In this document: positions 1 to 54,097 of the stretch, piece after piece | Position numbering within the stretch: the stretch's first letter is position 1 | Layout: the number at the start of each line of letters is the position of its first letter | Origin: a virus | Taxonomy: Duplodnaviria; Caudoviricetes | Virus record (IMG/VR): IMGVR_UViG_3300046003_005296 | Coordinates: 1-54,097 of that record | DNA length: 54,097 nt | Direction: 5' to 3' (one strand) | Made by a program: the position numbers and the translations under genes | Notes under the pieces: model-generated | Databases searched by the model: none | What the model was told of the DNA's origin: nothing | The model's input: only the letters and a program-made list of their open reading frames with translations

Positions 1-40
1 GAGAATTAAACGAGAATTACAAGACATTTACGAAAAATAA
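1..40 (+). CDS. 3' end of an upstream CDS (partial)
   Basis: Frame 2 reads RIKRELQDIYEK* and ends TAA at 38-40, 3 nt before the polymerase ATG. Confidence 0.5.
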   Translation, partial: RIKRELQDIYEK

Positions 41-43
41 TAT

Positions 44-2560
44 ATGTATCAAGCAATCGGTTACGATAAGAAAAATAATATAATGCACGTATGGGATGAT
101 GAATTAGGTCATCAAAAATTTCCATTTCAGCCATATGCATATTTACCAGATGCTCAAGGTGAGTGTCGATCATTAGATGGAGCCGTATTAACACGAGTTA
201 CAGGCAATCATAAAGATAACCGAAATGCATATGAATCAGATCTCAATGAAGAATTACGAACATTGATTGATTTATATTATGAATCTGATACTCCATCTAA
301 GGGTCAACGAGATTTCTTTTTTGATATTGAGTCTGAACGTGATGAAAACGGATATTCTACTCCAGAAGAAGCTCGCTTAAGAATTACATCTATTGCATAT
401 TATGATAAAGCAGGACGAGATCGCAGAGTATTGTTACTCGATGAAGAAAACCGAATTAACACCCCAGCTTTCAAAACCGAAAATTATAAAGTAGAAATAT
501 TTCGCACTGAAGCAGATATGTTGACACGATTTATCAATATTTTTGCTGCAGTACAACCTACAGTTATCACAGGATGGAATACAGACAATTATGATATTCC
601 ATATTTAGTAAATCGCATCAAACGAGTATTAGGTGCACAAGCAGTTAAAAAATTATCTCCTGCAGGCATCGTTGAATGGAATAAGAATCGCGAACGATAT
701 AAAATCTTTGGCGTATCTAGTTTAGATTATTTGACACTTTATAAAAAGTTTACATATACAGAATTACCAAATTACCGATTAGACACTGTTTCTAAATTTG
801 AATTAGGTCGAGGTAAGGTAGAATATGATGGCGATTTAAATCAACTCTTTGCAACAGATATTCACAAATTTGTTGAATATAACATGGTCGACGTTAATCT
901 GGTTTATGAATTAGATGAAAAGACACAATTATTAAATCTTGCTCGTACCATATGTCATAAAGGACATGTCCCATATGAAGATGTTTATTATGCATCTAAA
1001 TACTTAGATGGTGCTGCAATTGTAGATTTAAAACGTAATGGATTAGTTGCACCTAACAAACAATTTAGATTCATTGAAGAAGAAACAGAAGCAGAAGCAC
1101 TTGCAGGTGCATATGTAAAGGATCCAGTACCTGGATTATATAAATGGATATATGACTTGGACTTAACTTCACTTTATCCAAGTATCATCATGAGTTTAAA
1201 TATTTCTCCAGAAACTAAAGTTGGAGTAATTTCAAAATGGGATCAAGAATGTCTTCTAAAGAAAGAACCGCAACAAATAACTTTGCATGATGGAACTTAC
1301 ATTCAAGATGTTAAACAATGGTTGCTTGATAATGAATATACTGTTGCATCAAATGGCGCAGTTTATCAAACAAAGAATAGAGGATTCCTTCCGACTATTC
1401 TAGAAAAATGGTTTGATGAACGTGTTGAATATAAAGACAAACGAGATGAATATGAAGTAGGTTCTGAAGAATATAAATTTTATGATGCATTGCAATTAAC
1501 ACAAAAAGTATTGCTTAATTCATTTTATGGTGTATTGGGACTAAAAACATTCCGATTCCATGATTTAGATAATGCAGGTGCAATTACAGCGGTAGGTCAA
1601 AGCATTATTAAATTTTCAGCAAAAGTTATCAATAATCATTATACAAAAGAAATAGGTCAAGACTATTTTATTAATGCAACTAAAGGTAAAGCAGAATTTG
1701 CATTTTATACTGATACAGATTCAACCTTTGTATCTAGTTTACCACTTATTCAAAAGCGTTTTCCAAATTTTGATGAATCAGATGAGCAATTCATGATTGA
1801 TCAAACTAATGCAATTGCGTCTGAAGTACAAAAGTTAGTAAATACTATGTATGATAGGTATTCTGTAGTATTTCATAACACAGAAACACATCGTTTTAAA
1901 ATTAAACAAGAATATGTTGCAAAATCTGGTTTATGGATTGCAAAAAAACGATATGCACAATGGGTTATTTTTAAGGAAGGCAAACCTACGGATAAATTGG
2001 ATATCAAAGGATTAGATGTAGTTCGTTCTTCATTCCCAACTGATTTTAAAATGGTCATGAAGGAAACTTTATGGCATCTACTTAAAGAAAAAGATAAGAC
2101 TACAACTACTGATATGATTCATAACTTTAAACAAGGATTAAAAAAATCACCTGTGTTAAATGTAATGAAGAATTCTGGTGTGAAAGAAATATCAAAATAT
2201 ACAAAGAAGCGTAAACCTTTCACAGGTTATATATCAGGCACTCCGGCTCATGTTAAATCTGCAATCAATTTTAATGATTTGCTAAGTATGCATAATATAC
2301 GAGATATTGATCCAATTACTGATGGCGAAAAGGTTAAATGGGCATATGTATCAGATAATCCATATGGTTTTGAAACAATTGCACTTCGAGGTTATCAAGA
2401 TCCAAAAGTTATTGAAGAATTTGTTGAACAATATATTGATCGAAATAAAATTTTTGATAAAGAATTAAAAAACAAATTAGATGACTTTTATGCTGCAATG
2501 AATTGGGGAGCATTTCCCGAAAATAATAATGTAGCTAAATTCTTTTCATTTGGAAAATAA
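44..2560 (+). CDS. Family B DNA polymerase (T4 gp43-like)
   Basis: ExoI FFDIES, ExoII GWNTDNYDIPY, motif A DLTSLYPSII, motif B KVLLNSFYG, motif C YTDTDS, KKRYA; 838 aa, no intein. Confidence 0.97.
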   Translation: MYQAIGYDKKNNIMHVWDDELGHQKFPFQPYAYLPDAQGECRSLDGAVLTRVTGNHKDNRNAYESDLNEELRTLIDLYYESDTPSKGQRDFFFDIESERDENGYSTPEEARLRITSIAYYDKAGRDRRVLLLDEENRINTPAFKTENYKVEIFRTEADMLTRFINIFAAVQPTVITGWNTDNYDIPYLVNRIKRVLGAQAVKKLSPAGIVEWNKNRERYKIFGVSSLDYLTLYKKFTYTELPNYRLDTVSKFELGRGKVEYDGDLNQLFATDIHKFVEYNMVDVNLVYELDEKTQLLNLARTICHKGHVPYEDVYYASKYLDGAAIVDLKRNGLVAPNKQFRFIEEETEAEALAGAYVKDPVPGLYKWIYDLDLTSLYPSIIMSLNISPETKVGVISKWDQECLLKKEPQQITLHDGTYIQDVKQWLLDNEYTVASNGAVYQTKNRGFLPTILEKWFDERVEYKDKRDEYEVGSEEYKFYDALQLTQKVLLNSFYGVLGLKTFRFHDLDNAGAITAVGQSIIKFSAKVINNHYTKEIGQDYFINATKGKAEFAFYTDTDSTFVSSLPLIQKRFPNFDESDEQFMIDQTNAIASEVQKLVNTMYDRYSVVFHNTETHRFKIKQEYVAKSGLWIAKKRYAQWVIFKEGKPTDKLDIKGLDVVRSSFPTDFKMVMKETLWHLLKEKDKTTTTDMIHNFKQGLKKSPVLNVMKNSGVKEISKYTKKRKPFTGYISGTPAHVKSAINFNDLLSMHNIRDIDPITDGEKVKWAYVSDNPYGFETIALRGYQDPKVIEEFVEQYIDRNKIFDKELKNKLDDFYAAMNWGAFPENNNVAKFFSFGK

Positions 2561-2578
2561 AAATAAATTCATTATAAT
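2550..2578 (+). promoter_or_regulatory. Class I promoter TTGGAA-N17-TATAAT
   Basis: -35 at 2550-2555, -10 at 2573-2578, ATG at 2584; the same geometry recurs about 10 times in the window. Confidence 0.7.
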
Positions 2579-2583
2579 ATAGT

Positions 2584-3033
2584 ATGATTGGTTATAAAAG
2601 CGTATGGTTCGGCAAAGAAGTAGAAGGTCGATTTACCGATGTAGAAACAATGTTTGTTTCTGATTTTAATACATTGCTATTAGGTCATGAACATTGGAAA
2701 CCTGTATCTCATGTTTATATTTGTTCTCCTGCAACTCGTCAATTAATTGATGGCAATTTAAAAGGATTTAATTGGGATAATGTATTCAATATGATGACAG
2801 ACAAACAATTTGTTTCAATTGAAGTTGAACCTGGTATGTTAGAAAAGATACCACCGATGATTAGAATTCGAGCACATATTCTTTTGATGCTAAATGAAAA
2901 GGATGCTGGATTGTTAAAGAAAACAGATAGCATTAAAGTTGTATATAATGATTATTCGTTATATTGTACAACAGTTCACAATATGCAACAAGTATTGCCA
3001 GATGATTATAAATTTGATAGATTCCAACAATGA
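2584..3033 (+). CDS. Hypothetical protein, first gene of the TGT/DpdA-like cassette
   Basis: 149 aa ORF with its own promoter; ATGA overlap with the next gene. Confidence 0.75.
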   Translation: MIGYKSVWFGKEVEGRFTDVETMFVSDFNTLLLGHEHWKPVSHVYICSPATRQLIDGNLKGFNWDNVFNMMTDKQFVSIEVEPGMLEKIPPMIRIRAHILLMLNEKDAGLLKKTDSIKVVYNDYSLYCTTVHNMQQVLPDDYKFDRFQQ

Positions 3034-3476
3034 TTCAAGGACTTATAGCAGGAAGTTTCGATGTAATCCATCCGGGATACATTGCAATGTTTAATGAAAT
3101 GTATGATGAGTGTGATGAAGTAGTAGTATTTTTACATACCGATCCGACAATAGAACGTCCTGAAAAATGTAAACCAATATTGAGTGTAGAAGAACGCATG
3201 GATATCTTAGGATCATTACATCAAATTGATTGTATACTAACATATACTCTAGAAAAAGAATTATACACTCATCTTAAGAATTTTGAAATAACTCATTTGT
3301 ATGAAAATAATGATACAAAGATTGTTAGATATCTAGGAGATGATTATATCGACAAATCATTTACAGGAGATGATTTATCATTTCCAATTCGTTATTTGAG
3401 TAGAGACCATGGTTGGTCAACCACTAAATTTAAAAAGTTAATAGCAGATGAAGTACAGCGTAGTAGTAACATTTAG
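3030..3476 (+). CDS. Cytidylyltransferase-like nucleotidyltransferase (TagD/RfaE-II family)
   Basis: GSFDVIHPGY (HxGH-like), LGDDY and C-terminal RDHGWSTT motifs. Confidence 0.85.
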   Translation: MIQGLIAGSFDVIHPGYIAMFNEMYDECDEVVVFLHTDPTIERPEKCKPILSVEERMDILGSLHQIDCILTYTLEKELYTHLKNFEITHLYENNDTKIVRYLGDDYIDKSFTGDDLSFPIRYLSRDHGWSTTKFKKLIADEVQRSSNI

Positions 3477-3798
3477 TATTGAAGGATTCCATTGTTGGCC
3501 TGCAGCAAAGGATGTCTTCCCGGAAGTATCATTTTTATCGGATAGACATAGACACATGTTTGGATTCCGATGTTATGCAACAGTAACGCATACAGATCGA
3601 GATGAAGAATTTATCCTTTTGAATCGCAAAATACAAAAAGCATTGCGAGTAGCATTTAGCAAAGATGTTACTAATGTATTAGAGTTTGGATCAATGTCTT
3701 GCGAAATGATTGGAGAATGGTTATTAGAAGAATTTTCATCTCTATACAAAGTAGAAGTTTGGGAAGATTGGGAAAATGGTGCAATCATTGAAAGATAA
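3448..3798 (+). CDS. QueD/PTPS-like T-fold protein
   Basis: EGFHCWP, RHRHMF (HxH metal ligands), SCEMIG and C-terminal VEVWEDWENGA resemble the 6-pyruvoyl-tetrahydropterin synthase/QueD fold. Confidence 0.65.
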   Translation: MKYSVVVTFSIEGFHCWPAAKDVFPEVSFLSDRHRHMFGFRCYATVTHTDRDEEFILLNRKIQKALRVAFSKDVTNVLEFGSMSCEMIGEWLLEEFSSLYKVEVWEDWENGAIIER

Positions 3799-3799
3799 T

Positions 3800-4825
3800 A
3801 TGACAGTATTTTTAGTAGATTTAGAATCAATACCGACACGATATACATGTGAATGGAAGACACATGTTCCAAAACTATTACGTGATAATGGATTCGATGT
3901 TCATGTTGTAGAAGGAGACCAGTTTATTCCAGAATCAACGACACCAGGTGCATTTTTAAACTTTGGCGGTACTAACATGTATAAAGCAAAACAAGTTTAT
4001 CATTTGTCATACTTGTTTACTAAAGGACATATTAAAGCAGGAGATCATATTATTTTTACAGATGCATGGCATCCAGGTATCATTAATGTAAAATATATGA
4101 GTGAGCTTTTAAATATTCCCGTTATAACGCACGGACTTTGGCACGCGGGTTCATATGACCCAAATGATTTTTTAGGTCGTCTCGTAGGAGATAAACCATG
4201 GATTAGGCACGCTGAGCAATCAATGATTGCGGCATATGATCACAATTGGATTGCAACGGCAGCACATTTTGATTTAATGCGTAAAACATATGATGTTTAT
4301 TTAAATCCGACATTTAATCGTACGGGTTGGCCAATGGAATACACTCATAACATGATTGCTCCGAAGCTTTGGGCTAAAAAAGAAAATATCATCGTTTTTC
4401 CGCATCGTATTGCTCCAGAAAAGCGTTTAGATTTATTTCAAGACTTAGCATCGCGACCTGAATTAAAACATTATCAATTTTGCGTAGCAATGGAAATGAA
4501 TTTAACTAAAACAGAATATCATGAATTGCTTCAAAGATCTAAATTTGCAGTATCATTTGCAGATCAAGAAACATTAGGTATTTCAATGTATGAATCTGCG
4601 TGTGCTGGCGCATGCCCACTAGTTCCAAATCGATTATCATATACGGAAATGTATGATCCGATGTTTAAACAAGCAGATACAATAGATAATGCAGTTCAAA
4701 CAATATTAAAATATGAACAACGAGATTTATCAGAACCAATTGCACAATTGGTAAATAAATTACACAATAACTTTTTTTCAGCAACAAACTTAATTAATAA
4801 TTTAAAGGAATATAATGAGCGATAA
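3800..4825 (+). CDS. GT-B (GT4-like) glycosyltransferase
   Basis: FPHRIAPEK and ETLGISMYE (ExxGxxxxE) motifs; start refined to ATG 3800. Confidence 0.8.
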   Translation: MTVFLVDLESIPTRYTCEWKTHVPKLLRDNGFDVHVVEGDQFIPESTTPGAFLNFGGTNMYKAKQVYHLSYLFTKGHIKAGDHIIFTDAWHPGIINVKYMSELLNIPVITHGLWHAGSYDPNDFLGRLVGDKPWIRHAEQSMIAAYDHNWIATAAHFDLMRKTYDVYLNPTFNRTGWPMEYTHNMIAPKLWAKKENIIVFPHRIAPEKRLDLFQDLASRPELKHYQFCVAMEMNLTKTEYHELLQRSKFAVSFADQETLGISMYESACAGACPLVPNRLSYTEMYDPMFKQADTIDNAVQTILKYEQRDLSEPIAQLVNKLHNNFFSATNLINNLKEYNER

Positions 4826-6074
4826 TAAAAGATTCATATACTTTCCATCTTTATCTGCAGGTTCTATGGTATCTGCATTTAAGAAAGATATGAAGTTTAC
4901 AAGCGGCGATCCTGTCAAGTTCTTTGATTCTCGATATCCAGAAAAATGGCGTCACCCATACTTCTTGATTACAGCGGGGCATCATTACAAAAAAATGGAT
5001 TTCCGCGATCAATTAGGATTAGAAAAAGATGTTTTAGTATTTGGTGACTCGGGAGGTTATCAGATTGCAACCGGTGCATTACCATATAGCAATGAATTGC
5101 GTGAAAAGATTTTTCATTGGTTAGAAGCAAATAGTGATGTTGCTGCAAACTTAGATATCCCACCTAAGACAAAATATAAAAATAAATTTGTTGAGTGTGC
5201 TGACATTAGTTATGATAACTTTGCTTATTTTGAAAAACATCAAAGTGGCAAGACTAAATTTCTTAACATGTTGCAAGGATCTAACACAGATGAGTATACT
5301 TGGTGGTATCATAAATTTAAGCATTTTGATTTTCAAGGATGGGCAATTGGAGGTCCGCAGAAATTAGTTGATTTCATGTTTGCGGTATCTTTGATGCTTA
5401 AAGAGCGTGAATTTGAAAATGAACGATTAGAATATGTTCACTTACTTGGTATTAGTAAAATATCTGATTTTTTCATTTTAGCAACATTGCAAAAATTGAT
5501 GAATAAATTGACTAACAACAGAATCTATATCACAACAGATTCTAGTTCACCAGGTCAATATCCAGTATTTGGAACATATCTTCATTCTACAAATTATAAA
5601 TCACAAACATTCTCGGAATTATATTTTCCAAAGAATGCAGAATATCGTCGACAAGCACATATTCGTCAAGGTAAAACGGGCGAGGTTGCAATTGATTTAT
5701 CACAACATGTTCCTTGTTCATTAGGATGTCCTGCGTGTGAAGATTTCACTTATGATTTATTAGGTGGTAAAACAGATGCAGGTTTAGATCGTTATTCGCA
5801 AGAAGCTATGCCAAGAATGGTTGTACATAATACGCATTTATATGTACAGGCTGCAAATGAAATCAATCAATTGGTTGATAGTCATGTTGAATTATTAGAA
5901 ACAATGATTCCGAAAGATTTATATGATGTAATTCTTTCTTTGCATGAAATGTTTGCAGACCCAGACAATGCACCACAAGTATACGAAAAATATATCAAAA
6001 CATATAAAAAATTCGGTGGAAGTAGTATATCCACAACGGATGCAGAACAATTTAATAAATTCTTTACTTTTTAA
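4815..6074 (+). CDS. tRNA-guanine transglycosylase-like / DpdA-like base-exchange enzyme
   Basis: Catalytic-type GDSGGYQ, NLDIPP, LQG, AIGG, HLLG, DSSS and a Zn site CSLGCPAC...VVHN as in TGT. Confidence 0.8.
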   Translation: MSDNKRFIYFPSLSAGSMVSAFKKDMKFTSGDPVKFFDSRYPEKWRHPYFLITAGHHYKKMDFRDQLGLEKDVLVFGDSGGYQIATGALPYSNELREKIFHWLEANSDVAANLDIPPKTKYKNKFVECADISYDNFAYFEKHQSGKTKFLNMLQGSNTDEYTWWYHKFKHFDFQGWAIGGPQKLVDFMFAVSLMLKEREFENERLEYVHLLGISKISDFFILATLQKLMNKLTNNRIYITTDSSSPGQYPVFGTYLHSTNYKSQTFSELYFPKNAEYRRQAHIRQGKTGEVAIDLSQHVPCSLGCPACEDFTYDLLGGKTDAGLDRYSQEAMPRMVVHNTHLYVQAANEINQLVDSHVELLETMIPKDLYDVILSLHEMFADPDNAPQVYEKYIKTYKKFGGSSISTTDAEQFNKFFTF

Positions 6075-6086
6075 TTGGAATAAAAA

Positions 6087-6797
6087 ATGGAAAAAAGCAA
6101 GTTACAATCGTTTATCAATCGTTATTATTTAGCAGGAAACTGCGAAGCGGTTACGTTGAAAGAACAAGATGGCGCAATTGGTTGTGAACTAATTGATATG
6201 GATCAAACCATCGTAGGAAAAATTAAATGGAATACCGCACCATTTATGAAAGGTATGTTAGGTATCAATCATACCGGAGCATTAATTAAGATGCTAGGAG
6301 CTGTAAATGAAAATATCACAATTGATGTTAAAGAAGCAGCAGGTAAGAATTATGCAATGAAAATTTCAGAAGGTTCAACTCAAGCAACTTTCATGTTGGC
6401 AGACACGACAGTTATTCCGGCGGTGCCTTCAATCAATGCAGAACCTGATTATGAAGTTACAATTCCGGTAAATGAAGAATTTATTAGTAAATTCATCAAA
6501 GCAAAAAATGCATTACCAGATGCAAAGAATTTTGCGGTGCAAGTTGTAGGCGGCAATATTAAATTTATTATCAATTACTCAACCGTAAATGCAGATAATA
6601 TCTCTTTTGAAGTAGGAACTACAAATTCCGGTGATATGGATCCGGTTTGTTTCTCAGCAGATAAATTAAAAGAAGTATTAGTATCAAATCGCGGAGATTC
6701 CGGAGAATTAAAAGTATCTCCAGATGGCTTAGCTCGTATTGAATTTACTGGTGCTGACTTTGAATCAACTTATTGGTTAGTAATGCTACAAAACTAA
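6087..6797 (+). CDS. Sliding clamp (gp45/PCNA-like)
   Basis: 236 aa two-domain alpha/beta pattern, C-terminal ESTYWLV, located upstream of clamp loader genes. Confidence 0.75.
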   Translation: MEKSKLQSFINRYYLAGNCEAVTLKEQDGAIGCELIDMDQTIVGKIKWNTAPFMKGMLGINHTGALIKMLGAVNENITIDVKEAAGKNYAMKISEGSTQATFMLADTTVIPAVPSINAEPDYEVTIPVNEEFISKFIKAKNALPDAKNFAVQVVGGNIKFIINYSTVNADNISFEVGTTNSGDMDPVCFSADKLKEVLVSNRGDSGELKVSPDGLARIEFTGADFESTYWLVMLQN

Positions 6798-6798
6798 G

Positions 6799-7227
6799 AT
6801 GGTAGTAAAAATAGTAAATAATTCAGACAATGCACTCCCACAATATGAAACTAATGGGAGTGCTGGTCTAGATATTAAAAGTGCAGAAAATGGACTTTTA
6901 AAACCAGGTCAGTTTAAATTGATAACAACTGGTTTGCGAGTTGAAATTCCATATGGTTATGAAATACAAGTAAGACCTCGAAGCGGGTTAGCTAAGAATT
7001 ATGGTATTACTGTATTAAATAGCCCAGGCACCATTGATGCAGATTACCGAGGCGAAATTGGCGTTATTTTAATCAATCATGGTCAATATGACTTTGAAAT
7101 TAAATCAGGTGATAGAATTGCACAATTAGTAATAGCTCCGGTGGAACGAATCCAATGGCAAGCAGTAGGTTCATTAGATTCTAGCACAAAACGAGGAGAA
7201 AAAGGTTTCGGATCAACAGGTAAATAA
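6799..7227 (+). CDS. dut: Trimeric dUTPase
   Basis: AGLDI, RPRSGLA, GTIDADYRGE, RIAQLV, RGEKGFGSTG. Confidence 0.97.
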   Translation: MVVKIVNNSDNALPQYETNGSAGLDIKSAENGLLKPGQFKLITTGLRVEIPYGYEIQVRPRSGLAKNYGITVLNSPGTIDADYRGEIGVILINHGQYDFEIKSGDRIAQLVIAPVERIQWQAVGSLDSSTKRGEKGFGSTGK

Positions 7228-7234
7228 ATAAATT

Positions 7235-8161
7235 ATGTTTGGACAACAAGAAAATACACTTTGGGTTGAGTCCTTCCGCCCGGATACATTGGAAGGGTAT
7301 ATTGGCAATGAACACATCATTGAAAAAGTTAAAATTTTTATCGAAAATGGTGATGTGCCGCACTTATTATTTTATGGGTCAGCAGGAACTGGTAAGACTA
7401 CATTGGCCAAGATTATTGCAAATAGCGTCGATGCTGATTTAATGTATATCAATGCATCAGATGAAAACTCAGTAGACGCAGTTCGTGATAAAATTAAGCG
7501 TTATGCATCAACAGTAGGATTTCGTAGATGGAAAATCATTATTTTAGATGAGGCAGATTATCTTACACCTAATGCTCAAGCAGCATTACGTAATTTAATG
7601 GAAACTTATAGCAAAACAACACGTTTTATTTTAACATGTAACTATGTTGAAAAGATCATTGATCCAATTCAATCGCGTTGTCAGACATTTGCAATTACAC
7701 CTCCAGGTAAACCAGATGTAGCAAAACGATTGGTTGCCGTTTTAAATGAAAAAGGTGTTGAATATGATATTAAAGATGTTGCTGCAATTATCAATGCATC
7801 ATATCCAGATATTCGTCGAGCACTTAATGCAGCACAAGCATCAGTTGTTAATGGAAAATTGCAATTAGATAAAGCAAGCGCTATTCAAGCAAATTATATG
7901 ACTGAAATTTTGGAAGTATTAAAAAATGCTAAAGACAAAAAAGCATCTTTCAATAAGATCCGTCAAATTATTGCAGATAGTAAAGTAAAAGATTTCACAC
8001 CATTATATACATTTCTTTATGACAGTTTGGATGAGTTTGCAACAGGTCATGTTGCACCATGCATTTTAATTATTGCAGAATCGCAATTCAAAGATGCATC
8101 GGTTGTAGATAAAGAAATTAATATTATGGCAATGTTTGTTAATTTATTAGGAGAACTATGA
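7235..8161 (+). CDS. Clamp loader AAA+ subunit (gp44/RFC-like)
   Basis: LWVESFRP, Walker A GSAGTGKT, INASDE, Walker B ILDEAD, SRC motif. Confidence 0.95.
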   Translation: MFGQQENTLWVESFRPDTLEGYIGNEHIIEKVKIFIENGDVPHLLFYGSAGTGKTTLAKIIANSVDADLMYINASDENSVDAVRDKIKRYASTVGFRRWKIIILDEADYLTPNAQAALRNLMETYSKTTRFILTCNYVEKIIDPIQSRCQTFAITPPGKPDVAKRLVAVLNEKGVEYDIKDVAAIINASYPDIRRALNAAQASVVNGKLQLDKASAIQANYMTEILEVLKNAKDKKASFNKIRQIIADSKVKDFTPLYTFLYDSLDEFATGHVAPCILIIAESQFKDASVVDKEINIMAMFVNLLGEL

Positions 8162-8376
8162 GTAAAATGAATGTTAATATTGGACCTAATGATATGCAAC
8201 CAATTCAATGCAAAGAATGCGATGGTATGTATTTTCGTCAAGTAATGGCAATCAATAAAGTGTCAAAATTCTTAACTGGAGCTGATAAAGACACAATGGT
8301 ACCAATTCCGGTATTTCGTTGTGATGATTGTGGCTGTATTCCAGAAGAATTTCAACCAATCAAAGTAAAAAAATAA
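8158..8376 (+). CDS. Small zinc-ribbon protein
   Basis: CKEC and CDDC pairs in 72 aa. Confidence 0.7.
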   Translation: MSKMNVNIGPNDMQPIQCKECDGMYFRQVMAINKVSKFLTGADKDTMVPIPVFRCDDCGCIPEEFQPIKVKK

Positions 8377-8591
8377 TGTCGATATCATATCATAAAGATT
8401 TAGTTACCATTGTGTTTAAAACTTCTAATAGAAGTAATGCAAACACAAAAATGAAATCATATCGAAATAAATCTATAGATGATATTTTAGATGCAAAGAA
8501 ACTAGTAGGAATACCAGATAAGGCAGTTATATTAGAAATAGGAATGGGTGAACATTTAGAACAACAATATCGTAAAAAATACAATTTATAA
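8376..8591 (+). CDS. Hypothetical protein
   Basis: Start refined to ATG 8376 (TAATG coupling at both ends). Confidence 0.65.
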   Translation: MSISYHKDLVTIVFKTSNRSNANTKMKSYRNKSIDDILDAKKLVGIPDKAVILEIGMGEHLEQQYRKKYNL

Positions 8592-9043
8592 TGGCAGAAG
8601 AAAAGAAAAAAGCAGCTACAATGTTTGATTTTATTGATGGGGTGACTCATAAAAAGAAAGAATGGTCAAAATGGTCCGATGTAGATCAAAAAGCATTCAG
8701 CCCTTATATGATGAATCGATTCTTATCAATGCGAATGGAATTAACAGAATTAATCAACGAATTCCAAACATATACAATTGGATTACTTCGTCCGCAAGAG
8801 ACATATAAATTGTATCATGAATTACTGCCAAATAACAAAACATTTGCAAAATACATAAAAGGCAAATCAGAAGATAAGTTTGACAAAGAATTGGTTGCAC
8901 AAATGGCTGAACATTATCAAGTAAGCAAATCAGAAGCTTCTGATTATGTTGAATTAATGGATAAAACAAGTTGTGAGCGAATTTTAACAATGTACGGATA
9001 TAGCGAAGGCGATAAAAAGAAAATGTTGAAAGGAATCAAATGA
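8591..9043 (+). CDS. Clamp loader small subunit (gp62-like)
   Basis: MFDFI...KK and FSPYMMNRFLS pattern; position after the gp44-like gene. Confidence 0.7.
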   Translation: MAEEKKKAATMFDFIDGVTHKKKEWSKWSDVDQKAFSPYMMNRFLSMRMELTELINEFQTYTIGLLRPQETYKLYHELLPNNKTFAKYIKGKSEDKFDKELVAQMAEHYQVSKSEASDYVELMDKTSCERILTMYGYSEGDKKKMLKGIK

Positions 9044-9243
9044 GTATTAATACGCAAACACACTACAAAGGCAAGGATAGCCTTTATAAATTTGCAGAAG
9101 AGTGGGGTTTGAATACCTACGAATTTGATATCATTAAACGCATTGTAAGATGCCGGCATAAAGGTTCCTTTGAACAAGATTTAACTAAGACAAAGGATCT
9201 TATTGACATTTATTTGAAAGAACAATTGGATTCTAACAAATAA
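9040..9243 (+). CDS. DUF3310-like small protein
   Basis: THYKG...IIKRIVRCRHKG..EQDLTK pattern. Confidence 0.6.
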   Translation: MSINTQTHYKGKDSLYKFAEEWGLNTYEFDIIKRIVRCRHKGSFEQDLTKTKDLIDIYLKEQLDSNK

Positions 9244-9254
9244 TTCGATATAAT
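9226..9254 (+). promoter_or_regulatory. Class I promoter TTGGAT-N17-TATAAT
   Basis: 9226-9231 and 9249-9254, ATG at 9263. Confidence 0.7.
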
Positions 9255-9262
9255 ATAGAAAA

Positions 9263-9835
9263 ATGGCAAATCACGTTTATAGTTATTTTGAAATTACATT
9301 CAAATCAGAAGAAGATTGTAATAATTTTGCAGAATGGATTGGATTAGATCCGAAAGATGAAAATATTGCATGGATGGCTCGAATTGAAGCTTGTTGCAAT
9401 ATCATGATGGATAATTTATATCCTGATAACGAAGATACAAGACAATGGTGGCTTGATAATGTTGGCGCCAAATGGATGTATTTTGATGATGTTGATCGAT
9501 CAACAGATTCAAGCATAATTATTAACATGACATCTGCGTGGGACTTCCCCGAAGCATTATTTTACAAATTAAGTGATTTCCTTCGCAATCGATATGAAGA
9601 TGTTGCCATGACTGTCACTTTTGATGACGAAGGTTACAATTTTATCGGCGCAGCAGCATCAAATCAAAAATTCCGAGATATTGATTATTTTCATCCAGAC
9701 TTTGATGAATTAGATGAATATAAAGATGACGAAGATTGTTGGACAGAAGAATTCTATGAAGAAATGTCTAATATAAAAGATGAATTGTTACAAGATGTTT
9801 TAGCATTCATTCAACAAGATTTAGAAAAAGAATAA
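9263..9835 (+). CDS. Acidic protein with a YubB/DUF1281-like ferredoxin-like domain
   Basis: MANHV start, WWLDNVGAKW and TSAWDFP motifs. Confidence 0.55.
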   Translation: MANHVYSYFEITFKSEEDCNNFAEWIGLDPKDENIAWMARIEACCNIMMDNLYPDNEDTRQWWLDNVGAKWMYFDDVDRSTDSSIIINMTSAWDFPEALFYKLSDFLRNRYEDVAMTVTFDDEGYNFIGAAASNQKFRDIDYFHPDFDELDEYKDDEDCWTEEFYEEMSNIKDELLQDVLAFIQQDLEKE

Positions 9836-9852
9836 CAAGTTATACAACAAGG

Positions 9853-9881
9853 AAGCTCGGCAGAAATGTCGAGCTTTTTTT
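9853..9881 (+). terminator. Rho-independent terminator
   Basis: Stem AGCTCGGCA / TGTCGAGCT with GAAA loop, followed by a T run. Confidence 0.9.
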
Positions 9882-9914
9882 GTGTTTTTGAATTATTTTT
9901 CTTATATTAATAGT

Positions 9915-10871
9915 ATGAAAGCTGGACAATATGTAGCACCTATCTATCGTTTATCACTACGAGACCCTGAAACGGTGCCAAGAAGAATATCTTACTCGCA
10001 ATGGTCAATGTATGAACGATGTCCATTATCATGGAAACTTGCCTACATTGATGGTCTAGCTCCATTCCAAGCATCCATTGACACAACCTTTGGTACTGCC
10101 TTTCACGAGACATTTCAATACTTCCTCACGGTAATGTATAATGAATCTGTAAAGAAAGCAGAGAATTTAGATTTTCGTAGCATATTGCAAAATAAGCTTC
10201 GTAAAGAATACGTTAAGTGCGTAACAGAAATGGGTGGAGAACATTTTTCTAATCCATTGCAATTAGCAGAATATCTTGAAGATGGCGTTGCTATATTAGA
10301 ATGGTTTAAGAAACGCAGAGCACAATATTTTTCTTCAAAGGGCTGGGAGCTCGTAGGCATCGAATTAGATTTATGCGTTCAAGCATCAGAAAACAATCCT
10401 TCAGTTTATTGGTATGGTTTCATCGATGTTGTAATGCGTCATCCGGCAACCAATCGTATTGTGTTGTTTGATATTAAAACATCACGCTCAGGTTGGAATA
10501 AATATCAAAAATCAGATTCATTGAAATCTGCTCAATTGGTTGCATATAAAACTTATTTTTCAAAGCAATTCGGTGTACCACAAGAAAATATTGATGTTGA
10601 ATTCTTTATTGTAAAACGCAAATTGATTGAAGATTCAATGTTCCCACAAAAGCGCATTCAAAACCATCGTCCATCAGCTGGCTCCGTTACTCAAAAGAAA
10701 GTACAGCGTCAAATTGATGCGTTTGTTGAAAATTGTTTTGATGCAGAAGGTAATAAACAAGCAGACGCAGTATATCATGCATTTTCGGGCAAAGGCGATA
10801 AGAATTGCAAATATTGTCCATTTAAAACGGATTATGTAAATTGTCCGAAAGAAAATAGGATTCGAGAATAA
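9915..10871 (+). CDS. PD-(D/E)XK nuclease, Cas4/AddB-like with a probable Fe-S cluster
   Basis: ISYSQ...RCP, FGTAFHE, GFIDVV, DIKT, QLVAY, C-terminal CKYCPF...C; start refined to ATG 9915. Confidence 0.85.
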   Translation: MKAGQYVAPIYRLSLRDPETVPRRISYSQWSMYERCPLSWKLAYIDGLAPFQASIDTTFGTAFHETFQYFLTVMYNESVKKAENLDFRSILQNKLRKEYVKCVTEMGGEHFSNPLQLAEYLEDGVAILEWFKKRRAQYFSSKGWELVGIELDLCVQASENNPSVYWYGFIDVVMRHPATNRIVLFDIKTSRSGWNKYQKSDSLKSAQLVAYKTYFSKQFGVPQENIDVEFFIVKRKLIEDSMFPQKRIQNHRPSAGSVTQKKVQRQIDAFVENCFDAEGNKQADAVYHAFSGKGDKNCKYCPFKTDYVNCPKENRIRE

Positions 10872-10884
10872 TTTTTTATATAAT
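10856..10884 (+). promoter_or_regulatory. Class I promoter variant TAGGAT-N17-TATAAT
   Basis: 10856-10861 and 10879-10884, ATG at 10890. Confidence 0.55.
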
Positions 10885-10889
10885 ATATT

Positions 10890-11102
10890 ATGTTTCACCA
10901 TAAGCACATATATGTATATCAATTTGAAATGCGTAATCATTCAACTTGGCAAGGTACGCACTTTACTACGCAAGAATATACATTATGTACAAATCATGAT
11001 GGTCCGACAAGCAAAGAAAATAAAAAATTGTTAGAAGAAGCACTTCGAATAGTTTATGGATATATGCCTAAGGGCGTTAAATTTTTGTATGAAAAATTAT
11101 GA
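10890..11102 (+). CDS. Hypothetical protein
   Basis: 70 aa ORF after a promoter, ATGA overlap with the next gene. Confidence 0.7.
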   Translation: MFHHKHIYVYQFEMRNHSTWQGTHFTTQEYTLCTNHDGPTSKENKKLLEEALRIVYGYMPKGVKFLYEKL

Positions 11103-11503
11103 CACGAGTAGCAGTTATAGGAAATACAAATTGGCAGAACAAACGCAAAGTACAAGAAACATTACGTAATTTAAAACAGAAATTTGGTAATGAACTTATT
11201 GTGTTAGGCGCTGGCGGCACAGAAGGTGCAAATAGTATGGTAAGAAAATTTACTTTAGAATTTGGAATGCAATATGAAGAATATAATCCATCATTTTCAG
11301 GTTACAATGTACATTCTGCAATGCCGGAATCATATTATGGAAAATCTTATCATTTTAGTCAGCTACATCACCGTATGAAACTAATTGCAGAACGATGTGA
11401 TTATATGATTATAATGAACAATGAACCAAAATTAGATCCGGTGCTAAAAACCGCATATACAAATACGAAAAAACTAGAAAAACCAGTGGTTATACTAGGT
11501 TAA
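11099..11503 (+). CDS. SLOG-superfamily (YspA/DUF2493-like) protein
   Basis: RVAVIG, LGAGGTEGAN, IAERCDYMII, KKLEKPVVIL Rossmannoid pattern. Confidence 0.6.
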   Translation: MTRVAVIGNTNWQNKRKVQETLRNLKQKFGNELIVLGAGGTEGANSMVRKFTLEFGMQYEEYNPSFSGYNVHSAMPESYYGKSYHFSQLHHRMKLIAERCDYMIIMNNEPKLDPVLKTAYTNTKKLEKPVVILG

Positions 11504-11506
11504 TAC

Positions 11507-11515
11507 ATATTTATA
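11507..11515 (+). promoter_or_regulatory. Class II motif ATATTTATA (putative late promoter)
   Basis: Intergenic, heads the glycosylation island; recurs at 28575, 30883, 33807, 36558, 41593, 46015. Confidence 0.55.
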
Positions 11516-11545
11516 ATAAAGTTATAACAAAAGGAAAAGTTACGA

Positions 11546-13033
11546 ATGGAGTTACCAAAATTACAAAAAATTGACCCGAACAAGTCTAAAAAGAAAAAAA
11601 TTCTGTTATTAGCAGATGATTTCCGATTACCATCTGGCATCGGCACTATTAGCAAAGAAATCATTTACAATACCGTTCATCATTATGATTGGGTACAATT
11701 AGGTGCCGCATTACAACATCCAGAACATGGTAAAGGTATTGACTTATCTCAAGTAATTGCTCAAGAAACTGGAGTAGCAGATGCAAATGTTAAATTAATT
11801 CCATGGTCGGGATATGGCGATCGCAATGTTTTATTTGCACTCATCAATCAAGAACAACCAGATGCAATTTTCCACTTTACCGATCCTCGTTATTGGACAT
11901 GGTTGTATGCATTAGAGCATGAATTAAAAACTACTTATAATATTCCATTGGTTTATTATTCTATTTGGGACGATTTACCTTATCCGATGTGGAACGCACC
12001 ATTTTATGGTAGCTGTGACTTAATTATGGGAATTAGTAAGCAATCTGATAATATACACAGAGAAGTTCTTAAACAGAACGGTTTTGGCGTTGTAGATTAT
12101 GATAAACATGATTCGGCTCCGCTGGATTTAAAATGGAATGATATAGTTACAGGATATGTGCCCCATGGATTAAATCATAATAAATTCAAACCAATTAAAA
12201 TGGATGATGAATTGTATAAAAAAATGCATGATCATTTCAAAAAAGAAAATGACATTGATTTCATGGTATTTTGGAATAATCGTAATATTAGAAGGAAACA
12301 ACCGGGAGATGTTATTCTAGCATTTAAAACGTTTGTTGATTCATTACCAGAAGACCAAAAGAATAAAGTTGGATTAGTAATGCATACTCAACCAGTTGAC
12401 GACAATGGCACTGATTTAATTGCAGTAAGAGATGCAGTAGCACCCAATTGTAAAATAATCTTTTCAGAACAAAAGCTAGCAGCAGAAGAACTTAATGCAT
12501 TGTACAATGTAGCAGATGTTGTTGTCAATATTGGTAGCAACGAAGGTTGGGGTTTAAGTTCAACAGAAGCAATCTTAGCTTGTACGCCGATTATTAACAA
12601 TGTCACCGGTGGATTACAAGATCAATGCGGATTTGAAGATGAAGATGGTAATTGGCTTCGTTTTAATGGAGAATTTGCAACCAACCATACCGGTAAATTT
12701 ACAAAACATGGTCTTTGGGTAAAACCAGTATTCCCAACTAATCGTTCACTTCAAGGTTCGCCGCAAACACCATATATCTTTGATGACCGAGCTCAATTTG
12801 AAGATGTTGCTGATGCAATTAGATATTGGTATGATTTGCCATTTGCTACTAGATTCATGCATGGAATGATTGGCCGAGAATGGGCAATGCAAAATGGTTT
12901 AACTGCAGAGCAAATGGGTGAAAAAATGATTCATATGATTGATTACTTATTCAACGCCCAAAAAGAATCAAGGCCATCATATACGTTAAATAAAGTTACA
13001 AAAAACAAATACGAAAACATAGGAATAGTATAA
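11546..13033 (+). CDS. GT-B (GT4-like) glycosyltransferase
   Basis: VPHGLN, NNRNIRRK, LYNVADV, NEGWGLSSTEA, TGGLQDQ. Confidence 0.88.
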   Translation: MELPKLQKIDPNKSKKKKILLLADDFRLPSGIGTISKEIIYNTVHHYDWVQLGAALQHPEHGKGIDLSQVIAQETGVADANVKLIPWSGYGDRNVLFALINQEQPDAIFHFTDPRYWTWLYALEHELKTTYNIPLVYYSIWDDLPYPMWNAPFYGSCDLIMGISKQSDNIHREVLKQNGFGVVDYDKHDSAPLDLKWNDIVTGYVPHGLNHNKFKPIKMDDELYKKMHDHFKKENDIDFMVFWNNRNIRRKQPGDVILAFKTFVDSLPEDQKNKVGLVMHTQPVDDNGTDLIAVRDAVAPNCKIIFSEQKLAAEELNALYNVADVVVNIGSNEGWGLSSTEAILACTPIINNVTGGLQDQCGFEDEDGNWLRFNGEFATNHTGKFTKHGLWVKPVFPTNRSLQGSPQTPYIFDDRAQFEDVADAIRYWYDLPFATRFMHGMIGREWAMQNGLTAEQMGEKMIHMIDYLFNAQKESRPSYTLNKVTKNKYENIGIV

Positions 13034-13035
13034 TA

Positions 13036-14298
13036 ATGAAAAAAGTAGTTATAGCATCACCAGTAGCCACACAATCTGGATATGGTCACCACGCCAGGGA
13101 AATCATTGATAACATTATCAAACATAAATCTGAAGATTGGGATATTAAATTGATTTCTTTGCCATGGGGGCATACACCATTTACTTATCCATTAACTGAA
13201 GATATACGAAATCGAATGATACAAATTCCATTGCAATATCATCCAGATATCTGGATTCAAGTTACTGTACCAACTGAGTTTCAATCAATTGGTAAATTTA
13301 ATATTGGCGTAACAGCTGGGACAGAAGGAGATATATGTCCACCAGAATGGATAGATAAGTTAAATACAATGCAAATAGTCATTGTTCCTAGTACATTTAC
13401 TAAAGAAGTATTTGAAAATACTGCAAAACAACATAATAAAGTAATTACTGCAACAATTCATGTACTTCCAGAATATTATGATGAAACAATATATTCTGGA
13501 AACTCGAGCTCGAATTTAGATATCTTAAATCAAATTCCGGAGTCTTTTGCGTTTTTAACAGTAGGACATTGGTTGCAAGGTGCATTAGGTGAAGATCGTA
13601 AAAATATTGCAGGCGTAATTCATTGTTTTTTACATACATTTAAAAATCAAAAAGATCAGCCTGCATTGATATTAAAAACAAGTGGCGCGACATATTCGAT
13701 ACTAGATAAATACGAAATTGAAACTAAAATCAATTCTATAAAAAATATGTTTCCTAAAGATCGTTTACCTAACATATATTTATTGCACGGCGATTTAACT
13801 GATAATGAAATGAATGCATTATATAATCATTCAAAAGTTAAAGCTATGATATCATTCACTAAAGCTGAAGGGTTCGGCCGTCCATTATTAGAATTTTCAA
13901 CAACTAGTAAACCAATTATAGCACCACATTATTCAGGTCAAGCTGATTTTCTTAAAAAAGATTTTATTTGTGCCGTGCCTGGTGGATTAACTGAAATACA
14001 TCATAGTGCACAAAATGAATTTTTAATTGCAGGCTCGAAATGGTTTACGCCGGATTATGGCCAAGCATCTGCAGGATTAAAAGATATTCGTAAAAATTAC
14101 AAAAAATGGCTAGAATTAGCAAAACGACAAAAATACTTTGCAAAATCATCATTTAGTAAAGATATTGTATCTAAATTATATGAACCAATTTTAAATGAAA
14201 TTGATAAACGAACTGATGCACTTCCTAAACAAATTTCATTGAATTTACCAAATCTTAAAAAAGTTGAATTGCCTAAATTGAAAAAGGTAGATGCATGA
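13036..14298 (+). CDS. GT-B (GT4-like) glycosyltransferase
   Basis: SGYG, EDRKN, KAEGFGRPLLEF, YSGQADF. Confidence 0.88.
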   Translation: MKKVVIASPVATQSGYGHHAREIIDNIIKHKSEDWDIKLISLPWGHTPFTYPLTEDIRNRMIQIPLQYHPDIWIQVTVPTEFQSIGKFNIGVTAGTEGDICPPEWIDKLNTMQIVIVPSTFTKEVFENTAKQHNKVITATIHVLPEYYDETIYSGNSSSNLDILNQIPESFAFLTVGHWLQGALGEDRKNIAGVIHCFLHTFKNQKDQPALILKTSGATYSILDKYEIETKINSIKNMFPKDRLPNIYLLHGDLTDNEMNALYNHSKVKAMISFTKAEGFGRPLLEFSTTSKPIIAPHYSGQADFLKKDFICAVPGGLTEIHHSAQNEFLIAGSKWFTPDYGQASAGLKDIRKNYKKWLELAKRQKYFAKSSFSKDIVSKLYEPILNEIDKRTDALPKQISLNLPNLKKVELPKLKKVDA

Positions 14299-14945
14299 AA
14301 ATAAATTATGCAATAACAGTATGTAATGAGTTTGTTGAAATCCAACGGCTCATTACATTTTTATTAAAAAATAAAAGAATACAAGATGAAATAGTAGTTT
14401 TAGTTGATATGACTAAAAACGAACCAACATCTGAATTGTTAGGATATTTACATAGATTAAGTAGCAACGATTATATCCATTTATCAGAACAAAATTTTAA
14501 TAACCATTTTGCAGACTGGAAAAATTATTTAACTAGTATATGCAATGGCGATTATATTTTTCAAATTGATGCTGATGAAATACCACATGAAAAACTTTTA
14601 GAAGTTCTGCCAGAAATATTAGAAGAAAATTTTGATTGTGAAGTATTCTTAGTACCTCGAGTTAATACAGTAGAAGGTTTGACTCAAGACCATATCAATA
14701 AATGGAGATGGAATGTTAATGAACAAGGATGGGTAAATTGGCCAGATAATCAATGGCGAATTTGGAAAAACAAACCTGAAATAAAATGGATTAATAAAGT
14801 TCATGAAAAATTAGATGGATATAAAGTATGGAGTATATTACCCGAAATGGAAGAATTTGCACTTTACCATCCTAAAACAATTGAACGACAAGAAAAGCAA
14901 AACGATTTATATGAAGGTTTAGCGAATTTTATAACAATGAGTTGA
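14295..14945 (+). CDS. GT2 glycosyltransferase
   Basis: ITVCNE, FQIDADE (DxD), WPD..RIW, VHE. Confidence 0.85.
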   Translation: MKINYAITVCNEFVEIQRLITFLLKNKRIQDEIVVLVDMTKNEPTSELLGYLHRLSSNDYIHLSEQNFNNHFADWKNYLTSICNGDYIFQIDADEIPHEKLLEVLPEILEENFDCEVFLVPRVNTVEGLTQDHINKWRWNVNEQGWVNWPDNQWRIWKNKPEIKWINKVHEKLDGYKVWSILPEMEEFALYHPKTIERQEKQNDLYEGLANFITMS

Positions 14946-14947
14946 AT

Positions 14948-15790
14948 ATGATCACATTTTGTATATCTACATATAATAATTTACCATATCTTAAATTAGC
15001 TATTGATTCGGTTAGAAAAAATAGTTATTTTAAAGATGCGCCATTTATTGTGCATGCAGAAAATTGTACCGATGGAACTAATGAATGGTTATTTGAGAAT
15101 CGAGATAAATATAATTTAACTTTACTTGTAGAACCCGAAAATATTAAAGTTCGGGGCATCGGGGGTGGAATGAATATTTGTGCCGATCATGTTGAAACTG
15201 AATATATAATGTTTTTACATTCAGATTTTTATGTAACTAAAAATTGGGATAAAGCATTGTTAGATATTCACGAAAAATATCCCAATGAAAAATTATGGGT
15301 TAATTCCCACCGAGTTGAACCTGATATGTTTAACAACCCATCACAAAGGCCGGGCACTGCAATAGTTCCTAAAGAAATATTCGGAGCATATTATCATGAT
15401 TTTGACTCAGAATATTTTGAAGCGTGGGTAGAAGATTTTATTAAGATCAATAAAAATATTGAAATTCCCAAAGGCGAAGGTGTATCTGGCTTAGTTAAAA
15501 AATCAGTTTGGGATGAAGTTGGAGGTAATGATCCATTATTTTCTCCCGCATCATGGGAAGATATGGACTTATTTTTACGAATGCTTCAAAATGGCGTTAG
15601 ATTCATATTACCAACAAATTCAGTTGTATGGCATTTCGGCGCACGGGGCAGTCATAGATTAGAAGAAAATCACGGACAGTCATCAGAACGACAAAGAAAA
15701 GCTGAATATGAAAATGCTAAAAAATGGTTGGAAAAATGGAAAAAGATGCCTATATTTGATGAGTATGGAATGATAAAAGGAATAGGATAA
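14948..15790 (+). CDS. GT2 glycosyltransferase
   Basis: ISTYN, CTDGT, FLHSD, VGGND, EDMDL, VWHFG; start refined to ATG 14948. Confidence 0.85.
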   Translation: MITFCISTYNNLPYLKLAIDSVRKNSYFKDAPFIVHAENCTDGTNEWLFENRDKYNLTLLVEPENIKVRGIGGGMNICADHVETEYIMFLHSDFYVTKNWDKALLDIHEKYPNEKLWVNSHRVEPDMFNNPSQRPGTAIVPKEIFGAYYHDFDSEYFEAWVEDFIKINKNIEIPKGEGVSGLVKKSVWDEVGGNDPLFSPASWEDMDLFLRMLQNGVRFILPTNSVVWHFGARGSHRLEENHGQSSERQRKAEYENAKKWLEKWKKMPIFDEYGMIKGIG

Positions 15791-15794
15791 ATAT

Positions 15795-16655
15795 ATGGAA
15801 AGAAAAATTAAATTAATTACAAATTGCGAACGTCCGCCAAATTACTTAATGGATATTGCAATTAAATATTGGTTACGAACATTTAAAGAATCAGAATTGA
15901 TTTTTTTAGTAAATAACATATCACATTTTGATATGGTTGAATCTTTAAAAGAAAAATACAATATCAATGCAAAGCGTGTACATTCAATTGATGATATATA
16001 TGATGCAAATCAATGCGTCGTATGGGATGATTTAGAAGAATATGATTATGGATTATATCATGATAGAGAAGCCCCGATCATTAACGCAGTACAACATAAA
16101 TTATTGCAAGAAGGCGTAGATGTTGTAATATTTTTAGACCGAGATGAAATTTTATATCATCCTAATTTACGAGAAGTATTAAATACATTTCCGGAGCCAG
16201 TTATTAGACCACGCGGAATTGAAGTAATACAATATGGAAATGAAGAATCATATAATGACGAACTTCCATTATACAAACAACGTAAATATTTACGTTACTT
16301 TCCATCTAAAAGTAAAGCGTGTATAGTACGACAGCCAGTTCATTGGATGATTGGTCGCCATGGCACGTTGTGTGGCAGATGGCCGCATGCGGATGTGAAA
16401 GCACACCCTGAATTACAAACACACCCAGATGCAAATACAGATGAATATGCAGATCTTTATTTAGTTCATTTTGATAAAATTGATATTGATTTAATTTATC
16501 AACTTCGTATGGAAAGTCAATCTTTATTTAAAACTAACGATAGACATACAGGCGTAATTGATGTTGAAAAATTTAGTATGTGGTTTAATGAAGCTGCATT
16601 AAATGGTGAACTTTATGAAGATAATGATAATTTTTTAGAACGAGTAGATATATGA
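15795..16655 (+). CDS. Putative GT-A glycosyltransferase
   Basis: IFLDRDEIL (DxD), K..IV...W..GRH, LVHF; island context. Confidence 0.55.
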   Translation: MERKIKLITNCERPPNYLMDIAIKYWLRTFKESELIFLVNNISHFDMVESLKEKYNINAKRVHSIDDIYDANQCVVWDDLEEYDYGLYHDREAPIINAVQHKLLQEGVDVVIFLDRDEILYHPNLREVLNTFPEPVIRPRGIEVIQYGNEESYNDELPLYKQRKYLRYFPSKSKACIVRQPVHWMIGRHGTLCGRWPHADVKAHPELQTHPDANTDEYADLYLVHFDKIDIDLIYQLRMESQSLFKTNDRHTGVIDVEKFSMWFNEAALNGELYEDNDNFLERVDI

Positions 16656-17197
16656 TAATAACTTTAACTAAGTTCGAAGATGTTTTAATATTTTCTCCAA
16701 CAGTGCATCGCGATGATAGAGGATTTTTCCTAGAATCATTTAACAAAGAAATACAAGATGCAATATCTGATGAATTAGTACAAGATAATCATTCATTATC
16801 TAAAAAGAATGTATTTCGAGGATTACATTATCAATGGGATAAACCCATGGGTAAATTAGTTCGGGTAGTACACGGATCTGGATTAGATTTTATTGTAGAT
16901 ATCCGCAAAGATTCAAAAACATATGGTCAATATATTACTATACCGTTATCTGATCAAAATTTTAATATAGTATGGGTGCCAGGACATTATGCCCATGGTT
17001 TCTTATCATTACAAGATAATACTCAGTTAACATATAAAACATCAGCATATTATAATAGCCAAGCAGATGGTTGTATTAATCCTTTATCAGCTGAATTAAA
17101 TTTAAAATTTCCAATTGACAATTTAGATGTGATTTTATCAGATAAAGACAAACAAGCACAATCATTTACAGAATATAAACAGAATCCTAAATTTTAA
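16652..17197 (+). CDS. rmlC: dTDP-4-dehydrorhamnose 3,5-epimerase family
   Basis: DDRGFFLE, QDNHSLS, RGLHYQ, VDIRKDSKTYG, PGHYAHGF, LSDKD. Confidence 0.92.
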   Translation: MIITLTKFEDVLIFSPTVHRDDRGFFLESFNKEIQDAISDELVQDNHSLSKKNVFRGLHYQWDKPMGKLVRVVHGSGLDFIVDIRKDSKTYGQYITIPLSDQNFNIVWVPGHYAHGFLSLQDNTQLTYKTSAYYNSQADGCINPLSAELNLKFPIDNLDVILSDKDKQAQSFTEYKQNPKF

Positions 17198-17200
17198 CAT

Positions 17201-18154
17201 ATGAAAAAAATACTAGTAGCCGGCGGCGCAGGATATATCGGGTCTCGTTTTTGCAATGAATTATCAAATGACTATGATATTACTGTTATAGATTTATTTT
17301 GGTTTGGAGATCATTTAGTTGATAATATAAAAAGAATTAAAAAAGATATCGCCGAACTACGAGTAGATGATTTAAAAGATTTTGATGCTGTTGTATTTCT
17401 AGGAGGATTATCAAATGACCCAATGGCTCAATTCCGACCAGATTTAAATTTTAATGGGAATAGTTCAATACCTACGTATTTAGCATATATTTCTAAACAA
17501 GCAGGAATTAAAAGATTTATATGTGCTAGTTCATGTAGTGTATATGGATTTACTGATAATCAAACATTAACCGAAGAAGATTTTGTAAAACCAGCATACG
17601 CATATGGAATTTCAAAATTACAATGTGAAAGTGGCTTAATGATTCTAGAAGATGAAAATTTTAGACCGATCATGTTTAGAAAAGGTACCGTTGGCGGATT
17701 TTCTCCTAGGATGCGTTATGATTTAGTTGTTAACACAATGATTATGTCGGGAATTTCGAAAGGCAAAATTACGGTAAATAGTGCAAACTTATGGAGACCG
17801 TTGATTGATATACGAGATGTCATACAAGGTTATCGTTTAGCATTAGAAGCTGATTTATCAATATCGGGCGTATTTAATTTATCAGGATTTAATTTTACAA
17901 TTGGAGAATTAGGAACCATGATAACTAAAGAATTAAATGATAGAGGATATAATGTAGAATTAGAAATTTTAGAAAATCTGGATATTAGGAATTATAAAGT
18001 TAGCACTAATAAAATTGAAACTCAATTAGGATACAAACCTAGATATACGCCTGCAGATACTATTAAAGAACTATTTGAAAAAATTGATTTTTCTAAATAT
18101 GATTTTTGTACTCCAGAATTTTATAATATTGAAATCTTTAAAGAAGTAATATGA
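17201..18154 (+). CDS. NAD-dependent nucleotide-sugar epimerase/dehydratase
   Basis: GGAGYIG, ASSCSVYG, YGISK. Confidence 0.9.
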   Translation: MKKILVAGGAGYIGSRFCNELSNDYDITVIDLFWFGDHLVDNIKRIKKDIAELRVDDLKDFDAVVFLGGLSNDPMAQFRPDLNFNGNSSIPTYLAYISKQAGIKRFICASSCSVYGFTDNQTLTEEDFVKPAYAYGISKLQCESGLMILEDENFRPIMFRKGTVGGFSPRMRYDLVVNTMIMSGISKGKITVNSANLWRPLIDIRDVIQGYRLALEADLSISGVFNLSGFNFTIGELGTMITKELNDRGYNVELEILENLDIRNYKVSTNKIETQLGYKPRYTPADTIKELFEKIDFSKYDFCTPEFYNIEIFKEVI

Positions 18155-18867
18155 AAATTTTAATAACAGGCGGTTCTGGATTGTTAGGATCTAATTTAAT
18201 ATTGGAACTAAAAAATAGAAATATTGAATATGTAGCACCCGCACATGATGTATGCGATATTACCAAGTATGAACAACTAGAAACTGTTATTTCACAGATA
18301 AGACCAAATATAATTGTTCATTGCGCAGCAATTGCTAAGTTTGCAGATGTTGAAACAAACCCAATATTAGCATTAGATGCCAATATTATTGGTACTACGA
18401 ACATTACAAAAATTTGTATCAAATATAATATCAGACTCATATTCATATCAACGTCGCACGTCTTTGATGGCAAAAAAGGTATGTATGATATTAATGATCA
18501 AATTAATCCATTAACTAAATATTCTAAAACTAAAGCAGCTGGAGAATATATTGTATCATGTTATGAAAATTCTTTAAGTATTCGTACTGAATTTTGCGGC
18601 ATAGATTTTCCATTTGATACTGCATATACGGATAAATGGTCTTCAAAAGAATATGTTGATAATTTAACGCCCACCATGGTAGATGCAATTGTTAGTAATC
18701 AAACTGGCATCACACATATTGCTGGTGAACGTAAATCATTTTATGATTTTGGTTTAGAACGAAATCCAAATGTTAAGCCAGGCAGTATTAAAGAAATACA
18801 ATCAGTATCTAAAGTTCCCATTTTAGTGGATACTAGTTTGAAATGTTATAATAAATTTGGACTTTAG
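18151..18867 (+). CDS. RmlD-like nucleotide-sugar reductase
   Basis: GGSGLLG, VHCAA, ISTSHVFDG, YSKTK. Confidence 0.85.
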   Translation: MKILITGGSGLLGSNLILELKNRNIEYVAPAHDVCDITKYEQLETVISQIRPNIIVHCAAIAKFADVETNPILALDANIIGTTNITKICIKYNIRLIFISTSHVFDGKKGMYDINDQINPLTKYSKTKAAGEYIVSCYENSLSIRTEFCGIDFPFDTAYTDKWSSKEYVDNLTPTMVDAIVSNQTGITHIAGERKSFYDFGLERNPNVKPGSIKEIQSVSKVPILVDTSLKCYNKFGL

Positions 18868-18885
18868 AAAAATTTTAAATATAAT
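18857..18885 (+). promoter_or_regulatory. Class I promoter TTGGAC-N17-TATAAT inside the glycosylation island
   Basis: 18857-18862 and 18880-18885. Confidence 0.65.
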
Positions 18886-18913
18886 ATTATAAACAATAAA
18901 AAAGGTATAATAT

Positions 18914-19888
18914 ATGTTAAACTATGAAAACTTAATTGGTAGATTTGAAGAAGTGATCCAATCAAAAGAATGGTCAGAATTACAAGACAAATTTAACAAA
19001 TCTAACAACATTTACATTTTAGGCCATGGCGGCAATTTAGCAGTAGCAGATCATGCCGCGGCGGATATCACCAGATTATCAAACGGACAACGTTTAGCAC
19101 AAGCACCAGGTTCTGCAATTTTAGCAACATCACTTATTAATGATACAGATTGGGATCAATGGATGGTATCATGGATGGAAGCATTTACTAGAAACCGTAC
19201 TGAAGAACAAATTTCTCAATCATTGGTATTAGGAATTAGTTCGTCTGGTCGAAGTAAAGATATTATTAAGGCATTACAATGGGCTAATACGAGAGGATTG
19301 AATACGGCTTGTATTACATCACATGCTCTATCTGAAAAAGTAGAAAATTGCACAACGGTGGAATTAGGAGCAGAATATTATCATACTGCGGAAGTTTTAA
19401 CATTATTATTAACATACGAATTGACACATGGATCTGGCTGTGCTACTCCACCAATTAATAATAATCGTCCAGAAGAATTAAAACAATTGAATTGGAATAA
19501 AGGAATTCGTAAACATTCATATCCAGATGAGACGATTAATTTAGGTATTGATTTTGATGGCGTAATTCATAAAAATTCAAAAGGATATCATGATGGGACA
19601 ATTTATGATGAGCCAGTTGATGGAATTGAAGCTGCATTAAAAACATTATCTAAACAATATACATTAATTTGTTACACAGCAAAAGCAAAACCAGATAGAG
19701 GTTTAGTAAATGGCAAAACTGGAACACAATTGGTATGGGAATGGTTAGAAAAACATGGTTTAGATAAATATATTTCAAAAGTCACTGCAGAAAAACCTAG
19801 AGCAGTTGCATATATTGATGATAAAGCATTTCGTTTTACTGATTGGAATTCATGCATCGCCGATTTAAAAAATAATGGAGTATTGTAA
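18914..19888 (+). CDS. GmhA-like SIS sugar isomerase fused to a HAD-like phosphatase
   Basis: N-terminal GHGGNLAVADH and ISSSGRSKDI; C-terminal IDFDGVIH, TA, KP, YIDDKA. Confidence 0.8.
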   Translation: MLNYENLIGRFEEVIQSKEWSELQDKFNKSNNIYILGHGGNLAVADHAAADITRLSNGQRLAQAPGSAILATSLINDTDWDQWMVSWMEAFTRNRTEEQISQSLVLGISSSGRSKDIIKALQWANTRGLNTACITSHALSEKVENCTTVELGAEYYHTAEVLTLLLTYELTHGSGCATPPINNNRPEELKQLNWNKGIRKHSYPDETINLGIDFDGVIHKNSKGYHDGTIYDEPVDGIEAALKTLSKQYTLICYTAKAKPDRGLVNGKTGTQLVWEWLEKHGLDKYISKVTAEKPRAVAYIDDKAFRFTDWNSCIADLKNNGVL

Positions 19889-20545
19889 ATGGATATTACA
19901 ATTGTAATTCCAGCTCGAGCTGGCTCAACTAGAGTAGTAAATAAAAATTTTAAACCATTTGCAAATTCTAGTTTAATAGAAATAAAAATCAAACAAGCCA
20001 AAAAATTAGGATTACCAATAGTTATAGATTCTGATAGCAATGTGGCTAAAGACTTAGCAGCTAAGTATGGTGTTGAATATAAAAGGCGTCCGGATTTTTA
20101 TGCTAGTTCAGAATGTAATAATAGTCAATATTATGAATATTTAGGTAATAGCGTGTCTACTAAATATATAATGATACTTCAACCAACAGCTCCATTATTA
20201 AAAGATGAAACTTTAAAAAATTGTTACGAAGAATTTGAAAAAAATTGTAATCAATATGATTCTTTAGTAACTGCACTATTTGCAAAAAAACATGCATGGT
20301 ATAAAGATTCGCCAATTAATTATGATTTAGCAAATACCCCAAACTCTCAAGATCTAGATCCTATAAAATTACCAACCTTTAACGTAATGATTTCAGAAAT
20401 ATCTAGTTTGTTACGAACAAAAAATGCAATAACGAATAATTGTTTATTTTATCCAATTGAAGAAGCTGAAGGCATTGAGATTGATACTCCATTAGATTTT
20501 GAAATTGCAGAATTCTTATATGAAAGAAACCATGGCAATCAATAA
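19889..20545 (+). CDS. Acylneuraminate/nonulosonate cytidylyltransferase (NeuA-like)
   Basis: IPARAGSTRVVNKN, LQPTAPL, EIDTPLDF. Confidence 0.88.
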   Translation: MDITIVIPARAGSTRVVNKNFKPFANSSLIEIKIKQAKKLGLPIVIDSDSNVAKDLAAKYGVEYKRRPDFYASSECNNSQYYEYLGNSVSTKYIMILQPTAPLLKDETLKNCYEEFEKNCNQYDSLVTALFAKKHAWYKDSPINYDLANTPNSQDLDPIKLPTFNVMISEISSLLRTKNAITNNCLFYPIEEAEGIEIDTPLDFEIAEFLYERNHGNQ

Positions 20546-21149
20546 TATACATTGTTTAGCATTAAATTATCGAGGTATAGGATTATTGGATCAAGATCCA
20601 ATCTATTTTCTTAAATCTACTAGTTGTTTATCAAAAGAACATTCAACTATTCCATATCCTAAATATAAAGTTGATAATGTATGGACTGAAGTTGAATTAG
20701 GAATACTAATTGGACAAGATTGTGAAAATGTATCAGAAGACGATGCGTATAATGTAATTGAAGGTTTCTTTGTTGCCGGAGATATTACATGTAATAGTAT
20801 TTATGATCGCGATCATCATTTAGCATTTTCTAAATCTAGAACTGGATTTTGTCCTATATCATCTAATGTTACGCATTTAGATTTAAGAAATAAAACATTG
20901 GAAATGAAAACATTTATAAATGGCGTAGAACTTCAATGCGGTAATACTTCAGATATGATAATGAACCCATATCAATCTTTAAGTTATATTTCCAAATTAG
21001 TTAAGTTAAATAAAGGTGATATAATTTTAACAGGAACGCCTACTACAATTAATGGCGGACCACAAGTTGATTGTTTAGTTAAACCAAATGATGTTATCAA
21101 ACATAGTATCGAATCAATTGGCGAATTAAATTATAAGTTTAGCATATGA
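20532..21149 (+). CDS. Fumarylacetoacetate hydrolase family protein
   Basis: LNY, YFLK, EVELG, DIT, KS..GFCP, GDIILTGTP; start refined to ATG 20532. Confidence 0.88.
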   Translation: MAINNIHCLALNYRGIGLLDQDPIYFLKSTSCLSKEHSTIPYPKYKVDNVWTEVELGILIGQDCENVSEDDAYNVIEGFFVAGDITCNSIYDRDHHLAFSKSRTGFCPISSNVTHLDLRNKTLEMKTFINGVELQCGNTSDMIMNPYQSLSYISKLVKLNKGDIILTGTPTTINGGPQVDCLVKPNDVIKHSIESIGELNYKFSI

Positions 21150-22036
21150 ATATATTAGTAACTGGTGGTTGTGGTTTAATTGGATCTAATTTAGTAACTG
21201 CATTAAAAAAATTAGATCATAACGTAATTACTGTAGATATTAATGAATCAGCTGATTATGTATTAGATATTAGTATGGATGATTTATTACAAATTGAAGA
21301 ACCAATTGATGTAATATATCATTTAGCAGCACAGCCATATGGAAGAGGTTCTGAAATAGATCCGTCGATGGACTTAGAATTTAATATACGAGGTACGATG
21401 CGTATTTGTTATTTAGCAGAATATAAACAAGTTAAACATATCGTATATACATCTACGATGGCTGTTTATGGAAATAATGATAACGCATCTGAAATTGATA
21501 AATTAGATCCATTATCTAATTATGCAGTAAGTAAATTATCAGCTGAATACTATCTTAAGAAATTTGCACAACAATATAATTTTACATATTCTATTCTAAG
21601 ATTATGGAATACATATGGCCCGGGCCAGGATTTATCAAATGAATACAAAGGCGTTGTTTCTGCATTTGCAAATCAAGTTATTAATAGTAATACAATCAAT
21701 GTAACAGGTTCGTTAGATAGATATCGTGATATTATTTATGTAGATGATGTAGTAAATGCATTACTATTAATGTTATCTGTTAACTATTCGGATACATTTA
21801 ATGTATCAACTGGTATTAAAACTACAATAAAAGAATTGATTCACGCTTTAATTAAAGCTAATGGTAATGAATTAATTGATTATGATATTGTTGATATTGG
21901 CGGACATCCGGGAGATCAATTCGGATGCATTGGAAATTCTGATAAATTAAAAAACTTAGGGTGGAATCCAGAAACAACATTAGAAATTGGCATTAATAAA
22001 TTTTTAACATATATAAAAGAACAAAATGCAAAATAA
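21146..22036 (+). CDS. NAD-dependent nucleotide-sugar epimerase
   Basis: TGGCGLIG, HLAA, YAVSK, NTYGPGQ, RDIIYVDD. Confidence 0.9.
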   Translation: MNILVTGGCGLIGSNLVTALKKLDHNVITVDINESADYVLDISMDDLLQIEEPIDVIYHLAAQPYGRGSEIDPSMDLEFNIRGTMRICYLAEYKQVKHIVYTSTMAVYGNNDNASEIDKLDPLSNYAVSKLSAEYYLKKFAQQYNFTYSILRLWNTYGPGQDLSNEYKGVVSAFANQVINSNTINVTGSLDRYRDIIYVDDVVNALLLMLSVNYSDTFNVSTGIKTTIKELIHALIKANGNELIDYDIVDIGGHPGDQFGCIGNSDKLKNLGWNPETTLEIGINKFLTYIKEQNAK

Positions 22037-22763
22037 AACATTAGTAGAAATACTAAAACATCATAAATGGGATTGTGATAAAGACCCGCATTGTGGAAAT
22101 AAAATGTTCCCAGGGCATACTTATCTAGAAGTATATGATCGATTATTCAGTGTATATCAACATGAAGATATCAATGTATTAGAAATTGGAATTCTGCGTG
22201 GTACTTCTATGAAATTGTGGCATGAATATTTTTCTAAAGCAACAATTTGGGGAGCAGATACATTTGAACGAACTTCTTGGGTTGGATGCACATTAAATGA
22301 AGTTACAGAAACACTTAAAGATTATACTAGAACAAAATTAGTTCAAGTAAATTCATGTTCAAATGATTTTAATGCCATGATTGAACGCAATAAGTTTTTA
22401 GAAAGTATTCCAGATGGATTTTTTCATGTTATTATCGATGATGGATCGCATGAATTAAATGATCAGGTACAAACTTATAATAACTTCAAATCTAAATTGA
22501 ATAAAGATGGAATTTATATCGTAGAAGATATTGGTATTACTAATAGTATGGCAATTGAACCAAACTTATTAATTAACGAAATTCCAGAACTTCATCTAAT
22601 TGATATGCGTTTTCCGGAAAAATATGATAACGCGCTAGCAATTTATTATGATTCAGAATCTATTCATTTTAAACATCATGATGAATATATGTTAAGTAAA
22701 CATTGGGAAACAGCGCCAGAATTTACACATGAATACATTTTAAACAAACAAAGAGAACAATAA
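22026..22763 (+). CDS. Class I SAM-dependent methyltransferase
   Basis: VLEIGI..G.S, IIDDGSH, GIYIVED. Confidence 0.85.
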   Translation: MQNKTLVEILKHHKWDCDKDPHCGNKMFPGHTYLEVYDRLFSVYQHEDINVLEIGILRGTSMKLWHEYFSKATIWGADTFERTSWVGCTLNEVTETLKDYTRTKLVQVNSCSNDFNAMIERNKFLESIPDGFFHVIIDDGSHELNDQVQTYNNFKSKLNKDGIYIVEDIGITNSMAIEPNLLINEIPELHLIDMRFPEKYDNALAIYYDSESIHFKHHDEYMLSKHWETAPEFTHEYILNKQREQ

Positions 22764-23386
22764 TGCGAGTAGTTTTAGTAAGTAAAGGACCATCTGCGAG
22801 ACATATTCCTAAGAGTGATGATTATAAAATTGCAGCATTGAATGATGCTATTATTTTATGTGAAGAAGTTGATTACTTTTTTTGTCACGATCAAGATAAT
22901 ATTGATATTATTGATCCAAATGAATGGAAAAAAGTTAAGAATTTTATTATGCCATATTATCCACAAAAGCGTCATCCAGGTGGATTTAGTGAAGATAATA
23001 ATTATCATGTTTGGATGGATGATGTATTAAAAATTAATCCAGACTGCAAATTCCATTTTGTTGCATTAGGAGTCCATGGCATGAATGGATTGATTTGTCC
23101 TTCTGATATTCCGCATATGGGAGAAACTTACTCCGTCCTACAGACAGCAGCAACTTGGTTGGGAATGAGCGGTGTTACTGAGTTGGTAACTTGTGGTATT
23201 GATCCGGAGGGAGGTTATCACCCTATGTTTGAGCACAAGTACTTAGGAGAAAGACGTAATCAGAAGTCGGTATGGACTCCAGAAATGGCTAAGGTTACAG
23301 AAGATAAATTCCACAACATAGCTAGACAGTATAATTATACTGTTTATAGACTAATGGACGATGGAACAGCCCTGCAGTCATCATAA
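22763..23386 (+). CDS. Hypothetical glycan-modifying protein (Maf/DUF115-like)
   Basis: KGPS, ALND, GID motifs typical of this Rossmann-like family. Confidence 0.45.
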   Translation: MRVVLVSKGPSARHIPKSDDYKIAALNDAIILCEEVDYFFCHDQDNIDIIDPNEWKKVKNFIMPYYPQKRHPGGFSEDNNYHVWMDDVLKINPDCKFHFVALGVHGMNGLICPSDIPHMGETYSVLQTAATWLGMSGVTELVTCGIDPEGGYHPMFEHKYLGERRNQKSVWTPEMAKVTEDKFHNIARQYNYTVYRLMDDGTALQSS

Positions 23387-23413
23387 TAATTTAAAACAAA
23401 ATAATTTAAAAGC

Positions 23414-23947
23414 ATGGAACATTTTTGGCAAAACGTAGAAGGGTACTTAGACCACTTCGACTTATATGATTTAGCTGTTAGCAAGTTTGATAAGGGAACT
23501 TTCGTTGAGATCGGAACCTTTGCCGGTCGTAGTAGTGCGTACTTGGGTACCGAGATACACAACTCAGGAAAAAAAATTAAGCTACACACTGTAGACCATT
23601 TCAGCATATCTGTCGACAGTAGTGCAAATTCTACAGACTTCTACGAACGAGTTGTGGAAACACTGAAACCACTACAACATTGCGTATCGGTTATTAAAGG
23701 CAAGTCTGTAGAGGTCTCAAAGCAGTTTGCAGATGACTCTATAGATTTTGTATTCATAGATGCATCTCACGACTATGAGAGCGTTAAGGAAGATATCGAA
23801 GCTTGGTTGCCTAAAGTTAAGGTTGGTGGTATAGTAGGAGGCGATGATTACCAATGGGAAGGTGTCATTAAAGCAGTACAAGAACTAGTACCAGATGCTA
23901 AAGCTATCGGGGTGAGAGATTCTAATTGGTTTTGGGTAAAGGAGTAA
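23414..23947 (+). CDS. Class I SAM-dependent methyltransferase (Methyltransf_24-like)
   Basis: VEIGTFAGRS, VFIDASHDYESV, GGIVGGDDY. Confidence 0.88.
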   Translation: MEHFWQNVEGYLDHFDLYDLAVSKFDKGTFVEIGTFAGRSSAYLGTEIHNSGKKIKLHTVDHFSISVDSSANSTDFYERVVETLKPLQHCVSVIKGKSVEVSKQFADDSIDFVFIDASHDYESVKEDIEAWLPKVKVGGIVGGDDYQWEGVIKAVQELVPDAKAIGVRDSNWFWVKE

Positions 23948-23950
23948 TTT

Positions 23951-24715
23951 ATGAGAATATTAAGTACATTAGCTTGTTATGCTGGTAATTCAAATCCGTA
24001 TTTAAAACCAGTAGTTGAAGAATTAAAAAAAGTATCTGATGTTGTAGTATTTTCACCAGAACGCATAGATATTGATGGTGTCACCACTGAAATTCGAGAT
24101 AAATCGTTAGGTCATTCTTTAGTTTTTGAACCTAGACAATATATGTTAGATCATTTAACAGAATATGATTATTTTTTATATAATGAAGATGATATACTTA
24201 TCAATGCTGATTCTTTATTATATGCAATCGATGTTAATGAAAAATTACAAAAACAGAACATACAATATAATGTTGGTTTTTTAAGATTTGAATTAGAAAA
24301 TGAAAAAGAAGAATTTGTAGATTTAGCTCCATATAATTCAGTTCATTTAGGCGGTAATGGCGTATCTGATATAATACGATATATAACTAAAATCAATAAT
24401 GAATATTATTTCAATGCATGGAACCCGCATAGTGGAAACTTTTTATTATCACAAAAACAAATAACATTATTAACAAACGGCAATCATTTTCCGACATCAG
24501 CTGTAGCTACCTACGCTGGTATATTAGAAAGTGGCGCAACTGGCTTTAATGATGTTATTCGTAAGTTTACCCCAATACAAGATTATAAAAAGTTAATGGT
24601 ACATCATATGAGTAATAAATACATATTCAATCCAGTTAAAGTTGATTGCAATTTATTAGATAATTTTTTTAAATTCTTACCAGAAGATTTACCACAATAT
24701 TATTTGAATTTATAA
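23951..24715 (+). CDS. Putative glycosyltransferase-like protein
   Basis: YDYFLYNEDD acidic motif; island context. Confidence 0.45.
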   Translation: MRILSTLACYAGNSNPYLKPVVEELKKVSDVVVFSPERIDIDGVTTEIRDKSLGHSLVFEPRQYMLDHLTEYDYFLYNEDDILINADSLLYAIDVNEKLQKQNIQYNVGFLRFELENEKEEFVDLAPYNSVHLGGNGVSDIIRYITKINNEYYFNAWNPHSGNFLLSQKQITLLTNGNHFPTSAVATYAGILESGATGFNDVIRKFTPIQDYKKLMVHHMSNKYIFNPVKVDCNLLDNFFKFLPEDLPQYYLNL

Positions 24716-24716
24716 T

Positions 24717-25283
24717 ATGATTGTTACAATTCACCAACCAAATTTTATGCCATGGTATCCATTTTTTCAAAAGATACAACAAGCAGATATATTTGTTTTA
24801 TTAGGACATTGTCAATTTGAAAAAAACGGATTTCAAAATCGATTCAATATGGATGGCAAATGGAATACGATGAGCGTTAAAAAAGGATTAGAATTTATCA
24901 ACACAAAACAATATATTGACGCAAAGAAAGATTGGGAACGGATTAAAAATTCTATACCAAAATATAAACATATTTTATCAGAAATGGATGATTTAATATC
25001 TGATAATTTATATCAAACGAATTCATCTATTATTCGATATCTAGTTAAAAAATTAAATATTGATACTATTATAGTAGAAGATTATGAAACAGATTTAACT
25101 TCTACTAGTAGATTAGTAGATATATGTAAAAGAAATGGCGCTACTACTTATTTAGCAGGACAAGGCGGCAAAGATTATTTAAACGAAGAATTATTCAATA
25201 TTGAAAATATACAAGTAGTATATCAAGAAAATATGAATAGGATTCACACATTGGAGTATCTAAATGAAATTTCTAAATTTTAA
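24717..25283 (+). CDS. WbqC-like protein
   Basis: IHQPNFMPW, FQNR, RLVDIC..GATTYLAGQGGKDYL. Confidence 0.85.
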   Translation: MIVTIHQPNFMPWYPFFQKIQQADIFVLLGHCQFEKNGFQNRFNMDGKWNTMSVKKGLEFINTKQYIDAKKDWERIKNSIPKYKHILSEMDDLISDNLYQTNSSIIRYLVKKLNIDTIIVEDYETDLTSTSRLVDICKRNGATTYLAGQGGKDYLNEELFNIENIQVVYQENMNRIHTLEYLNEISKF

Positions 25284-25899
25284 TAAAGTTTTATGTTTAT
25301 CTCCGCATCCAGACGATGTAGAATATAGTATGTTAGGTACTATATTAAAATACAATGAAACTAAATTTTATTTATTGCAATTAGCACAAGGTGGCGATTG
25401 TGATGAATCAACAGGCGAACATCGATTAAAAGAAGTTGAAAATGTATGGAAAACTGCAGGATGTACTAATCTGCAAATTATAAATACATCATATAAATTT
25501 ATCAAAGATATTCCAGAAGAAAATTGGATCAATTTAATTGAAACCATACTTAAGAATACAGATGAAGAATTTGATGCTATTTTTCTTCCAAATGAAACTG
25601 ATTCTCATTTCGAACATAGATATGTTTCTGGTTTTGGTTCTGCATTGATTCGTAATAGTAAAATTAGTTTGATACAATATTATACGCCAAGCACGCAAGA
25701 TGCATGGCAATCTAATTTATATGTAGATATTGAAACACAATATAATAAAAAATTAGAATCATTGAAAATGTTTACGAGTCAGCAACATCGTTATTATTTT
25801 ACTGAGGATGTGTTACGAGCATTTCATAGTGACTTTCAATGTTCTAAAAAAAAATTACATTATGTTGAAAAATATAGAATTTTAAATTTATTTGATTGA
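25264..25899 (+). CDS. PIG-L/LmbE family deacetylase
   Basis: SPHPDDVE, DSHFEH, KKL.....F.SQ. Confidence 0.88.
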   Translation: MKFLNFNKVLCLSPHPDDVEYSMLGTILKYNETKFYLLQLAQGGDCDESTGEHRLKEVENVWKTAGCTNLQIINTSYKFIKDIPEENWINLIETILKNTDEEFDAIFLPNETDSHFEHRYVSGFGSALIRNSKISLIQYYTPSTQDAWQSNLYVDIETQYNKKLESLKMFTSQQHRYYFTEDVLRAFHSDFQCSKKKLHYVEKYRILNLFD

Positions 25900-25900
25900 T

Positions 25901-26698
25901 ATGGATAATTTAGTTTTTTTATTTAAGTCACACGCACCGCACGTTCATTATACTAAACAGTTAATTGAGACAACTGCAAAACATAACAAAGATAACATTC
26001 CAGTATATGTTTCGATACCAAAACATCAAGAACAATTATTTAAAGATGTACTCGGCACATCAGATTACACAATGATATTTGATGAGGATGTTATACAAGG
26101 TTCTATAGATCAAAATTGGTTTACGCAACAATTGGTTAAAATGAAATTCAGTGAAATGAATTTATGTAACAATTATCTATGGGTAGATGGCGATTCATAT
26201 TTTATTCGAGATTTCTTTATCAGTGATTTTATGTTTGATGAAGAAACACCTTATACAACTATGCATGAAAATAAAGATTTATTTCAATGGATGGCAACTA
26301 AAGGAAATTTATTAGATAATGTTAAACAGTCATATGAACAAGATAGAAAAACCATAATGGATTTATTTGGACGTAAGGGTAAATTTTATGATTGGACATG
26401 TCCTAATTTATGGTCCGTTAAAGTTTTTGATCATATGAGAGAACATTATTTAGAACCAAATGAATTATCATATGAACAACTATTACAAGTAATCCCAGGA
26501 GAATTAATCTGGTATGGCGAATATGTTTTAGCATCAGAAGCTATACGATTAGTTCCATGCGAATCATGGTTCAAACCATTTCATTATTTAGAACAAATGA
26601 CTGATTTTAAACAACAAGGCAATACAGAAGAAACGATTGCAAAGAATTTTTTAGGTATAGTTATGCCTAGTAAAGAAACATCTCAATTAAGATTTTAA
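25901..26698 (+). CDS. DUF6492-like putative glycosyltransferase
   Basis: WFTQQLVK, YLWVDGD; start refined to ATG 25901. Confidence 0.55.
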   Translation: MDNLVFLFKSHAPHVHYTKQLIETTAKHNKDNIPVYVSIPKHQEQLFKDVLGTSDYTMIFDEDVIQGSIDQNWFTQQLVKMKFSEMNLCNNYLWVDGDSYFIRDFFISDFMFDEETPYTTMHENKDLFQWMATKGNLLDNVKQSYEQDRKTIMDLFGRKGKFYDWTCPNLWSVKVFDHMREHYLEPNELSYEQLLQVIPGELIWYGEYVLASEAIRLVPCESWFKPFHYLEQMTDFKQQGNTEETIAKNFLGIVMPSKETSQLRF

Positions 26699-26699
26699 T

Positions 26700-27422
26700 A
26701 TGTTAATAGCAACACTCAATCACAATTTACCTACATGGACAGATAATTTAGTAAATCAATTACGCCGAGATACGTACTTTGAAAAATGTGAGCTAATGGT
26801 ATTAGATAATGGTTCTTCAGAATCGTTAGCACAATCGACTACACATCGTTTAGATGAAAATATATTCTTCGGCGGAGGTTTTAATGTAGTATTAGATTAT
26901 TTTTTACAAACAGATCATGAGTATCTTTACTTTTTAAATAATGATCTTGTATTTCATGGTCCAGCATTCTTATCAACATCGATTCGAGAAGCTTTAGAAT
27001 CAGATGCATCGGTTTATTCGCCATCGGTTATCAATGCATCGATTGATCAATGTCATTGGAAACAAATGTGGAATTGGGGTCAAGGATTACGCAACGTACG
27101 TTGGATTGATTTTCAGGCTCCATTAATACGTAGAGATATCTTAGAAAAAATAAAACAGTTTCCAAATGAATTAATATACGGATGGGGCTTAGATTTTTAT
27201 GCAGGTTGTATTGCTGACCAATATGGAATGAAAACCATTGTGTCAGACAACAATACTATTGCACATATGAATTCATTAACATTTAAAGAAAACAAGATAA
27301 ATATCGGAGTCTCAGAATTTTGTAGGAACGCAGAATCAAATATGAATTCGTATTTTTTGAATTCTGAATTTAATTCCTTATATTCTAATATGAGACAATA
27401 CGGAGAAAACTATACAATATGA
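26700..27422 (+). CDS. GT2 glycosyltransferase
   Basis: LDNGS, FGGGFN, FLNND, GWGLD. Confidence 0.8.
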   Translation: MLIATLNHNLPTWTDNLVNQLRRDTYFEKCELMVLDNGSSESLAQSTTHRLDENIFFGGGFNVVLDYFLQTDHEYLYFLNNDLVFHGPAFLSTSIREALESDASVYSPSVINASIDQCHWKQMWNWGQGLRNVRWIDFQAPLIRRDILEKIKQFPNELIYGWGLDFYAGCIADQYGMKTIVSDNNTIAHMNSLTFKENKINIGVSEFCRNAESNMNSYFLNSEFNSLYSNMRQYGENYTI

Positions 27423-28561
27423 TATCACTAATTATACCTAGTTACAACAATTTGCGACATTTAAAAAATGTATATGCAAGTATTCAAAAACACGCACCAG
27501 AAGCAGAAGTTATTTTATTAGATGATGGGTCAACTGACGGCACTAAAGATTGGATACAACAACAAAACTGTATTACATATAGAAGTGAAGAACGAGTGGG
27601 CCATACAATATTATATGATAAAGGTATCGAGCTCGCTACAAATGATATAGTGGGTATCTTACACGCCGATATGATTATTGGTCCTTTGTATATCGAAAAT
27701 ATGTTAAAGCACTTACAACCAGGGAAAGTTGTATGTGCGACCCGTATAGAACCACCTTTACACCCAGAAGGAAAAGAAAAGATCATAATGGATTTCGGAC
27801 AAGACTTTGATACCTTAGATATCAATGCATTTGAAGAATTTGTTATGCATAAACAAGAAGAAGAATTAGATAAAGTAACATATGGAATGTTTGCGCCATG
27901 GATTCTTTATAAAAAAGATTTTCAAGCTATTGGAGGTCATGACCCGTTATTTGCCCCGTTCCCATATGAAGATTCAGATATCTTCCAACGTTGGATATTA
28001 GCAGGATATGAATTAATACAGAGTCGAGATGCATTTGTATATCATTTAACATGTAGAGGCCATCGATGGACAGAACAAGTAGGGCAAGATGATGATTACT
28101 TTAAACAAGTTTCAGAAAAAGCTGGCAGAAACTATTTAAGAAAATGGGGTAGCTGGATTAAAAATAACGAATGGCAGTATCCTATTATTTTACCAAAATA
28201 CAATATTGCCTTCCGCGTAGAAAATTGTTCTCAAGATTTATTGCGTTTATTAGAGCCATGTTGCGATAGAATATATTCAGATGCAGAATGGATGAAATAT
28301 ATTACGTTAGAACAACCTAAAACTAAATATGATTTACGTAAACGATGTCATTCACTAACAGACATTGATCGATATGATTATGATGATATTGTAGTTGAAA
28401 TAGACGGTAAACGATTTACTCAACAAGATTATAATTTCATAGAAAATCTATCAGCAATTATACAAGATTCGGGAGAGGTCGGTATGTTTCAATTGGGCAA
28501 TTTAAAAATATCCATCATGAACATACAAGATCTTGTAAATGAACTCATTATTTGCAAGTAA
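27419..28561 (+). CDS. GT2 glycosyltransferase with a C-terminal extension
   Basis: IIPSYN, DDGSTDGT, LHAD, IGGHD, EDSD, VYH; paralogous to 14948..15790. Confidence 0.88.
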   Translation: MISLIIPSYNNLRHLKNVYASIQKHAPEAEVILLDDGSTDGTKDWIQQQNCITYRSEERVGHTILYDKGIELATNDIVGILHADMIIGPLYIENMLKHLQPGKVVCATRIEPPLHPEGKEKIIMDFGQDFDTLDINAFEEFVMHKQEEELDKVTYGMFAPWILYKKDFQAIGGHDPLFAPFPYEDSDIFQRWILAGYELIQSRDAFVYHLTCRGHRWTEQVGQDDDYFKQVSEKAGRNYLRKWGSWIKNNEWQYPIILPKYNIAFRVENCSQDLLRLLEPCCDRIYSDAEWMKYITLEQPKTKYDLRKRCHSLTDIDRYDYDDIVVEIDGKRFTQQDYNFIENLSAIIQDSGEVGMFQLGNLKISIMNIQDLVNELIICK

Positions 28562-28574
28562 TCTCTTTTGTCAT

Positions 28575-28583
28575 ATATTTATA
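28575..28583 (+). promoter_or_regulatory. Class II motif ATATTTATA upstream of the lysis cassette
   Basis: Intergenic; followed by a GGGAG RBS and ATG 28600. Confidence 0.55.
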
Positions 28584-28599
28584 CAAAAAGGGAGAATTT

Positions 28600-28851
28600 A
28601 TGGCAAAGTTTACAGACATTTTTAAAAATTCAAATGACTTTAATGAAAAAACTATTATCGGTTTTATGTCATTTGCAGTAATGACCATTGCAATGTTTGT
28701 TGATTTAATTACCGGATATTTCGGTAATGAATTAAAATTGAATGAGTACATTTATAATTCATTCGTTGTTGTTACATTAGGTAGCTTAGGTATTGCAGGT
28801 TTAGAAAAATTTGCAGGCAAAGGAAAAGATACTACTACTGAGGAAGAATAA
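28600..28851 (+). CDS. Small two-TM membrane protein (holin-like)
   Basis: Two hydrophobic segments and a charged C-terminus, coupled to the endolysin; start refined to ATG 28600. Confidence 0.6.
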   Translation: MAKFTDIFKNSNDFNEKTIIGFMSFAVMTIAMFVDLITGYFGNELKLNEYIYNSFVVVTLGSLGIAGLEKFAGKGKDTTTEEE

Positions 28852-29462
28852 TGAGTTTAAAAAGTTTACAAGAAAAAATTGGTGTTACGGCAGATGGAGC
28901 ATTTGGACCGGGCACAATGAAAAAAGCAATGGAGTTTTATAAATTAACTCCAGTTAGAGCAGCTCACTTTTTTGCGCAAACGTCACACGAAACGGGCGGC
29001 TTTAAAGCATTTTCAGAAAATTTAAATTATTCAGCATCAGGTCTACAAGGGATCTTTGGAAAATACTTTCCTGGAACATTAGAAGAGTCTTATGCGCGGC
29101 AACCAGAAAAGATTGCCAACCGAGTGTATGCAAGCCGAATGGGGAATGGCGATGAAGCATCAGGGGATGGTTGGAAGTATCGGGGCCGAGGTGCACTACA
29201 ACTCACAGGAAAATCGAATTATCAAGCATTTGCAGAATATCTTAAAAAACCAGAAATACTAGATACCCCAGATCTAGTTGCAACAACATATGCATTTGAA
29301 TCGGCAATGTTCTTTTTTGATCGTAATAAACTTTGGTCTATTTGTGACCAAGGCGTTAATGATGCAGCTATCTTAGCATTGACAAAAAGAATCAATGGCG
29401 GAACTCATGGTTTAGAAGATAGAAATGCTAAAACTAAAAAATATTACCAATACGTAAAATAA
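28851..29462 (+). CDS. GH19 endolysin with a short peptidoglycan-binding N-terminus
   Basis: ADGAFGPGT, FFAQTSHETGG, ENLNYS, YRGRGALQLTGKSNY, RINGGTHGL. Confidence 0.92.
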   Translation: MSLKSLQEKIGVTADGAFGPGTMKKAMEFYKLTPVRAAHFFAQTSHETGGFKAFSENLNYSASGLQGIFGKYFPGTLEESYARQPEKIANRVYASRMGNGDEASGDGWKYRGRGALQLTGKSNYQAFAEYLKKPEILDTPDLVATTYAFESAMFFFDRNKLWSICDQGVNDAAILALTKRINGGTHGLEDRNAKTKKYYQYVK

Positions 29463-29478
29463 TATTGAGGAAATTAGT

Positions 29479-30072
29479 ATGAGTTGTTATACAAGAGAAC
29501 AAATTGAAGCTGCAGTAAAAGCCAAAGGATATGCTTGGTTTGAAGGAGCAAAAGATTTTGATGTTAACATTGTCGGAGTTAGAAATTCTGATACTGGAAA
29601 TAAAGTAACCAACGCATTTGATGATTGCATCACGATTTCATATAAAGAAGGCGGCGAATGGAAATCACATTGTTGGCCTGCAACAACCGACCCGGGTAAG
29701 AAAGGTGTTCAACAATATCATAATGCAGCAGGCGTTGCTCGATTAGTAGAAGGTCAGTATAGAGGATCTCACACTTTAGGTTTACATCAAGGTAAATATG
29801 AAGCGTTAAAGCAACAAAAACCGGTTAAGGTTTATCGCGATCCAAATCGTGATTTAACTTATGATGAGAATAAAATAGCTGAAGGGGTATTTGGAATTAA
29901 TATTCACAAAGCTGGAGCTGATTCAACATATGTAGAGAATTGGTCAGAAGGTTGTCAGGTGTTTAAAAAAGCAGCTGATTTTGAATCATTCATGGCTGTT
30001 TGTCGCAAAGCTGCAGCAATTCATGGTAAATCATTTACATATACGTTAATCGAATCAGCGGACATTAAATAA
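29479..30072 (+). CDS. Putative cell-wall enzyme with a YkuD/L,D-transpeptidase-like motif
   Basis: GINIHKAG...WSEGCQV (H...SxGC); lies between endolysin and holin. Confidence 0.5.
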   Translation: MSCYTREQIEAAVKAKGYAWFEGAKDFDVNIVGVRNSDTGNKVTNAFDDCITISYKEGGEWKSHCWPATTDPGKKGVQQYHNAAGVARLVEGQYRGSHTLGLHQGKYEALKQQKPVKVYRDPNRDLTYDENKIAEGVFGINIHKAGADSTYVENWSEGCQVFKKAADFESFMAVCRKAAAIHGKSFTYTLIESADIK

Positions 30073-30497
30073 TGAAAACAACTACATTAACAACAGTCGG
30101 TATATATTCAGCGAGTACGATAATGGCATTTATCTGCACTTATTTTTTCAACTTAGCAATGGCAAATTCAGATCAATATTTGGCATTGGTTGGAGTAGTA
30201 ATGGCAGATGGCTTCTTTGGTGTAATTGCTGGAGTAAAACGAGAAGGGTTTCAAACCTTTAAAGCACTTAAAGTTTTGAAAACTTTAGTAAGTTGGATTA
30301 TTTTACTTACAACGTTGTTAATGGTAGAAAAAGGATTTAAAGGGACTAGTTGGTTAAGTGAGACCGTTCTAGTCCCTTTTATTATATTTCAATTAATTAG
30401 TGCATTAAAAAATGCATCAATGGCAGGCTTCATTAAAATGGAAGCATTGAATGCAATTCTAGACAAAGTAGATCTACATAAAGGCGATCGTAAATAA
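30072..30497 (+). CDS. Phage holin family protein
   Basis: Several TM segments, D..FG..AG and ISALKNA pattern. Confidence 0.65.
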   Translation: MKTTTLTTVGIYSASTIMAFICTYFFNLAMANSDQYLALVGVVMADGFFGVIAGVKREGFQTFKALKVLKTLVSWIILLTTLLMVEKGFKGTSWLSETVLVPFIIFQLISALKNASMAGFIKMEALNAILDKVDLHKGDRK

Positions 30498-30498
30498 T

Positions 30499-30527
30499 TT
30501 GGATATAATCTTAATATTCCTTATTAT
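30499..30527 (+). promoter_or_regulatory. Class I promoter TTGGAT-N17-TATTAT
   Basis: 30499-30504 and 30522-30527, ATG at 30533. Confidence 0.6.
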
Positions 30528-30532
30528 TTATT

Positions 30533-30880
30533 ATGAACTATAAACATTTAGCCTATTCATTTTTAATATTTTTATTTGGTCAAATCGTTGTTTGGATTCA
30601 AACAAATGGTCCATTAATTTGGCCATGGGCAAAGGAATATAGATTTTCATTGATGTTATTAGGAGTTCCAATAACGTGGGCTTTTATGGAAGCAACTAGA
30701 TTATCAGTATCAGGATTTTCTGGGGCTTTTTGGCCTGGCAGATTTCTTTCATTTGTTTCCGGAATAATAATATTTACATTAATGACATATCTTTTTAAAG
30801 ATGAAGGCATTAATATGAAAACAGCAATTTCTTTAACATTAGCATTCTCTCTTATTTTAGTACAGCTATTTTGGAAATAA
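30533..30880 (+). CDS. Four-TM small membrane protein (DMT/SMR-like)
   Basis: 115 aa with four hydrophobic helices. Confidence 0.55.
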   Translation: MNYKHLAYSFLIFLFGQIVVWIQTNGPLIWPWAKEYRFSLMLLGVPITWAFMEATRLSVSGFSGAFWPGRFLSFVSGIIIFTLMTYLFKDEGINMKTAISLTLAFSLILVQLFWK

Positions 30881-30895
30881 TGATATTTATAATAG

Positions 30896-31942
30896 ATGCT
30901 AAAAGAATATCAGACACATAGTGAATTAAACCCTGTAATATGGAGAGATGGCGAATTATTGCCAAAGCTCCGTGACGGGTTTATAAAAATTGCAGAAAAA
31001 TTTTATCAATTCTTAGAAATTGATGCACCAATACTCGATGTTATTTTAATTGGTAGCAATGCAAATTATAATTGGACTAAATATAGCGATATTGATTTGC
31101 ATGTAGTAATTAATTACATGGAAGTTGGAGATAATTTGCATATGACAAAAAATTATCTTCATTTGAAAAAAGCTCTATGGAATCATGAATATCCATTAAA
31201 ATATAAAGGCATCAATATTGAATTGTATGCACAAGATGCTAATGAAGATTTACATTCTTCAGTTGGCATTTATTCGATAACCCGGGGTAAATGGATAAAT
31301 CGTCCCAAAGCTGATTTAGTATCAATCGATGATTCATTAATTCAAATGAAAGCAGAGCCATTTGAATATGAAATTACAAATTTAAAGAAGAATCATCCAA
31401 ATTTAGAAAAAAGAATTCGAGAAATATTATTACGCCTTCGAAATTTGCGTCAAGCTGGATTAGAAGCTGAGGGTGAATATTCAATTGAAAATCTAGCATT
31501 TAAATATCTTAGAAATAAAGGTTTAATTGATCGTTTAAAAGAATTATTACATTTAGATACTGTAAAACATTTAACTTTTGAAAACGTTCAATTCGAGTCA
31601 GTTAGTAATATGTTAGCTAAACATGTTATGAAAGAAAAGATCATGACTACAGAAGATTGGCATCATGTAATGAAACATACTAATGCAGTTCATGATGCAA
31701 TGGGTCAGTGGAAACATCCCGGCAAATGCACAATGATTCCTAGTAATCAAATTACCATGAAGCAAGTCCCACATCAAGTTTTAGGAATTGATGATACAGG
31801 ACATATGCAATTAATGAAACCAGAACAGTCATATACGTTTCCAGGAACTATGGTTTTTGAAATTCCTAGAACACCGCAGTGGCAAACAATGATGATTCAA
31901 TTGGTAAATAAAGTTAGAAATGGAGGACGTTATGCCAAGTAA
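30896..31942 (+). CDS. Pol-beta-superfamily nucleotidyltransferase with an extra C-terminal domain
   Basis: LIGSNANYNW..YSDIDLHV (GS...DxD) and a third acidic residue in IELY; preceded by ATATTTATA at 30883. Confidence 0.75.
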   Translation: MLKEYQTHSELNPVIWRDGELLPKLRDGFIKIAEKFYQFLEIDAPILDVILIGSNANYNWTKYSDIDLHVVINYMEVGDNLHMTKNYLHLKKALWNHEYPLKYKGINIELYAQDANEDLHSSVGIYSITRGKWINRPKADLVSIDDSLIQMKAEPFEYEITNLKKNHPNLEKRIREILLRLRNLRQAGLEAEGEYSIENLAFKYLRNKGLIDRLKELLHLDTVKHLTFENVQFESVSNMLAKHVMKEKIMTTEDWHHVMKHTNAVHDAMGQWKHPGKCTMIPSNQITMKQVPHQVLGIDDTGHMQLMKPEQSYTFPGTMVFEIPRTPQWQTMMIQLVNKVRNGGRYAK

Positions 31943-32123
31943 AGGTTTAGGCGACGATATTAAAAAAATAACAAAGACAACAGGATTAGACCAATTAGCA
32001 AAACAAATTGCTCAACTGTTAAACGAAGATTGCGGTTGTGATGAACGCCAAGATTGGTTAAATGAAAAAACTAAAAATTGGCCTATTTATAAAAAAAGGA
32101 ACATGAATGGCGGTAATAAATAA
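31932..32123 (+). CDS. Small hypothetical protein with a DCGC motif
   Basis: SKGLGD...DCGCDERQ; start refined to ATG 31932. Confidence 0.65.
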   Translation: MPSKGLGDDIKKITKTTGLDQLAKQIAQLLNEDCGCDERQDWLNEKTKNWPIYKKRNMNGGNK

Positions 32124-32682
32124 AACAGGTATTTCAAACGGCGGCACTATTCAAGCTGAACACATTACTAGAGCTATTGATGCATTAAGTGGTGGTACTA
32201 CTGATTCAGTTATAGCTACAGGATCATTTACAGGATCATTTACAGGCAATGGTTCTGGATTAACTGGTATTACTGCTACATCTGCAGCAGGAGTTGATTT
32301 AACAAATACAACAACAGGAACTGGGCCATATTATCCAATTTTTTCATCAACTACTAGTACAGGTGCAATTCTTCGAACAGACACTTCTACATTTACATAT
32401 AATGCTACAACGAATACATTAACAGTAACATCATCATATGCTGCGACAGCATCTAATTCAACAAATTTAACAGTAACAGGGCCATTAAGTGGTAGTATTA
32501 CTGGTTCTAGTACTTTGATTATGAATTTAAGTACATTAGGTACATCTGGACAATTTATATTGCCAACTACGGAACCTACTCAGCCGACGCGCGGTAGTAT
32601 TTATTGGAATTTTAGTACGGGTTATTTGTTTATTTATGATGGGTCTGCTTGGTTAAACGTTCAATTAACAATCGGCGGATAA
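32107..32682 (+). CDS. Thr/Ser/Gly-rich virion or fibre-like protein
   Basis: TGSFTGSFTGNGSGLTG repeat and C-terminal GSIYWN...YDGSAW module typical of fibre proteins. Confidence 0.6.
   Translation: MAVINKTGISNGGTIQAEHITRAIDALSGGTTDSVIATGSFTGSFTGNGSGLTGITATSAAGVDLTNTTTGTGPYYPIFSSTTSTGAILRTDTSTFTYNATTNTLTVTSSYAATASNSTNLTVTGPLSGSITGSSTLIMNLSTLGTSGQFILPTTEPTQPTRGSIYWNFSTGYLFIYDGSAWLNVQLTIGG
32218..32246 (+). repeat. 12-bp coding tandem repeat ACAGGATCATTT x2.4
   Basis: Encodes TGSF repeats. Confidence 0.85.
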
Positions 32683-32693
32683 TAAGGATAAAA

Positions 32694-33164
32694 ATGAAAA
32701 AATTAAATGAATGTAGTTGCGGTTGCGGAGGCGATGGCGGGTGTAATGATAATGATAGCAATTATATGTTTTTTGGCAATTTAAAAACGATTAAAAAATA
32801 TGTAGATGCAATGTTAGAAATGGATGCAGACCAAGTTCAAGAAATATTAAGTAATGGACATGATTGGGCGGCAGATCATATTGCAACATCAAAAGATGAT
32901 GTACAAGAAGTTGGTGATTTCTTAATGAATGAAATGCAGCATGGCCATGAAATGGATTCATATAATATGCAACAACCTCAATTTATTCCTGCAGGATTCA
33001 AAAATCATATGAAACAATTGATGCCGGAGCGTATTGAAAAAACCGAAGCAGGTTATTTTGCTACTACAGAAACAGGTAGACGCTTATCTAAAAAACCTAA
33101 ATCTAAAAAAGCTGCATTAGCTCAATTAGCTGCAGTTGAAATTTCAAAACATAAAAATAAATAG
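32694..33164 (+). CDS. Hypothetical protein (acidic N-terminus, basic C-terminus)
   Basis: Start refined to ATG 32694 (MKKLNECSCGC). Confidence 0.7.
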   Translation: MKKLNECSCGCGGDGGCNDNDSNYMFFGNLKTIKKYVDAMLEMDADQVQEILSNGHDWAADHIATSKDDVQEVGDFLMNEMQHGHEMDSYNMQQPQFIPAGFKNHMKQLMPERIEKTEAGYFATTETGRRLSKKPKSKKAALAQLAAVEISKHKNK

Positions 33165-33168
33165 TTAT

Positions 33169-33807
33169 ATGGCATATTTAAATGCAAACATACCCACGAT
33201 TACATGTTTCATAAGAAATGAATTCATGTTTAATCACGAAAAAGGACACGGAGAATTCACACTCGCAGATGTGCATAGCGTAGCTTCTATACAAAAACGT
33301 ACTCCATTATTTGAAACATTCTTAGAAAATGGAGTAAATTGGACTAGGCGACCTATACATGCATTTTGCTGGAAGAAAGATGCAGAAAAATTACCATTAA
33401 CTGAACATGTATATTGGGATTCATTTTCATCATATATTGATGTTCAGATTAGAGAACGATTATCTGGATTGCGAGCTGATTTAATTTCTATTACAGGAGT
33501 TAAACGGCAAGGCACATATATGTTTACATTAGATTGGGCACATGAAAATAGAAATGTATTAGATACTAATTTTTCTGAAACACCAGAACACAAATGTGGG
33601 CATGTATTTAAAATGGATAATGGTAACTATTTTATTTATCCTAACAATAGAATCATATGGATGGATAATGCATGGACATACAATCGAATTGATAAAAATC
33701 CAGGTTACAAAATTGATATGACTGTTTATAGTGTTGAAGGCAAAGGAGGGTTTGAAACAGATTATTCATATATGACTGAATTCAAACAAGATAAAACAAA
33801 AAAGTAA
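33169..33807 (+). CDS. Hypothetical protein
   Basis: Start refined to ATG 33169 (MAYLNANIP); PEHKCGH motif. Confidence 0.75.
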   Translation: MAYLNANIPTITCFIRNEFMFNHEKGHGEFTLADVHSVASIQKRTPLFETFLENGVNWTRRPIHAFCWKKDAEKLPLTEHVYWDSFSSYIDVQIRERLSGLRADLISITGVKRQGTYMFTLDWAHENRNVLDTNFSETPEHKCGHVFKMDNGNYFIYPNNRIIWMDNAWTYNRIDKNPGYKIDMTVYSVEGKGGFETDYSYMTEFKQDKTKK

Positions 33808-33818
33808 TATTTATTAAT

Positions 33819-34151
33819 ATGAAACTAATAAATTTACTTTTTGAATCAAAAGACAAAAAAGAGACTTTTGAATCATTTGCAGACACTAGAGAAGCGGGTG
33901 CTGAGAAGATTGTTGATAATGCAAAGAAAAAAGGAGGCTTAGCTCTTCTTACTTGGCATCATTTCAAAGTTAAATTGCCTTACTACAAAAAAGCTGCGGC
34001 TGGTAATTTTGATTTAGATGCAGCAAAAAAAGAATATGATGCTACATATAAAAAGATATCTACATCAATGTCTCAAATTGAATTCCAAAGAGAAGTAGGA
34101 CGTTTAGAAGTTTTAGGGGAATTAATTATTCGCGAACAAAAAGGCAAATAA
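33819..34151 (+). CDS. Hypothetical protein with an MKLINLLFE leader
   Basis: 110 aa; ATATTTAT at 33807-33814. Confidence 0.75.
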   Translation: MKLINLLFESKDKKETFESFADTREAGAEKIVDNAKKKGGLALLTWHHFKVKLPYYKKAAAGNFDLDAAKKEYDATYKKISTSMSQIEFQREVGRLEVLGELIIREQKGK

Positions 34152-34966
34152 TGATTAAACTAAAATCTATATTATCTGAAACAGCTAGTCCAAAAGCAAT
34201 TGAATGGGCGAAAAAGTTTAAAACAGATTTAGGATTAACCGACGAAGCTGCAGCTGCTATGGCTGCTAATATACAACACGAATCTGGATTTATACCAGAT
34301 CGTATACAAGGAGCGGGAGTAAAAACAGGTACATTAGCTGATTCTGGGGGGCTAGGATATAGTTGGGCACAATGGACATATGGCGCCAGAAAAAAAAAAT
34401 TTAGAAAACATGTTTTAGATAGATTTAATGTAGATATAAAAAAGAAGCCAGCTACTGATAAATTTGCATATGATTTTTTAAAACATGAAATTATACAGTA
34501 TCCGGGATTTAATTTTAATAAATTTAAACAATCAACTGATTTAGAACAGGCTACAACTGAATTTGTATCTAAATATGAGCAAGCCGGCAAACCGATGCTG
34601 AATACTAGAATTGCATTAGCAAAAGATATTTTAAATGCAATTAAACCAAAACAATCAAAACAAAAAACATCATTGCCTGGTTCGGAATATATGACTATAG
34701 GAAAAACATTGTATCCTAGGAATACTTCGAAACATAATTATGCAAATGTTCGAACCGAACCCATAGTTAATAATGGATGGATTAATAATATTATTACAAC
34801 TATAGAATGGCCTAATCCGGTAGGCGTAGCAAAAGCAAAGAAAACCGATGAGCGAATGATGACTTGGTATTATGTTAAATTACCTAAAAATATAAGTTTA
34901 CTTCATGATTATGGTTGGGTTCGATTCGATGCAGTAACTATTGATAAAAATTCTAAATTCGTATAA
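34151..34966 (+). CDS. Phage tail-type lysozyme (Phage_lysozyme2-like) with a C-terminal SH3b-like domain
   Basis: AAAMAANIQHESG, G.SWAQWT..R, FVSKYE; C-terminal NVR...WYYV...GWV. Confidence 0.75.
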   Translation: MIKLKSILSETASPKAIEWAKKFKTDLGLTDEAAAAMAANIQHESGFIPDRIQGAGVKTGTLADSGGLGYSWAQWTYGARKKKFRKHVLDRFNVDIKKKPATDKFAYDFLKHEIIQYPGFNFNKFKQSTDLEQATTEFVSKYEQAGKPMLNTRIALAKDILNAIKPKQSKQKTSLPGSEYMTIGKTLYPRNTSKHNYANVRTEPIVNNGWINNIITTIEWPNPVGVAKAKKTDERMMTWYYVKLPKNISLLHDYGWVRFDAVTIDKNSKFV

Positions 34967-34967
34967 T

Positions 34968-34996
34968 TTGGATAATTTGAATTAATTATATATTAT
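34968..34996 (+). promoter_or_regulatory. Class I promoter TTGGAT-N17-TATTAT
   Basis: 34968-34973 and 34991-34996, ATG at 35002. Confidence 0.6.
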
Positions 34997-35001
34997 AAGT
35001 T

Positions 35002-35202
35002 ATGAATCAGAATTTCATAGAACGTTTATTTGTAGATTCCATTAATATTATGCAAACCGATAAGTGGGAATGGCCTGATCATTGGGATCGAGAAAGACGT
35101 TTAAAATTTTTAAATGAGTCATTGCGATTCGCAGAAGATCGAGAATTATTTGAACAATGTGCAATTATTAGAGATGTCAAAGAAAGTTTACACGAAATCT
35201 AA
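35002..35202 (+). CDS. Small protein with a UVR (UvrB/C)-like motif
   Basis: AEDRELFEQCAIIRD resembles A...EDFE.AA..RD. Confidence 0.55.
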   Translation: MNQNFIERLFVDSINIMQTDKWEWPDHWDRERRLKFLNESLRFAEDRELFEQCAIIRDVKESLHEI

Positions 35203-35443
35203 TAGAGGACCGCATCATGTAATTCTATTCAATGACGATCGAATAACATTTGATCACGTTGTTGATTGTTTGATGTCATATTGCGATTATAATGAGTTAC
35301 AGGCATATCAATGTGCAGTAATTGTAGATCAAGCAGGGGAATGCTCAATATTTACAGATACATATGATGAATGTATTCAAGTTAGTACGTTATTAAATAA
35401 ATCTAAATTAAAAACGATAGTTAAAAAATATAAAAAGAAATGA
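35174..35443 (+). CDS. clpS: Clp protease adaptor ClpS-like
   Basis: VILFNDDRITFDHVVDCL, QAYQCAVIVDQAG; start refined to ATG 35174. Confidence 0.8.
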   Translation: MSKKVYTKSNRGPHHVILFNDDRITFDHVVDCLMSYCDYNELQAYQCAVIVDQAGECSIFTDTYDECIQVSTLLNKSKLKTIVKKYKKK

Positions 35444-35625
35444 TTACTTTTTTTATAAAAATTCGTATAGGTATACTTCATGCTACATATCATAGAAACA
35501 TGAAGAAAGCAGATATTGCAAGAACTAATCACGATATAGTTTCCTTTAAAAAGTATATTTACCAAGCTGAAGATGCTTGGCGTAAAATAGTTATATTAAC
35601 AAATAAAATAAAAACAAATGGGTAG
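35440..35625 (+). CDS. Hypothetical protein
   Basis: 61 aa, overlaps both neighbours. Confidence 0.6.
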   Translation: MITFFIKIRIGILHATYHRNMKKADIARTNHDIVSFKKYIYQAEDAWRKIVILTNKIKTNG

Positions 35626-36004
35626 AAAATCTGCACACACTGGAGAGTCTCCAAAAGATCGTTCGATCAATATCATGGATAAGTTCATAGCAAAAAATAT
35701 GAACCGCGAAAAACATCAACCATTTAAATCTGCTAGAAGAAAAGATCCAGATATTCCAATTCATATGTGGCCTTTGAAAGATCAAATCGAATATTGGGAA
35801 AATCGTACAGATGCAGATAGATTTGACGATGCTTACCCGGTATATTCATTTTGGATTATAGAAGTTCAAAAACAAACAAAAGTACATTCATCATTTTTTA
35901 CGGATCGAGCAATGAAACTAAAAGATTTGTTGCAACAAATGTATGATGAAAAAACGATGCCTAAAGATGCAGTTACTGTTCTCCGAAAACATGGAGTTTA
36001 CTAA
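35618..36004 (+). CDS. Hypothetical protein
   Basis: 128 aa, TAATG coupling with the next gene. Confidence 0.7.
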   Translation: MGRKSAHTGESPKDRSINIMDKFIAKNMNREKHQPFKSARRKDPDIPIHMWPLKDQIEYWENRTDADRFDDAYPVYSFWIIEVQKQTKVHSSFFTDRAMKLKDLLQQMYDEKTMPKDAVTVLRKHGVY

Positions 36005-36558
36005 TGGAAGAAAAACAATATAAGTATGTATATGGAATTGGTAAAACAGCCTTAGATATTCCTGAAAGCGAAATTCGTTATGCAATGGATAATACAAAAT
36101 CTAATGCAGAAGCCGCTCGCTTTCTTAAAGTATCATTTACTACTTATAAAAAGTATGCTCGTATGTATACAGACCGAGATTCGGGTAAGACGTTGTATGA
36201 GCTACATAAAAATCAATTTGGAGTAGGAATTCCTAAAGATGTTCAAAAAGCATCGAAAGGAATCTATTCGATTGATAATATATTGTCAGGCAAACATCCT
36301 AATTATCCTTCATGGAAGCTTCGCAATCGATTGTTAGCATTGGGAGTATTCAAAGAAGAATGTTCTAGTTGCGGTTATAGCGAACGAAGAATAACTGATG
36401 ATACTGTCCCGGTATTATTAGATCACATCGACGGAGATGAAACAAATCATCAATTGGATAATCTACAAATGTTATGTTTGAATTGTTACTATCAGCAATC
36501 AGGTAATCCATATAATGTTGACAAAGAAACATATTGGAATTACAATTTGCTTGAGTGA
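36004..36558 (+). CDS. HNH endonuclease-like protein with an N-terminal HTH
   Basis: SNAEAARFLKVSFTTYKKY (HTH); CSSC...LDHIDGD..N..LDNL..LCLNC. Confidence 0.8.
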   Translation: MEEKQYKYVYGIGKTALDIPESEIRYAMDNTKSNAEAARFLKVSFTTYKKYARMYTDRDSGKTLYELHKNQFGVGIPKDVQKASKGIYSIDNILSGKHPNYPSWKLRNRLLALGVFKEECSSCGYSERRITDDTVPVLLDHIDGDETNHQLDNLQMLCLNCYYQQSGNPYNVDKETYWNYNLLE

Positions 36559-36569
36559 TATTTATTAAT

Positions 36570-37322
36570 ATGATATCTTTAAAAAAGTTAATTGTAGAAG
36601 GTCGATATGATAGTTTAGTTACTACATTGTCTCGTAAACTATTACAAATAATCAAAGACAGTTATGCTTGTACTAAAGATCCAGAGGGATTCTTCGGCGG
36701 AGAAAAGATATACTTTAAAAAAGGCGAAGAAGTTCCGCATATTGAAGACTCAAGCCAAATAGATCATATTTACTTTGAAGAAGTAGAGAATCCAGATATT
36801 CCATTAGATTTTTATTTGACACTTAAAGTTCAATGGATTGAAGGTTTAGATGATGTACACGTAGGCGGAGATGCATATAATGAAACAAAACGAGGTGTTG
36901 CTGATGCTGCACCATTAATTGAAATTCGTTTTAAATTAGATCCTGCAGATTATCCTAAAGTATTATCTGAAATTGCATTTGATCTTCGTGACACACTTCG
37001 TCATGAAATTGAACATATCACGCAAAGTGGATGGAATACAATAGATTCAAAATATATTCCGTCAGACCAAGCAATGCGTAATAAAATTGAATCAGGCAAA
37101 TTACCGCCAGCTCGATACTTTACATTACCAAAAGAAATAGATGCAATGATTCAAGGGTTGTATTTGCGAGCTAAAAAAACACGTACGCCTTTTAAACAAG
37201 TTGTTGATAATTATTTAAATATATGGGTTAGCAATCAATCTATAACCGAAATAGATAAACAAACTATCTTAAAGGTTTGGAGAGAACGTTTACCTAAGCT
37301 AGGAATTCGTCAGGAGATATAA
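36570..37322 (+). CDS. Putative zinc metallopeptidase with an MISLKKLIVE leader
   Basis: LRHEIEH (HExxH) and downstream EIDA; ATATTTAT at 36558; start refined to ATG 36570. Confidence 0.6.
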   Translation: MISLKKLIVEGRYDSLVTTLSRKLLQIIKDSYACTKDPEGFFGGEKIYFKKGEEVPHIEDSSQIDHIYFEEVENPDIPLDFYLTLKVQWIEGLDDVHVGGDAYNETKRGVADAAPLIEIRFKLDPADYPKVLSEIAFDLRDTLRHEIEHITQSGWNTIDSKYIPSDQAMRNKIESGKLPPARYFTLPKEIDAMIQGLYLRAKKTRTPFKQVVDNYLNIWVSNQSITEIDKQTILKVWRERLPKLGIRQEI

Positions 37323-38071
37323 TGATCCGTTTGCAAGACATAATGAATGAAGATTTGCGCCGCTGGGTTAAAGAAAAGTGGGTTGATCAACATGGACGTC
37401 CTTGTGGTAATGATAAAACCAAAGGTGTAAAAAAATGTCGTCCTAGCAAAAAAGTTTCTAAAGATACTCCTAAAACATGGAGTTCATTTGATAAAAAAGA
37501 AAAGGATTCATTAGTAGCACAAAAGCGTAGAGTTGGTATGGGTAAACGTACTCCTAAAGCTGAAGCAGTTATTGATGAGGAGAAAAAAGCAAAACGAGAT
37601 GCATGTTATCGCAAAGTTAAAGCTCGTTACACACGCAATGGAGGAACATGGCCGTCAGCATATGGTTCATTGGCTCTCTCAGCTTGTCGTAAAAAAGGTG
37701 CTAAGAATTGGGGTAACAAAACAAAAAATGAAGAATTAGAAAAGGAATCCATGGAAGAAATGTCTATTTGTACAGAATGTGCAATTGCAATGATGGAAGA
37801 TATCAAAGCTGGTAAGTTTGATGTAATAACAGAAGCAGAATACCAAGGTCGCAAAGTTCAATTAGGTAAACCAATGCGTGGCGATGTAAAAAAATTCAAA
37901 GTCTACGTTAAGAATGAAAAAGGCAACGTTGTAAAGGTTAACTTCGGCGACCCTAATATGAGAATTCGTAAGAGCAATCCTGCACGTAGACGTTCATTTA
38001 GAGCTAGACACCGTTGTCATACAGCCAAAGATAGAACATCAGCAAGATATTGGTCTTGTCGTAAGTGGTAA
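37322..38071 (+). CDS. Basic Cys/Trp-rich multi-module protein
   Basis: Three basic modules (LRRWVKEKW; DACYRKVK..WPSAY; KVNFGDP..SFRARH.C..YWSC) separated by acidic linkers. Confidence 0.75.
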   Translation: MIRLQDIMNEDLRRWVKEKWVDQHGRPCGNDKTKGVKKCRPSKKVSKDTPKTWSSFDKKEKDSLVAQKRRVGMGKRTPKAEAVIDEEKKAKRDACYRKVKARYTRNGGTWPSAYGSLALSACRKKGAKNWGNKTKNEELEKESMEEMSICTECAIAMMEDIKAGKFDVITEAEYQGRKVQLGKPMRGDVKKFKVYVKNEKGNVVKVNFGDPNMRIRKSNPARRRSFRARHRCHTAKDRTSARYWSCRKW

Positions 38072-38072
38072 T

Positions 38073-38101
38073 TTGGATCTTTGTATCCTTTTTCTTATAT
38101 T
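38073..38101 (+). promoter_or_regulatory. Class I promoter TTGGAT-N17-TATATT
   Basis: 38073-38078 and 38096-38101, ATG at 38108. Confidence 0.55.
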
Positions 38102-38107
38102 TATGTC

Positions 38108-38233
38108 ATGGAAAAGATAGAAGTAACAATGCAGGAAATTTGGCAAGCTACTCGTCCTATCGTGCATAAAAATAAAAAATCATATTCTCGCAAAAAGAAA
38201 CATAAAAAGTCTGACGAAAGGTTGGATTCGTAA
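38108..38233 (+). CDS. 41-aa basic peptide, ArfA-like (absent from the ORF track)
   Basis: MEKIEVTMQEIWQATRPIVHKNKKSYSRKKKHKKSDERLDS*; has its own promoter and fills the intergenic gap. Confidence 0.65.
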   Translation: MEKIEVTMQEIWQATRPIVHKNKKSYSRKKKHKKSDERLDS

Positions 38234-38250
38234 CTCTTATTTCATATAAT
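38222..38250 (+). promoter_or_regulatory. Class I promoter TTGGAT-N17-TATAAT
   Basis: 38222-38227 and 38245-38250. Confidence 0.7.
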
Positions 38251-38267
38251 ATAGAAAATAAAGAGTT

Positions 38268-39416
38268 ATGAAAAACAAGACAATTGGTGTGCCAACCTTA
38301 GTAAATGGCAAACAAAGAATCATCGAATTAGGTACTAACGTAGACATCACGGATAAGTTCCGCGGCATCATGATTAGTCATGCATTTGCAAATGATGAAT
38401 TATTAGTATTAGATGAATCCACGGGTCGTGCTAAGCGAGTAGCTCGAGAAGGCGAAATCCCAACACCGGAACCCGTAATGGAAATCAAAAAAGAATTAAC
38501 ACCAGAGTTGCAATTAATTAACAATGCTCACAAAATCAAACCAGCATCATTAGAAATGTCTGATGTTAAATGGAAGTATTTAGTTCGTAGTGCAGTCCGC
38601 GGAAAGAACATAATGATGGTTGGTCCTGCAGGATGTGGTAAGACACAAGCAGCAAAAGATTTGCCAGTAGCAACCAATCGTCCTTTCTTTTATTTTAACT
38701 TGGGTGCAACTCAAGATCCTAGAGCAACCCTTATCGGCAACACTCACTTCAAAGATGGCCAAACCACTTTTGACGAGTCTGCCTTTGTGAAAGCAATTCA
38801 AACCGAGAATGCAGTTATCCTTATGGATGAGTTGTCTCGTGCGCACCCTGAAGCTTGGAACATCTTGATGACAGTATTAGATGAAGGTCAGCGTTACCTT
38901 CGACTTGATGAAGATATTAATGCTCCATTAGTAACCGTAGCTCCAGGCGTATCTTTTATTGCTACAGCAAACATCGGTACCGAATATACATCGACACGCG
39001 TATTAGACCGTGCATTGATGGACCGTTTTGAAATTATTGAAGTAGATATTCTTTCTTTATCTCAAGAAGAAGACTTATTGACACGTCGCTTCGGAGATTC
39101 AGTGTCTGCAAAAATGATTCATGCAGTTGCAGACATTGCAGATGCAACACGTAAAGAATGGAGATCAGAAGAAGGCAAACTTACCACAATGGTGTCCACT
39201 CGTATGACGGTGCGAGTATGCGAATTGTTAGCAGATGGCTTCTCTTTAACTGAGGCAGCAGAGGTAGCAATTCTTCCATTCTTTGATGCATCAGGCGGTT
39301 CTGACTCTGAAAGGACGTTTGTCAAGCAGATCATCCAGAAGCATATGGCAACTGAGATGAATGACATCTTCAATACAGGAGATGTTTCAATGGATACGGA
39401 ACCAACGCCATTTTAA
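38268..39416 (+). CDS. MoxR/CbbQ-type AAA+ ATPase
   Basis: GPAGCGKT, LMDELSRA, ATAN, LDRALMDRF, STR. Confidence 0.9.
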   Translation: MKNKTIGVPTLVNGKQRIIELGTNVDITDKFRGIMISHAFANDELLVLDESTGRAKRVAREGEIPTPEPVMEIKKELTPELQLINNAHKIKPASLEMSDVKWKYLVRSAVRGKNIMMVGPAGCGKTQAAKDLPVATNRPFFYFNLGATQDPRATLIGNTHFKDGQTTFDESAFVKAIQTENAVILMDELSRAHPEAWNILMTVLDEGQRYLRLDEDINAPLVTVAPGVSFIATANIGTEYTSTRVLDRALMDRFEIIEVDILSLSQEEDLLTRRFGDSVSAKMIHAVADIADATRKEWRSEEGKLTTMVSTRMTVRVCELLADGFSLTEAAEVAILPFFDASGGSDSERTFVKQIIQKHMATEMNDIFNTGDVSMDTEPTPF

Positions 39417-39430
39417 TTTTTCATAGCTCG

Positions 39431-39461
39431 AAAAGGGAGGCGAGAAATTGCCTCCTTTTTT
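39431..39461 (+). terminator. Rho-independent terminator
   Basis: GGAGGCGA-GAAA-TTGCCTCC followed by a T run. Confidence 0.9.
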
Positions 39462-39471
39462 ACTGTTCTGG

Positions 39472-39500
39472 TTGGATAATTGAAATGAATTTCATATAAT
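39472..39500 (+). promoter_or_regulatory. Class I promoter TTGGAT-N17-TATAAT
   Basis: 39472-39477 and 39495-39500. Confidence 0.7.
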
Positions 39501-39519
39501 ATATAAAAATAAAAGAGCT

Positions 39520-41592
39520 ATGAGTATTATCGACAAAATCATTAATGGCAAGTATACAAGCAATCAAGCATCTAGCTTTTGGATGGATGACTTTGATACA
39601 GATTTCAAACGCGAGTCTGGTGTTGATTATACTAAATTAGCAGCAACTCAACGAGCAATTGGTAACTTTGTTAATATTGTTACCGGCAAACAAATTCCAG
39701 TAGTATTTCAAAGTTCAGATAACAGCTATACAGATGGTGAGCGAGTTGTTATTGGCACTAAATTGGATAACGACAATTTTGATTCTGCAGTAGGATTAGC
39801 ATTGCATGAAGGCTCGCATATTGCATTAACAAACTTTGATATATTCAAACGACCAGATGGTAGCCATGCATATAGCTTAAACCAAACACAAATGGCTGAG
39901 CGTGTAATGCTTCGTGGATTAGATCCAGATATGCAAATGACCAATGAAGATTATGCCATCATCAAAGATCTTTTAAATTGGATTGAAGACCGTCGCATTG
40001 ACTTTTATATCTATAAGACAGCTCCTGGATACCGTATGTATTATGAAGCAATGTATGATAAGTATTTCAATGACAAAGTAATTGACAAAGCTCTTAAGAA
40101 GAATGAAAAAACGCAAGAGACTTTAGATGATTATTTATTCCACATCATTAACTTCACTAATCCAAATCGTAACTTGTCAGCATTAGAAAGGCTCCGTGAA
40201 GTATGGAACCTTATTGATTTGAAAAATATCGATCGTTTGAAATCAACTCGTGATGCATTGGATGTTGCTATTGATGCTTATGTTATTATTAATAAGGCGG
40301 CTAAAGAAGCTGAGCAACAACAGCAAACACAAATAGCTGCAGCAAGCGATAGTGCTGGCCAAAGTGGTGATGGCGATGGTGATCCTGGAGATGATGGTGT
40401 TGAAGTTGGTCCAGAAGCTAGCGATGAAGAAGGAGACAATGGCGTTCCTGCTAGCGCTAGCCAATCTCAATTATCAAGCAGAGAGCAAAAGCAATTGGAA
40501 AAGGCAATTGAGCAACAACGAAAATTTGTGAATGGTACCGTTAAAAAGACAGGTAAGCTCACAAAGACACAAGCATCCACAGTAAATGCTATCCGAGAAG
40601 CCGGCACAGAGACAGTGCAAGTAGCAACAGGCGCAGGTGAAACTGACATTGTTGATGCTATTGTTATCAAGAAGTTTACTCCTGGTATCACAGCAGCAAT
40701 GCCTGGCTTGTTTGCTTCGTATGCAGACGATTACCTAACCGGTACGAAAAGTTATGCAGAAGATGTATTAAAAGACTCATACAGAACTCGAGGCATACAC
40801 GAAACGGATCAAGCAGTATTGCGAGGCATTGTATTAGGCAAGCAATTAGGTAAAAAGCTTCAGCTTCGTAATGCAGATCGCAGCTTGAAAAGTACACGAC
40901 TTGAGACTGGTAAGATTGATAGACGATTGATTTCTCAATTAGGATACAATAATGCAAATGTATTCCACCGCATTGTAACAGATCGTTTCAAGAATTATTT
41001 CATTCACATTTCAATTGATGCATCTGGATCAATGGGTGGACCTAAATTTAGAAATGCTCTTACCTCAGCAGTAGCAGTGGCGCAGGCAGCATCTATGACG
41101 ACAGGTATCCGAGTGCAGATTTCATTGCGAGGTACATATACCTTTGATAATGCCGGCGAACGCGCAGTAACGATTTATGCATATGATTCTGCAAAGGATA
41201 AGATGAACAAGATCCGCACAATGTTCCGTTACTTGGATGTCTATGGATGTACCCCAGAAGGCATTGCTTTCAAGAGTATTGAGAAATACATCAAAGCTGA
41301 TGCAAAGGGTGATGAATGCATCTTTGTGAATTACTCAGATGGTGAGCCTACAAGTGTTAGAGGTACAGGACATTATTACAATGGTGTTGACTTTACCCGT
41401 CGAGTAGTTAATAACTTCCGCGAAAATGGAATCAATGTAGTTAGTTACTTTATCAAAGACGGCTACATGTATGAATCGACAGTAGACAATTTCCGCAAAA
41501 TGTATGGACCTGATGCTCAATTCATTAATCCAGAAAGCATGACCGAAGTATCAAAAACTTTGAATAAAAAGTTCTTGGAAATTGCAATCTAA
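39520..41592 (+). CDS. VWA-domain protein with an N-terminal HExxH domain (MoxR partner)
   Basis: LHEGSH, NWIEDRRID, acidic linker, MIDAS DASGSM, TP, SDGEP. Confidence 0.85.
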   Translation: MSIIDKIINGKYTSNQASSFWMDDFDTDFKRESGVDYTKLAATQRAIGNFVNIVTGKQIPVVFQSSDNSYTDGERVVIGTKLDNDNFDSAVGLALHEGSHIALTNFDIFKRPDGSHAYSLNQTQMAERVMLRGLDPDMQMTNEDYAIIKDLLNWIEDRRIDFYIYKTAPGYRMYYEAMYDKYFNDKVIDKALKKNEKTQETLDDYLFHIINFTNPNRNLSALERLREVWNLIDLKNIDRLKSTRDALDVAIDAYVIINKAAKEAEQQQQTQIAAASDSAGQSGDGDGDPGDDGVEVGPEASDEEGDNGVPASASQSQLSSREQKQLEKAIEQQRKFVNGTVKKTGKLTKTQASTVNAIREAGTETVQVATGAGETDIVDAIVIKKFTPGITAAMPGLFASYADDYLTGTKSYAEDVLKDSYRTRGIHETDQAVLRGIVLGKQLGKKLQLRNADRSLKSTRLETGKIDRRLISQLGYNNANVFHRIVTDRFKNYFIHISIDASGSMGGPKFRNALTSAVAVAQAASMTTGIRVQISLRGTYTFDNAGERAVTIYAYDSAKDKMNKIRTMFRYLDVYGCTPEGIAFKSIEKYIKADAKGDECIFVNYSDGEPTSVRGTGHYYNGVDFTRRVVNNFRENGINVVSYFIKDGYMYESTVDNFRKMYGPDAQFINPESMTEVSKTLNKKFLEIAI

Positions 41593-41618
41593 ATATTTAT
41601 ATTAAATAAAAGTTATAA

Positions 41619-43247
<1,629 letters not shown>

Positions 43248-43249
43248 TC

Positions 43250-43459
43250 ATGAAGACGTTCGCGAAAAAATATTTCGAAGTTGGGCCGGTGGAAGATATC
43301 CATCGGTCCATGGACGTTGTAACATATGTATTACATGAAGCAGACGATTACGGAATAACAGTTGAAGTAGTTACAGAAGCATTACGCGTAATGAAAGAAA
43401 ATCCTAAAATGCAAATATCAGACGCAGTTGTTTTAGGTTTAGAAAAATATATTAGATGA
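43250..43459 (+). CDS. Hypothetical protein
   Basis: 69 aa, tightly packed after groL; not GroES-like. Confidence 0.65.
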   Translation: MKTFAKKYFEVGPVEDIHRSMDVVTYVLHEADDYGITVEVVTEALRVMKENPKMQISDAVVLGLEKYIR

Positions 43460-43698
43460 AACCAGTATATAAACATGGCGATAATGCATACATTGTATTA
43501 GATCAAAAACTAATATCTCATTTTGCAAAAAAATTAGATGAAGAACCTGATATGGATCATGTACAATTATATATGCAATGGCGTAACTGCGATCATGTAT
43601 TACGATCGAATACTCACTTTTTATTTTGTGAAACAATAAAAGATGCTGAATATGTTGAAATGGACAAGTCTAGTGATATTGAGTGCTTGGATAATTGA
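43456..43698 (+). CDS. Hypothetical protein
   Basis: 80 aa, ATGA overlap. Confidence 0.65.
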   Translation: MKPVYKHGDNAYIVLDQKLISHFAKKLDEEPDMDHVQLYMQWRNCDHVLRSNTHFLFCETIKDAEYVEMDKSSDIECLDN

Positions 43699-43736
43699 AT
43701 TATGCTGGCTCGGATATCACGTAATAAAGTATAAAA

Positions 43737-43910
43737 ATGAAAATTAGATTTTACTCGCACAACACCATGGGAGGTGGATTTACGCAAATGGCTCTTTGGC
43801 CTACATTGTTTATAACACATAACAAAATATCCCGCAATGTAAGATTGCTTTGCTTAAGTGCTAGCATATTGTTTTGGGATCTTGGTTTCACCGTAGAATG
43901 GTCAAAATGA
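43737..43910 (+). CDS. 57-aa hypothetical protein (absent from the ORF track)
   Basis: MKIRFYSHNTMGGG...FTVEWSK*; its stop overlaps the thyA ATG (ATGA). Confidence 0.55.
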   Translation: MKIRFYSHNTMGGGFTQMALWPTLFITHNKISRNVRLLCLSASILFWDLGFTVEWSK

Positions 43911-44980
43911 ATAATATAGAACATGACTACCTAAAATTACTCCACGACATTTTAACTAATGGAGTAAAAAAACAAGACCGCACGGGTACTGGTACTCGTT
44001 CAGTATTTGGAAGACAGATTCGACATGATATGAGTTTAGGCTTTCCTCTATTGACTACAAAGAAGATGCCATTTAAAACAATTGTAACTGAATTGTTATG
44101 GTTCCTTCGCGGTGATACAAACATCAAGTTTCTTGTTGATAATAATTGTCATATTTGGGACGGAGATGCTTATAAGAATTATTTAGAAGAAACCCAACAT
44201 GAAGCATCTTATACAAAAGAAGAGTTTATCAATCTTATCAAAACTGATAAAAATTGGGCAATGGTATGGGGTGAGTTAGGACCTATATATGGATATCAAT
44301 GGCGCGATTGGGGAAGTCGATACGAAACCAACCGCATATTAGGTACACGTATCAAACGCAAACCGGGCATTGATCAAATACAAAAACTAATACAAGATCT
44401 TAAAACAAATCCAGACTCAAGACGATTGATGGTTAATGCTTGGAATGTAGGTGAATTAGACCAAATGGTTCTCCCACCTTGTCATTACGGATTCCAAGTT
44501 TATACAAGAGAATTGAGTTTAGAAGAGAGATATAAAATAGTATTTCCAATATGGAAAGAAAAATATGGTCCATTAGCTGATATGATGGTTCCAACTAATA
44601 TAGATAACACACCTTATAAAATACCAACAAGAGCAATTTCTTTAATGTGGAACCAACGTTCAGTAGATACGCCACTTGGTTTACCATTTAATATTGCTTC
44701 TTATGCTTTATTGTTAGAAATGTTAGCTCGAGAAACAAATATGGTTGCAGATGAGTTGATTGGCAATTTAGGTGACTGTCACGTTTATTTAGATCAGCAA
44801 GATGGTGTTCGAGAACAATTAACACGCTCTCCAATGGCTTTAGGACAGTTGGTTGTGAATGATGAATTCTGGAATCCGGATATGAGTTTGTTTGATCAAA
44901 TTGAACATATTCAACCTACGGACTTTTATGTTGAAGAGTATCAATCGCATCCAGCAATTAAATTCCCTTTATCAAATTAG
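43907..44980 (+). CDS. thyA: Thymidylate synthase
   Basis: DRTGTGT, FPLLTTKK, ELLWFL, LGPIYG.QWR, LPPCH, QRSVD..LGLPFNIASY; start refined to ATG 43907. Confidence 0.97.
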   Translation: MNNIEHDYLKLLHDILTNGVKKQDRTGTGTRSVFGRQIRHDMSLGFPLLTTKKMPFKTIVTELLWFLRGDTNIKFLVDNNCHIWDGDAYKNYLEETQHEASYTKEEFINLIKTDKNWAMVWGELGPIYGYQWRDWGSRYETNRILGTRIKRKPGIDQIQKLIQDLKTNPDSRRLMVNAWNVGELDQMVLPPCHYGFQVYTRELSLEERYKIVFPIWKEKYGPLADMMVPTNIDNTPYKIPTRAISLMWNQRSVDTPLGLPFNIASYALLLEMLARETNMVADELIGNLGDCHVYLDQQDGVREQLTRSPMALGQLVVNDEFWNPDMSLFDQIEHIQPTDFYVEEYQSHPAIKFPLSN

Positions 44981-44983
44981 ATT

Positions 44984-45592
44984 ATGAATTTTAAAATAAA
45001 TAAAAATCCAAATCCTAGATTCTACGTTGTAGATGATTTCTATGAATCTCCATCTCTTGTAAGAGACTTTGCATTGCAACAAGCCTATTATGAAGATCAA
45101 GGAGCAGTAGGGTTAAGAACTTCAGAACAATTTCTATTCGATGGATTGAAAGAACGTTTCGAAGAAATCATTGGGCGAGAAATACCTAATCATAATGAAA
45201 CGGGGTTTGGTTGGTATGATAAAGGTATTAATGGTAGATTTCAATCATGTAAAGCAGGCGTGCCATCAGTATTTCATTGTGATACTCAAAAATGGGCCGG
45301 AGTTATTTATTTAACACCCGATGCTCCGCCTCAAGCAGGTACAAGTTTTTATAGACATAAAGAAACTAAAAAAAGACATTCGTCTGAAATTAATTGGGAA
45401 AGGGGCGAAGGATTAAAAGTATTTAATCAACATACCTTCTTAGATGCATCACCTTATGAACGAGTAGATATGGTTGGAAATGTTTTTAACCGCTTAGTTA
45501 TTTTTGATGGCAATTTAATTCATTCAGGTCATGATTACTTTGGATGGGATATTGCGTCTAGTAGATTATTTCAAATATTTTTCTTTGATTAG
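44984..45592 (+). CDS. 2OG-Fe(II) oxygenase-like protein (DUF6445-like)
   Basis: VVDDFY, HCD (HxD), GVIYL, GTSFY, FNRL, H, RLFQIFF. Confidence 0.75.
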   Translation: MNFKINKNPNPRFYVVDDFYESPSLVRDFALQQAYYEDQGAVGLRTSEQFLFDGLKERFEEIIGREIPNHNETGFGWYDKGINGRFQSCKAGVPSVFHCDTQKWAGVIYLTPDAPPQAGTSFYRHKETKKRHSSEINWERGEGLKVFNQHTFLDASPYERVDMVGNVFNRLVIFDGNLIHSGHDYFGWDIASSRLFQIFFFD

Positions 45593-45595
45593 ATT

Positions 45596-45997
45596 ATGGA
45601 ATTATTAAATACACATCCTATTAAAAAAAGCGATTTAGGGTTTCATGGAAATCTATTTGGCGGTAAATTATTGAGTTGGATCGATGCATCAGCTGCAGGA
45701 TATTCAATGCAATTATGTGATACACCCCGCATGGTAACAGTATCAATCGATCAATGTAACTTTGAACGTCCTGCAAAGGAATCGCAGTTATTAAAGATAT
45801 ATGGATATCCTAAACGAGTTGGCAACACTTCAATGACATTGTACATGGAAGCCCGAGCACACAATGTTTATACTGGCAAACAAGATTTAGTATTAAAGAC
45901 TCATATAACATTTGTTCAAATTGATGAAGGTGGCAATTCAATTCCATTGGGCGAAAAAGCTAAAAAACGAATAATGGATATGTTAGAAAGTAAATAA
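45596..45997 (+). CDS. Acyl-CoA thioesterase (hotdog fold)
   Basis: HGNLFGGKLLSWID, VTVSID, VGNTSM, TFVQID. Confidence 0.88.
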   Translation: MELLNTHPIKKSDLGFHGNLFGGKLLSWIDASAAGYSMQLCDTPRMVTVSIDQCNFERPAKESQLLKIYGYPKRVGNTSMTLYMEARAHNVYTGKQDLVLKTHITFVQIDEGGNSIPLGEKAKKRIMDMLESK

Positions 45998-46014
45998 TTT
46001 ATCTTTCCTGTTTG

Positions 46015-46022
46015 ATATTTAT
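46015..46022 (+). promoter_or_regulatory. Class II motif ATATTTAT heading the exported-protein operon
   Basis: Intergenic, followed by an AGGAG RBS and ATG 46051. Confidence 0.55.
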
Positions 46023-46050
46023 TATTGAACATTAAAAAAGGAGAGAATAA

Positions 46051-47964
46051 ATGAAAAAACTAACAAGTTTATTAACAATCCTTGCTGTTACATTAATTAC
46101 ATCAGTTACATTAGCCCAAGCACCTATAGCACCAGGTAATGGTATTTATGGTTTAATCCATGCAGAATATCAAGTGGCACCAACATCGCAAGGAACAACT
46201 ACTGCAAACATTACGTTGCAGAACACTACATTAACAAAATACACTGCAACACAATTCCGGGTATTTTATGACAATGTAGCATTTACAAATGCAACGGTTG
46301 CATTAATTGGTTCAACTACGAACTTAGATTTACAGTATGTAACTAATACTGCAAATGGTTATATTACAATTACTTTAGTATATACGGGTGCGTTATCTAC
46401 ATATACTTTAGCTAATGGGGAACGATTTGCAATTACCTTTACACACGCAGCCCCAGCAATATTTAATAACTTAGCATCAATTACGCCATTGACTTGGACA
46501 GGAACTCAAACCTTCCAACAATATGCTGCAACTGGAGCTGGTATTGATACTACATTGAATTTGCATAACTATGGCGGTGAATTCATTTTACCTACATTTA
46601 CATTTGCAGGAACATTTACTAACGTAACTGGTACTGGTGCTAAAGATTTACCATTAGCATTACAAACTCGTCCAGCCGGCGGATCTACTTGGACTCAACA
46701 TTCAACTTATTTAACTGATGTGAATGGTGATTTTGATTTCACAGTTAACTTAGATACAACTTATTGGGATGTCCGTTTAGCAATTCAAGGTGATACAATG
46801 GGAGTAGGTAACATTATTTCTGCTACCGATGCACAATTAATTAATCAATGGGTATTAGGGCAAGGAACAATGACTGGCTTTGATTATTATGCAGCAGACG
46901 TAAATGAATCTGATAATGTTACAATTACAGATGCATATGGCGTATTTAGTCGTGTAGCTGGCAACTTTACTCAATGGCCGAACAACGTTAAAGATATTAA
47001 ATTCTTTACCGCAACAGAATTTACAACTATTGATGGTTCTGCAACTAATTATACATCAACTATCCCAGGTGTAACTAACTTCACTTATGAGATTATTGCA
47101 GGTCAACCTTCATCAGTAACATATTATGTAGCTGTACCGGGTGATGCAAATGGTACTGGTTATCATATGGCACGTATGACTCCGATTGATATTTTAATTG
47201 ATCCTACTCCAGGTGTACCATCTCAGATTTATAATGTTATTGATAATACAGTTGAATATGATTTTCCAACTACATCGATCGAAGTAAATGTACCTTATTT
47301 GTCAGTGCAAGCTGGTAACTTGGTTGATATTCCAGTAACAGTTTACACAAATGGTGTAGAACTTAATTCATTGCAATTTGGATTTGATTATGATGAAACG
47401 GTATTAGAATTTAAAAACTTGTATTCAACATCAGCAGCAATGAAATGGTTAACATATGTTAATCCTAATGACGGAGAAATTCATTGGGGCGGTTATGATG
47501 CTACTGGTAATAATCCATTACAAGACAATACGGAAGTAGTTCGTTTACAATTCTTAGCATTACAACCTCAAGCTGCTTGGACAGAATCTCCAATTTGGAC
47601 AACTGAAAAATATGCTGGAAATACTGCGTCTAAAGACCTTGAGATTACTCCGACAAACGGTATATTGCAAGTAGTTAAAAGTTCAGTAGGCGGGGTTATT
47701 GATTTAAATACTGTTGAAATTTATCCAAATCCAGTAATAGATGATGTAACAATCACATTTAATGTAGAAAACGCATCTGCAGATGCACAATTAGCAGTTT
47801 ATGATTTGCAAGGAAGAAAAGTTGTAACAATATTATCAGGTCAGCTTCCTGCAGGACAATACACATATGTTAAGAATTTAGGACGATTAGCTCCTGGAAT
47901 GTATGTATTAAGTTTGTCTACTGAAACAAATGGCCCGATAGTAGAAAAATTAATAAAGGATTAA
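46051..47964 (+). CDS. Secreted protein with cohesin-like and dockerin-like domains and a T9SS C-terminal sorting domain
   Basis: Signal peptide; ADVNESDNVTITDA (dockerin-like); VDIPVTV...SLQFGFDYDETVLEF (cohesin-like); IYPNP...YDLQG...GMYVL...KLIK (T9SS type A CTD). Confidence 0.8.
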   Translation: MKKLTSLLTILAVTLITSVTLAQAPIAPGNGIYGLIHAEYQVAPTSQGTTTANITLQNTTLTKYTATQFRVFYDNVAFTNATVALIGSTTNLDLQYVTNTANGYITITLVYTGALSTYTLANGERFAITFTHAAPAIFNNLASITPLTWTGTQTFQQYAATGAGIDTTLNLHNYGGEFILPTFTFAGTFTNVTGTGAKDLPLALQTRPAGGSTWTQHSTYLTDVNGDFDFTVNLDTTYWDVRLAIQGDTMGVGNIISATDAQLINQWVLGQGTMTGFDYYAADVNESDNVTITDAYGVFSRVAGNFTQWPNNVKDIKFFTATEFTTIDGSATNYTSTIPGVTNFTYEIIAGQPSSVTYYVAVPGDANGTGYHMARMTPIDILIDPTPGVPSQIYNVIDNTVEYDFPTTSIEVNVPYLSVQAGNLVDIPVTVYTNGVELNSLQFGFDYDETVLEFKNLYSTSAAMKWLTYVNPNDGEIHWGGYDATGNNPLQDNTEVVRLQFLALQPQAAWTESPIWTTEKYAGNTASKDLEITPTNGILQVVKSSVGGVIDLNTVEIYPNPVIDDVTITFNVENASADAQLAVYDLQGRKVVTILSGQLPAGQYTYVKNLGRLAPGMYVLSLSTETNGPIVEKLIKD

Positions 47965-47965
47965 T

Positions 47966-48286
47966 ATGTCAGAAGAAATGAATGATGGATCATGGGGTGG
48001 TCTTAAGAAGACTATCGTTGGAACATTAGGCACGGTTGTAGCTGGTGGCGGAACTTGGTTAGGTGTAACTTTATTCGGTGGGCACGAAGACGAGCCGAAA
48101 GAAGAAACTAAAACGGAGCAAGCTGCTCCGGCACCTGTAGTTGTAAATGTACAACAAAATCAAGAAAACAAACAAAAGGTTGATAATAGCGGTAGTAACA
48201 AACGAACAGTTATTTATGAAAATCATCCGCCAAAGGATATTACCGAACCTGAGAAACCTAAAAAAGTAGAAGAAGAGTCATGGTAA
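47966..48286 (+). CDS. Small single-TM protein
   Basis: Gly-rich hydrophobic N-terminal helix and a low-complexity tail. Confidence 0.65.
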   Translation: MSEEMNDGSWGGLKKTIVGTLGTVVAGGGTWLGVTLFGGHEDEPKEETKTEQAAPAPVVVNVQQNQENKQKVDNSGSNKRTVIYENHPPKDITEPEKPKKVEEESW

Positions 48287-49008
48287 GATTACTTCCATTA
48301 TTATTATTTGTGTTAGGGCTGGCTTCTTGTAAGTCAGCCTCAGCACAAGGTATAGGATCTGTTAAGACAGAACAATACCAAGCTGAGTTTGAAAAGAAAC
48401 AAAGCATTGATGCTGTAGCTGATTATGATGGTGCAGTACAAATTCCAATTCAGGTATTGAAAATTGGAATTAATGAAGAACTTTATGAAATGTATCCTGA
48501 ACTTAAAGATAAACGAGTAGGTTTGGGTGTTGCAAACATTGTGTTAGAATATTTAGAATATACTAATCGCTTTGTGTTTACTGAAGAAAAAGAAGAAATT
48601 AAGCAACGAATGATTGCTCAAGATAAAGCATCTGATAAAGGTATATCGCAAAATAAAATTGATGTTAAAGGCAATGTTATATTAGCTAAATACTTTGTAT
48701 ACATTGAAGTATATGATTTTTCAGTATCAGAAGATGAAGTAGTTAAAATAGATGGCAAGCAAACTGTTACTCAAACAACACGTTTAGGTTTGCAAGTTAA
48801 ATTTGTCGATGCTGAGACTGGCCAGGTGATAATGGGTTCGGGTTTAGGTGAAGCAAGCACAGTAAAAATGTCATCAATTTTAGGAGATGTAACAGATGAA
48901 GTTAAGTTCAATCAATCTACCATAGGTATCAGCACCAAAAAAGCACTTGAGACGGCTTCAAGTCGAATTGTTAGCAGAATGATTACCAAAGGTATATTTA
49001 CGCATTGA
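48280..49008 (+). CDS. CsgG-like lipoprotein
   Basis: Lipobox LASC; L..TNRF...E, V..VDAETG.VI pattern of the CsgG/TolB-N-like family. Confidence 0.65.
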   Translation: MVRLLPLLLFVLGLASCKSASAQGIGSVKTEQYQAEFEKKQSIDAVADYDGAVQIPIQVLKIGINEELYEMYPELKDKRVGLGVANIVLEYLEYTNRFVFTEEKEEIKQRMIAQDKASDKGISQNKIDVKGNVILAKYFVYIEVYDFSVSEDEVVKIDGKQTVTQTTRLGLQVKFVDAETGQVIMGSGLGEASTVKMSSILGDVTDEVKFNQSTIGISTKKALETASSRIVSRMITKGIFTH

Positions 49009-50510
49009 GACTTAAATTATTCATATTAATATTTATTAGTGTATTTGTTAGTTTAGCATATGCACAAACCTATAATTATAGTTACACAGATCCCTGCACA
49101 GGAAACCTTAAAACAATAATTGTACCAATTAATGGCGATGTAACAGTTGGCTACTATGGAGAAATTGGAACATTTAGTTACGCAGATTTCACTGATGGCA
49201 CATTTGAAACATGGACTAGTAACATATTTGATCAATATGGTCAAGATTCTCCATGTGCAACAATTGTAGGTATCGGTACTGCAGTTACTGTTACTCAAAA
49301 TACTACATTCACTGTATTAGGTATTTTGAATTCACTATCAGCAATTGCAGACATTGCAAGTAGCGGAACATCAAATATATTAGGCGGATCAATTGGATCA
49401 ATAAGTAATGGGTCCGGATCTGAAGGTAATAACGACAATAAAGAAAACAAGGATAAAAATGGCAACGACAATGGCAATAATAACAGTAATGCTAATAATA
49501 GCAATAGCAGTAATGTCAATGGTGGCAGTAATGGCAACCAGACGTCAGGACAAGCTAACGGCGAAACTGTACAAGGAACATCATCAGAGACAACAAGCAC
49601 AGAAAATCCATCAGGAAGTGAAGGAACAAGTACAGAGGGGTCTGCAGCGGAACAAGGAAATGTTGGAGGCACAGGGCAAGAAAGTGGTACCGAAACCACA
49701 TCCGGAGAGCAAACAACTAGTGTTGGAGGAAGTGGTTCGGGATCAGAAACCGGTAGCCAAGAAACACAAACCCAGACGCAAGAACCGTCAGAAGGCGAAG
49801 GCAAAACAAATATAACACAAGGTGCTACTACTACTACAAAGAATGCTCCAAGCAAATCAGAGGGAGGGAAACCTAGTGTAGTAGCATCTAGTGACTTTGT
49901 TGGGTTCAACTTTAGAAACTCGGAAGTACGAACTGGTGCAAAAGCAACTGGCGGTTATACTGCTTTGCGTTGGGATGGTCAAAGAAGTTGGGGTGCATTA
50001 GCAGATTACACTACGGCGCTCAAAGGACCAAATATTACAGGATTTTATGCATGGATCAAACCAAAGTCAGTAACATTATTATCAGGTACTGCTACAATTG
50101 GGTTTGATGGTAACAAATCATTGTATGGTACAATTGCAGCAGGCCAAATGTTTACGTTTAAGAAAGCTCCTAAACTTAAAGCAGTATACATGGGAACCGT
50201 ATCATATGGTCAAATATTTCGAGAACAATTTATCGGAACAGCTGTAATTGCAGGTGCAATGTATGATCTTAAATTGGGTAAACGATTTGATTTAAAACTT
50301 ATGAATTTATTTGTATATGCTCCATATGTTTCTTATTACAATGATATAGTGTTAGCATCTCCATATGTAATGCTTCCATCAATTGGTACGAATGTTAGAA
50401 TCACAAAACGATTTAAATTCAATATCAATGCTGGAGGAGCCTGGGACTTGAAAACGGCAGCACTTAATTATACAGTGACAATGGGTACGAGGATAATGAT
50501 AGGACAATAA
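49005..50510 (+). CDS. Exported protein with a low-complexity linker and a predicted C-terminal beta-barrel
   Basis: Signal peptide (TTG start); N/S/G/T/E-rich linker at about 49420-49860; alternating beta-strands at the C-terminus. Confidence 0.6.
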   Translation: MRLKLFILIFISVFVSLAYAQTYNYSYTDPCTGNLKTIIVPINGDVTVGYYGEIGTFSYADFTDGTFETWTSNIFDQYGQDSPCATIVGIGTAVTVTQNTTFTVLGILNSLSAIADIASSGTSNILGGSIGSISNGSGSEGNNDNKENKDKNGNDNGNNNSNANNSNSSNVNGGSNGNQTSGQANGETVQGTSSETTSTENPSGSEGTSTEGSAAEQGNVGGTGQESGTETTSGEQTTSVGGSGSGSETGSQETQTQTQEPSEGEGKTNITQGATTTTKNAPSKSEGGKPSVVASSDFVGFNFRNSEVRTGAKATGGYTALRWDGQRSWGALADYTTALKGPNITGFYAWIKPKSVTLLSGTATIGFDGNKSLYGTIAAGQMFTFKKAPKLKAVYMGTVSYGQIFREQFIGTAVIAGAMYDLKLGKRFDLKLMNLFVYAPYVSYYNDIVLASPYVMLPSIGTNVRITKRFKFNINAGGAWDLKTAALNYTVTMGTRIMIGQ

Positions 50511-51587
50511 ATGAAATGGATAGTCGTTATACTGCCAATATTGGTTAATTTTACTGCGTTTGCACAAAGTACGTTGTGCTCTAGTTACCCTACCACTTTT
50601 TGCTGCGAATATGTTTCAAGTGTAACTATTAATGGACAAACTTATGCTGGTAGTACTGGATATGCTGCATCATCAGGTGGTACTGGCCCAAATGGTTATT
50701 ATAATTATACTAATTCAACACCTGTTCCGACAATTAATGCTGGCCAGAATATTTCTATTTCATACACTGCACAAACAAATGGCAATTATATGGAGTATTT
50801 TAAACTTTGGGTTGACTTTAATGGCAACGGAGTCTTAAGTGACCCAGGCGAACAAGTTTATGCTTATAATGTTGCTTGGACTGGAACTAAAACAGTAACA
50901 TCGACATTTCAAGTTCCTACTACAGTATATAATGGACAAGTTTATATGCGATTCATGATGGTGTATGCAAATGTGCCTGCTTTATGCGGTAGTTATGCAT
51001 ATGGTAATACGTTTGATTTTAAAACAACTATTACCGGTGCAGTTGACCCATATAATCATTCTGGCGTTGTTTATGGGTCTGAAGGAACTGGAATAGCTAA
51101 TGTTCCAATTAAACTTTATAAAAAATTAACTTCAGAAACATCATATTCATTGCATGGTACGTACACAACAAATGCATCCGGGCAATATTCAATAACTACA
51201 AATTTAAATGCAAATTTATATAATTTTCAACTAGTTGTAGATGCATTAACAGTTAATAATCCTGCAATTGCAGATGCATTATATTTCAATCAAAAAGTTC
51301 TATCAAATAATTTTATATCAAAAGATTATTATCGTATGAATACAAATGGAGATCTCCGTTTAACTATTACAGATGTATATTGGATTTATAAAAAAATATT
51401 AGGAAGTGCGTGGTTAGGTAGTACTCCTATCTACCGTTTATTCACACAAACACAATGGAATGTTATTAATACATCTACTAGCAATATGACAGGAACGTAT
51501 CCCGGCGTTCAAAGTTTAACCATAACAAATCCAACAAACAGCGGGACGACAAACATTTATTTTATAAGGACAGGCTATGCAAATTAA
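50511..51587 (+). CDS. Secreted GEVED-like protein with a dockerin-like repeat
   Basis: Signal peptide; WVDFNGNG..D.GE, MRF, YGNTFDF; NTNGDLRLTITDV. Confidence 0.7.
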   Translation: MKWIVVILPILVNFTAFAQSTLCSSYPTTFCCEYVSSVTINGQTYAGSTGYAASSGGTGPNGYYNYTNSTPVPTINAGQNISISYTAQTNGNYMEYFKLWVDFNGNGVLSDPGEQVYAYNVAWTGTKTVTSTFQVPTTVYNGQVYMRFMMVYANVPALCGSYAYGNTFDFKTTITGAVDPYNHSGVVYGSEGTGIANVPIKLYKKLTSETSYSLHGTYTTNASGQYSITTNLNANLYNFQLVVDALTVNNPAIADALYFNQKVLSNNFISKDYYRMNTNGDLRLTITDVYWIYKKILGSAWLGSTPIYRLFTQTQWNVINTSTSNMTGTYPGVQSLTITNPTNSGTTNIYFIRTGYAN

Positions 51588-52161
51588 ACTATTAATTATT
51601 CTTTTATTCCCGTTTGCTTTTTTAGCACAACCAAATCTTACTATCGATAAGAAGTATTACAAAGTAACTTACTCACAAAAACTTAAACAACCTTTAACAG
51701 TTGATTATGGCATAAGAACTAGAGAATGCACTGCAACGCGCTCAGGAATGGAATTTTATGCTGAGAAAGGTGTAATTACTAGTAGCAATGTAGATTATGC
51801 AAACAATGAATGGGATAAAGGACATATGGCTCCAGCAGCAGACTTTTGCTATAGCAGAGATGCAATGCTATCAACCTTTTCATATGCTAATAGTGCTTTA
51901 CAACATTACAAACTCAATCGAGGAGTGTGGAAAGAATTAGAAGCAGCAGAAAGAGTTTGGGCTACAAAAGATTCTATCATAGTTCATATTGATGTGATAT
52001 TTGATGCTAATCCAGCAAAGACTCCAGGAGGCGCATCAATACCAAAAGCATTCCGCAAGACAATTACATTTTATTCAACGGGCAAGAAGTTGGTATATGA
52101 ATTTCCAAATGTACCTCCAACGCAACCATTACCTAAGTATTTAATTAAAGGCAAACTATGA
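51577..52161 (+). CDS. Secreted DNA/RNA non-specific endonuclease (NucA/EndoG family)
   Basis: Signal peptide; DKGHMAPAAD, TF.YAN, LNRGVWKELE, IPKAF.K. Confidence 0.9.
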   Translation: MQIKLLIILLFPFAFLAQPNLTIDKKYYKVTYSQKLKQPLTVDYGIRTRECTATRSGMEFYAEKGVITSSNVDYANNEWDKGHMAPAADFCYSRDAMLSTFSYANSALQHYKLNRGVWKELEAAERVWATKDSIIVHIDVIFDANPAKTPGGASIPKAFRKTITFYSTGKKLVYEFPNVPPTQPLPKYLIKGKL

Positions 52162-52601
52162 GATGGTTATTAACGGCACTATTGTTTTCTTCATTGAGCT
52201 ATGCACAATGTGTTACAGTAGATACAGTTTATTCAACTGCTAAGTTAAGAGAGTTAGGAAATCGAGATATTCGGTTTGGAGTAAAACAAATTGCAGAAGA
52301 AGAATTATCAGATCGATATTGTATTGCCGATGATGGCGATGCTGTACGAGTTGAAGTATTTTATTTTGGAATACCTAAGTATACAATACGTATTGTAGGA
52401 GTTGAAAGAACCAATCAAGTAACGCAAGTAGGAGTACGTTTGTATTATAAAGGCAAATGTTATGAAGGCATCGGCGAATCTGATACAGAGGTAAGGGCTG
52501 TTATGATTGAATTAGTAGATAATAAAGTTCCATTTGATAAGATGACAGTATCATCTGCACTAAAGAAAGCTATCCATGAAGCTGTTAGCAATATGCCTTA
52601 G
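52158..52601 (+). CDS. Exported hypothetical protein, distantly similar to the CsgG-like gene
   Basis: Signal peptide; QVTQVGVRL, GIGES and F....VSSALKKA echo QTTRLGLQV, GLGEA and FNQSTIGISTKKA of 48280..49008. Confidence 0.6.
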   Translation: MRWLLTALLFSSLSYAQCVTVDTVYSTAKLRELGNRDIRFGVKQIAEEELSDRYCIADDGDAVRVEVFYFGIPKYTIRIVGVERTNQVTQVGVRLYYKGKCYEGIGESDTEVRAVMIELVDNKVPFDKMTVSSALKKAIHEAVSNMP

Positions 52602-53025
52602 TTTCATTCCATTCATTGCATTTAGTCAAATACGTATTGATGATGTAGGAGATGGTTGGAAAACACAAGTAGAACAAGCATTGCAACTTATCAAGAACGT
52701 TGATAGCAACAAGTATAAAGTTGTTATAGAGTATTGTGATCATATATCATACGCATTAATACCATATTCGACTACAGAAGCAGGACACGTCATATTGTTA
52801 TCAACCGCAGAAATGCGTCGAGGTAATGTGTATGATATTGCTACGGCAATAGTGCATGAGTCATTGCATTTGTATTTTCAAAAGCATCCTATAGGATTAG
52901 ATCCAAATGATGAAGAAGCATTATGTTATGCTTATGAAATAGAATTTCTCAAACAAATACCAGGAGTTGATCCATGGCTCATTGAGCATGCAATGAAATA
53001 TTATCTATACTTTTCTGAAAAATAG
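52576..53025 (+). CDS. Secreted HExxH metallopeptidase-like protein
   Basis: Signal peptide; IVHESLH and downstream EEALCY. Confidence 0.65.
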   Translation: MKLLAICLSFIPFIAFSQIRIDDVGDGWKTQVEQALQLIKNVDSNKYKVVIEYCDHISYALIPYSTTEAGHVILLSTAEMRRGNVYDIATAIVHESLHLYFQKHPIGLDPNDEEALCYAYEIEFLKQIPGVDPWLIEHAMKYYLYFSEK

Positions 53026-53026
53026 G

Positions 53027-53055
53027 TTGGACGTTTGAAATATTCTTCTTATATT
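53027..53055 (+). promoter_or_regulatory. Class I promoter TTGGAC-N17-TATATT
   Basis: Upstream of a small ORF and the tRNA/ncRNA block. Confidence 0.55.
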
Positions 53056-53071
53056 ATATAAAAATAAAGAG

Positions 53072-53239
53072 ATGGAATTAAATAAGATTAGCGAAGGTTT
53101 ATTTGAATTAGTAGATTCAGCGACTGGCACAGTTATTACAAGAGGTTCATGGGATCATTGTTTTGATTGGATGGCTGAATTAGATCGAGAAAATGAAAAT
53201 GCATCATATGCTGCATTTTTATCAGTATCAGGCATATGA
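53072..53239 (+). CDS. 55-aa hypothetical protein (absent from the ORF track)
   Basis: MELNKISEGLFELVDSATG...FLSVSGI*; leader AAAATAAAGAG as at 38268 and 39520. Confidence 0.6.
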   Translation: MELNKISEGLFELVDSATGTVITRGSWDHCFDWMAELDRENENASYAAFLSVSGI

Positions 53240-53244
53240 TATAT

Positions 53245-53328
53245 GCTTGGGTGGTGGAATAGGTAGACACGCCGGACTTAAAATCCTGTGGGCATTTGCC
53301 CGTGCGGGTTCGATTCCCGCCCCAAGTA
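53245..53328 (+). tRNA. tRNA-Leu (TAA)
   Basis: Acceptor GCTTGGG/CCCAAGT, anticodon loop CTTAAAA, long variable arm GGGCATTTGCCC, T arm GCGGG-TTCGATT-CCCGC; CCA not encoded. Confidence 0.93.
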
Positions 53329-53504
53329 CACCCTGTCAAGGTAGTGACACGTTTCGGTTCATCACCGAATAGTATGTCCAATATGATGAGAAGTAGGCTG
53401 ATTACCTACATGGGACTTCTGATAGGGAAACGCTCTATCCGGTTTGACTAACCGCGGGGAATATCAAAGGGATGCAAAGAACAACGTGCTCTCGTAGTCA
53501 TTAT
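53329..53504 (+). ncRNA. Structured non-coding segment between the tRNAs
   Basis: No credible ORF; five consecutive hairpins (53334-49, 53353-69, 53393-409, 53421-39, 53440-54). Confidence 0.55.
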
Positions 53505-53578
53505 GGTCTTTTAGCTCAGTAGGTTAGAGCAACTGACTCATAATCAGTAGGTGCTAGGTTCGAGCCCTAGAAGGACCA
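53505..53578 (+). tRNA. tRNA with CAT anticodon (probably Ile2/lysidine type, otherwise Met)
   Basis: Acceptor GGTCTTT/AAGGACC, D arm GCTC/GAGC, ACTGA-CTCATAA-TCAGT, T arm CTAGG-TTCGAGC-CCTAG; lacks initiator features. Confidence 0.9.
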
Positions 53579-53585
53579 CAAAAAA

Positions 53586-54066
53586 ACGCTAATGCTCTGA
53601 TTAGGCATTGAAGAGGATACTAGTCACTCCAGGCAGGTTAAGCGTGTCCTGCAACATTGAAGAAGACTGGCTCATATGATAACTTAACATTGTCAGAGGG
53701 AGTACGGATGGTTAAGCATCGTGGTACCGGGTGAACTGCTGGTAGAGTTGAGTTCAAAATACAAGAAGGCAGGTGGGAGCTTGTATTATTTATGATATTG
53801 ATATTTATGAATACCCCACCGTTACTTGTTAACGGAACCCCATAGCAATACTGTTGCTACGGAATAACCGCCCTGCGTTGAGATAAACGTAGGCCTAAGA
53901 ACCATCGGGCATACCGTAAGATCTGCTCACTCCGATGGTCGCTTTTGTTATTGGGAAGTGGAACTTGATTTTTTGGTGCAAGACGTTGCCTCACTGAACA
54001 ACCCTATAACCAATTAACGCACCCAGGTAAGCCTGTCTGATCAACAGAAACTGCCTGGGTTTTTTA
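53586..54066 (+). ncRNA. Large structured ncRNA candidate (GOLLD/ROOL-like setting)
   Basis: About 480 nt with no ORF, GC above the window background, at least 10 helices, ends in a hairpin plus T run. Confidence 0.6.
54021..54065 (+). terminator. Terminal hairpin / terminator
   Basis: ACCCAGGTA (54021-29) pairs with TGCCTGGGT (54052-60), inner CTGT/ACAG stem, then TTTTT. Confidence 0.7.
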
Positions 54067-54097
54067 CTGTACATTATTTATATAAAAGGTTTGTTAT

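Follow-up and report, generated by a model that had tools for sequence, protein, structure and literature searches.

Eight tightly packed genes of a phage genome, here called P1 to P8, form a conserved phage unit whose products all appear, from their N-termini, to be exported to the membranes, periplasm or surface of the infected cell. They fill positions 46051–53025 of the window, the 54,097-nt stretch of viral DNA (IMG/VR record IMGVR_UViG_3300046003_005296) analysed here. Remodelling of the infected cell's envelope, as put forward in the original prediction, remains the best reading of the block; the purposes suggested there (superinfection exclusion, grazing defence, adhesion or nutrient capture) are conjectural. 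We give roughly even chances to a more specific form of it, a lysis-coupled envelope module in which swappable glycan-binding heads are displayed through the host type IX secretion system (T9SS).

Organization of the block and export signals

The window encodes PolB, a clamp loader, dUTPase and endolysin, and is DNA of a large phage of Flavobacterium-type bacteria. Its ORF list bears out the predicted run of eight back-to-back genes (Table 1), with intergenic distances from P1 to P8 of +1, -7, -4, 0, -11, -4 and -26 nt; no terminator-like sites were found on the + strand within the block.

Table 1. The block genes and the lysis genes of the window, with predicted parts of the products (residue numbers)
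Feature	Position	Strand	Length	Product and predicted parts
P1	46051-47964	+	637 aa	T9SS type-A cargo, family with cohesin and dockerin: signal peptide; N-terminal domain; Ig-like + dockerin-like cassette ~182-345; cohesin-like ~405-545; T9SS type-A C-terminal domain (CTD) 557-636
P2	47966-48286	+	106 aa	Weakly hydrophobic anchor protein: short acidic N-terminus; KK; Gly/Thr-rich weakly hydrophobic segment ~17-38; P/E/K/Q/N-rich tail; invariant C-terminal Trp
P3	48280-49008	+	242 aa	CsgG-fold lipoprotein
P4	49005-50510	+	501 aa (TTG start)	Stalked 12-strand barrel: signal peptide; small N-terminal domain 22-119 with long helix and invariant C31/C84; disordered linker ~120-290; barrel 291-499
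P5	50511-51587	+	358 aa	GEVED protein: signal peptide; Cys-rich start; GEVED domain 96-171; Ig-like + dockerin-like cassette common to P1
P6	51577-52161	+	194 aa	NS nuclease
P7	52158-52601	+	147 aa	Short P3 paralogue
P8	52576-53025	+	149 aa	Small protein with invariant HExxH
Two-TM protein	28552-28851	+		Small; directly ahead of GH19 endolysin; hydrophobic segments 33-58, 67-87
GH19 match	28851-29459			Neighbour of two-TM gene
Phage_holin_4_1 match	30072-30494			

Export was called by a Kyte-Doolittle hydrophobicity heuristic (N-terminal 10-mer mean >2.0). By this measure a hydrophobic N-terminus of the export type is present in all eight block products but in only four of the 56 other + strand ORFs of at least 90 aa in the window; these four comprise one Rossmann GxGxxG false positive (21146) and three membrane proteins of the lysis cassette. 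Each of the six non-lipoprotein signals ends in A or S followed by Q (slash, signal end): LA/QA in P1, YA/QT in P4, FA/QS in P5, LA/QP in P6, YA/QC in P7, which lacks a lipobox, and FS/QI in P8. The post-signal Q never varies in the aligned families of P1 (24 rows), P4 (27), P7 (24) and P8 (24), and matches the Q-rule described for Bacteroidetes (PMC5837995, PMC10653852). P3 possesses a lipobox, LAS/C. The expectation of a signal peptide, lipobox or transmembrane anchor in all eight thus stands for the hydrophobic N-termini and for P3, with P2 as the weak case: its Gly/Thr-rich segment has only low hydrophobicity (19-mer mean 1.29, no 17-mer reaching 1.5) and falls under the usual transmembrane thresholds. 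P2 had no match in Pfam, PHROG or NCBIfam; its family alignment (23 rows) shows 61% mean column identity with W106 invariant. The protein is probably anchored in the inner membrane, its tail reaching into the periplasm.

Predicted surface cargo, variable heads and hydrolases

The C-terminal sorting domain of P1 scores above curated cut-offs (Por_Secre_tail, PF18962, 7.3e-11; TIGR04183, 1.2e-11, 44.4 bits, cut-off 23), which upholds its assignment as T9SS cargo. The cohesin/dockerin part of that assignment holds better for the family than for the protein itself. Among 24 homologues, Por_Secre_tail is found in all 24, Cohesin in 21 and Dockerin_1 in five, yet the window's own P1 gave no Cohesin match at E up to 10 and a dockerin match below the Pfam cut-off (18.6 vs 22.9 bits). 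The family profile aligns with the solved ScaB dockerin at positions 245-311 (7.6e-4) and with a cohesin at 408-543 (0.077).

P5 was predicted as a GEVED/dockerin protein. Its GEVED match is clear (4.7e-13) and no dockerin was matched in P5 itself, but homology links its residues 136-337 with the part of P1 that bears the dockerin (146-345; 27% identity, E 7e-19). P5 sits between P4 and P7, in a slot where the 'head' differs among loci. In relatives, 43 of 49 distinct ORFs in this slot have export-type N-termini, and five of the 11 that were domain-scanned contain a C-type lectin, one of them with an additional LamG and another with Ig_7.

The nuclease assignment of P6 is well founded: the protein consists of a signal peptide and a DNA/RNA non-specific endonuclease (Endonuclease_NS, PF01223, 2.2e-24; phrog_14168, 1e-21), and its translation carries DKGH and NxGxWxxLE motifs, which we take to be catalytic. 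The gene is facultative, with a homologue in 22 of 81 related loci. For P8, predicted as an HExxH peptidase, the motif (HESLH) is secure, as H94, E95, H98, E113 and E114 are invariant in 24 family rows, whereas zincin matches across those rows are weak and sub-threshold (SprT-like in 7/24, Tox-MPTase2 in 3/24, DA1-like in 2/24); it may be a small zincin-like protein. Its Atlas matches serve as leads only.

Linkage to lysis genes

In relatives the block usually lies beside lysis genes and is interleaved with holin-like and endolysin genes, a feature that the original prediction did not include. A lysis-gene homologue occurs within flanks of up to 7 kb in 64 of the 81 related loci; flank homologues of the window's endolysin were found in 54 loci, of its second lysin-like gene in 37 and of its small TM gene in 29. 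The order in the nearest relatives is P8, TM gene, endolysin, second lysin. The two-TM gene, about 15 kb from the block in the window, has a homologue between P2 and P3 in 22 related loci, which ties the block to the lysis cassette. Where the P2-P3 gap exceeds 150 nt, 18 of the 32 distinct longest gap ORFs belong to the two-TM type; the remaining 14 form another small type, in which two hydrophobic stretches can likewise be made out by eye.

Such interleaving suits direct participation in lysis no less than it suits co-regulation, and a lysis-linked function has to be taken seriously as a competing explanation. The core proteins P2, two-TM protein, P3, P4 and P7 would then be lysis machinery for the outer-membrane step in Bacteroidota hosts. 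P2 (inner membrane, tail in the periplasm) and P3 (outer-membrane lipoprotein) would work like the two components of a spanin, or like some other device that bridges and breaks the envelope, with the lectin scaffold and hydrolases as passengers of the same late transcript. Spanin genes typically encode an anchor protein followed by a lipoprotein in overlapping frames, the very layout of P2 and P3. However, o-spanins are short and fast-evolving, whereas P3 folds like CsgG into a globular protein of 225 aa and is strongly conserved. The tail of P2 is short and low-complexity, with no evident coiled coil; T9SS cargo, lectins and nuclease are without known lysis role; and, besides the distance in the window, the 18 kb surrounding the block of the cultured Flavobacterium phage immuto contain no annotated lysin. 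In favour of the lysis reading, a survey passage records only unimolecular spanins for Bacteroidetes phages (PMC12596118), so the outer-membrane step of these phages is poorly known. Overall, we regard a direct lysis function as rather unlikely.

CsgG-fold proteins and the stalked barrel

P3 is an outer-membrane-type lipoprotein with a CsgG fold, as predicted, and the best-conserved member of the block (70-97% identity across 80 IMG/VR loci). Its family profile matches E. coli CsgG at 2.6e-4, and PF03783 matches 21 of 37 family members, though not P3 itself. The AF2 model (pLDDT 77) retrieves CsgG in Foldseek at 6.8e-8 and superposes on it with Z 13.9 over 185 residues (rmsd 3.4), the next fold class reaching Z 10.8. 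P7, predicted as a second CsgG-related protein, proved to be a soluble, shortened paralogue of P3 that retains the core but not the helical insert (hhalign to the P3 family 97.2%, E 3.2e-11, 115 columns); Q17 and C18 are invariant in its 24 family rows.

The AF2 model of P4 agrees with the predicted beta-barrel on a long flexible linker: 12 C-terminal strands would follow a disordered, S/G/N/T/E-rich stretch of ~170 aa. The barrel block has pLDDT mostly of 60-79, with dips to 36-54 (overall 50). Foldseek matches include NalP/EstA autotransporter barrels, FapF, intimin and NanC/KdgM (TM to target <=0.72), 12-strand barrels of all kinds matching about equally. Pfam gave no match in the 27 P4 family members bar one by chance.

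The fold of P3 raises the question of a CsgG-type (type VIII-like) channel, formed by P3 with P7 and P2, or else by P4, that would move P5, P6, P8 or another polymer across the outer membrane and might serve uptake or the scavenging of nutrients from external DNA and protein. CsgG is the best structural match of P3, and the most conserved P3 family motif (Y72, P73, L75, G81, G83) aligns with the CsgG loop YPASNF, which lines the channel constriction. P5, P6 and P8 have signal peptides and no T9SS domain, and the amyloid-secretion barrel FapF is among the P4 matches, although these, as noted, do not favour any one kind of barrel. On the other hand, the P3 family hairpin aligned with the first membrane hairpin of CsgG is ~6 residues shorter and polar or charged, including its tip columns (150-154, 160-168), which makes a CsgG-type pore doubtful. 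No relatives of CsgA/B/E/F were found. A CsgG-type channel is ~1 nm wide, and P5, being Cys-rich and multi-domain, would be a poor substrate for it. Carrying the secretion-pore role of CsgG over to P3, as was originally done, is therefore unsafe, and we hold the channel reading to be improbable.

Similar ideas have been published for the csgGF of pelagimyophages, where partial curli csgG/csgF clusters are described (PMC7029224), as they are in phage Melnitz (PMC9004378). Q-rule exported proteins are described for Porphyromonas phages (PMC10367356), and ORFs with a T9SS sorting domain for gut phage contigs (PMC6949934). The claim that no phage system like this had been described was thus too strong.

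Conservation and origin

P1-P4 are all present in 77 of 81 related phage loci, immuto included. Taken singly, P1 and P2 each occur in 77, P4 in all 81, P7 in 69 and P8 in 68; the 12 loci without P7 end shortly past P4. The same gene order recurs at 80 IMG/VR loci, some of them on contigs of 150-290 kb. The PolB and clamp loader of the window are missing from immuto, yet its P3 is 71% identical to that of the window, while its GroEL is 56% identical.

Ig-like, lectin and cohesin-type domains occur on phage particles, and the products might accordingly be virion or virion-associated, e.g. decoration or adhesion proteins. Even the T9SS sorting domain folds as an Ig-like sandwich (PMC11285876). 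We consider this reading very improbable: cleavable signals with conserved Q and the lipobox are present across the families, none of the eight products matched a virion or structural PHROG, and the block is set among replication, nucleotide and lysis genes rather than in the structural module.

Host DNA mis-assembled onto a phage contig, or a recent host-derived island, is the least credible explanation and is all but rejected: T9SS CTD, GEVED, cohesin and CsgG are typical of Bacteroidota cells, but the block runs on one strand at a G+C of 0.34-0.38 (0.27-0.39 in the rest of the window), has phage genes or tRNAs on both sides, and keeps its order in the 80 loci and in immuto. Among 185,579 species (one genome each), close P3 relatives occur at two loci only, both on MAG contigs, one (254 kb) with P1-P4, a P5-like gene and P7, the other of 112 kb; the other 43 P3 matches in 401 Bacteroidota genomes are ordinary CsgG (<=63 bits vs 260 for the close relative).

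Proposed working of the block

From the gene order, export signals, domain families and folds, conservation and lysis-gene linkage observed above, we infer localisation, protein contacts, timing and purpose as follows. The products of the envelope module would borrow host pathways, namely Sec, lipoprotein sorting, barrel assembly and type IX secretion, and restructure the envelope of the Bacteroidota cell during infection; in most relatives the module probably works in concert with the lysis genes. P1, after Sec export, would be recognised by the host T9SS through its type-A CTD and reach the cell surface, where its cohesin-like domain may capture carriers of the Ig-like + dockerin-like cassette. 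The captured head would be P5, with its GEVED domain, in the window, and a C-type lectin or LamG protein in relatives, so that exchangeable glycan-binding heads would be present on the cell during infection and, after it breaks up, on the debris.

The membrane part would be made up of the anchor P2, the lipoprotein P3 together with its soluble paralogue, P7, and the stalked barrel P4. P3 is likelier to form a ring or plug under the barrel than a stand-alone CsgG pore, similar to the lipoprotein and barrel pairs PelC/PelB and LptE/LptD; PelC and LptE, both lipoproteins that partner barrels, are among the fold neighbours of P3. The P6 nuclease and the putative small zincin P8 could act in the periplasm or outside. 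Several observations count against the proposed module: the missing Cohesin match and sub-cut-off dockerin match of the window's own P1, the absence of a T9SS domain from P5, P6 and P8 for the surface route, the interleaving with lysis genes, the low hydrophobicity of P2 and low overall model confidence of P4, and the conservation of P3, unusual for host-range or exclusion factors.

We speculate that the likely benefit to the phage would lie in masking or binding surface glycans, by which other phages may be excluded and progeny kept off debris, or in adhesion.

Layout of the Block and Its Genomic Context

The original prediction had proposed a run of eight packed genes, and all eight ORFs were found on the plus strand, exactly at the coordinates it gave (Table). 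They are predicted to encode a T9SS type-A cargo (P1), an anchor protein (P2), a CsgG-fold lipoprotein (P3), a stalked 12-strand barrel (P4), a GEVED protein (P5), an NS nuclease (P6), a short paralogue of P3 (P7) and a small HExxH protein (P8). Neighboring genes are spaced, in order, by +1, −7, −4, 0, −11, −4 and −26 nt, and no terminator-like site was detected on the plus strand inside the block. The same strand carries all long ORFs of the window, a whole IMG/VR virus record (54,097 bases) with an estimated completeness of about 17% of the genome. The G+C content of the block (0.34–0.38) lies inside the range of the remaining window (0.27–0.39). PHROG matches in the window include T4-type PolB (8e-181), clamp-loader subunits, dUTPase, thymidylate synthase, GroEL and a GH19-type endolysin, as well as sugar-nucleotide and glycosyltransferase genes forming a long run.

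Features of the window in and around the block
Feature	Position	Description
DNA polymerase	44–2560	PolB
Glycan gene run	3030–28561	~25 kb; cytidylyltransferase-like gene, several glycosyltransferases, methyltransferases, dTDP-4-dehydrorhamnose 3,5-epimerase, NAD-dependent epimerases, SIS-domain protein, GtrB-like protein
Clamp loader	7235–8161	
Lysis cassette	28552–30880	small two-TM protein, GH19 endolysin, second lysin-like protein, Phage_holin_4_1, three-segment membrane protein
Small TM gene	28552–28851	first gene of the lysis cassette
ATPase–GroEL run	38268–43247	AAA ATPase (CobS-like PHROG, phrog_249), then 690-aa partner, then phage GroEL
Upstream genes	44984–45997	DUF6445 protein and 4HBT thioesterase, just upstream of the block
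Ribosome-binding site	46030–46050	GGAGAG, strong Shine-Dalgarno-like, 7 nt ahead of the P1 start
Block	46051–53025	P1 to P8
tRNA genes	53245–53579	tRNA-Leu(TAA) and tRNA-Met(CAT), directly after the block

Neither of the two genes just upstream of the block has an export signal by the hydrophobicity test used here. The PHROG of the DUF6445 protein bears the name "minor coat protein", and a thioesterase homologue adjoins the block in just seven of 81 related loci, standing directly upstream in two. The site ahead of P1 would stand out in a Flavobacterium-type host; such bacteria are said to use Shine-Dalgarno sites rarely.

A promoter and terminator scan of the window returned counts at the level of shuffled sequence (48 versus 49.5 and 3 versus 5.1) and gives no timing. 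In one freshwater metatranscriptome run, 8% of the sampled window words were present, and contigs of this run, mostly 90–95% alike, span parts of P1, P2, the P3/P4 junction, P4 and P7, plus thyA. They are not counted as transcription evidence, as their source is a relative, DNA carry-over is possible and contigs cannot rank genes. The deepest bin of the run is the tRNA-Leu bin (52990–53359, depth 82), whose contigs continue into unlike sequence and probably derive from tRNAs of other organisms.

The product of the glycan gene run has DNA, the virion or a host envelope precursor as candidate targets. A scheme in which P3 and P4 form a PelBC-like exporter of this product was set aside: no ORF of the run has a strong membrane segment, and no synthase, flippase or transporter was seen in the ~17% of the genome represented.

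Conservation of the Block among Phages

When IMG/VR was scanned with P3, 162 of 182 candidate stretches proved to be relatives. The 80 loci retained include many near-duplicates and represent fewer than 80 independent lineages. Together with the locus of the cultured Flavobacterium phage vB_FspM_immuto (hereafter immuto) they make up 81 loci, each cut at 7 kb, in which synteny was counted by tblastn with thresholds set for this analysis. P4 is present in all 81, P1 and P2 in 77, P7 in 69, P8 in 68 and P6 in 22. The four loci devoid of P1 and P2 start just ahead of P3, and the 12 devoid of P7 stop soon after P4. P3 is 70–97% identical across loci; that of P1 goes as low as 45%.

A tblastn search of 50,697 phage records with P3 gave four matches only, all of them immuto. 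In this phage (NC_055915), which belongs to a cultured phage–host pair, genes gp012–gp019 encode homologues of P6, P5, P1, P2, P3, P4 and P7 in one plus-strand run; the P3 homologue is 71% identical and the P5 homologue is annotated as a C-type lectin protein. The immuto locus differs in that P1 is split into gp014 and a "cohesin domain" gp015 and the nuclease gene comes first, and no P8 homologue was found in it. Block genes otherwise bear generic names only in the immuto record, and no paper describing the immuto block was found in the literature searched.

The replication backbone of immuto differs as well, with no match to PolB or the clamp loader of the window. The block is thus common to different replication backbones and, with P3 71% identical between the two phages and GroEL only 56%, more conserved than the chaperonin; the window phage and immuto have apparently swapped replication modules. 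For the window PolB, the closest match among the phages searched is Microcystis phage Mel-JY01 (45%).

Candidate T9SS Cargo P1 and the Exchangeable Head

P1 has a hydrophobic N-terminus with a cleavage-type site (LA↓QA) and a C-terminal sorting domain scoring above curated cut-offs (PF18962, 42.6 bits versus 27; TIGR04183, 44.4 bits versus 23), a domain present in all 24 aligned homologues. This combination of a Sec signal and a type-A C-terminal sorting domain is that of T9SS type-A cargo of Bacteroidota, and export of P1 is predicted accordingly from its sequence; the difference is that P1 is encoded by a lytic phage. Bearing on a T9SS-bearing host, the cultured relative immuto infects Flavobacterium, and both close matches among bacterial genomes are Bacteroidota MAGs.

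The Pfam family Cohesin (PF00963) is matched by 21 of the 24 P1 homologues (best 2.7e-12), the window's own P1 giving no cohesin match in Pfam at E up to 10. Against solved structures, the P1 family profile finds a cohesin weakly (0.077), the ScaB dockerin (7.6e-4) and T9SS sorting domains. P1 scores 18.6 bits (0.0023) against Dockerin_1, under the cut-off of 22.9, and five of the 24 homologues match this family. Both module types of the cellulosome cohesin–dockerin pairs thus appear to occur in the P1 family; unlike in those pairs, they stand in one chain, and pairing is predicted from sequence.

P5 contains a GEVED domain (PF20009, residues 96–171, 50.2 bits versus a cut-off of 24.4). It gave no direct dockerin match, and its sole tie to dockerins is homology to P1: the two proteins share a ~200-residue cassette made up of an Ig-like and a dockerin-like part (27% identity, E 7e-19). 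The interval between P4 and P7 holds different genes in different relatives, and export-type N-termini occur in 43 of the 49 distinct ORFs of at least 70 aa in this slot. Eleven slot ORFs were scanned, five of which have a C-type lectin domain, accompanied in one by a LamG/ConA-like domain and in another by Ig_7. Judged by eye, the cassette of P1 and P5 starts many slot ORFs. With this variable slot, the block has a core that stays constant and a predicted glycan-binding head that can be exchanged; in the window the head is of the GEVED type, and a nuclease is added.

Association with Lysis Genes

In the window, the GH19 endolysin has an N-terminal peptidoglycan-binding-like stretch, the second lysin-like protein belongs to phrog_3000, and the Pfam holin lies two genes beyond the endolysin. 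Directly ahead of the endolysin stands a small TM gene, whose product combines two hydrophobic segments with a charged tail. At least one of three lysis-gene homologues occurs in the flanks (≤7 kb) of 64 of the 81 loci (endolysin in 54, second lysin-like gene in 37, small TM gene in 29). The nearest relatives have the gene order P8, TM gene, endolysin, second lysin, and 22 loci have the small TM gene between P2 and P3. Loci with a P2–P3 gap above 150 nt yielded 32 distinct gap ORFs, of which 18 belong to the small-TM type and the remaining 14 to a second type of small protein that, on visual inspection, likewise shows two hydrophobic stretches. At loci L036–L038 and L040 this second two-TM protein is lengthened to ~200 aa by an acidic tail with a Cys/His-rich end. 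The window block lies 15 kb from the lysis cassette and contains no two-TM gene, which means that block and cassette are separable; the immuto block apparently also stands apart from lysis genes.

We consider the block best read as a lysis-coupled envelope module, a reading in which we infer localization, contacts, timing and purpose alike and to which we give an even chance. The host T9SS would take P1 to the cell surface, where its cohesin would capture cassette-bearing heads (GEVED in the window, lectins in relatives). The membrane part would comprise P3, P7, P2 and P4, with P3 possibly serving as a ring or plug together with the barrel, like its fold relatives PelC and LptE, and P6 and P8 may act in the periplasm or outside. 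The phage could benefit through glycan masking, which would exclude other phages and protect progeny from debris, or through adhesion.

The P2/P3 pair resembles two-component spanins (Rz/Rz1) in that the anchor gene overlaps the lipoprotein gene behind it, which has a fitting lipobox, and, in relatives, the pair sits among holin-like and endolysin genes. However, P3 has a large, highly conserved globular fold of 225 aa, P2 has a weak hydrophobic segment and no evident coiled coil, and 15 kb separate the window pair from the lysis cassette. It is conceivable, though rather unlikely in our estimate, that the membrane core (P2, the small two-TM protein, P3, P4 and P7) is itself the outer-membrane step of lysis.

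A further, unlikely possibility is that the block is one phage-built machine across both membranes, acting with holin and endolysin and forming a surface coat at the same time. P2, the small two-TM protein, a CsgG-fold ring of P3 and P7 and the P4 barrel would then supply the outer-membrane lysis step of Bacteroidota phages, and the cohesin protein exported via the T9SS would cover the dying cell, and the debris it leaves, in interchangeable lectin heads that mask the phage's own glycan receptor. Dockerin-tagged heads devoid of a T9SS tag might ride out via the T9SS bound to the P1 cohesin.

CsgG-Fold Proteins P3 and P7

P3 carries a lipobox (LAS↓C, residues 14–17), and the signal-terminal Cys is retained in most rows of the family alignment, which comprises 37 rows taken from 248 representative clusters. 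P3 itself has no Pfam match at E up to 10, and a PDB sequence search with P3 alone returned no match. PF03783 is matched by 21 of the 37 aligned family members (best 1.9e-17), and the family profile reaches the E. coli CsgG sequence at 2.6e-4. For the AlphaFold (AF2) model of P3 (pLDDT 77), CsgG is the best Foldseek match (6.8e-8, TM 0.53–0.59), with 185 residues aligned at an rmsd of 3.4 Å (VIA, Z 13.9); CT253, PelC, the FlgT ring and LptE follow at Z 9–10.8 (VIA). The model thus assigns P3 the CsgG alpha/beta core fold. Its best viral structural match in BFVD, a "CsgG" of an uncultured phage (6e-8), adds nothing beyond the PDB result.

Likeness to E. coli CsgG (PDB 4uv2, 4uv3, 6l7a) comprises the lipoprotein character, the alpha/beta core (Z 12.5–13.9, 169–201 residues aligned) and the most conserved motif of the P3 family (Y72, P73, L75, G81, G83), which aligns with the YP loop of CsgG, a loop that lines the channel constriction. 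Identity is only 12–15%, however, and the hairpin aligned to the first membrane hairpin of E. coli CsgG has ~6 fewer residues. Its tip (columns 150–154 and 160–168) is polar or charged across 35–37 rows, unlike a lipid-facing hairpin, which points against a canonical pore as far as sequence can tell; the second hairpin region (189–209) belongs to a low-confidence part of the model. No Csg-family Pfam match (CsgA/CsgB curlins, CsgE, CsgF) was found at E up to 10 in P2, P4, P7 and P8, and PDB sequence profile searches with P7, P8 and P4 listed no Csg chain, the rows obtained being at chance level. By these searches the block appears to lack the Csg partner proteins expected of a curli/type VIII secretion operon.

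The short polar hairpin, the undetected Csg partners and, on the other side, the YP loop lead us to treat P3 as a CsgG-fold lipoprotein that is possibly ring-forming; the secretion pore known for CsgG, which the original prediction cited, is doubtful for P3. The same hairpin, together with the lack of a detectable curlin, CsgE or CsgF relative, speaks against the block being a CsgG-type or barrel conduit for untagged hydrolases, an explanation that is favored by the alignment of the best conserved P3 motif with the constriction loop and that we regard as improbable.

The PelC/PelB and LptE/LptD pairs (PDB 9h80, 5t0z, 5ixm and others) offer another comparison, as the fold class of P3 includes PelC (Z 10.8) and LptE (Z ~9) and the P3 gene, too, adjoins the gene for an outer-membrane barrel, P4. 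However, these Z scores are lower than for CsgG, the P4 barrel has 12 strands, whereas those of PelB and LptD are larger, and by the hydrophobicity test the window has no polysaccharide or LPS transport genes bearing membrane segments.

Comparison by hhalign (97.2%, E 3.2e-11) makes P7 a short paralogue of P3, with a fixed signal-peptidase I site and no lipobox. Assignment of P7 as a lipoprotein was rejected, as the spacing from Q to C ranges from 1 to 12 residues among homologues and the A/S-Q site is fixed.

Putative Barrel P4, Nuclease P6 and HExxH Protein P8

In the P4 model, a small N-terminal domain that contains Cys leads into ~170 residues of disordered, low-complexity sequence, after which come 12 antiparallel strands (residues 291–499). 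The barrel part has pLDDT mostly of 60–79 with dips to 36–54 (overall 50), and its Foldseek matches are 12-strand barrels, namely autotransporters, FapF, intimin, NanC and KdgM (2e-6 to 1e-4). With middling confidence, the model suggests a C-terminal 12-strand outer-membrane barrel. No Pfam family was found in P4 or its 27 homologues; the Atlas leads Phage_OMP (0.89) and OMP_b-brl (0.88) are leads only. P4 shares with type Va autotransporters and FapF the order of an N-terminal domain, a long linker and a C-terminal 12-strand barrel. It differs in giving no Pfam autotransporter match, in its ~170-aa low-complexity linker and in showing no evident lumen helix or plug in this middling-confidence model; no helix is modeled just ahead of the barrel, in a stretch with pLDDT below 40.

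P6 belongs to Endonuclease_NS (PF01223, 86.8 bits versus a cut-off of 23), and its translation contains DKGH and NxGxWxxLE, the predicted catalytic motifs. In P8, H94, E95, H98, E113 and E114 are invariant across 24 rows. Matches of its family to zincin families are sub-threshold (SprT-like in 7 of 24, best 5.8e-4), a profile search of PDB sequences gave no match, and the Atlas entries DUF6647 and eCIS_core (0.93) are leads only.

Predicted Export of the Block Products

Export signals were assessed by Kyte–Doolittle hydrophobicity (mean above 2.0 over an N-terminal 10-mer), with the remaining window as control. All eight block products pass, as do four of the 56 other plus-strand ORFs of at least 90 aa, one a Rossmann-fold false positive and three membrane proteins beside the endolysin. 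Export is predicted for all eight on this basis; the case is weakest for P2, whose Gly/Thr-rich segment falls below usual transmembrane thresholds; this segment, the two Lys preceding it and the C-terminal Trp are all strongly conserved.

Besides that of P3, six signals are of the cleavable type (P1, P4, P5, P6, P7 and P8), each with Gln right after a final A/S. The residue does not vary in the family alignments of P1, P4, P7 and P8 and is visible in all 18 listed P6 homologues. According to two reports (PMC5837995, PMC10653852), Bacteroidetes proteins cleaved by signal peptidase I follow a "Q-rule", with Gln after the cleavage site, and the match to it argues for real export and a Bacteroidota host. 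That the block products are virion proteins is, alongside these conserved signals, highly improbable.

Occurrence in Bacterial Genomes

In a collection with one genome per species (185,579 species), a close P3 relative occurs on two contigs only, both from Bacteroidota MAGs; one of them, 254 kb long, carries P1–P4, a P5-like gene and P7. The P3 profile has matches in 44 of 401 Bacteroidota genomes, all at ≤63 bits except for the MAG with the 254-kb contig. Six of the lower-scoring loci were examined (L087, L088 and L092–L095) and encode ordinary PF03783 proteins of 294–347 aa, with no curli genes in their 1.5-kb flanks. An ECF sigma factor gene is adjacent in four of the six, at one locus with a zf-HC2 anti-sigma-like gene beside it. 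The scarcity of close bacterial copies, set against conserved loci in 80 IMG/VR records and immuto, makes recent host capture very unlikely, and the host-derived chimera that the original prediction named as its own refutation is scarcely credible.

Relation to Known Phage Clusters and Biological Meaning

According to two reports, T4-like pelagimyophages and the Methylophilales phage Melnitz carry partial curli clusters of csgG/csgF and unknown genes, for which a pore, aggregation or "sibling capture" and lysis timing have been proposed (PMC7029224, PMC9004378); these proposals overlap with our readings of the block. As far as those texts go, such a phage resembles the window phage in being a lytic aquatic phage with a CsgG-family outer-membrane lipoprotein within a small cluster of exported proteins, in a host devoid of the matching system. 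The CsgG of those phages was recognized by the authors and is accompanied by CsgF, whereas P3 has no Pfam match and CsgF, CsgE and curlin were undetected in the block. Compared with the csgGF clusters as described there, the block additionally has a predicted T9SS cargo from a family with cohesin and dockerin modules, interchangeable lectin/GEVED heads, a predicted barrel of 12 strands on a stalk, a further CsgG-fold protein paralogous to P3, a nuclease, a putative zincin and a tie to lysis genes. The block belongs with phage envelope clusters built around a CsgG-family lipoprotein.

Single elements of the block have precedent as well: exported Q-rule proteins are reported for Porphyromonas phages (PMC10367356), and in the literature searched T9SS-tagged ORFs on phage DNA receive a passing mention only, for gut phage contigs (PMC6949934). 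No description of this gene combination was found in that literature, whose coverage leaves out most subscription journals and all supplements.

If the reading as a lysis-coupled envelope module holds, large Bacteroidota phages of a group widespread in fresh and brackish water devote 7–12 kb to host-envelope proteins, which would be installed by host machinery, including the phylum-specific T9SS. This would clearly exemplify how a lytic phage re-dresses the virocell surface, and it is directly testable in the cultured pair of immuto and Flavobacterium sp. LMO8, which has the block. The finding bears on how Bacteroidota phages, in which spanins are barely known, breach or use the outer membrane, on how lectin glycan masking may protect progeny or exclude rivals, and on the purpose of phage CsgG-family proteins, unexplained since the pelagimyophage report.

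What the first reader, a model, noticed from the sequence alone, without database searches (positions are those of the whole stretch)
53329..54066. About 740 nt of ornate non-coding RNA with a tRNA embedded in or next to it
Seen: no credible ORF, raised GC and dense helices. The 5' block has TGTCA/TGACA, TTCGGT/ACCGAA, GTAGG/CCTAC, GATAG/CTATC and CGGTT/AACCG, possibly closed by CCCT 53331/AGGG 53468. The 3' block has AATGC/GCATT, ACTCC 53626/GGAGT 53699 enclosing GCAGG/CCTGC, AATACAAG 53758/CTTGTATT 53780, CCGTTA/TAACGG, TAGCAA/TTGCTA, AATAAC 53863/GTTATT 53947 enclosing CCTGCGTT/AACGTAGG and ACCATCGG/CCGATGGT, then a terminal hairpin. Loop GGTGGG 53772 can pair with CCCACC 53815 (pseudoknot). 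Known: GOLLD and ROOL are large ornate RNAs of unknown function found near phage tRNA genes. Inference: a member of such a class or a new one; the two blocks may be one RNA interrupted by the CAT tRNA or two RNAs.
Basis: partly seen in the sequence, partly recalled or inferred. Interest (0 to 1): 0.8.

Follow-up and report, generated by a model that had tools for sequence, protein, structure and literature searches.

The report
Phage RNAs mimicking a defence antitoxin
The stretch is not one giant RNA but a phage tRNA operon carrying two separate conserved folded RNAs, one of which displays the same hairpin loop that sits in front of a bacterial suicide-toxin gene and so may disarm that defence.

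Summary
The non-coding, GC-raised stretch is real, but it is not one 740-nt RNA and matches no Rfam family, GOLLD and ROOL included. It is the end of a lake-phage tRNA operon with separable modules.

1. Block 1 (53349-53500) is a ~150-nt pseudoknotted RNA. It has 38 distinct homologues, 94.5% of cells paired, 11 pairs with changes on both sides, and exact or near-exact copies in RNA-library contigs of three studies.
2. tRNA-Met follows.
3. Modules X and Y occur only in near relatives, and there X and Y can lie apart with tRNAs between them.
4. A ~250-nt RNA (53814-54065) has six covarying helices and ends in a T run.

The central hairpin of that last RNA carries an 18-nt loop (53909-53926) found in at least 119 viral and 120 mostly Bacteroidota contigs. 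In bacteria 88 of 122 copies sit directly upstream of an Abi_2/AbiD-F gene. In viral contigs 1 of 120 does.

AbiF-family toxins are neutralised by their upstream RNA. My best reading (about 0.5) is that the phage hairpin is an orphan antitoxin mimic, like pseudo-ToxI. Binding is untested, and the function of block 1 is unknown.

The parts
53245..53329 (+). tRNA-Leu (anticodon UAA), first gene of the tRNA/ncRNA cluster
   Evidence: ARAGORN; Rfam tRNA 55.9 bits
53335..53348 (+). Short spacer that resembles the start of an aberrant tRNA-like gene seen at this place in L332. It is not part of the conserved RNA.
   Evidence: Comparison of the five sequences printed (by eye)
53349..53500 (+). Block 1, a ~150-nt conserved pseudoknotted RNA. 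Helices: H1 53353-57/53365-69; H2 53376-79/53412-16; H3 53393-97/53405-09; H4 53421-27/53433-39; H5 53440-44/53450-54; H6 53469-76/53487-93. The pseudoknot joins loop UGACU 53445-49 to tail AGUCA 53496-500.
   Evidence: 38 distinct homologues (alignment A4). 94.5% of 1482 cells paired against 33-46% when slid; 11 pairs changed on both sides; 80 such cells against 29.4 in shuffles, 0 of 500 reaching it. RNAalifold finds the same six helices independently. RNA-library contigs with 0 differences in X15 and X16, 1 in X17, and 1-6 in three X18 contigs. Coordinates.
53505..53579 (+). tRNA-Met (anticodon CAU)
   Evidence: ARAGORN; Rfam tRNA 68.9 bits
53582..53660 (+). Module X, two hairpins. Found only in close relatives. 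In L112 it lies before tRNA-Glu at the start of the array.
   Evidence: blastn hits L344 97.5%, L347 96%, L112 86%, and L339 22 nt only; placement in L112
53666..53790 (+). Module Y, hairpins including AATACAAG/CTTGTATT. Found only in close relatives. Absent from one RNA-library contig that joins 53653 directly to 53812.
   Evidence: 7 loci at 88-98% identity; joint in X17 (table 5)
53814..54065 (+). The 3' structured RNA ('class A'). Helices: P0a 53819-24/53830-35; P0b 53843-48/53854-59; P1 53872-79/53886-93; P2 53901-08/53932-39; P3 53947-54/54010-18, with a variable insert whose tip is GCAA-GACG-TTGC at 53978-89; P4 54022-54059; T run 54060-65.
   Evidence: Alignment A1 of 29 sequences; RNAalifold gives 23 pairs, 15 with compensatory changes, in P3, P4 and the top of P2. 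P1 in 28 of 30. P0a and P0b covary. P2. RNA-library contigs cover 53812-53931.
53909..53926 (+). 18-nt loop motif of hairpin P2, identical to the loop of the leader hairpin upstream of Bacteroidota Abi_2/AbiD-F genes
   Evidence: Only copy in the window at up to 3 mismatches, 0.01 expected. At least 119 viral and at least 120 genome contigs hold it. 88 of 122 bacterial sites against 1 of 120 viral sites are followed by an Abi_2 ORF. Pfam Abi_2 E about 1e-55 and PADLOC AbiD.
54022..54065 (+). P4, a long interrupted hairpin plus T run that probably acts as the intrinsic terminator. Its apical loop holds the 6-nt palindrome TGATCA (54038-54043).
   Evidence: Lower and upper stems covary. The loop palindrome changes to TAGCTA, TGGCCA or TGGTCA in other members (by eye). 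The simple terminator scan did not call it.

Best explanation
The stretch is the distal end of a tRNA operon of an uncultured lake phage of about 160 kb with a T4-type polymerase. Besides two tRNAs it encodes two independent, conserved, folded RNAs on the + strand.

(a) The 3' RNA (53814-54065) is a six-helix RNA ending in a terminator-like hairpin. Its central hairpin P2 presents the 18-nt loop GCAUACCGUAAGAUCUGC. In Bacteroidota the same loop, on a stem of different sequence, forms the promoter-proximal leader hairpin directly upstream of Abi_2 (AbiD/AbiF-family HEPN) genes. In the two studied AbiF systems that upstream RNA is the antitoxin of a type III toxin-antitoxin pair, and in C. difficile it works in trans.

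I infer that the phage copy, which has no toxin gene behind it, is an antitoxin mimic. It would be made in quantity with the tRNAs. It would keep the host's AbiF RNase blocked after infection cuts off the host's own antitoxin supply.

P0, P1, P3 and P4 would act as scaffold, stabiliser and terminator. The self-complementary P4 loop could pair two molecules to match the AbiF homodimer.

(b) Block 1 (53349-53500) is a separate pseudoknotted RNA, probably cut out by tRNA-processing enzymes. Its function is unknown.

Shown: the conservation, the structures, the + strand, the link with Abi_2 in bacteria, the orphan state in phages, and presence in RNA libraries. Inferred: antitoxin function of this hairpin class, binding of AbiF by the phage copy, dimerisation, and processing.
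For: Motif spread and context:
- The exact loop occurs in at least 119 viral contigs and at least 120 genome contigs, nearly all Bacteroidota.
- In bacteria 88 of 122 sites have an Abi_2-like ORF on the same strand within 1.3 kb, and 86 of these start less than 150 nt after the motif. In viral contigs the figure is 1 of 120.
- The ORFs are Pfam Abi_2 (E 4e-55) and PADLOC AbiD (E 5e-68). They match the solved PbAbiF, 8VZ6, at E 1.7e-38.
- 53 of 119 bacterial sites have a TAnnTTTG box exactly 26-27 nt before the motif, against 2 of 117 viral sites in the -45..-20 window and a background of 40 of 2400. The bacterial copy therefore heads a transcript, while the phage copy is embedded in a longer one.

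Structure:
- The stem covaries while the loop is fixed. In 72 viral hairpins 76.5% of cells pair against 62.4% in shuffles, with 110 double-change cells against 47.3 and 0 of 500 shuffles reaching it. Slid partners give 27-44%.
- G-U pairs are frequent in all helices, which fixes the + strand.

Literature (passages or abstract read):
- AbiF ncRNA is the antitoxin, and PbAbiF is a homodimer holding two RNAs (PMC12737573; bioRxiv 10.1101/2025.04.15.648962).
- RCd22 neutralises in cis and in trans (abstract).
- Pseudo-ToxI is the precedent for RNA mimicry (PMC3475682, abstract).

A second leader type:
- Relatives of this phage (L082, L083, L108, L112, L145) carry, just upstream of the same RNA, a second hairpin of the type found behind promoter boxes in Bacteroidota defence islands.
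- In L259 that hairpin type lies 62 nt before another Abi_2 gene.

RNA libraries: contigs cover 53812-53931 (X17, depth 50), 53837-53926 (X18) and 53897-53940 (X15).
Against: - No binding or rescue experiment exists for this hairpin class.
- I could not see the sequence of the structurally studied PbAbiFr, because the primary paper is not held. The solved AbiF is only a distant relative of the Abi_2 subfamily that follows this hairpin.
- Rfam's abiF motif RF03085 matches neither the window nor a bacterial leader at E up to 10.
- At least 8 bacterial copies precede type I restriction hsdR genes. For L219, L291, L301 and L317 no Abi_2 lies in the 8 kb held. The hairpin may therefore be a more general leader of defence genes.
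- A hairpin followed by a U run is also simply a terminator.
- The window's P2 has an extra 5-nt bulge (UCACU, 53927-31) that the bacterial copies lack.
- The host of this phage is unknown, and so is whether it carries such an AbiF.
- No deposited phage genome among 50,697 records holds the motif, so no cultured system is at hand.
- Single-sequence fold energies are at chance level.
Confidence: 0.5

Rival explanations
1. The conserved-loop hairpin is a general Bacteroidota RNA signal: a terminator, attenuator, processing site or stability element read by a host factor. Defence-gene leaders and phage operons use it alike. In the phage it merely ends or punctuates the tRNA/ncRNA transcript and has no anti-defence role.
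For: - The hairpin is always followed by a U run.
- It also precedes hsdR genes.
- In viral contigs it stands after tRNAs, after freshwater-1 RNA (L093, L125) and before a phage tmRNA (L200). That is where a terminator or processing signal would be expected.
Against: - An 18-nt invariant loop is not needed for intrinsic termination.
- 88 of 122 bacterial copies go with one gene family.
- Phage copies are single per locus, with 72 hits in 72 sources, rather than being spread behind many operons.
- In the window the RNA goes on for 125 nt after P2 to a second terminator-like hairpin.
Confidence: 0.2
2. The phage RNAs work for the phage's own gene expression, for example as stable small RNAs of the tRNA operon comparable to T4 species 1 and 2 RNAs, as RNA chaperone or processing cofactors, or as regulators of host or phage mRNAs. 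The loop identity with Abi_2 leaders would then reflect capture of a phage element by defence islands, not mimicry.
For: - Block 1 has no bacterial counterpart among the loci seen. It is abundant in RNA libraries, with word depth up to about 985 in X18 against 12.6 for the neighbouring ORF.
- Both RNAs lie in a tRNA operon, as the T4 small RNAs do (recalled; also pointed to by earlier finding e1-5822834).
Against: - This does not explain why the loop is fixed across Prevotella, Flavobacterium, Chitinophaga and Algoriphagus exactly in front of Abi_2 genes.
- There is no sequence similarity to any deposited phage outside the tRNA.
Confidence: 0.15
3. One reading: one large ornate RNA of about 740 nt, GOLLD- or ROOL-like or a new class of that kind, with a tRNA embedded in it.
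For: - The region is contiguous, non-coding and GC-raised, and lies next to tRNAs.
- One RNA-library contig joins module X to the 3' RNA.
Against: - No Rfam match at E up to 10.
- Block 1 and the 3' RNA each occur without the other in many contigs.
- Modules X and Y are separated by three tRNAs in L112.
- Only the last ~175 nt of block 2 is kept in 4 of 50 related phage records, and block 1 in 0 of 50.
Confidence: 0.04
4. A DNA-level element, such as a recombination or packaging site or an assembly-breaking repeat, rather than RNA.
For: Matches lie near contig ends in the window, G025, G027 and G015. The loops contain 4-6-bp palindromes (GATC, AGATCT, TGATCA).
Against: Helices are kept through G-U pairs and compensatory changes that only make sense in + strand RNA. 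The sequences are present in RNA libraries.
Confidence: 0.03

Closest known systems
AbiF/AbiD-family type III toxin-antitoxin systems and their upstream ncRNA (PbAbiF-AbiFr, PDB 8VZ6; C. difficile AbiF-RCd22)
   Same: - The hairpin RNA with a conserved loop lies directly upstream of an Abi_2 gene and is followed by a terminator-like U run.
- The proteins behind it are Abi_2/AbiD and homologous to 8VZ6.
   Different: - The window's copy has no toxin gene and no promoter box next to it. It is embedded in a longer phage RNA.
- The loop sequence is not that of Rfam RF03085.
- Identity with the AbiFr of the solved complex could not be checked.
Pseudo-ToxI of Pectobacterium phage PhiTE (Blower et al. 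2012, PMC3475682; abstract seen)
   Same: A phage-encoded RNA that resembles the host's RNA antitoxin, is not linked to a toxin gene, and is proposed to suppress abortive infection by mimicry.
   Different: - A different toxin family (ToxN rather than HEPN Abi_2).
- Here there is a single hairpin in a scaffold, not tandem 36-nt repeats.
- Function has been shown for PhiTE and not here.
Hairpin of the cos site of lactococcal phage sk1 that inhibits AbiF (Rince 2000; Zilberzwige-Tal 2025, as cited in PMC13064643, passage read)
   Same: A phage-borne hairpin that counteracts an AbiF toxin.
   Different: The review says the sk1 hairpin does not resemble the AbiF ncRNA. The hairpin here shares its whole 18-nt loop with the bacterial leader.
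GOLLD (recalled as RF01998) and ROOL (recalled as RF03087)
   Same: Non-coding RNAs near phage tRNA genes.
   Different: - No covariance-model match at E up to 10.
- The sizes are about 150 and 250 nt rather than 600-800.
- The elements are modular and separable.
Species 1 and 2 small stable RNAs of the phage T4 tRNA gene cluster (recalled; named in earlier finding e1-5822834)
   Same: Stable small RNAs of unknown function encoded among the tRNA genes of a T4-type phage, presumably released by tRNA-processing enzymes.
   Different: No sequence similarity was found to any deposited phage outside the tRNA-Met. Structures were not compared.

Membership tests
GOLLD / ROOL / any Rfam 15 family | Match to the family covariance model | tested here: not met
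   At gathering score only two tRNAs match. At E up to 10 on 53200-54097 only the tRNAs and antisense tRNA look-alikes appear. A block 1 homologue in L334 gives nothing relevant.
Rfam abiF motif (RF03085) | Match to the covariance model | tested here: not met
   No RF03085 hit at E up to 10 in the window or in a bacterial Abi_2 leader, L229 4020-4160.
AbiF-type RNA antitoxin (type III TA) | Lies immediately upstream of, and on the same strand as, an Abi_2/AbiD-F toxin gene | tested here: not met
   Met for bacterial copies (88 of 122). Not met for the window's copy, and met in only 1 of 120 viral copies. The window's copy is therefore filed as a look-alike, not as a member.
AbiF-type RNA antitoxin (type III TA) | Stable hairpin with conserved unpaired nucleotides, followed by a terminator | tested here: met
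   Covarying stem and invariant loop; U run after the stem.
AbiF-type RNA antitoxin (type III TA) | Binds the toxin and neutralises it | not testable with these tools
   The complex predictor takes protein chains only, so no experiment was possible.
Phage antitoxin mimic (pseudo-ToxI kind) | Phage-encoded RNA sharing the recognition determinants of a host antitoxin RNA, without the toxin gene | tested here: met
   The identical 18-nt loop on different stems. Orphan in 119 of 120 viral sites.
Phage antitoxin mimic (pseudo-ToxI kind) | Lets the phage escape the cognate abortive-infection system | not testable with these tools
   Needs plating or toxicity-rescue assays.
Intrinsic (rho-independent) terminator, for P4 | G+C-rich stem directly followed by a T run | tested here: inconclusive
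   The sequence shows a stem of about 13 bp with an internal loop, then six T's (54060-65). The simple scan, which wants an uninterrupted stem and a loop of 3-8, found 0.
tRNA | Cloverleaf with anticodon | tested here: met
   For 53245-53329 and 53505-53579 only. Neither RNA block is a tRNA.

The most novel reading that the evidence does not exclude
Phages of Bacteroidota carry transcribed 'decoy cassettes' inside or next to their tRNA operons.
- Each cassette hairpin copies the recognition loop of the antitoxin RNA of a different Abi_2/AbiF subfamily. Type 1 is in the window. Types 1 and 3 stand in tandem in relatives.
- The hairpins are mounted on a conserved scaffold whose self-complementary terminal loop pairs two molecules, matching the AbiF homodimer.
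- This would be a widespread, purely RNA-based counter-defence against the ancestors of Cas13.
- Block 1 would be a further, so far unnamed, class of pseudoknotted phage RNA with its own target, either a decoy for another defence or a catalytic or ligand-binding RNA.
Probability: 0.3. Interest if true: 0.85.

Novelty: new variant of a known kind. Interest (0 to 1): 0.74.

Why it matters
RNA-based mimicry of an antitoxin has been shown for one phage and one toxin family (ToxIN). AbiF-family toxins are widespread and are thought to be the ancestors of Cas13.

If this reading holds, counter-defence by antitoxin mimicry is common in nature:
- An orphan copy of their leader loop sits in at least 119 uncultured phage contigs, on several different scaffolds.
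- That would give a ready set of natural AbiF inhibitors.
- It would explain one class of the unexplained non-coding RNAs in phage tRNA operons.

Independently, the work defines three conserved RNA motifs absent from Rfam 15:
- the Bacteroidota Abi_2 leader hairpin;
- the ~250-nt phage RNA built around it;
- the ~150-nt pseudoknotted block 1 RNA.

All three have alignments good enough to seed covariance models.

Tried and rejected
- **Rfam membership.** GOLLD, ROOL, RNase P, tmRNA, group I intron, the known ribozymes and the abiF motif gave no match.
- **Thermodynamic stability of the single sequence.** It is at chance level and says nothing either way.
- **Relatives through the neighbouring 149-aa ORF.** None found.
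- **blastn against 50,697 deposited phages.** Only the tRNA-Met matches. The 50-nt hairpin alone gave one chance hit in an endolysin gene.
- **blastn of 53580-53895 against 401 Bacteroidota genomes.** 0 matches. This is a sample, not proof of absence.
- **Block 1 in 50 records of polymerase relatives.** 0 matches.
- **A permutation test of hairpin flanks with free folding.** It separated real from permuted partners only weakly, at 8.0 against about 6.1 bp. I replaced it with the model-based pair count.
- **Structure-aware MAFFT.** Not installed. P1 was therefore analysed hairpin by hairpin, which is fitted to each sequence.
- **Simple terminator scan.** 0 sites.
- **Parts of the window without cover in the RNA-library contigs** (53666-53776, 53962-53998, 54036 onward). 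These are contigs, so a gap means nothing.
- **The primary paper on PbAbiF** (Cell 2025, pmid 39970912). It is not held, and supplements are closed. It may already describe this leader sequence or phage-borne copies.
- **Literature searches for the motif, for AbiFr and for an anti-AbiF RNA.** They found no such description in the held library.
- **Complex prediction.** Not used, because the tool takes no RNA chain.
Full report
**What the window is.** The window is a whole IMG/VR virus record of 54,097 b. It is linear, and CheckV puts it at 17% complete. Nearly all ORFs run on the + strand. They include a T4-type DNA polymerase, a GroEL, thymidylate synthase and several glycosyltransferases. 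175 of 184 candidate stretches in IMG/VR encode a relative of the polymerase. The complete relatives, which have terminal repeats, are 158-169 kb long. DNA and RNA runs that hold the stretch are lake or freshwater metagenomes. The finding lies at the 3' end of the record. The close relative L112 shows that only an ordinary ORF follows, so nothing of the RNA region is cut off.

**Checking the observation.**
- No frame longer than 81 aa overlaps 53245-54097, and those present run through the tRNAs.
- GC rises to 0.43-0.495.
- ARAGORN and Rfam find tRNA-Leu(UAA) at 53245-53329 and tRNA-Met(CAU) at 53505-53579.
- Rfam 15 gives nothing else at gathering score. At E up to 10 it gives only antisense look-alikes of the tRNAs.
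- Folding energies of the two blocks are no better than dinucleotide shuffles, with z of -0.03 and -1.07.

The case therefore had to be made from homologues.

**The stretch is modular.**
- blastn of 53580-54066 against the full records of 50 polymerase relatives hit 5 of them. One of these (G050) gave only two 19-nt matches at E 0.009, probably chance.
- In the other four only the last ~175 nt matched, and each match lay downstream of a different tRNA.
- Block 1 (53330-53504) hit 0 of 50.
- In L112, which is 97-99% identical over the shared parts, the first 78 nt of block 2 (module X) lie before tRNA-Glu at the start of the array. The next 124 nt (module Y) lie after tRNA-Trp, about 640 nt further on. 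Block 1 sits between an aberrant tRNA-like gene and tRNA-Met.
- X and Y occur only in loci that are 86-98% identical. Their helices therefore cannot be tested.
- One RNA-library contig joins 53653 directly to 53812, skipping Y.

One 740-nt RNA is thus excluded.

**The 3' RNA (53814-54065).** That made 120 sites with the window, 107 of them distinct over +/-150 nt.
- A stricter filter gave 32 window-like ('class A') sequences. I aligned 29, leaving out L133, L167 and L190 as duplicates or near-duplicates.
- RNAalifold predicted 23 pairs, 15 of them with compensatory changes. These cover P3 (GTTATTGG with CCAATTAAC), both parts of P4, and the top of P2.
- MAFFT misaligns P1 and the lower P2, so I treated them separately. 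P1 is a hairpin of 7-10 bp in 28 of 30 distinct sequences, with mean dG of -9.8 against -4.3 for shuffles and several stem versions.
- P0a and P0b covary. P0a appears as CCGTTA/TAACGG, CCACTA/TAGTGG, CCAATG/CATTGG and CTATTA/TAATAG.
- In L186, L178, L106 and L183 a TAnnTTTG box precedes the conserved CCAC start (by eye). In those phages the RNA may therefore be its own transcription unit.
- The apical loop of P4 holds a 6-nt palindrome that changes while staying self-complementary: TGATCA, TAGCTA, TGGCCA and TGGTCA (by eye).

**The P2 hairpin.** The 18-nt motif is the loop of a hairpin whose stem differs from contig to contig. A covariance model (R1) finds one copy in the window, at E 8.5e-11 with the next hit at E 0.1. 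It finds one per locus in 72 of 72 viral sources. On that alignment:
- 76.5% of cells pair, against 62.4% in shuffles;
- there are 110 double-change cells against 47.3, with 0 of 500 shuffles reaching either value;
- partners slid by 1-3 columns give 27-44%.

In viral contigs the hairpin stands on at least four different scaffolds. These lie after tRNAs, after freshwater-1 RNA (L093, L125) and before a phage tmRNA (L200).

**The same loop in bacteria.** Nearly all are Bacteroidota, including Prevotella, Bacteroides, Porphyromonas, Tannerella, Flavobacterium, Chitinophaga, Algoriphagus and lake MAGs. I judged four sites (L210, L221, L257, L273) to be chance matches without a hairpin and left them out of alignment A2.
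- The context is stereotyped. 53 of 119 sites have a TAnnTTTG box 26-27 nt before the motif, and 87 of 119 have one within 80 nt. The background is 40 of 2400.
- The hairpin and a U run follow. About 25 nt after the motif an ORF begins with MANK..SI.EQI.LLK.RGM....ISYYRLKGYW.
- 88 of 122 sites have such an ORF downstream, against 1 of 120 viral sites.
- The ORFs are Pfam Abi_2 (E 4e-55) and PADLOC AbiD, and they match the solved AbiF 8VZ6 at E 1.7e-38.
- Of the other 34 sites, at least 8 precede type I restriction hsdR genes. Several carry truncated Abi_2 remnants, and five have too little sequence to judge.

Rfam finds nothing at these leaders.

**What is known about such leaders.** This comes from passages or abstracts I read, not whole papers.
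- AbiD/F proteins are HEPN RNases that work with a short upstream RNA as type III toxin-antitoxin pairs.
- PbAbiF, from a Prevotellaceae bacterium, is a homodimer holding two copies of its RNA, which blocks the active site (PMC12737573; PMC13064643; discussion of bioRxiv 10.1101/2025.04.15.648962).
- The C. difficile RNA RCd22 neutralises in cis and in trans (abstract).
- Phage PhiTE escapes ToxIN with a pseudo-ToxI RNA (PMC3475682).

I could not read the primary PbAbiF paper. I therefore do not know whether its RNA is this hairpin. The Abi_2 subfamily nearest to PbAbiF in my loci (L311, E 4e-49) has a different leader hairpin.

**Best reading.** The phage hairpin is an orphan copy of the recognition loop of an Abi_2 leader RNA. 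It is embedded in a scaffold, made with the tRNAs, and acts as an antitoxin mimic.

A second observation points the same way. Five related phage contigs (L082, L083, L108, L112, L145) carry another hairpin just upstream of the same RNA. It has the outer stem, CCAG bulge and inner ACGCU/AGCGU stem of a hairpin that stands behind promoter boxes in the same bacterial defence islands. I saw seven distinct bacterial copies. In L259 that hairpin lies 62 nt before a second Abi_2 gene (Pfam E 5.6e-55), while in four others the next ORF is an HTH_17 protein. The window lacks this second hairpin, and the sequence around 53800-53814 looks like the deletion scar.

The weak points are listed in the Against line. 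The main ones are that there are no binding data, that the hairpin also precedes hsdR, and that a hairpin plus U run is also just a terminator.

**Block 1 (53349-53500).** A 19-20-nt pattern found 4 viral contigs (one of them L112) and 53 metagenome contigs.
- 8 sites are cut by contig ends, 50 are whole and 40 are distinct. I dropped 2 (L345, L362) as chance matches in unrelated sequence, which left 38.
- My structure has six helices plus a pseudoknot between the H5 loop (UGACU) and the 3' tail (AGUCA).
- It pairs 94.5% of 1482 cells, against 33-46% when slid. It has 11 pairs with changes on both sides, and 80 such cells against 29.4 in shuffles, with 0 of 500 reaching it.
- The pseudoknot itself shows only one-sided changes.
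- RNAalifold run separately finds the same six helices.
- The RNA nearly always starts right after an aberrant tRNA-Leu-like gene and often ends at another. This suggests release by tRNA-processing enzymes (inference).
- Contigs from RNA libraries of four studies cover it. There are 0 differences in X15 (53262-53499) and X16 (53262-53486, running into adapter sequence there) and 1 difference in X17.
- X18 reaches word depths of about 400-985, against 12.6 for the ORF next door. These are contigs, so they show presence in RNA libraries, not ends or levels.
- No Rfam family matches. Its function is open.

**Verdict.** The region holds two real, conserved, structured RNAs that Rfam lacks. The 3' one carries a loop shared with the leaders of a bacterial abortive-infection toxin family. 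I rate antitoxin mimicry at about 0.5. In the held library I found no description of phage-borne copies, but the key primary paper and all supplements were out of reach.

Noticed in passing
L334:1680-1765 and 1926-2039; L112:8875-8962; L090:513-621; many loci: Aberrant tRNA-Leu-like genes (TAGTCAGGTGGCG...CAGGTTCGA.TCCTGTCCTGACTAC) have 25-56 nt where the anticodon loop region should be. Rfam tRNA scores them 23.7-40.5 bits, and ARAGORN does not call them. They flank block 1 in most contigs and may serve as processing signals rather than decoders.
   Followed up: partly
window 53335-53348: The spacer after tRNA-Leu (GTCAAGGTAG...) resembles the first bases of an aberrant tRNA-like gene at the same place in L332. 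It looks like a remnant left by a deletion.
   Followed up: no
window about 53800-53814, compared with L112:9455-9520: Relatives carry a second defence-leader-like hairpin (type 3: GTACCTACC-ACGCT...AGCGT-ACCAGGGTAGGTCTTTT) between a TATTTATG box and the CCCCACC start of the 3' RNA. The window has lost it.
   Followed up: partly
L311:4030-4075; L316:~880-950; L321:~7620-7670: A third leader hairpin type (…GCCTCTC.ACGA.GCACACTT… plus U run) stands before Abi_2 genes of the subfamily nearest to the solved PbAbiF. It sometimes lies in tandem with the type 1 hairpin. Different Abi_2 subfamilies seem to have their own leader loops.
   Followed up: partly
L219, L223, L232, L291, L301, L317 (956-aa ORFs) and L280, L282 (998-aa ORFs): The same hairpin and U run directly precede type I restriction hsdR genes (Pfam HSDR_N, EcoR124_C; PADLOC REase_I). 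In L232 an Abi_2 unit and an hsdR unit, each with its own hairpin, lie side by side.
   Followed up: partly
L093:3995-4056 and L125:3270-3331: Freshwater-1 RNA (RF02979, 82-84 bits) occurs in these viral contigs. In L093 it lies immediately upstream of the type 1 hairpin.
   Followed up: no
L200:5979-6333: A phage-encoded tmRNA (RF00023, 104.7 bits) starts about 27 nt after the type 1 hairpin.
   Followed up: no
window end; G025:894-1068; G027:111318-111450; G015:617-740: The 3' RNA lies within about 0.6-2.5 kb of a contig end in the window and in three relatives. The tRNA/ncRNA cluster seems to break assemblies, or it may lie near the genome end.
   Followed up: no
window 50511-53025: Just upstream of the RNA cluster lie four small genes with signal-peptide-like starts. 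One encodes a GEVED-domain protein and one a DNA/RNA non-specific endonuclease (Pfam E 2e-24).
   Followed up: no
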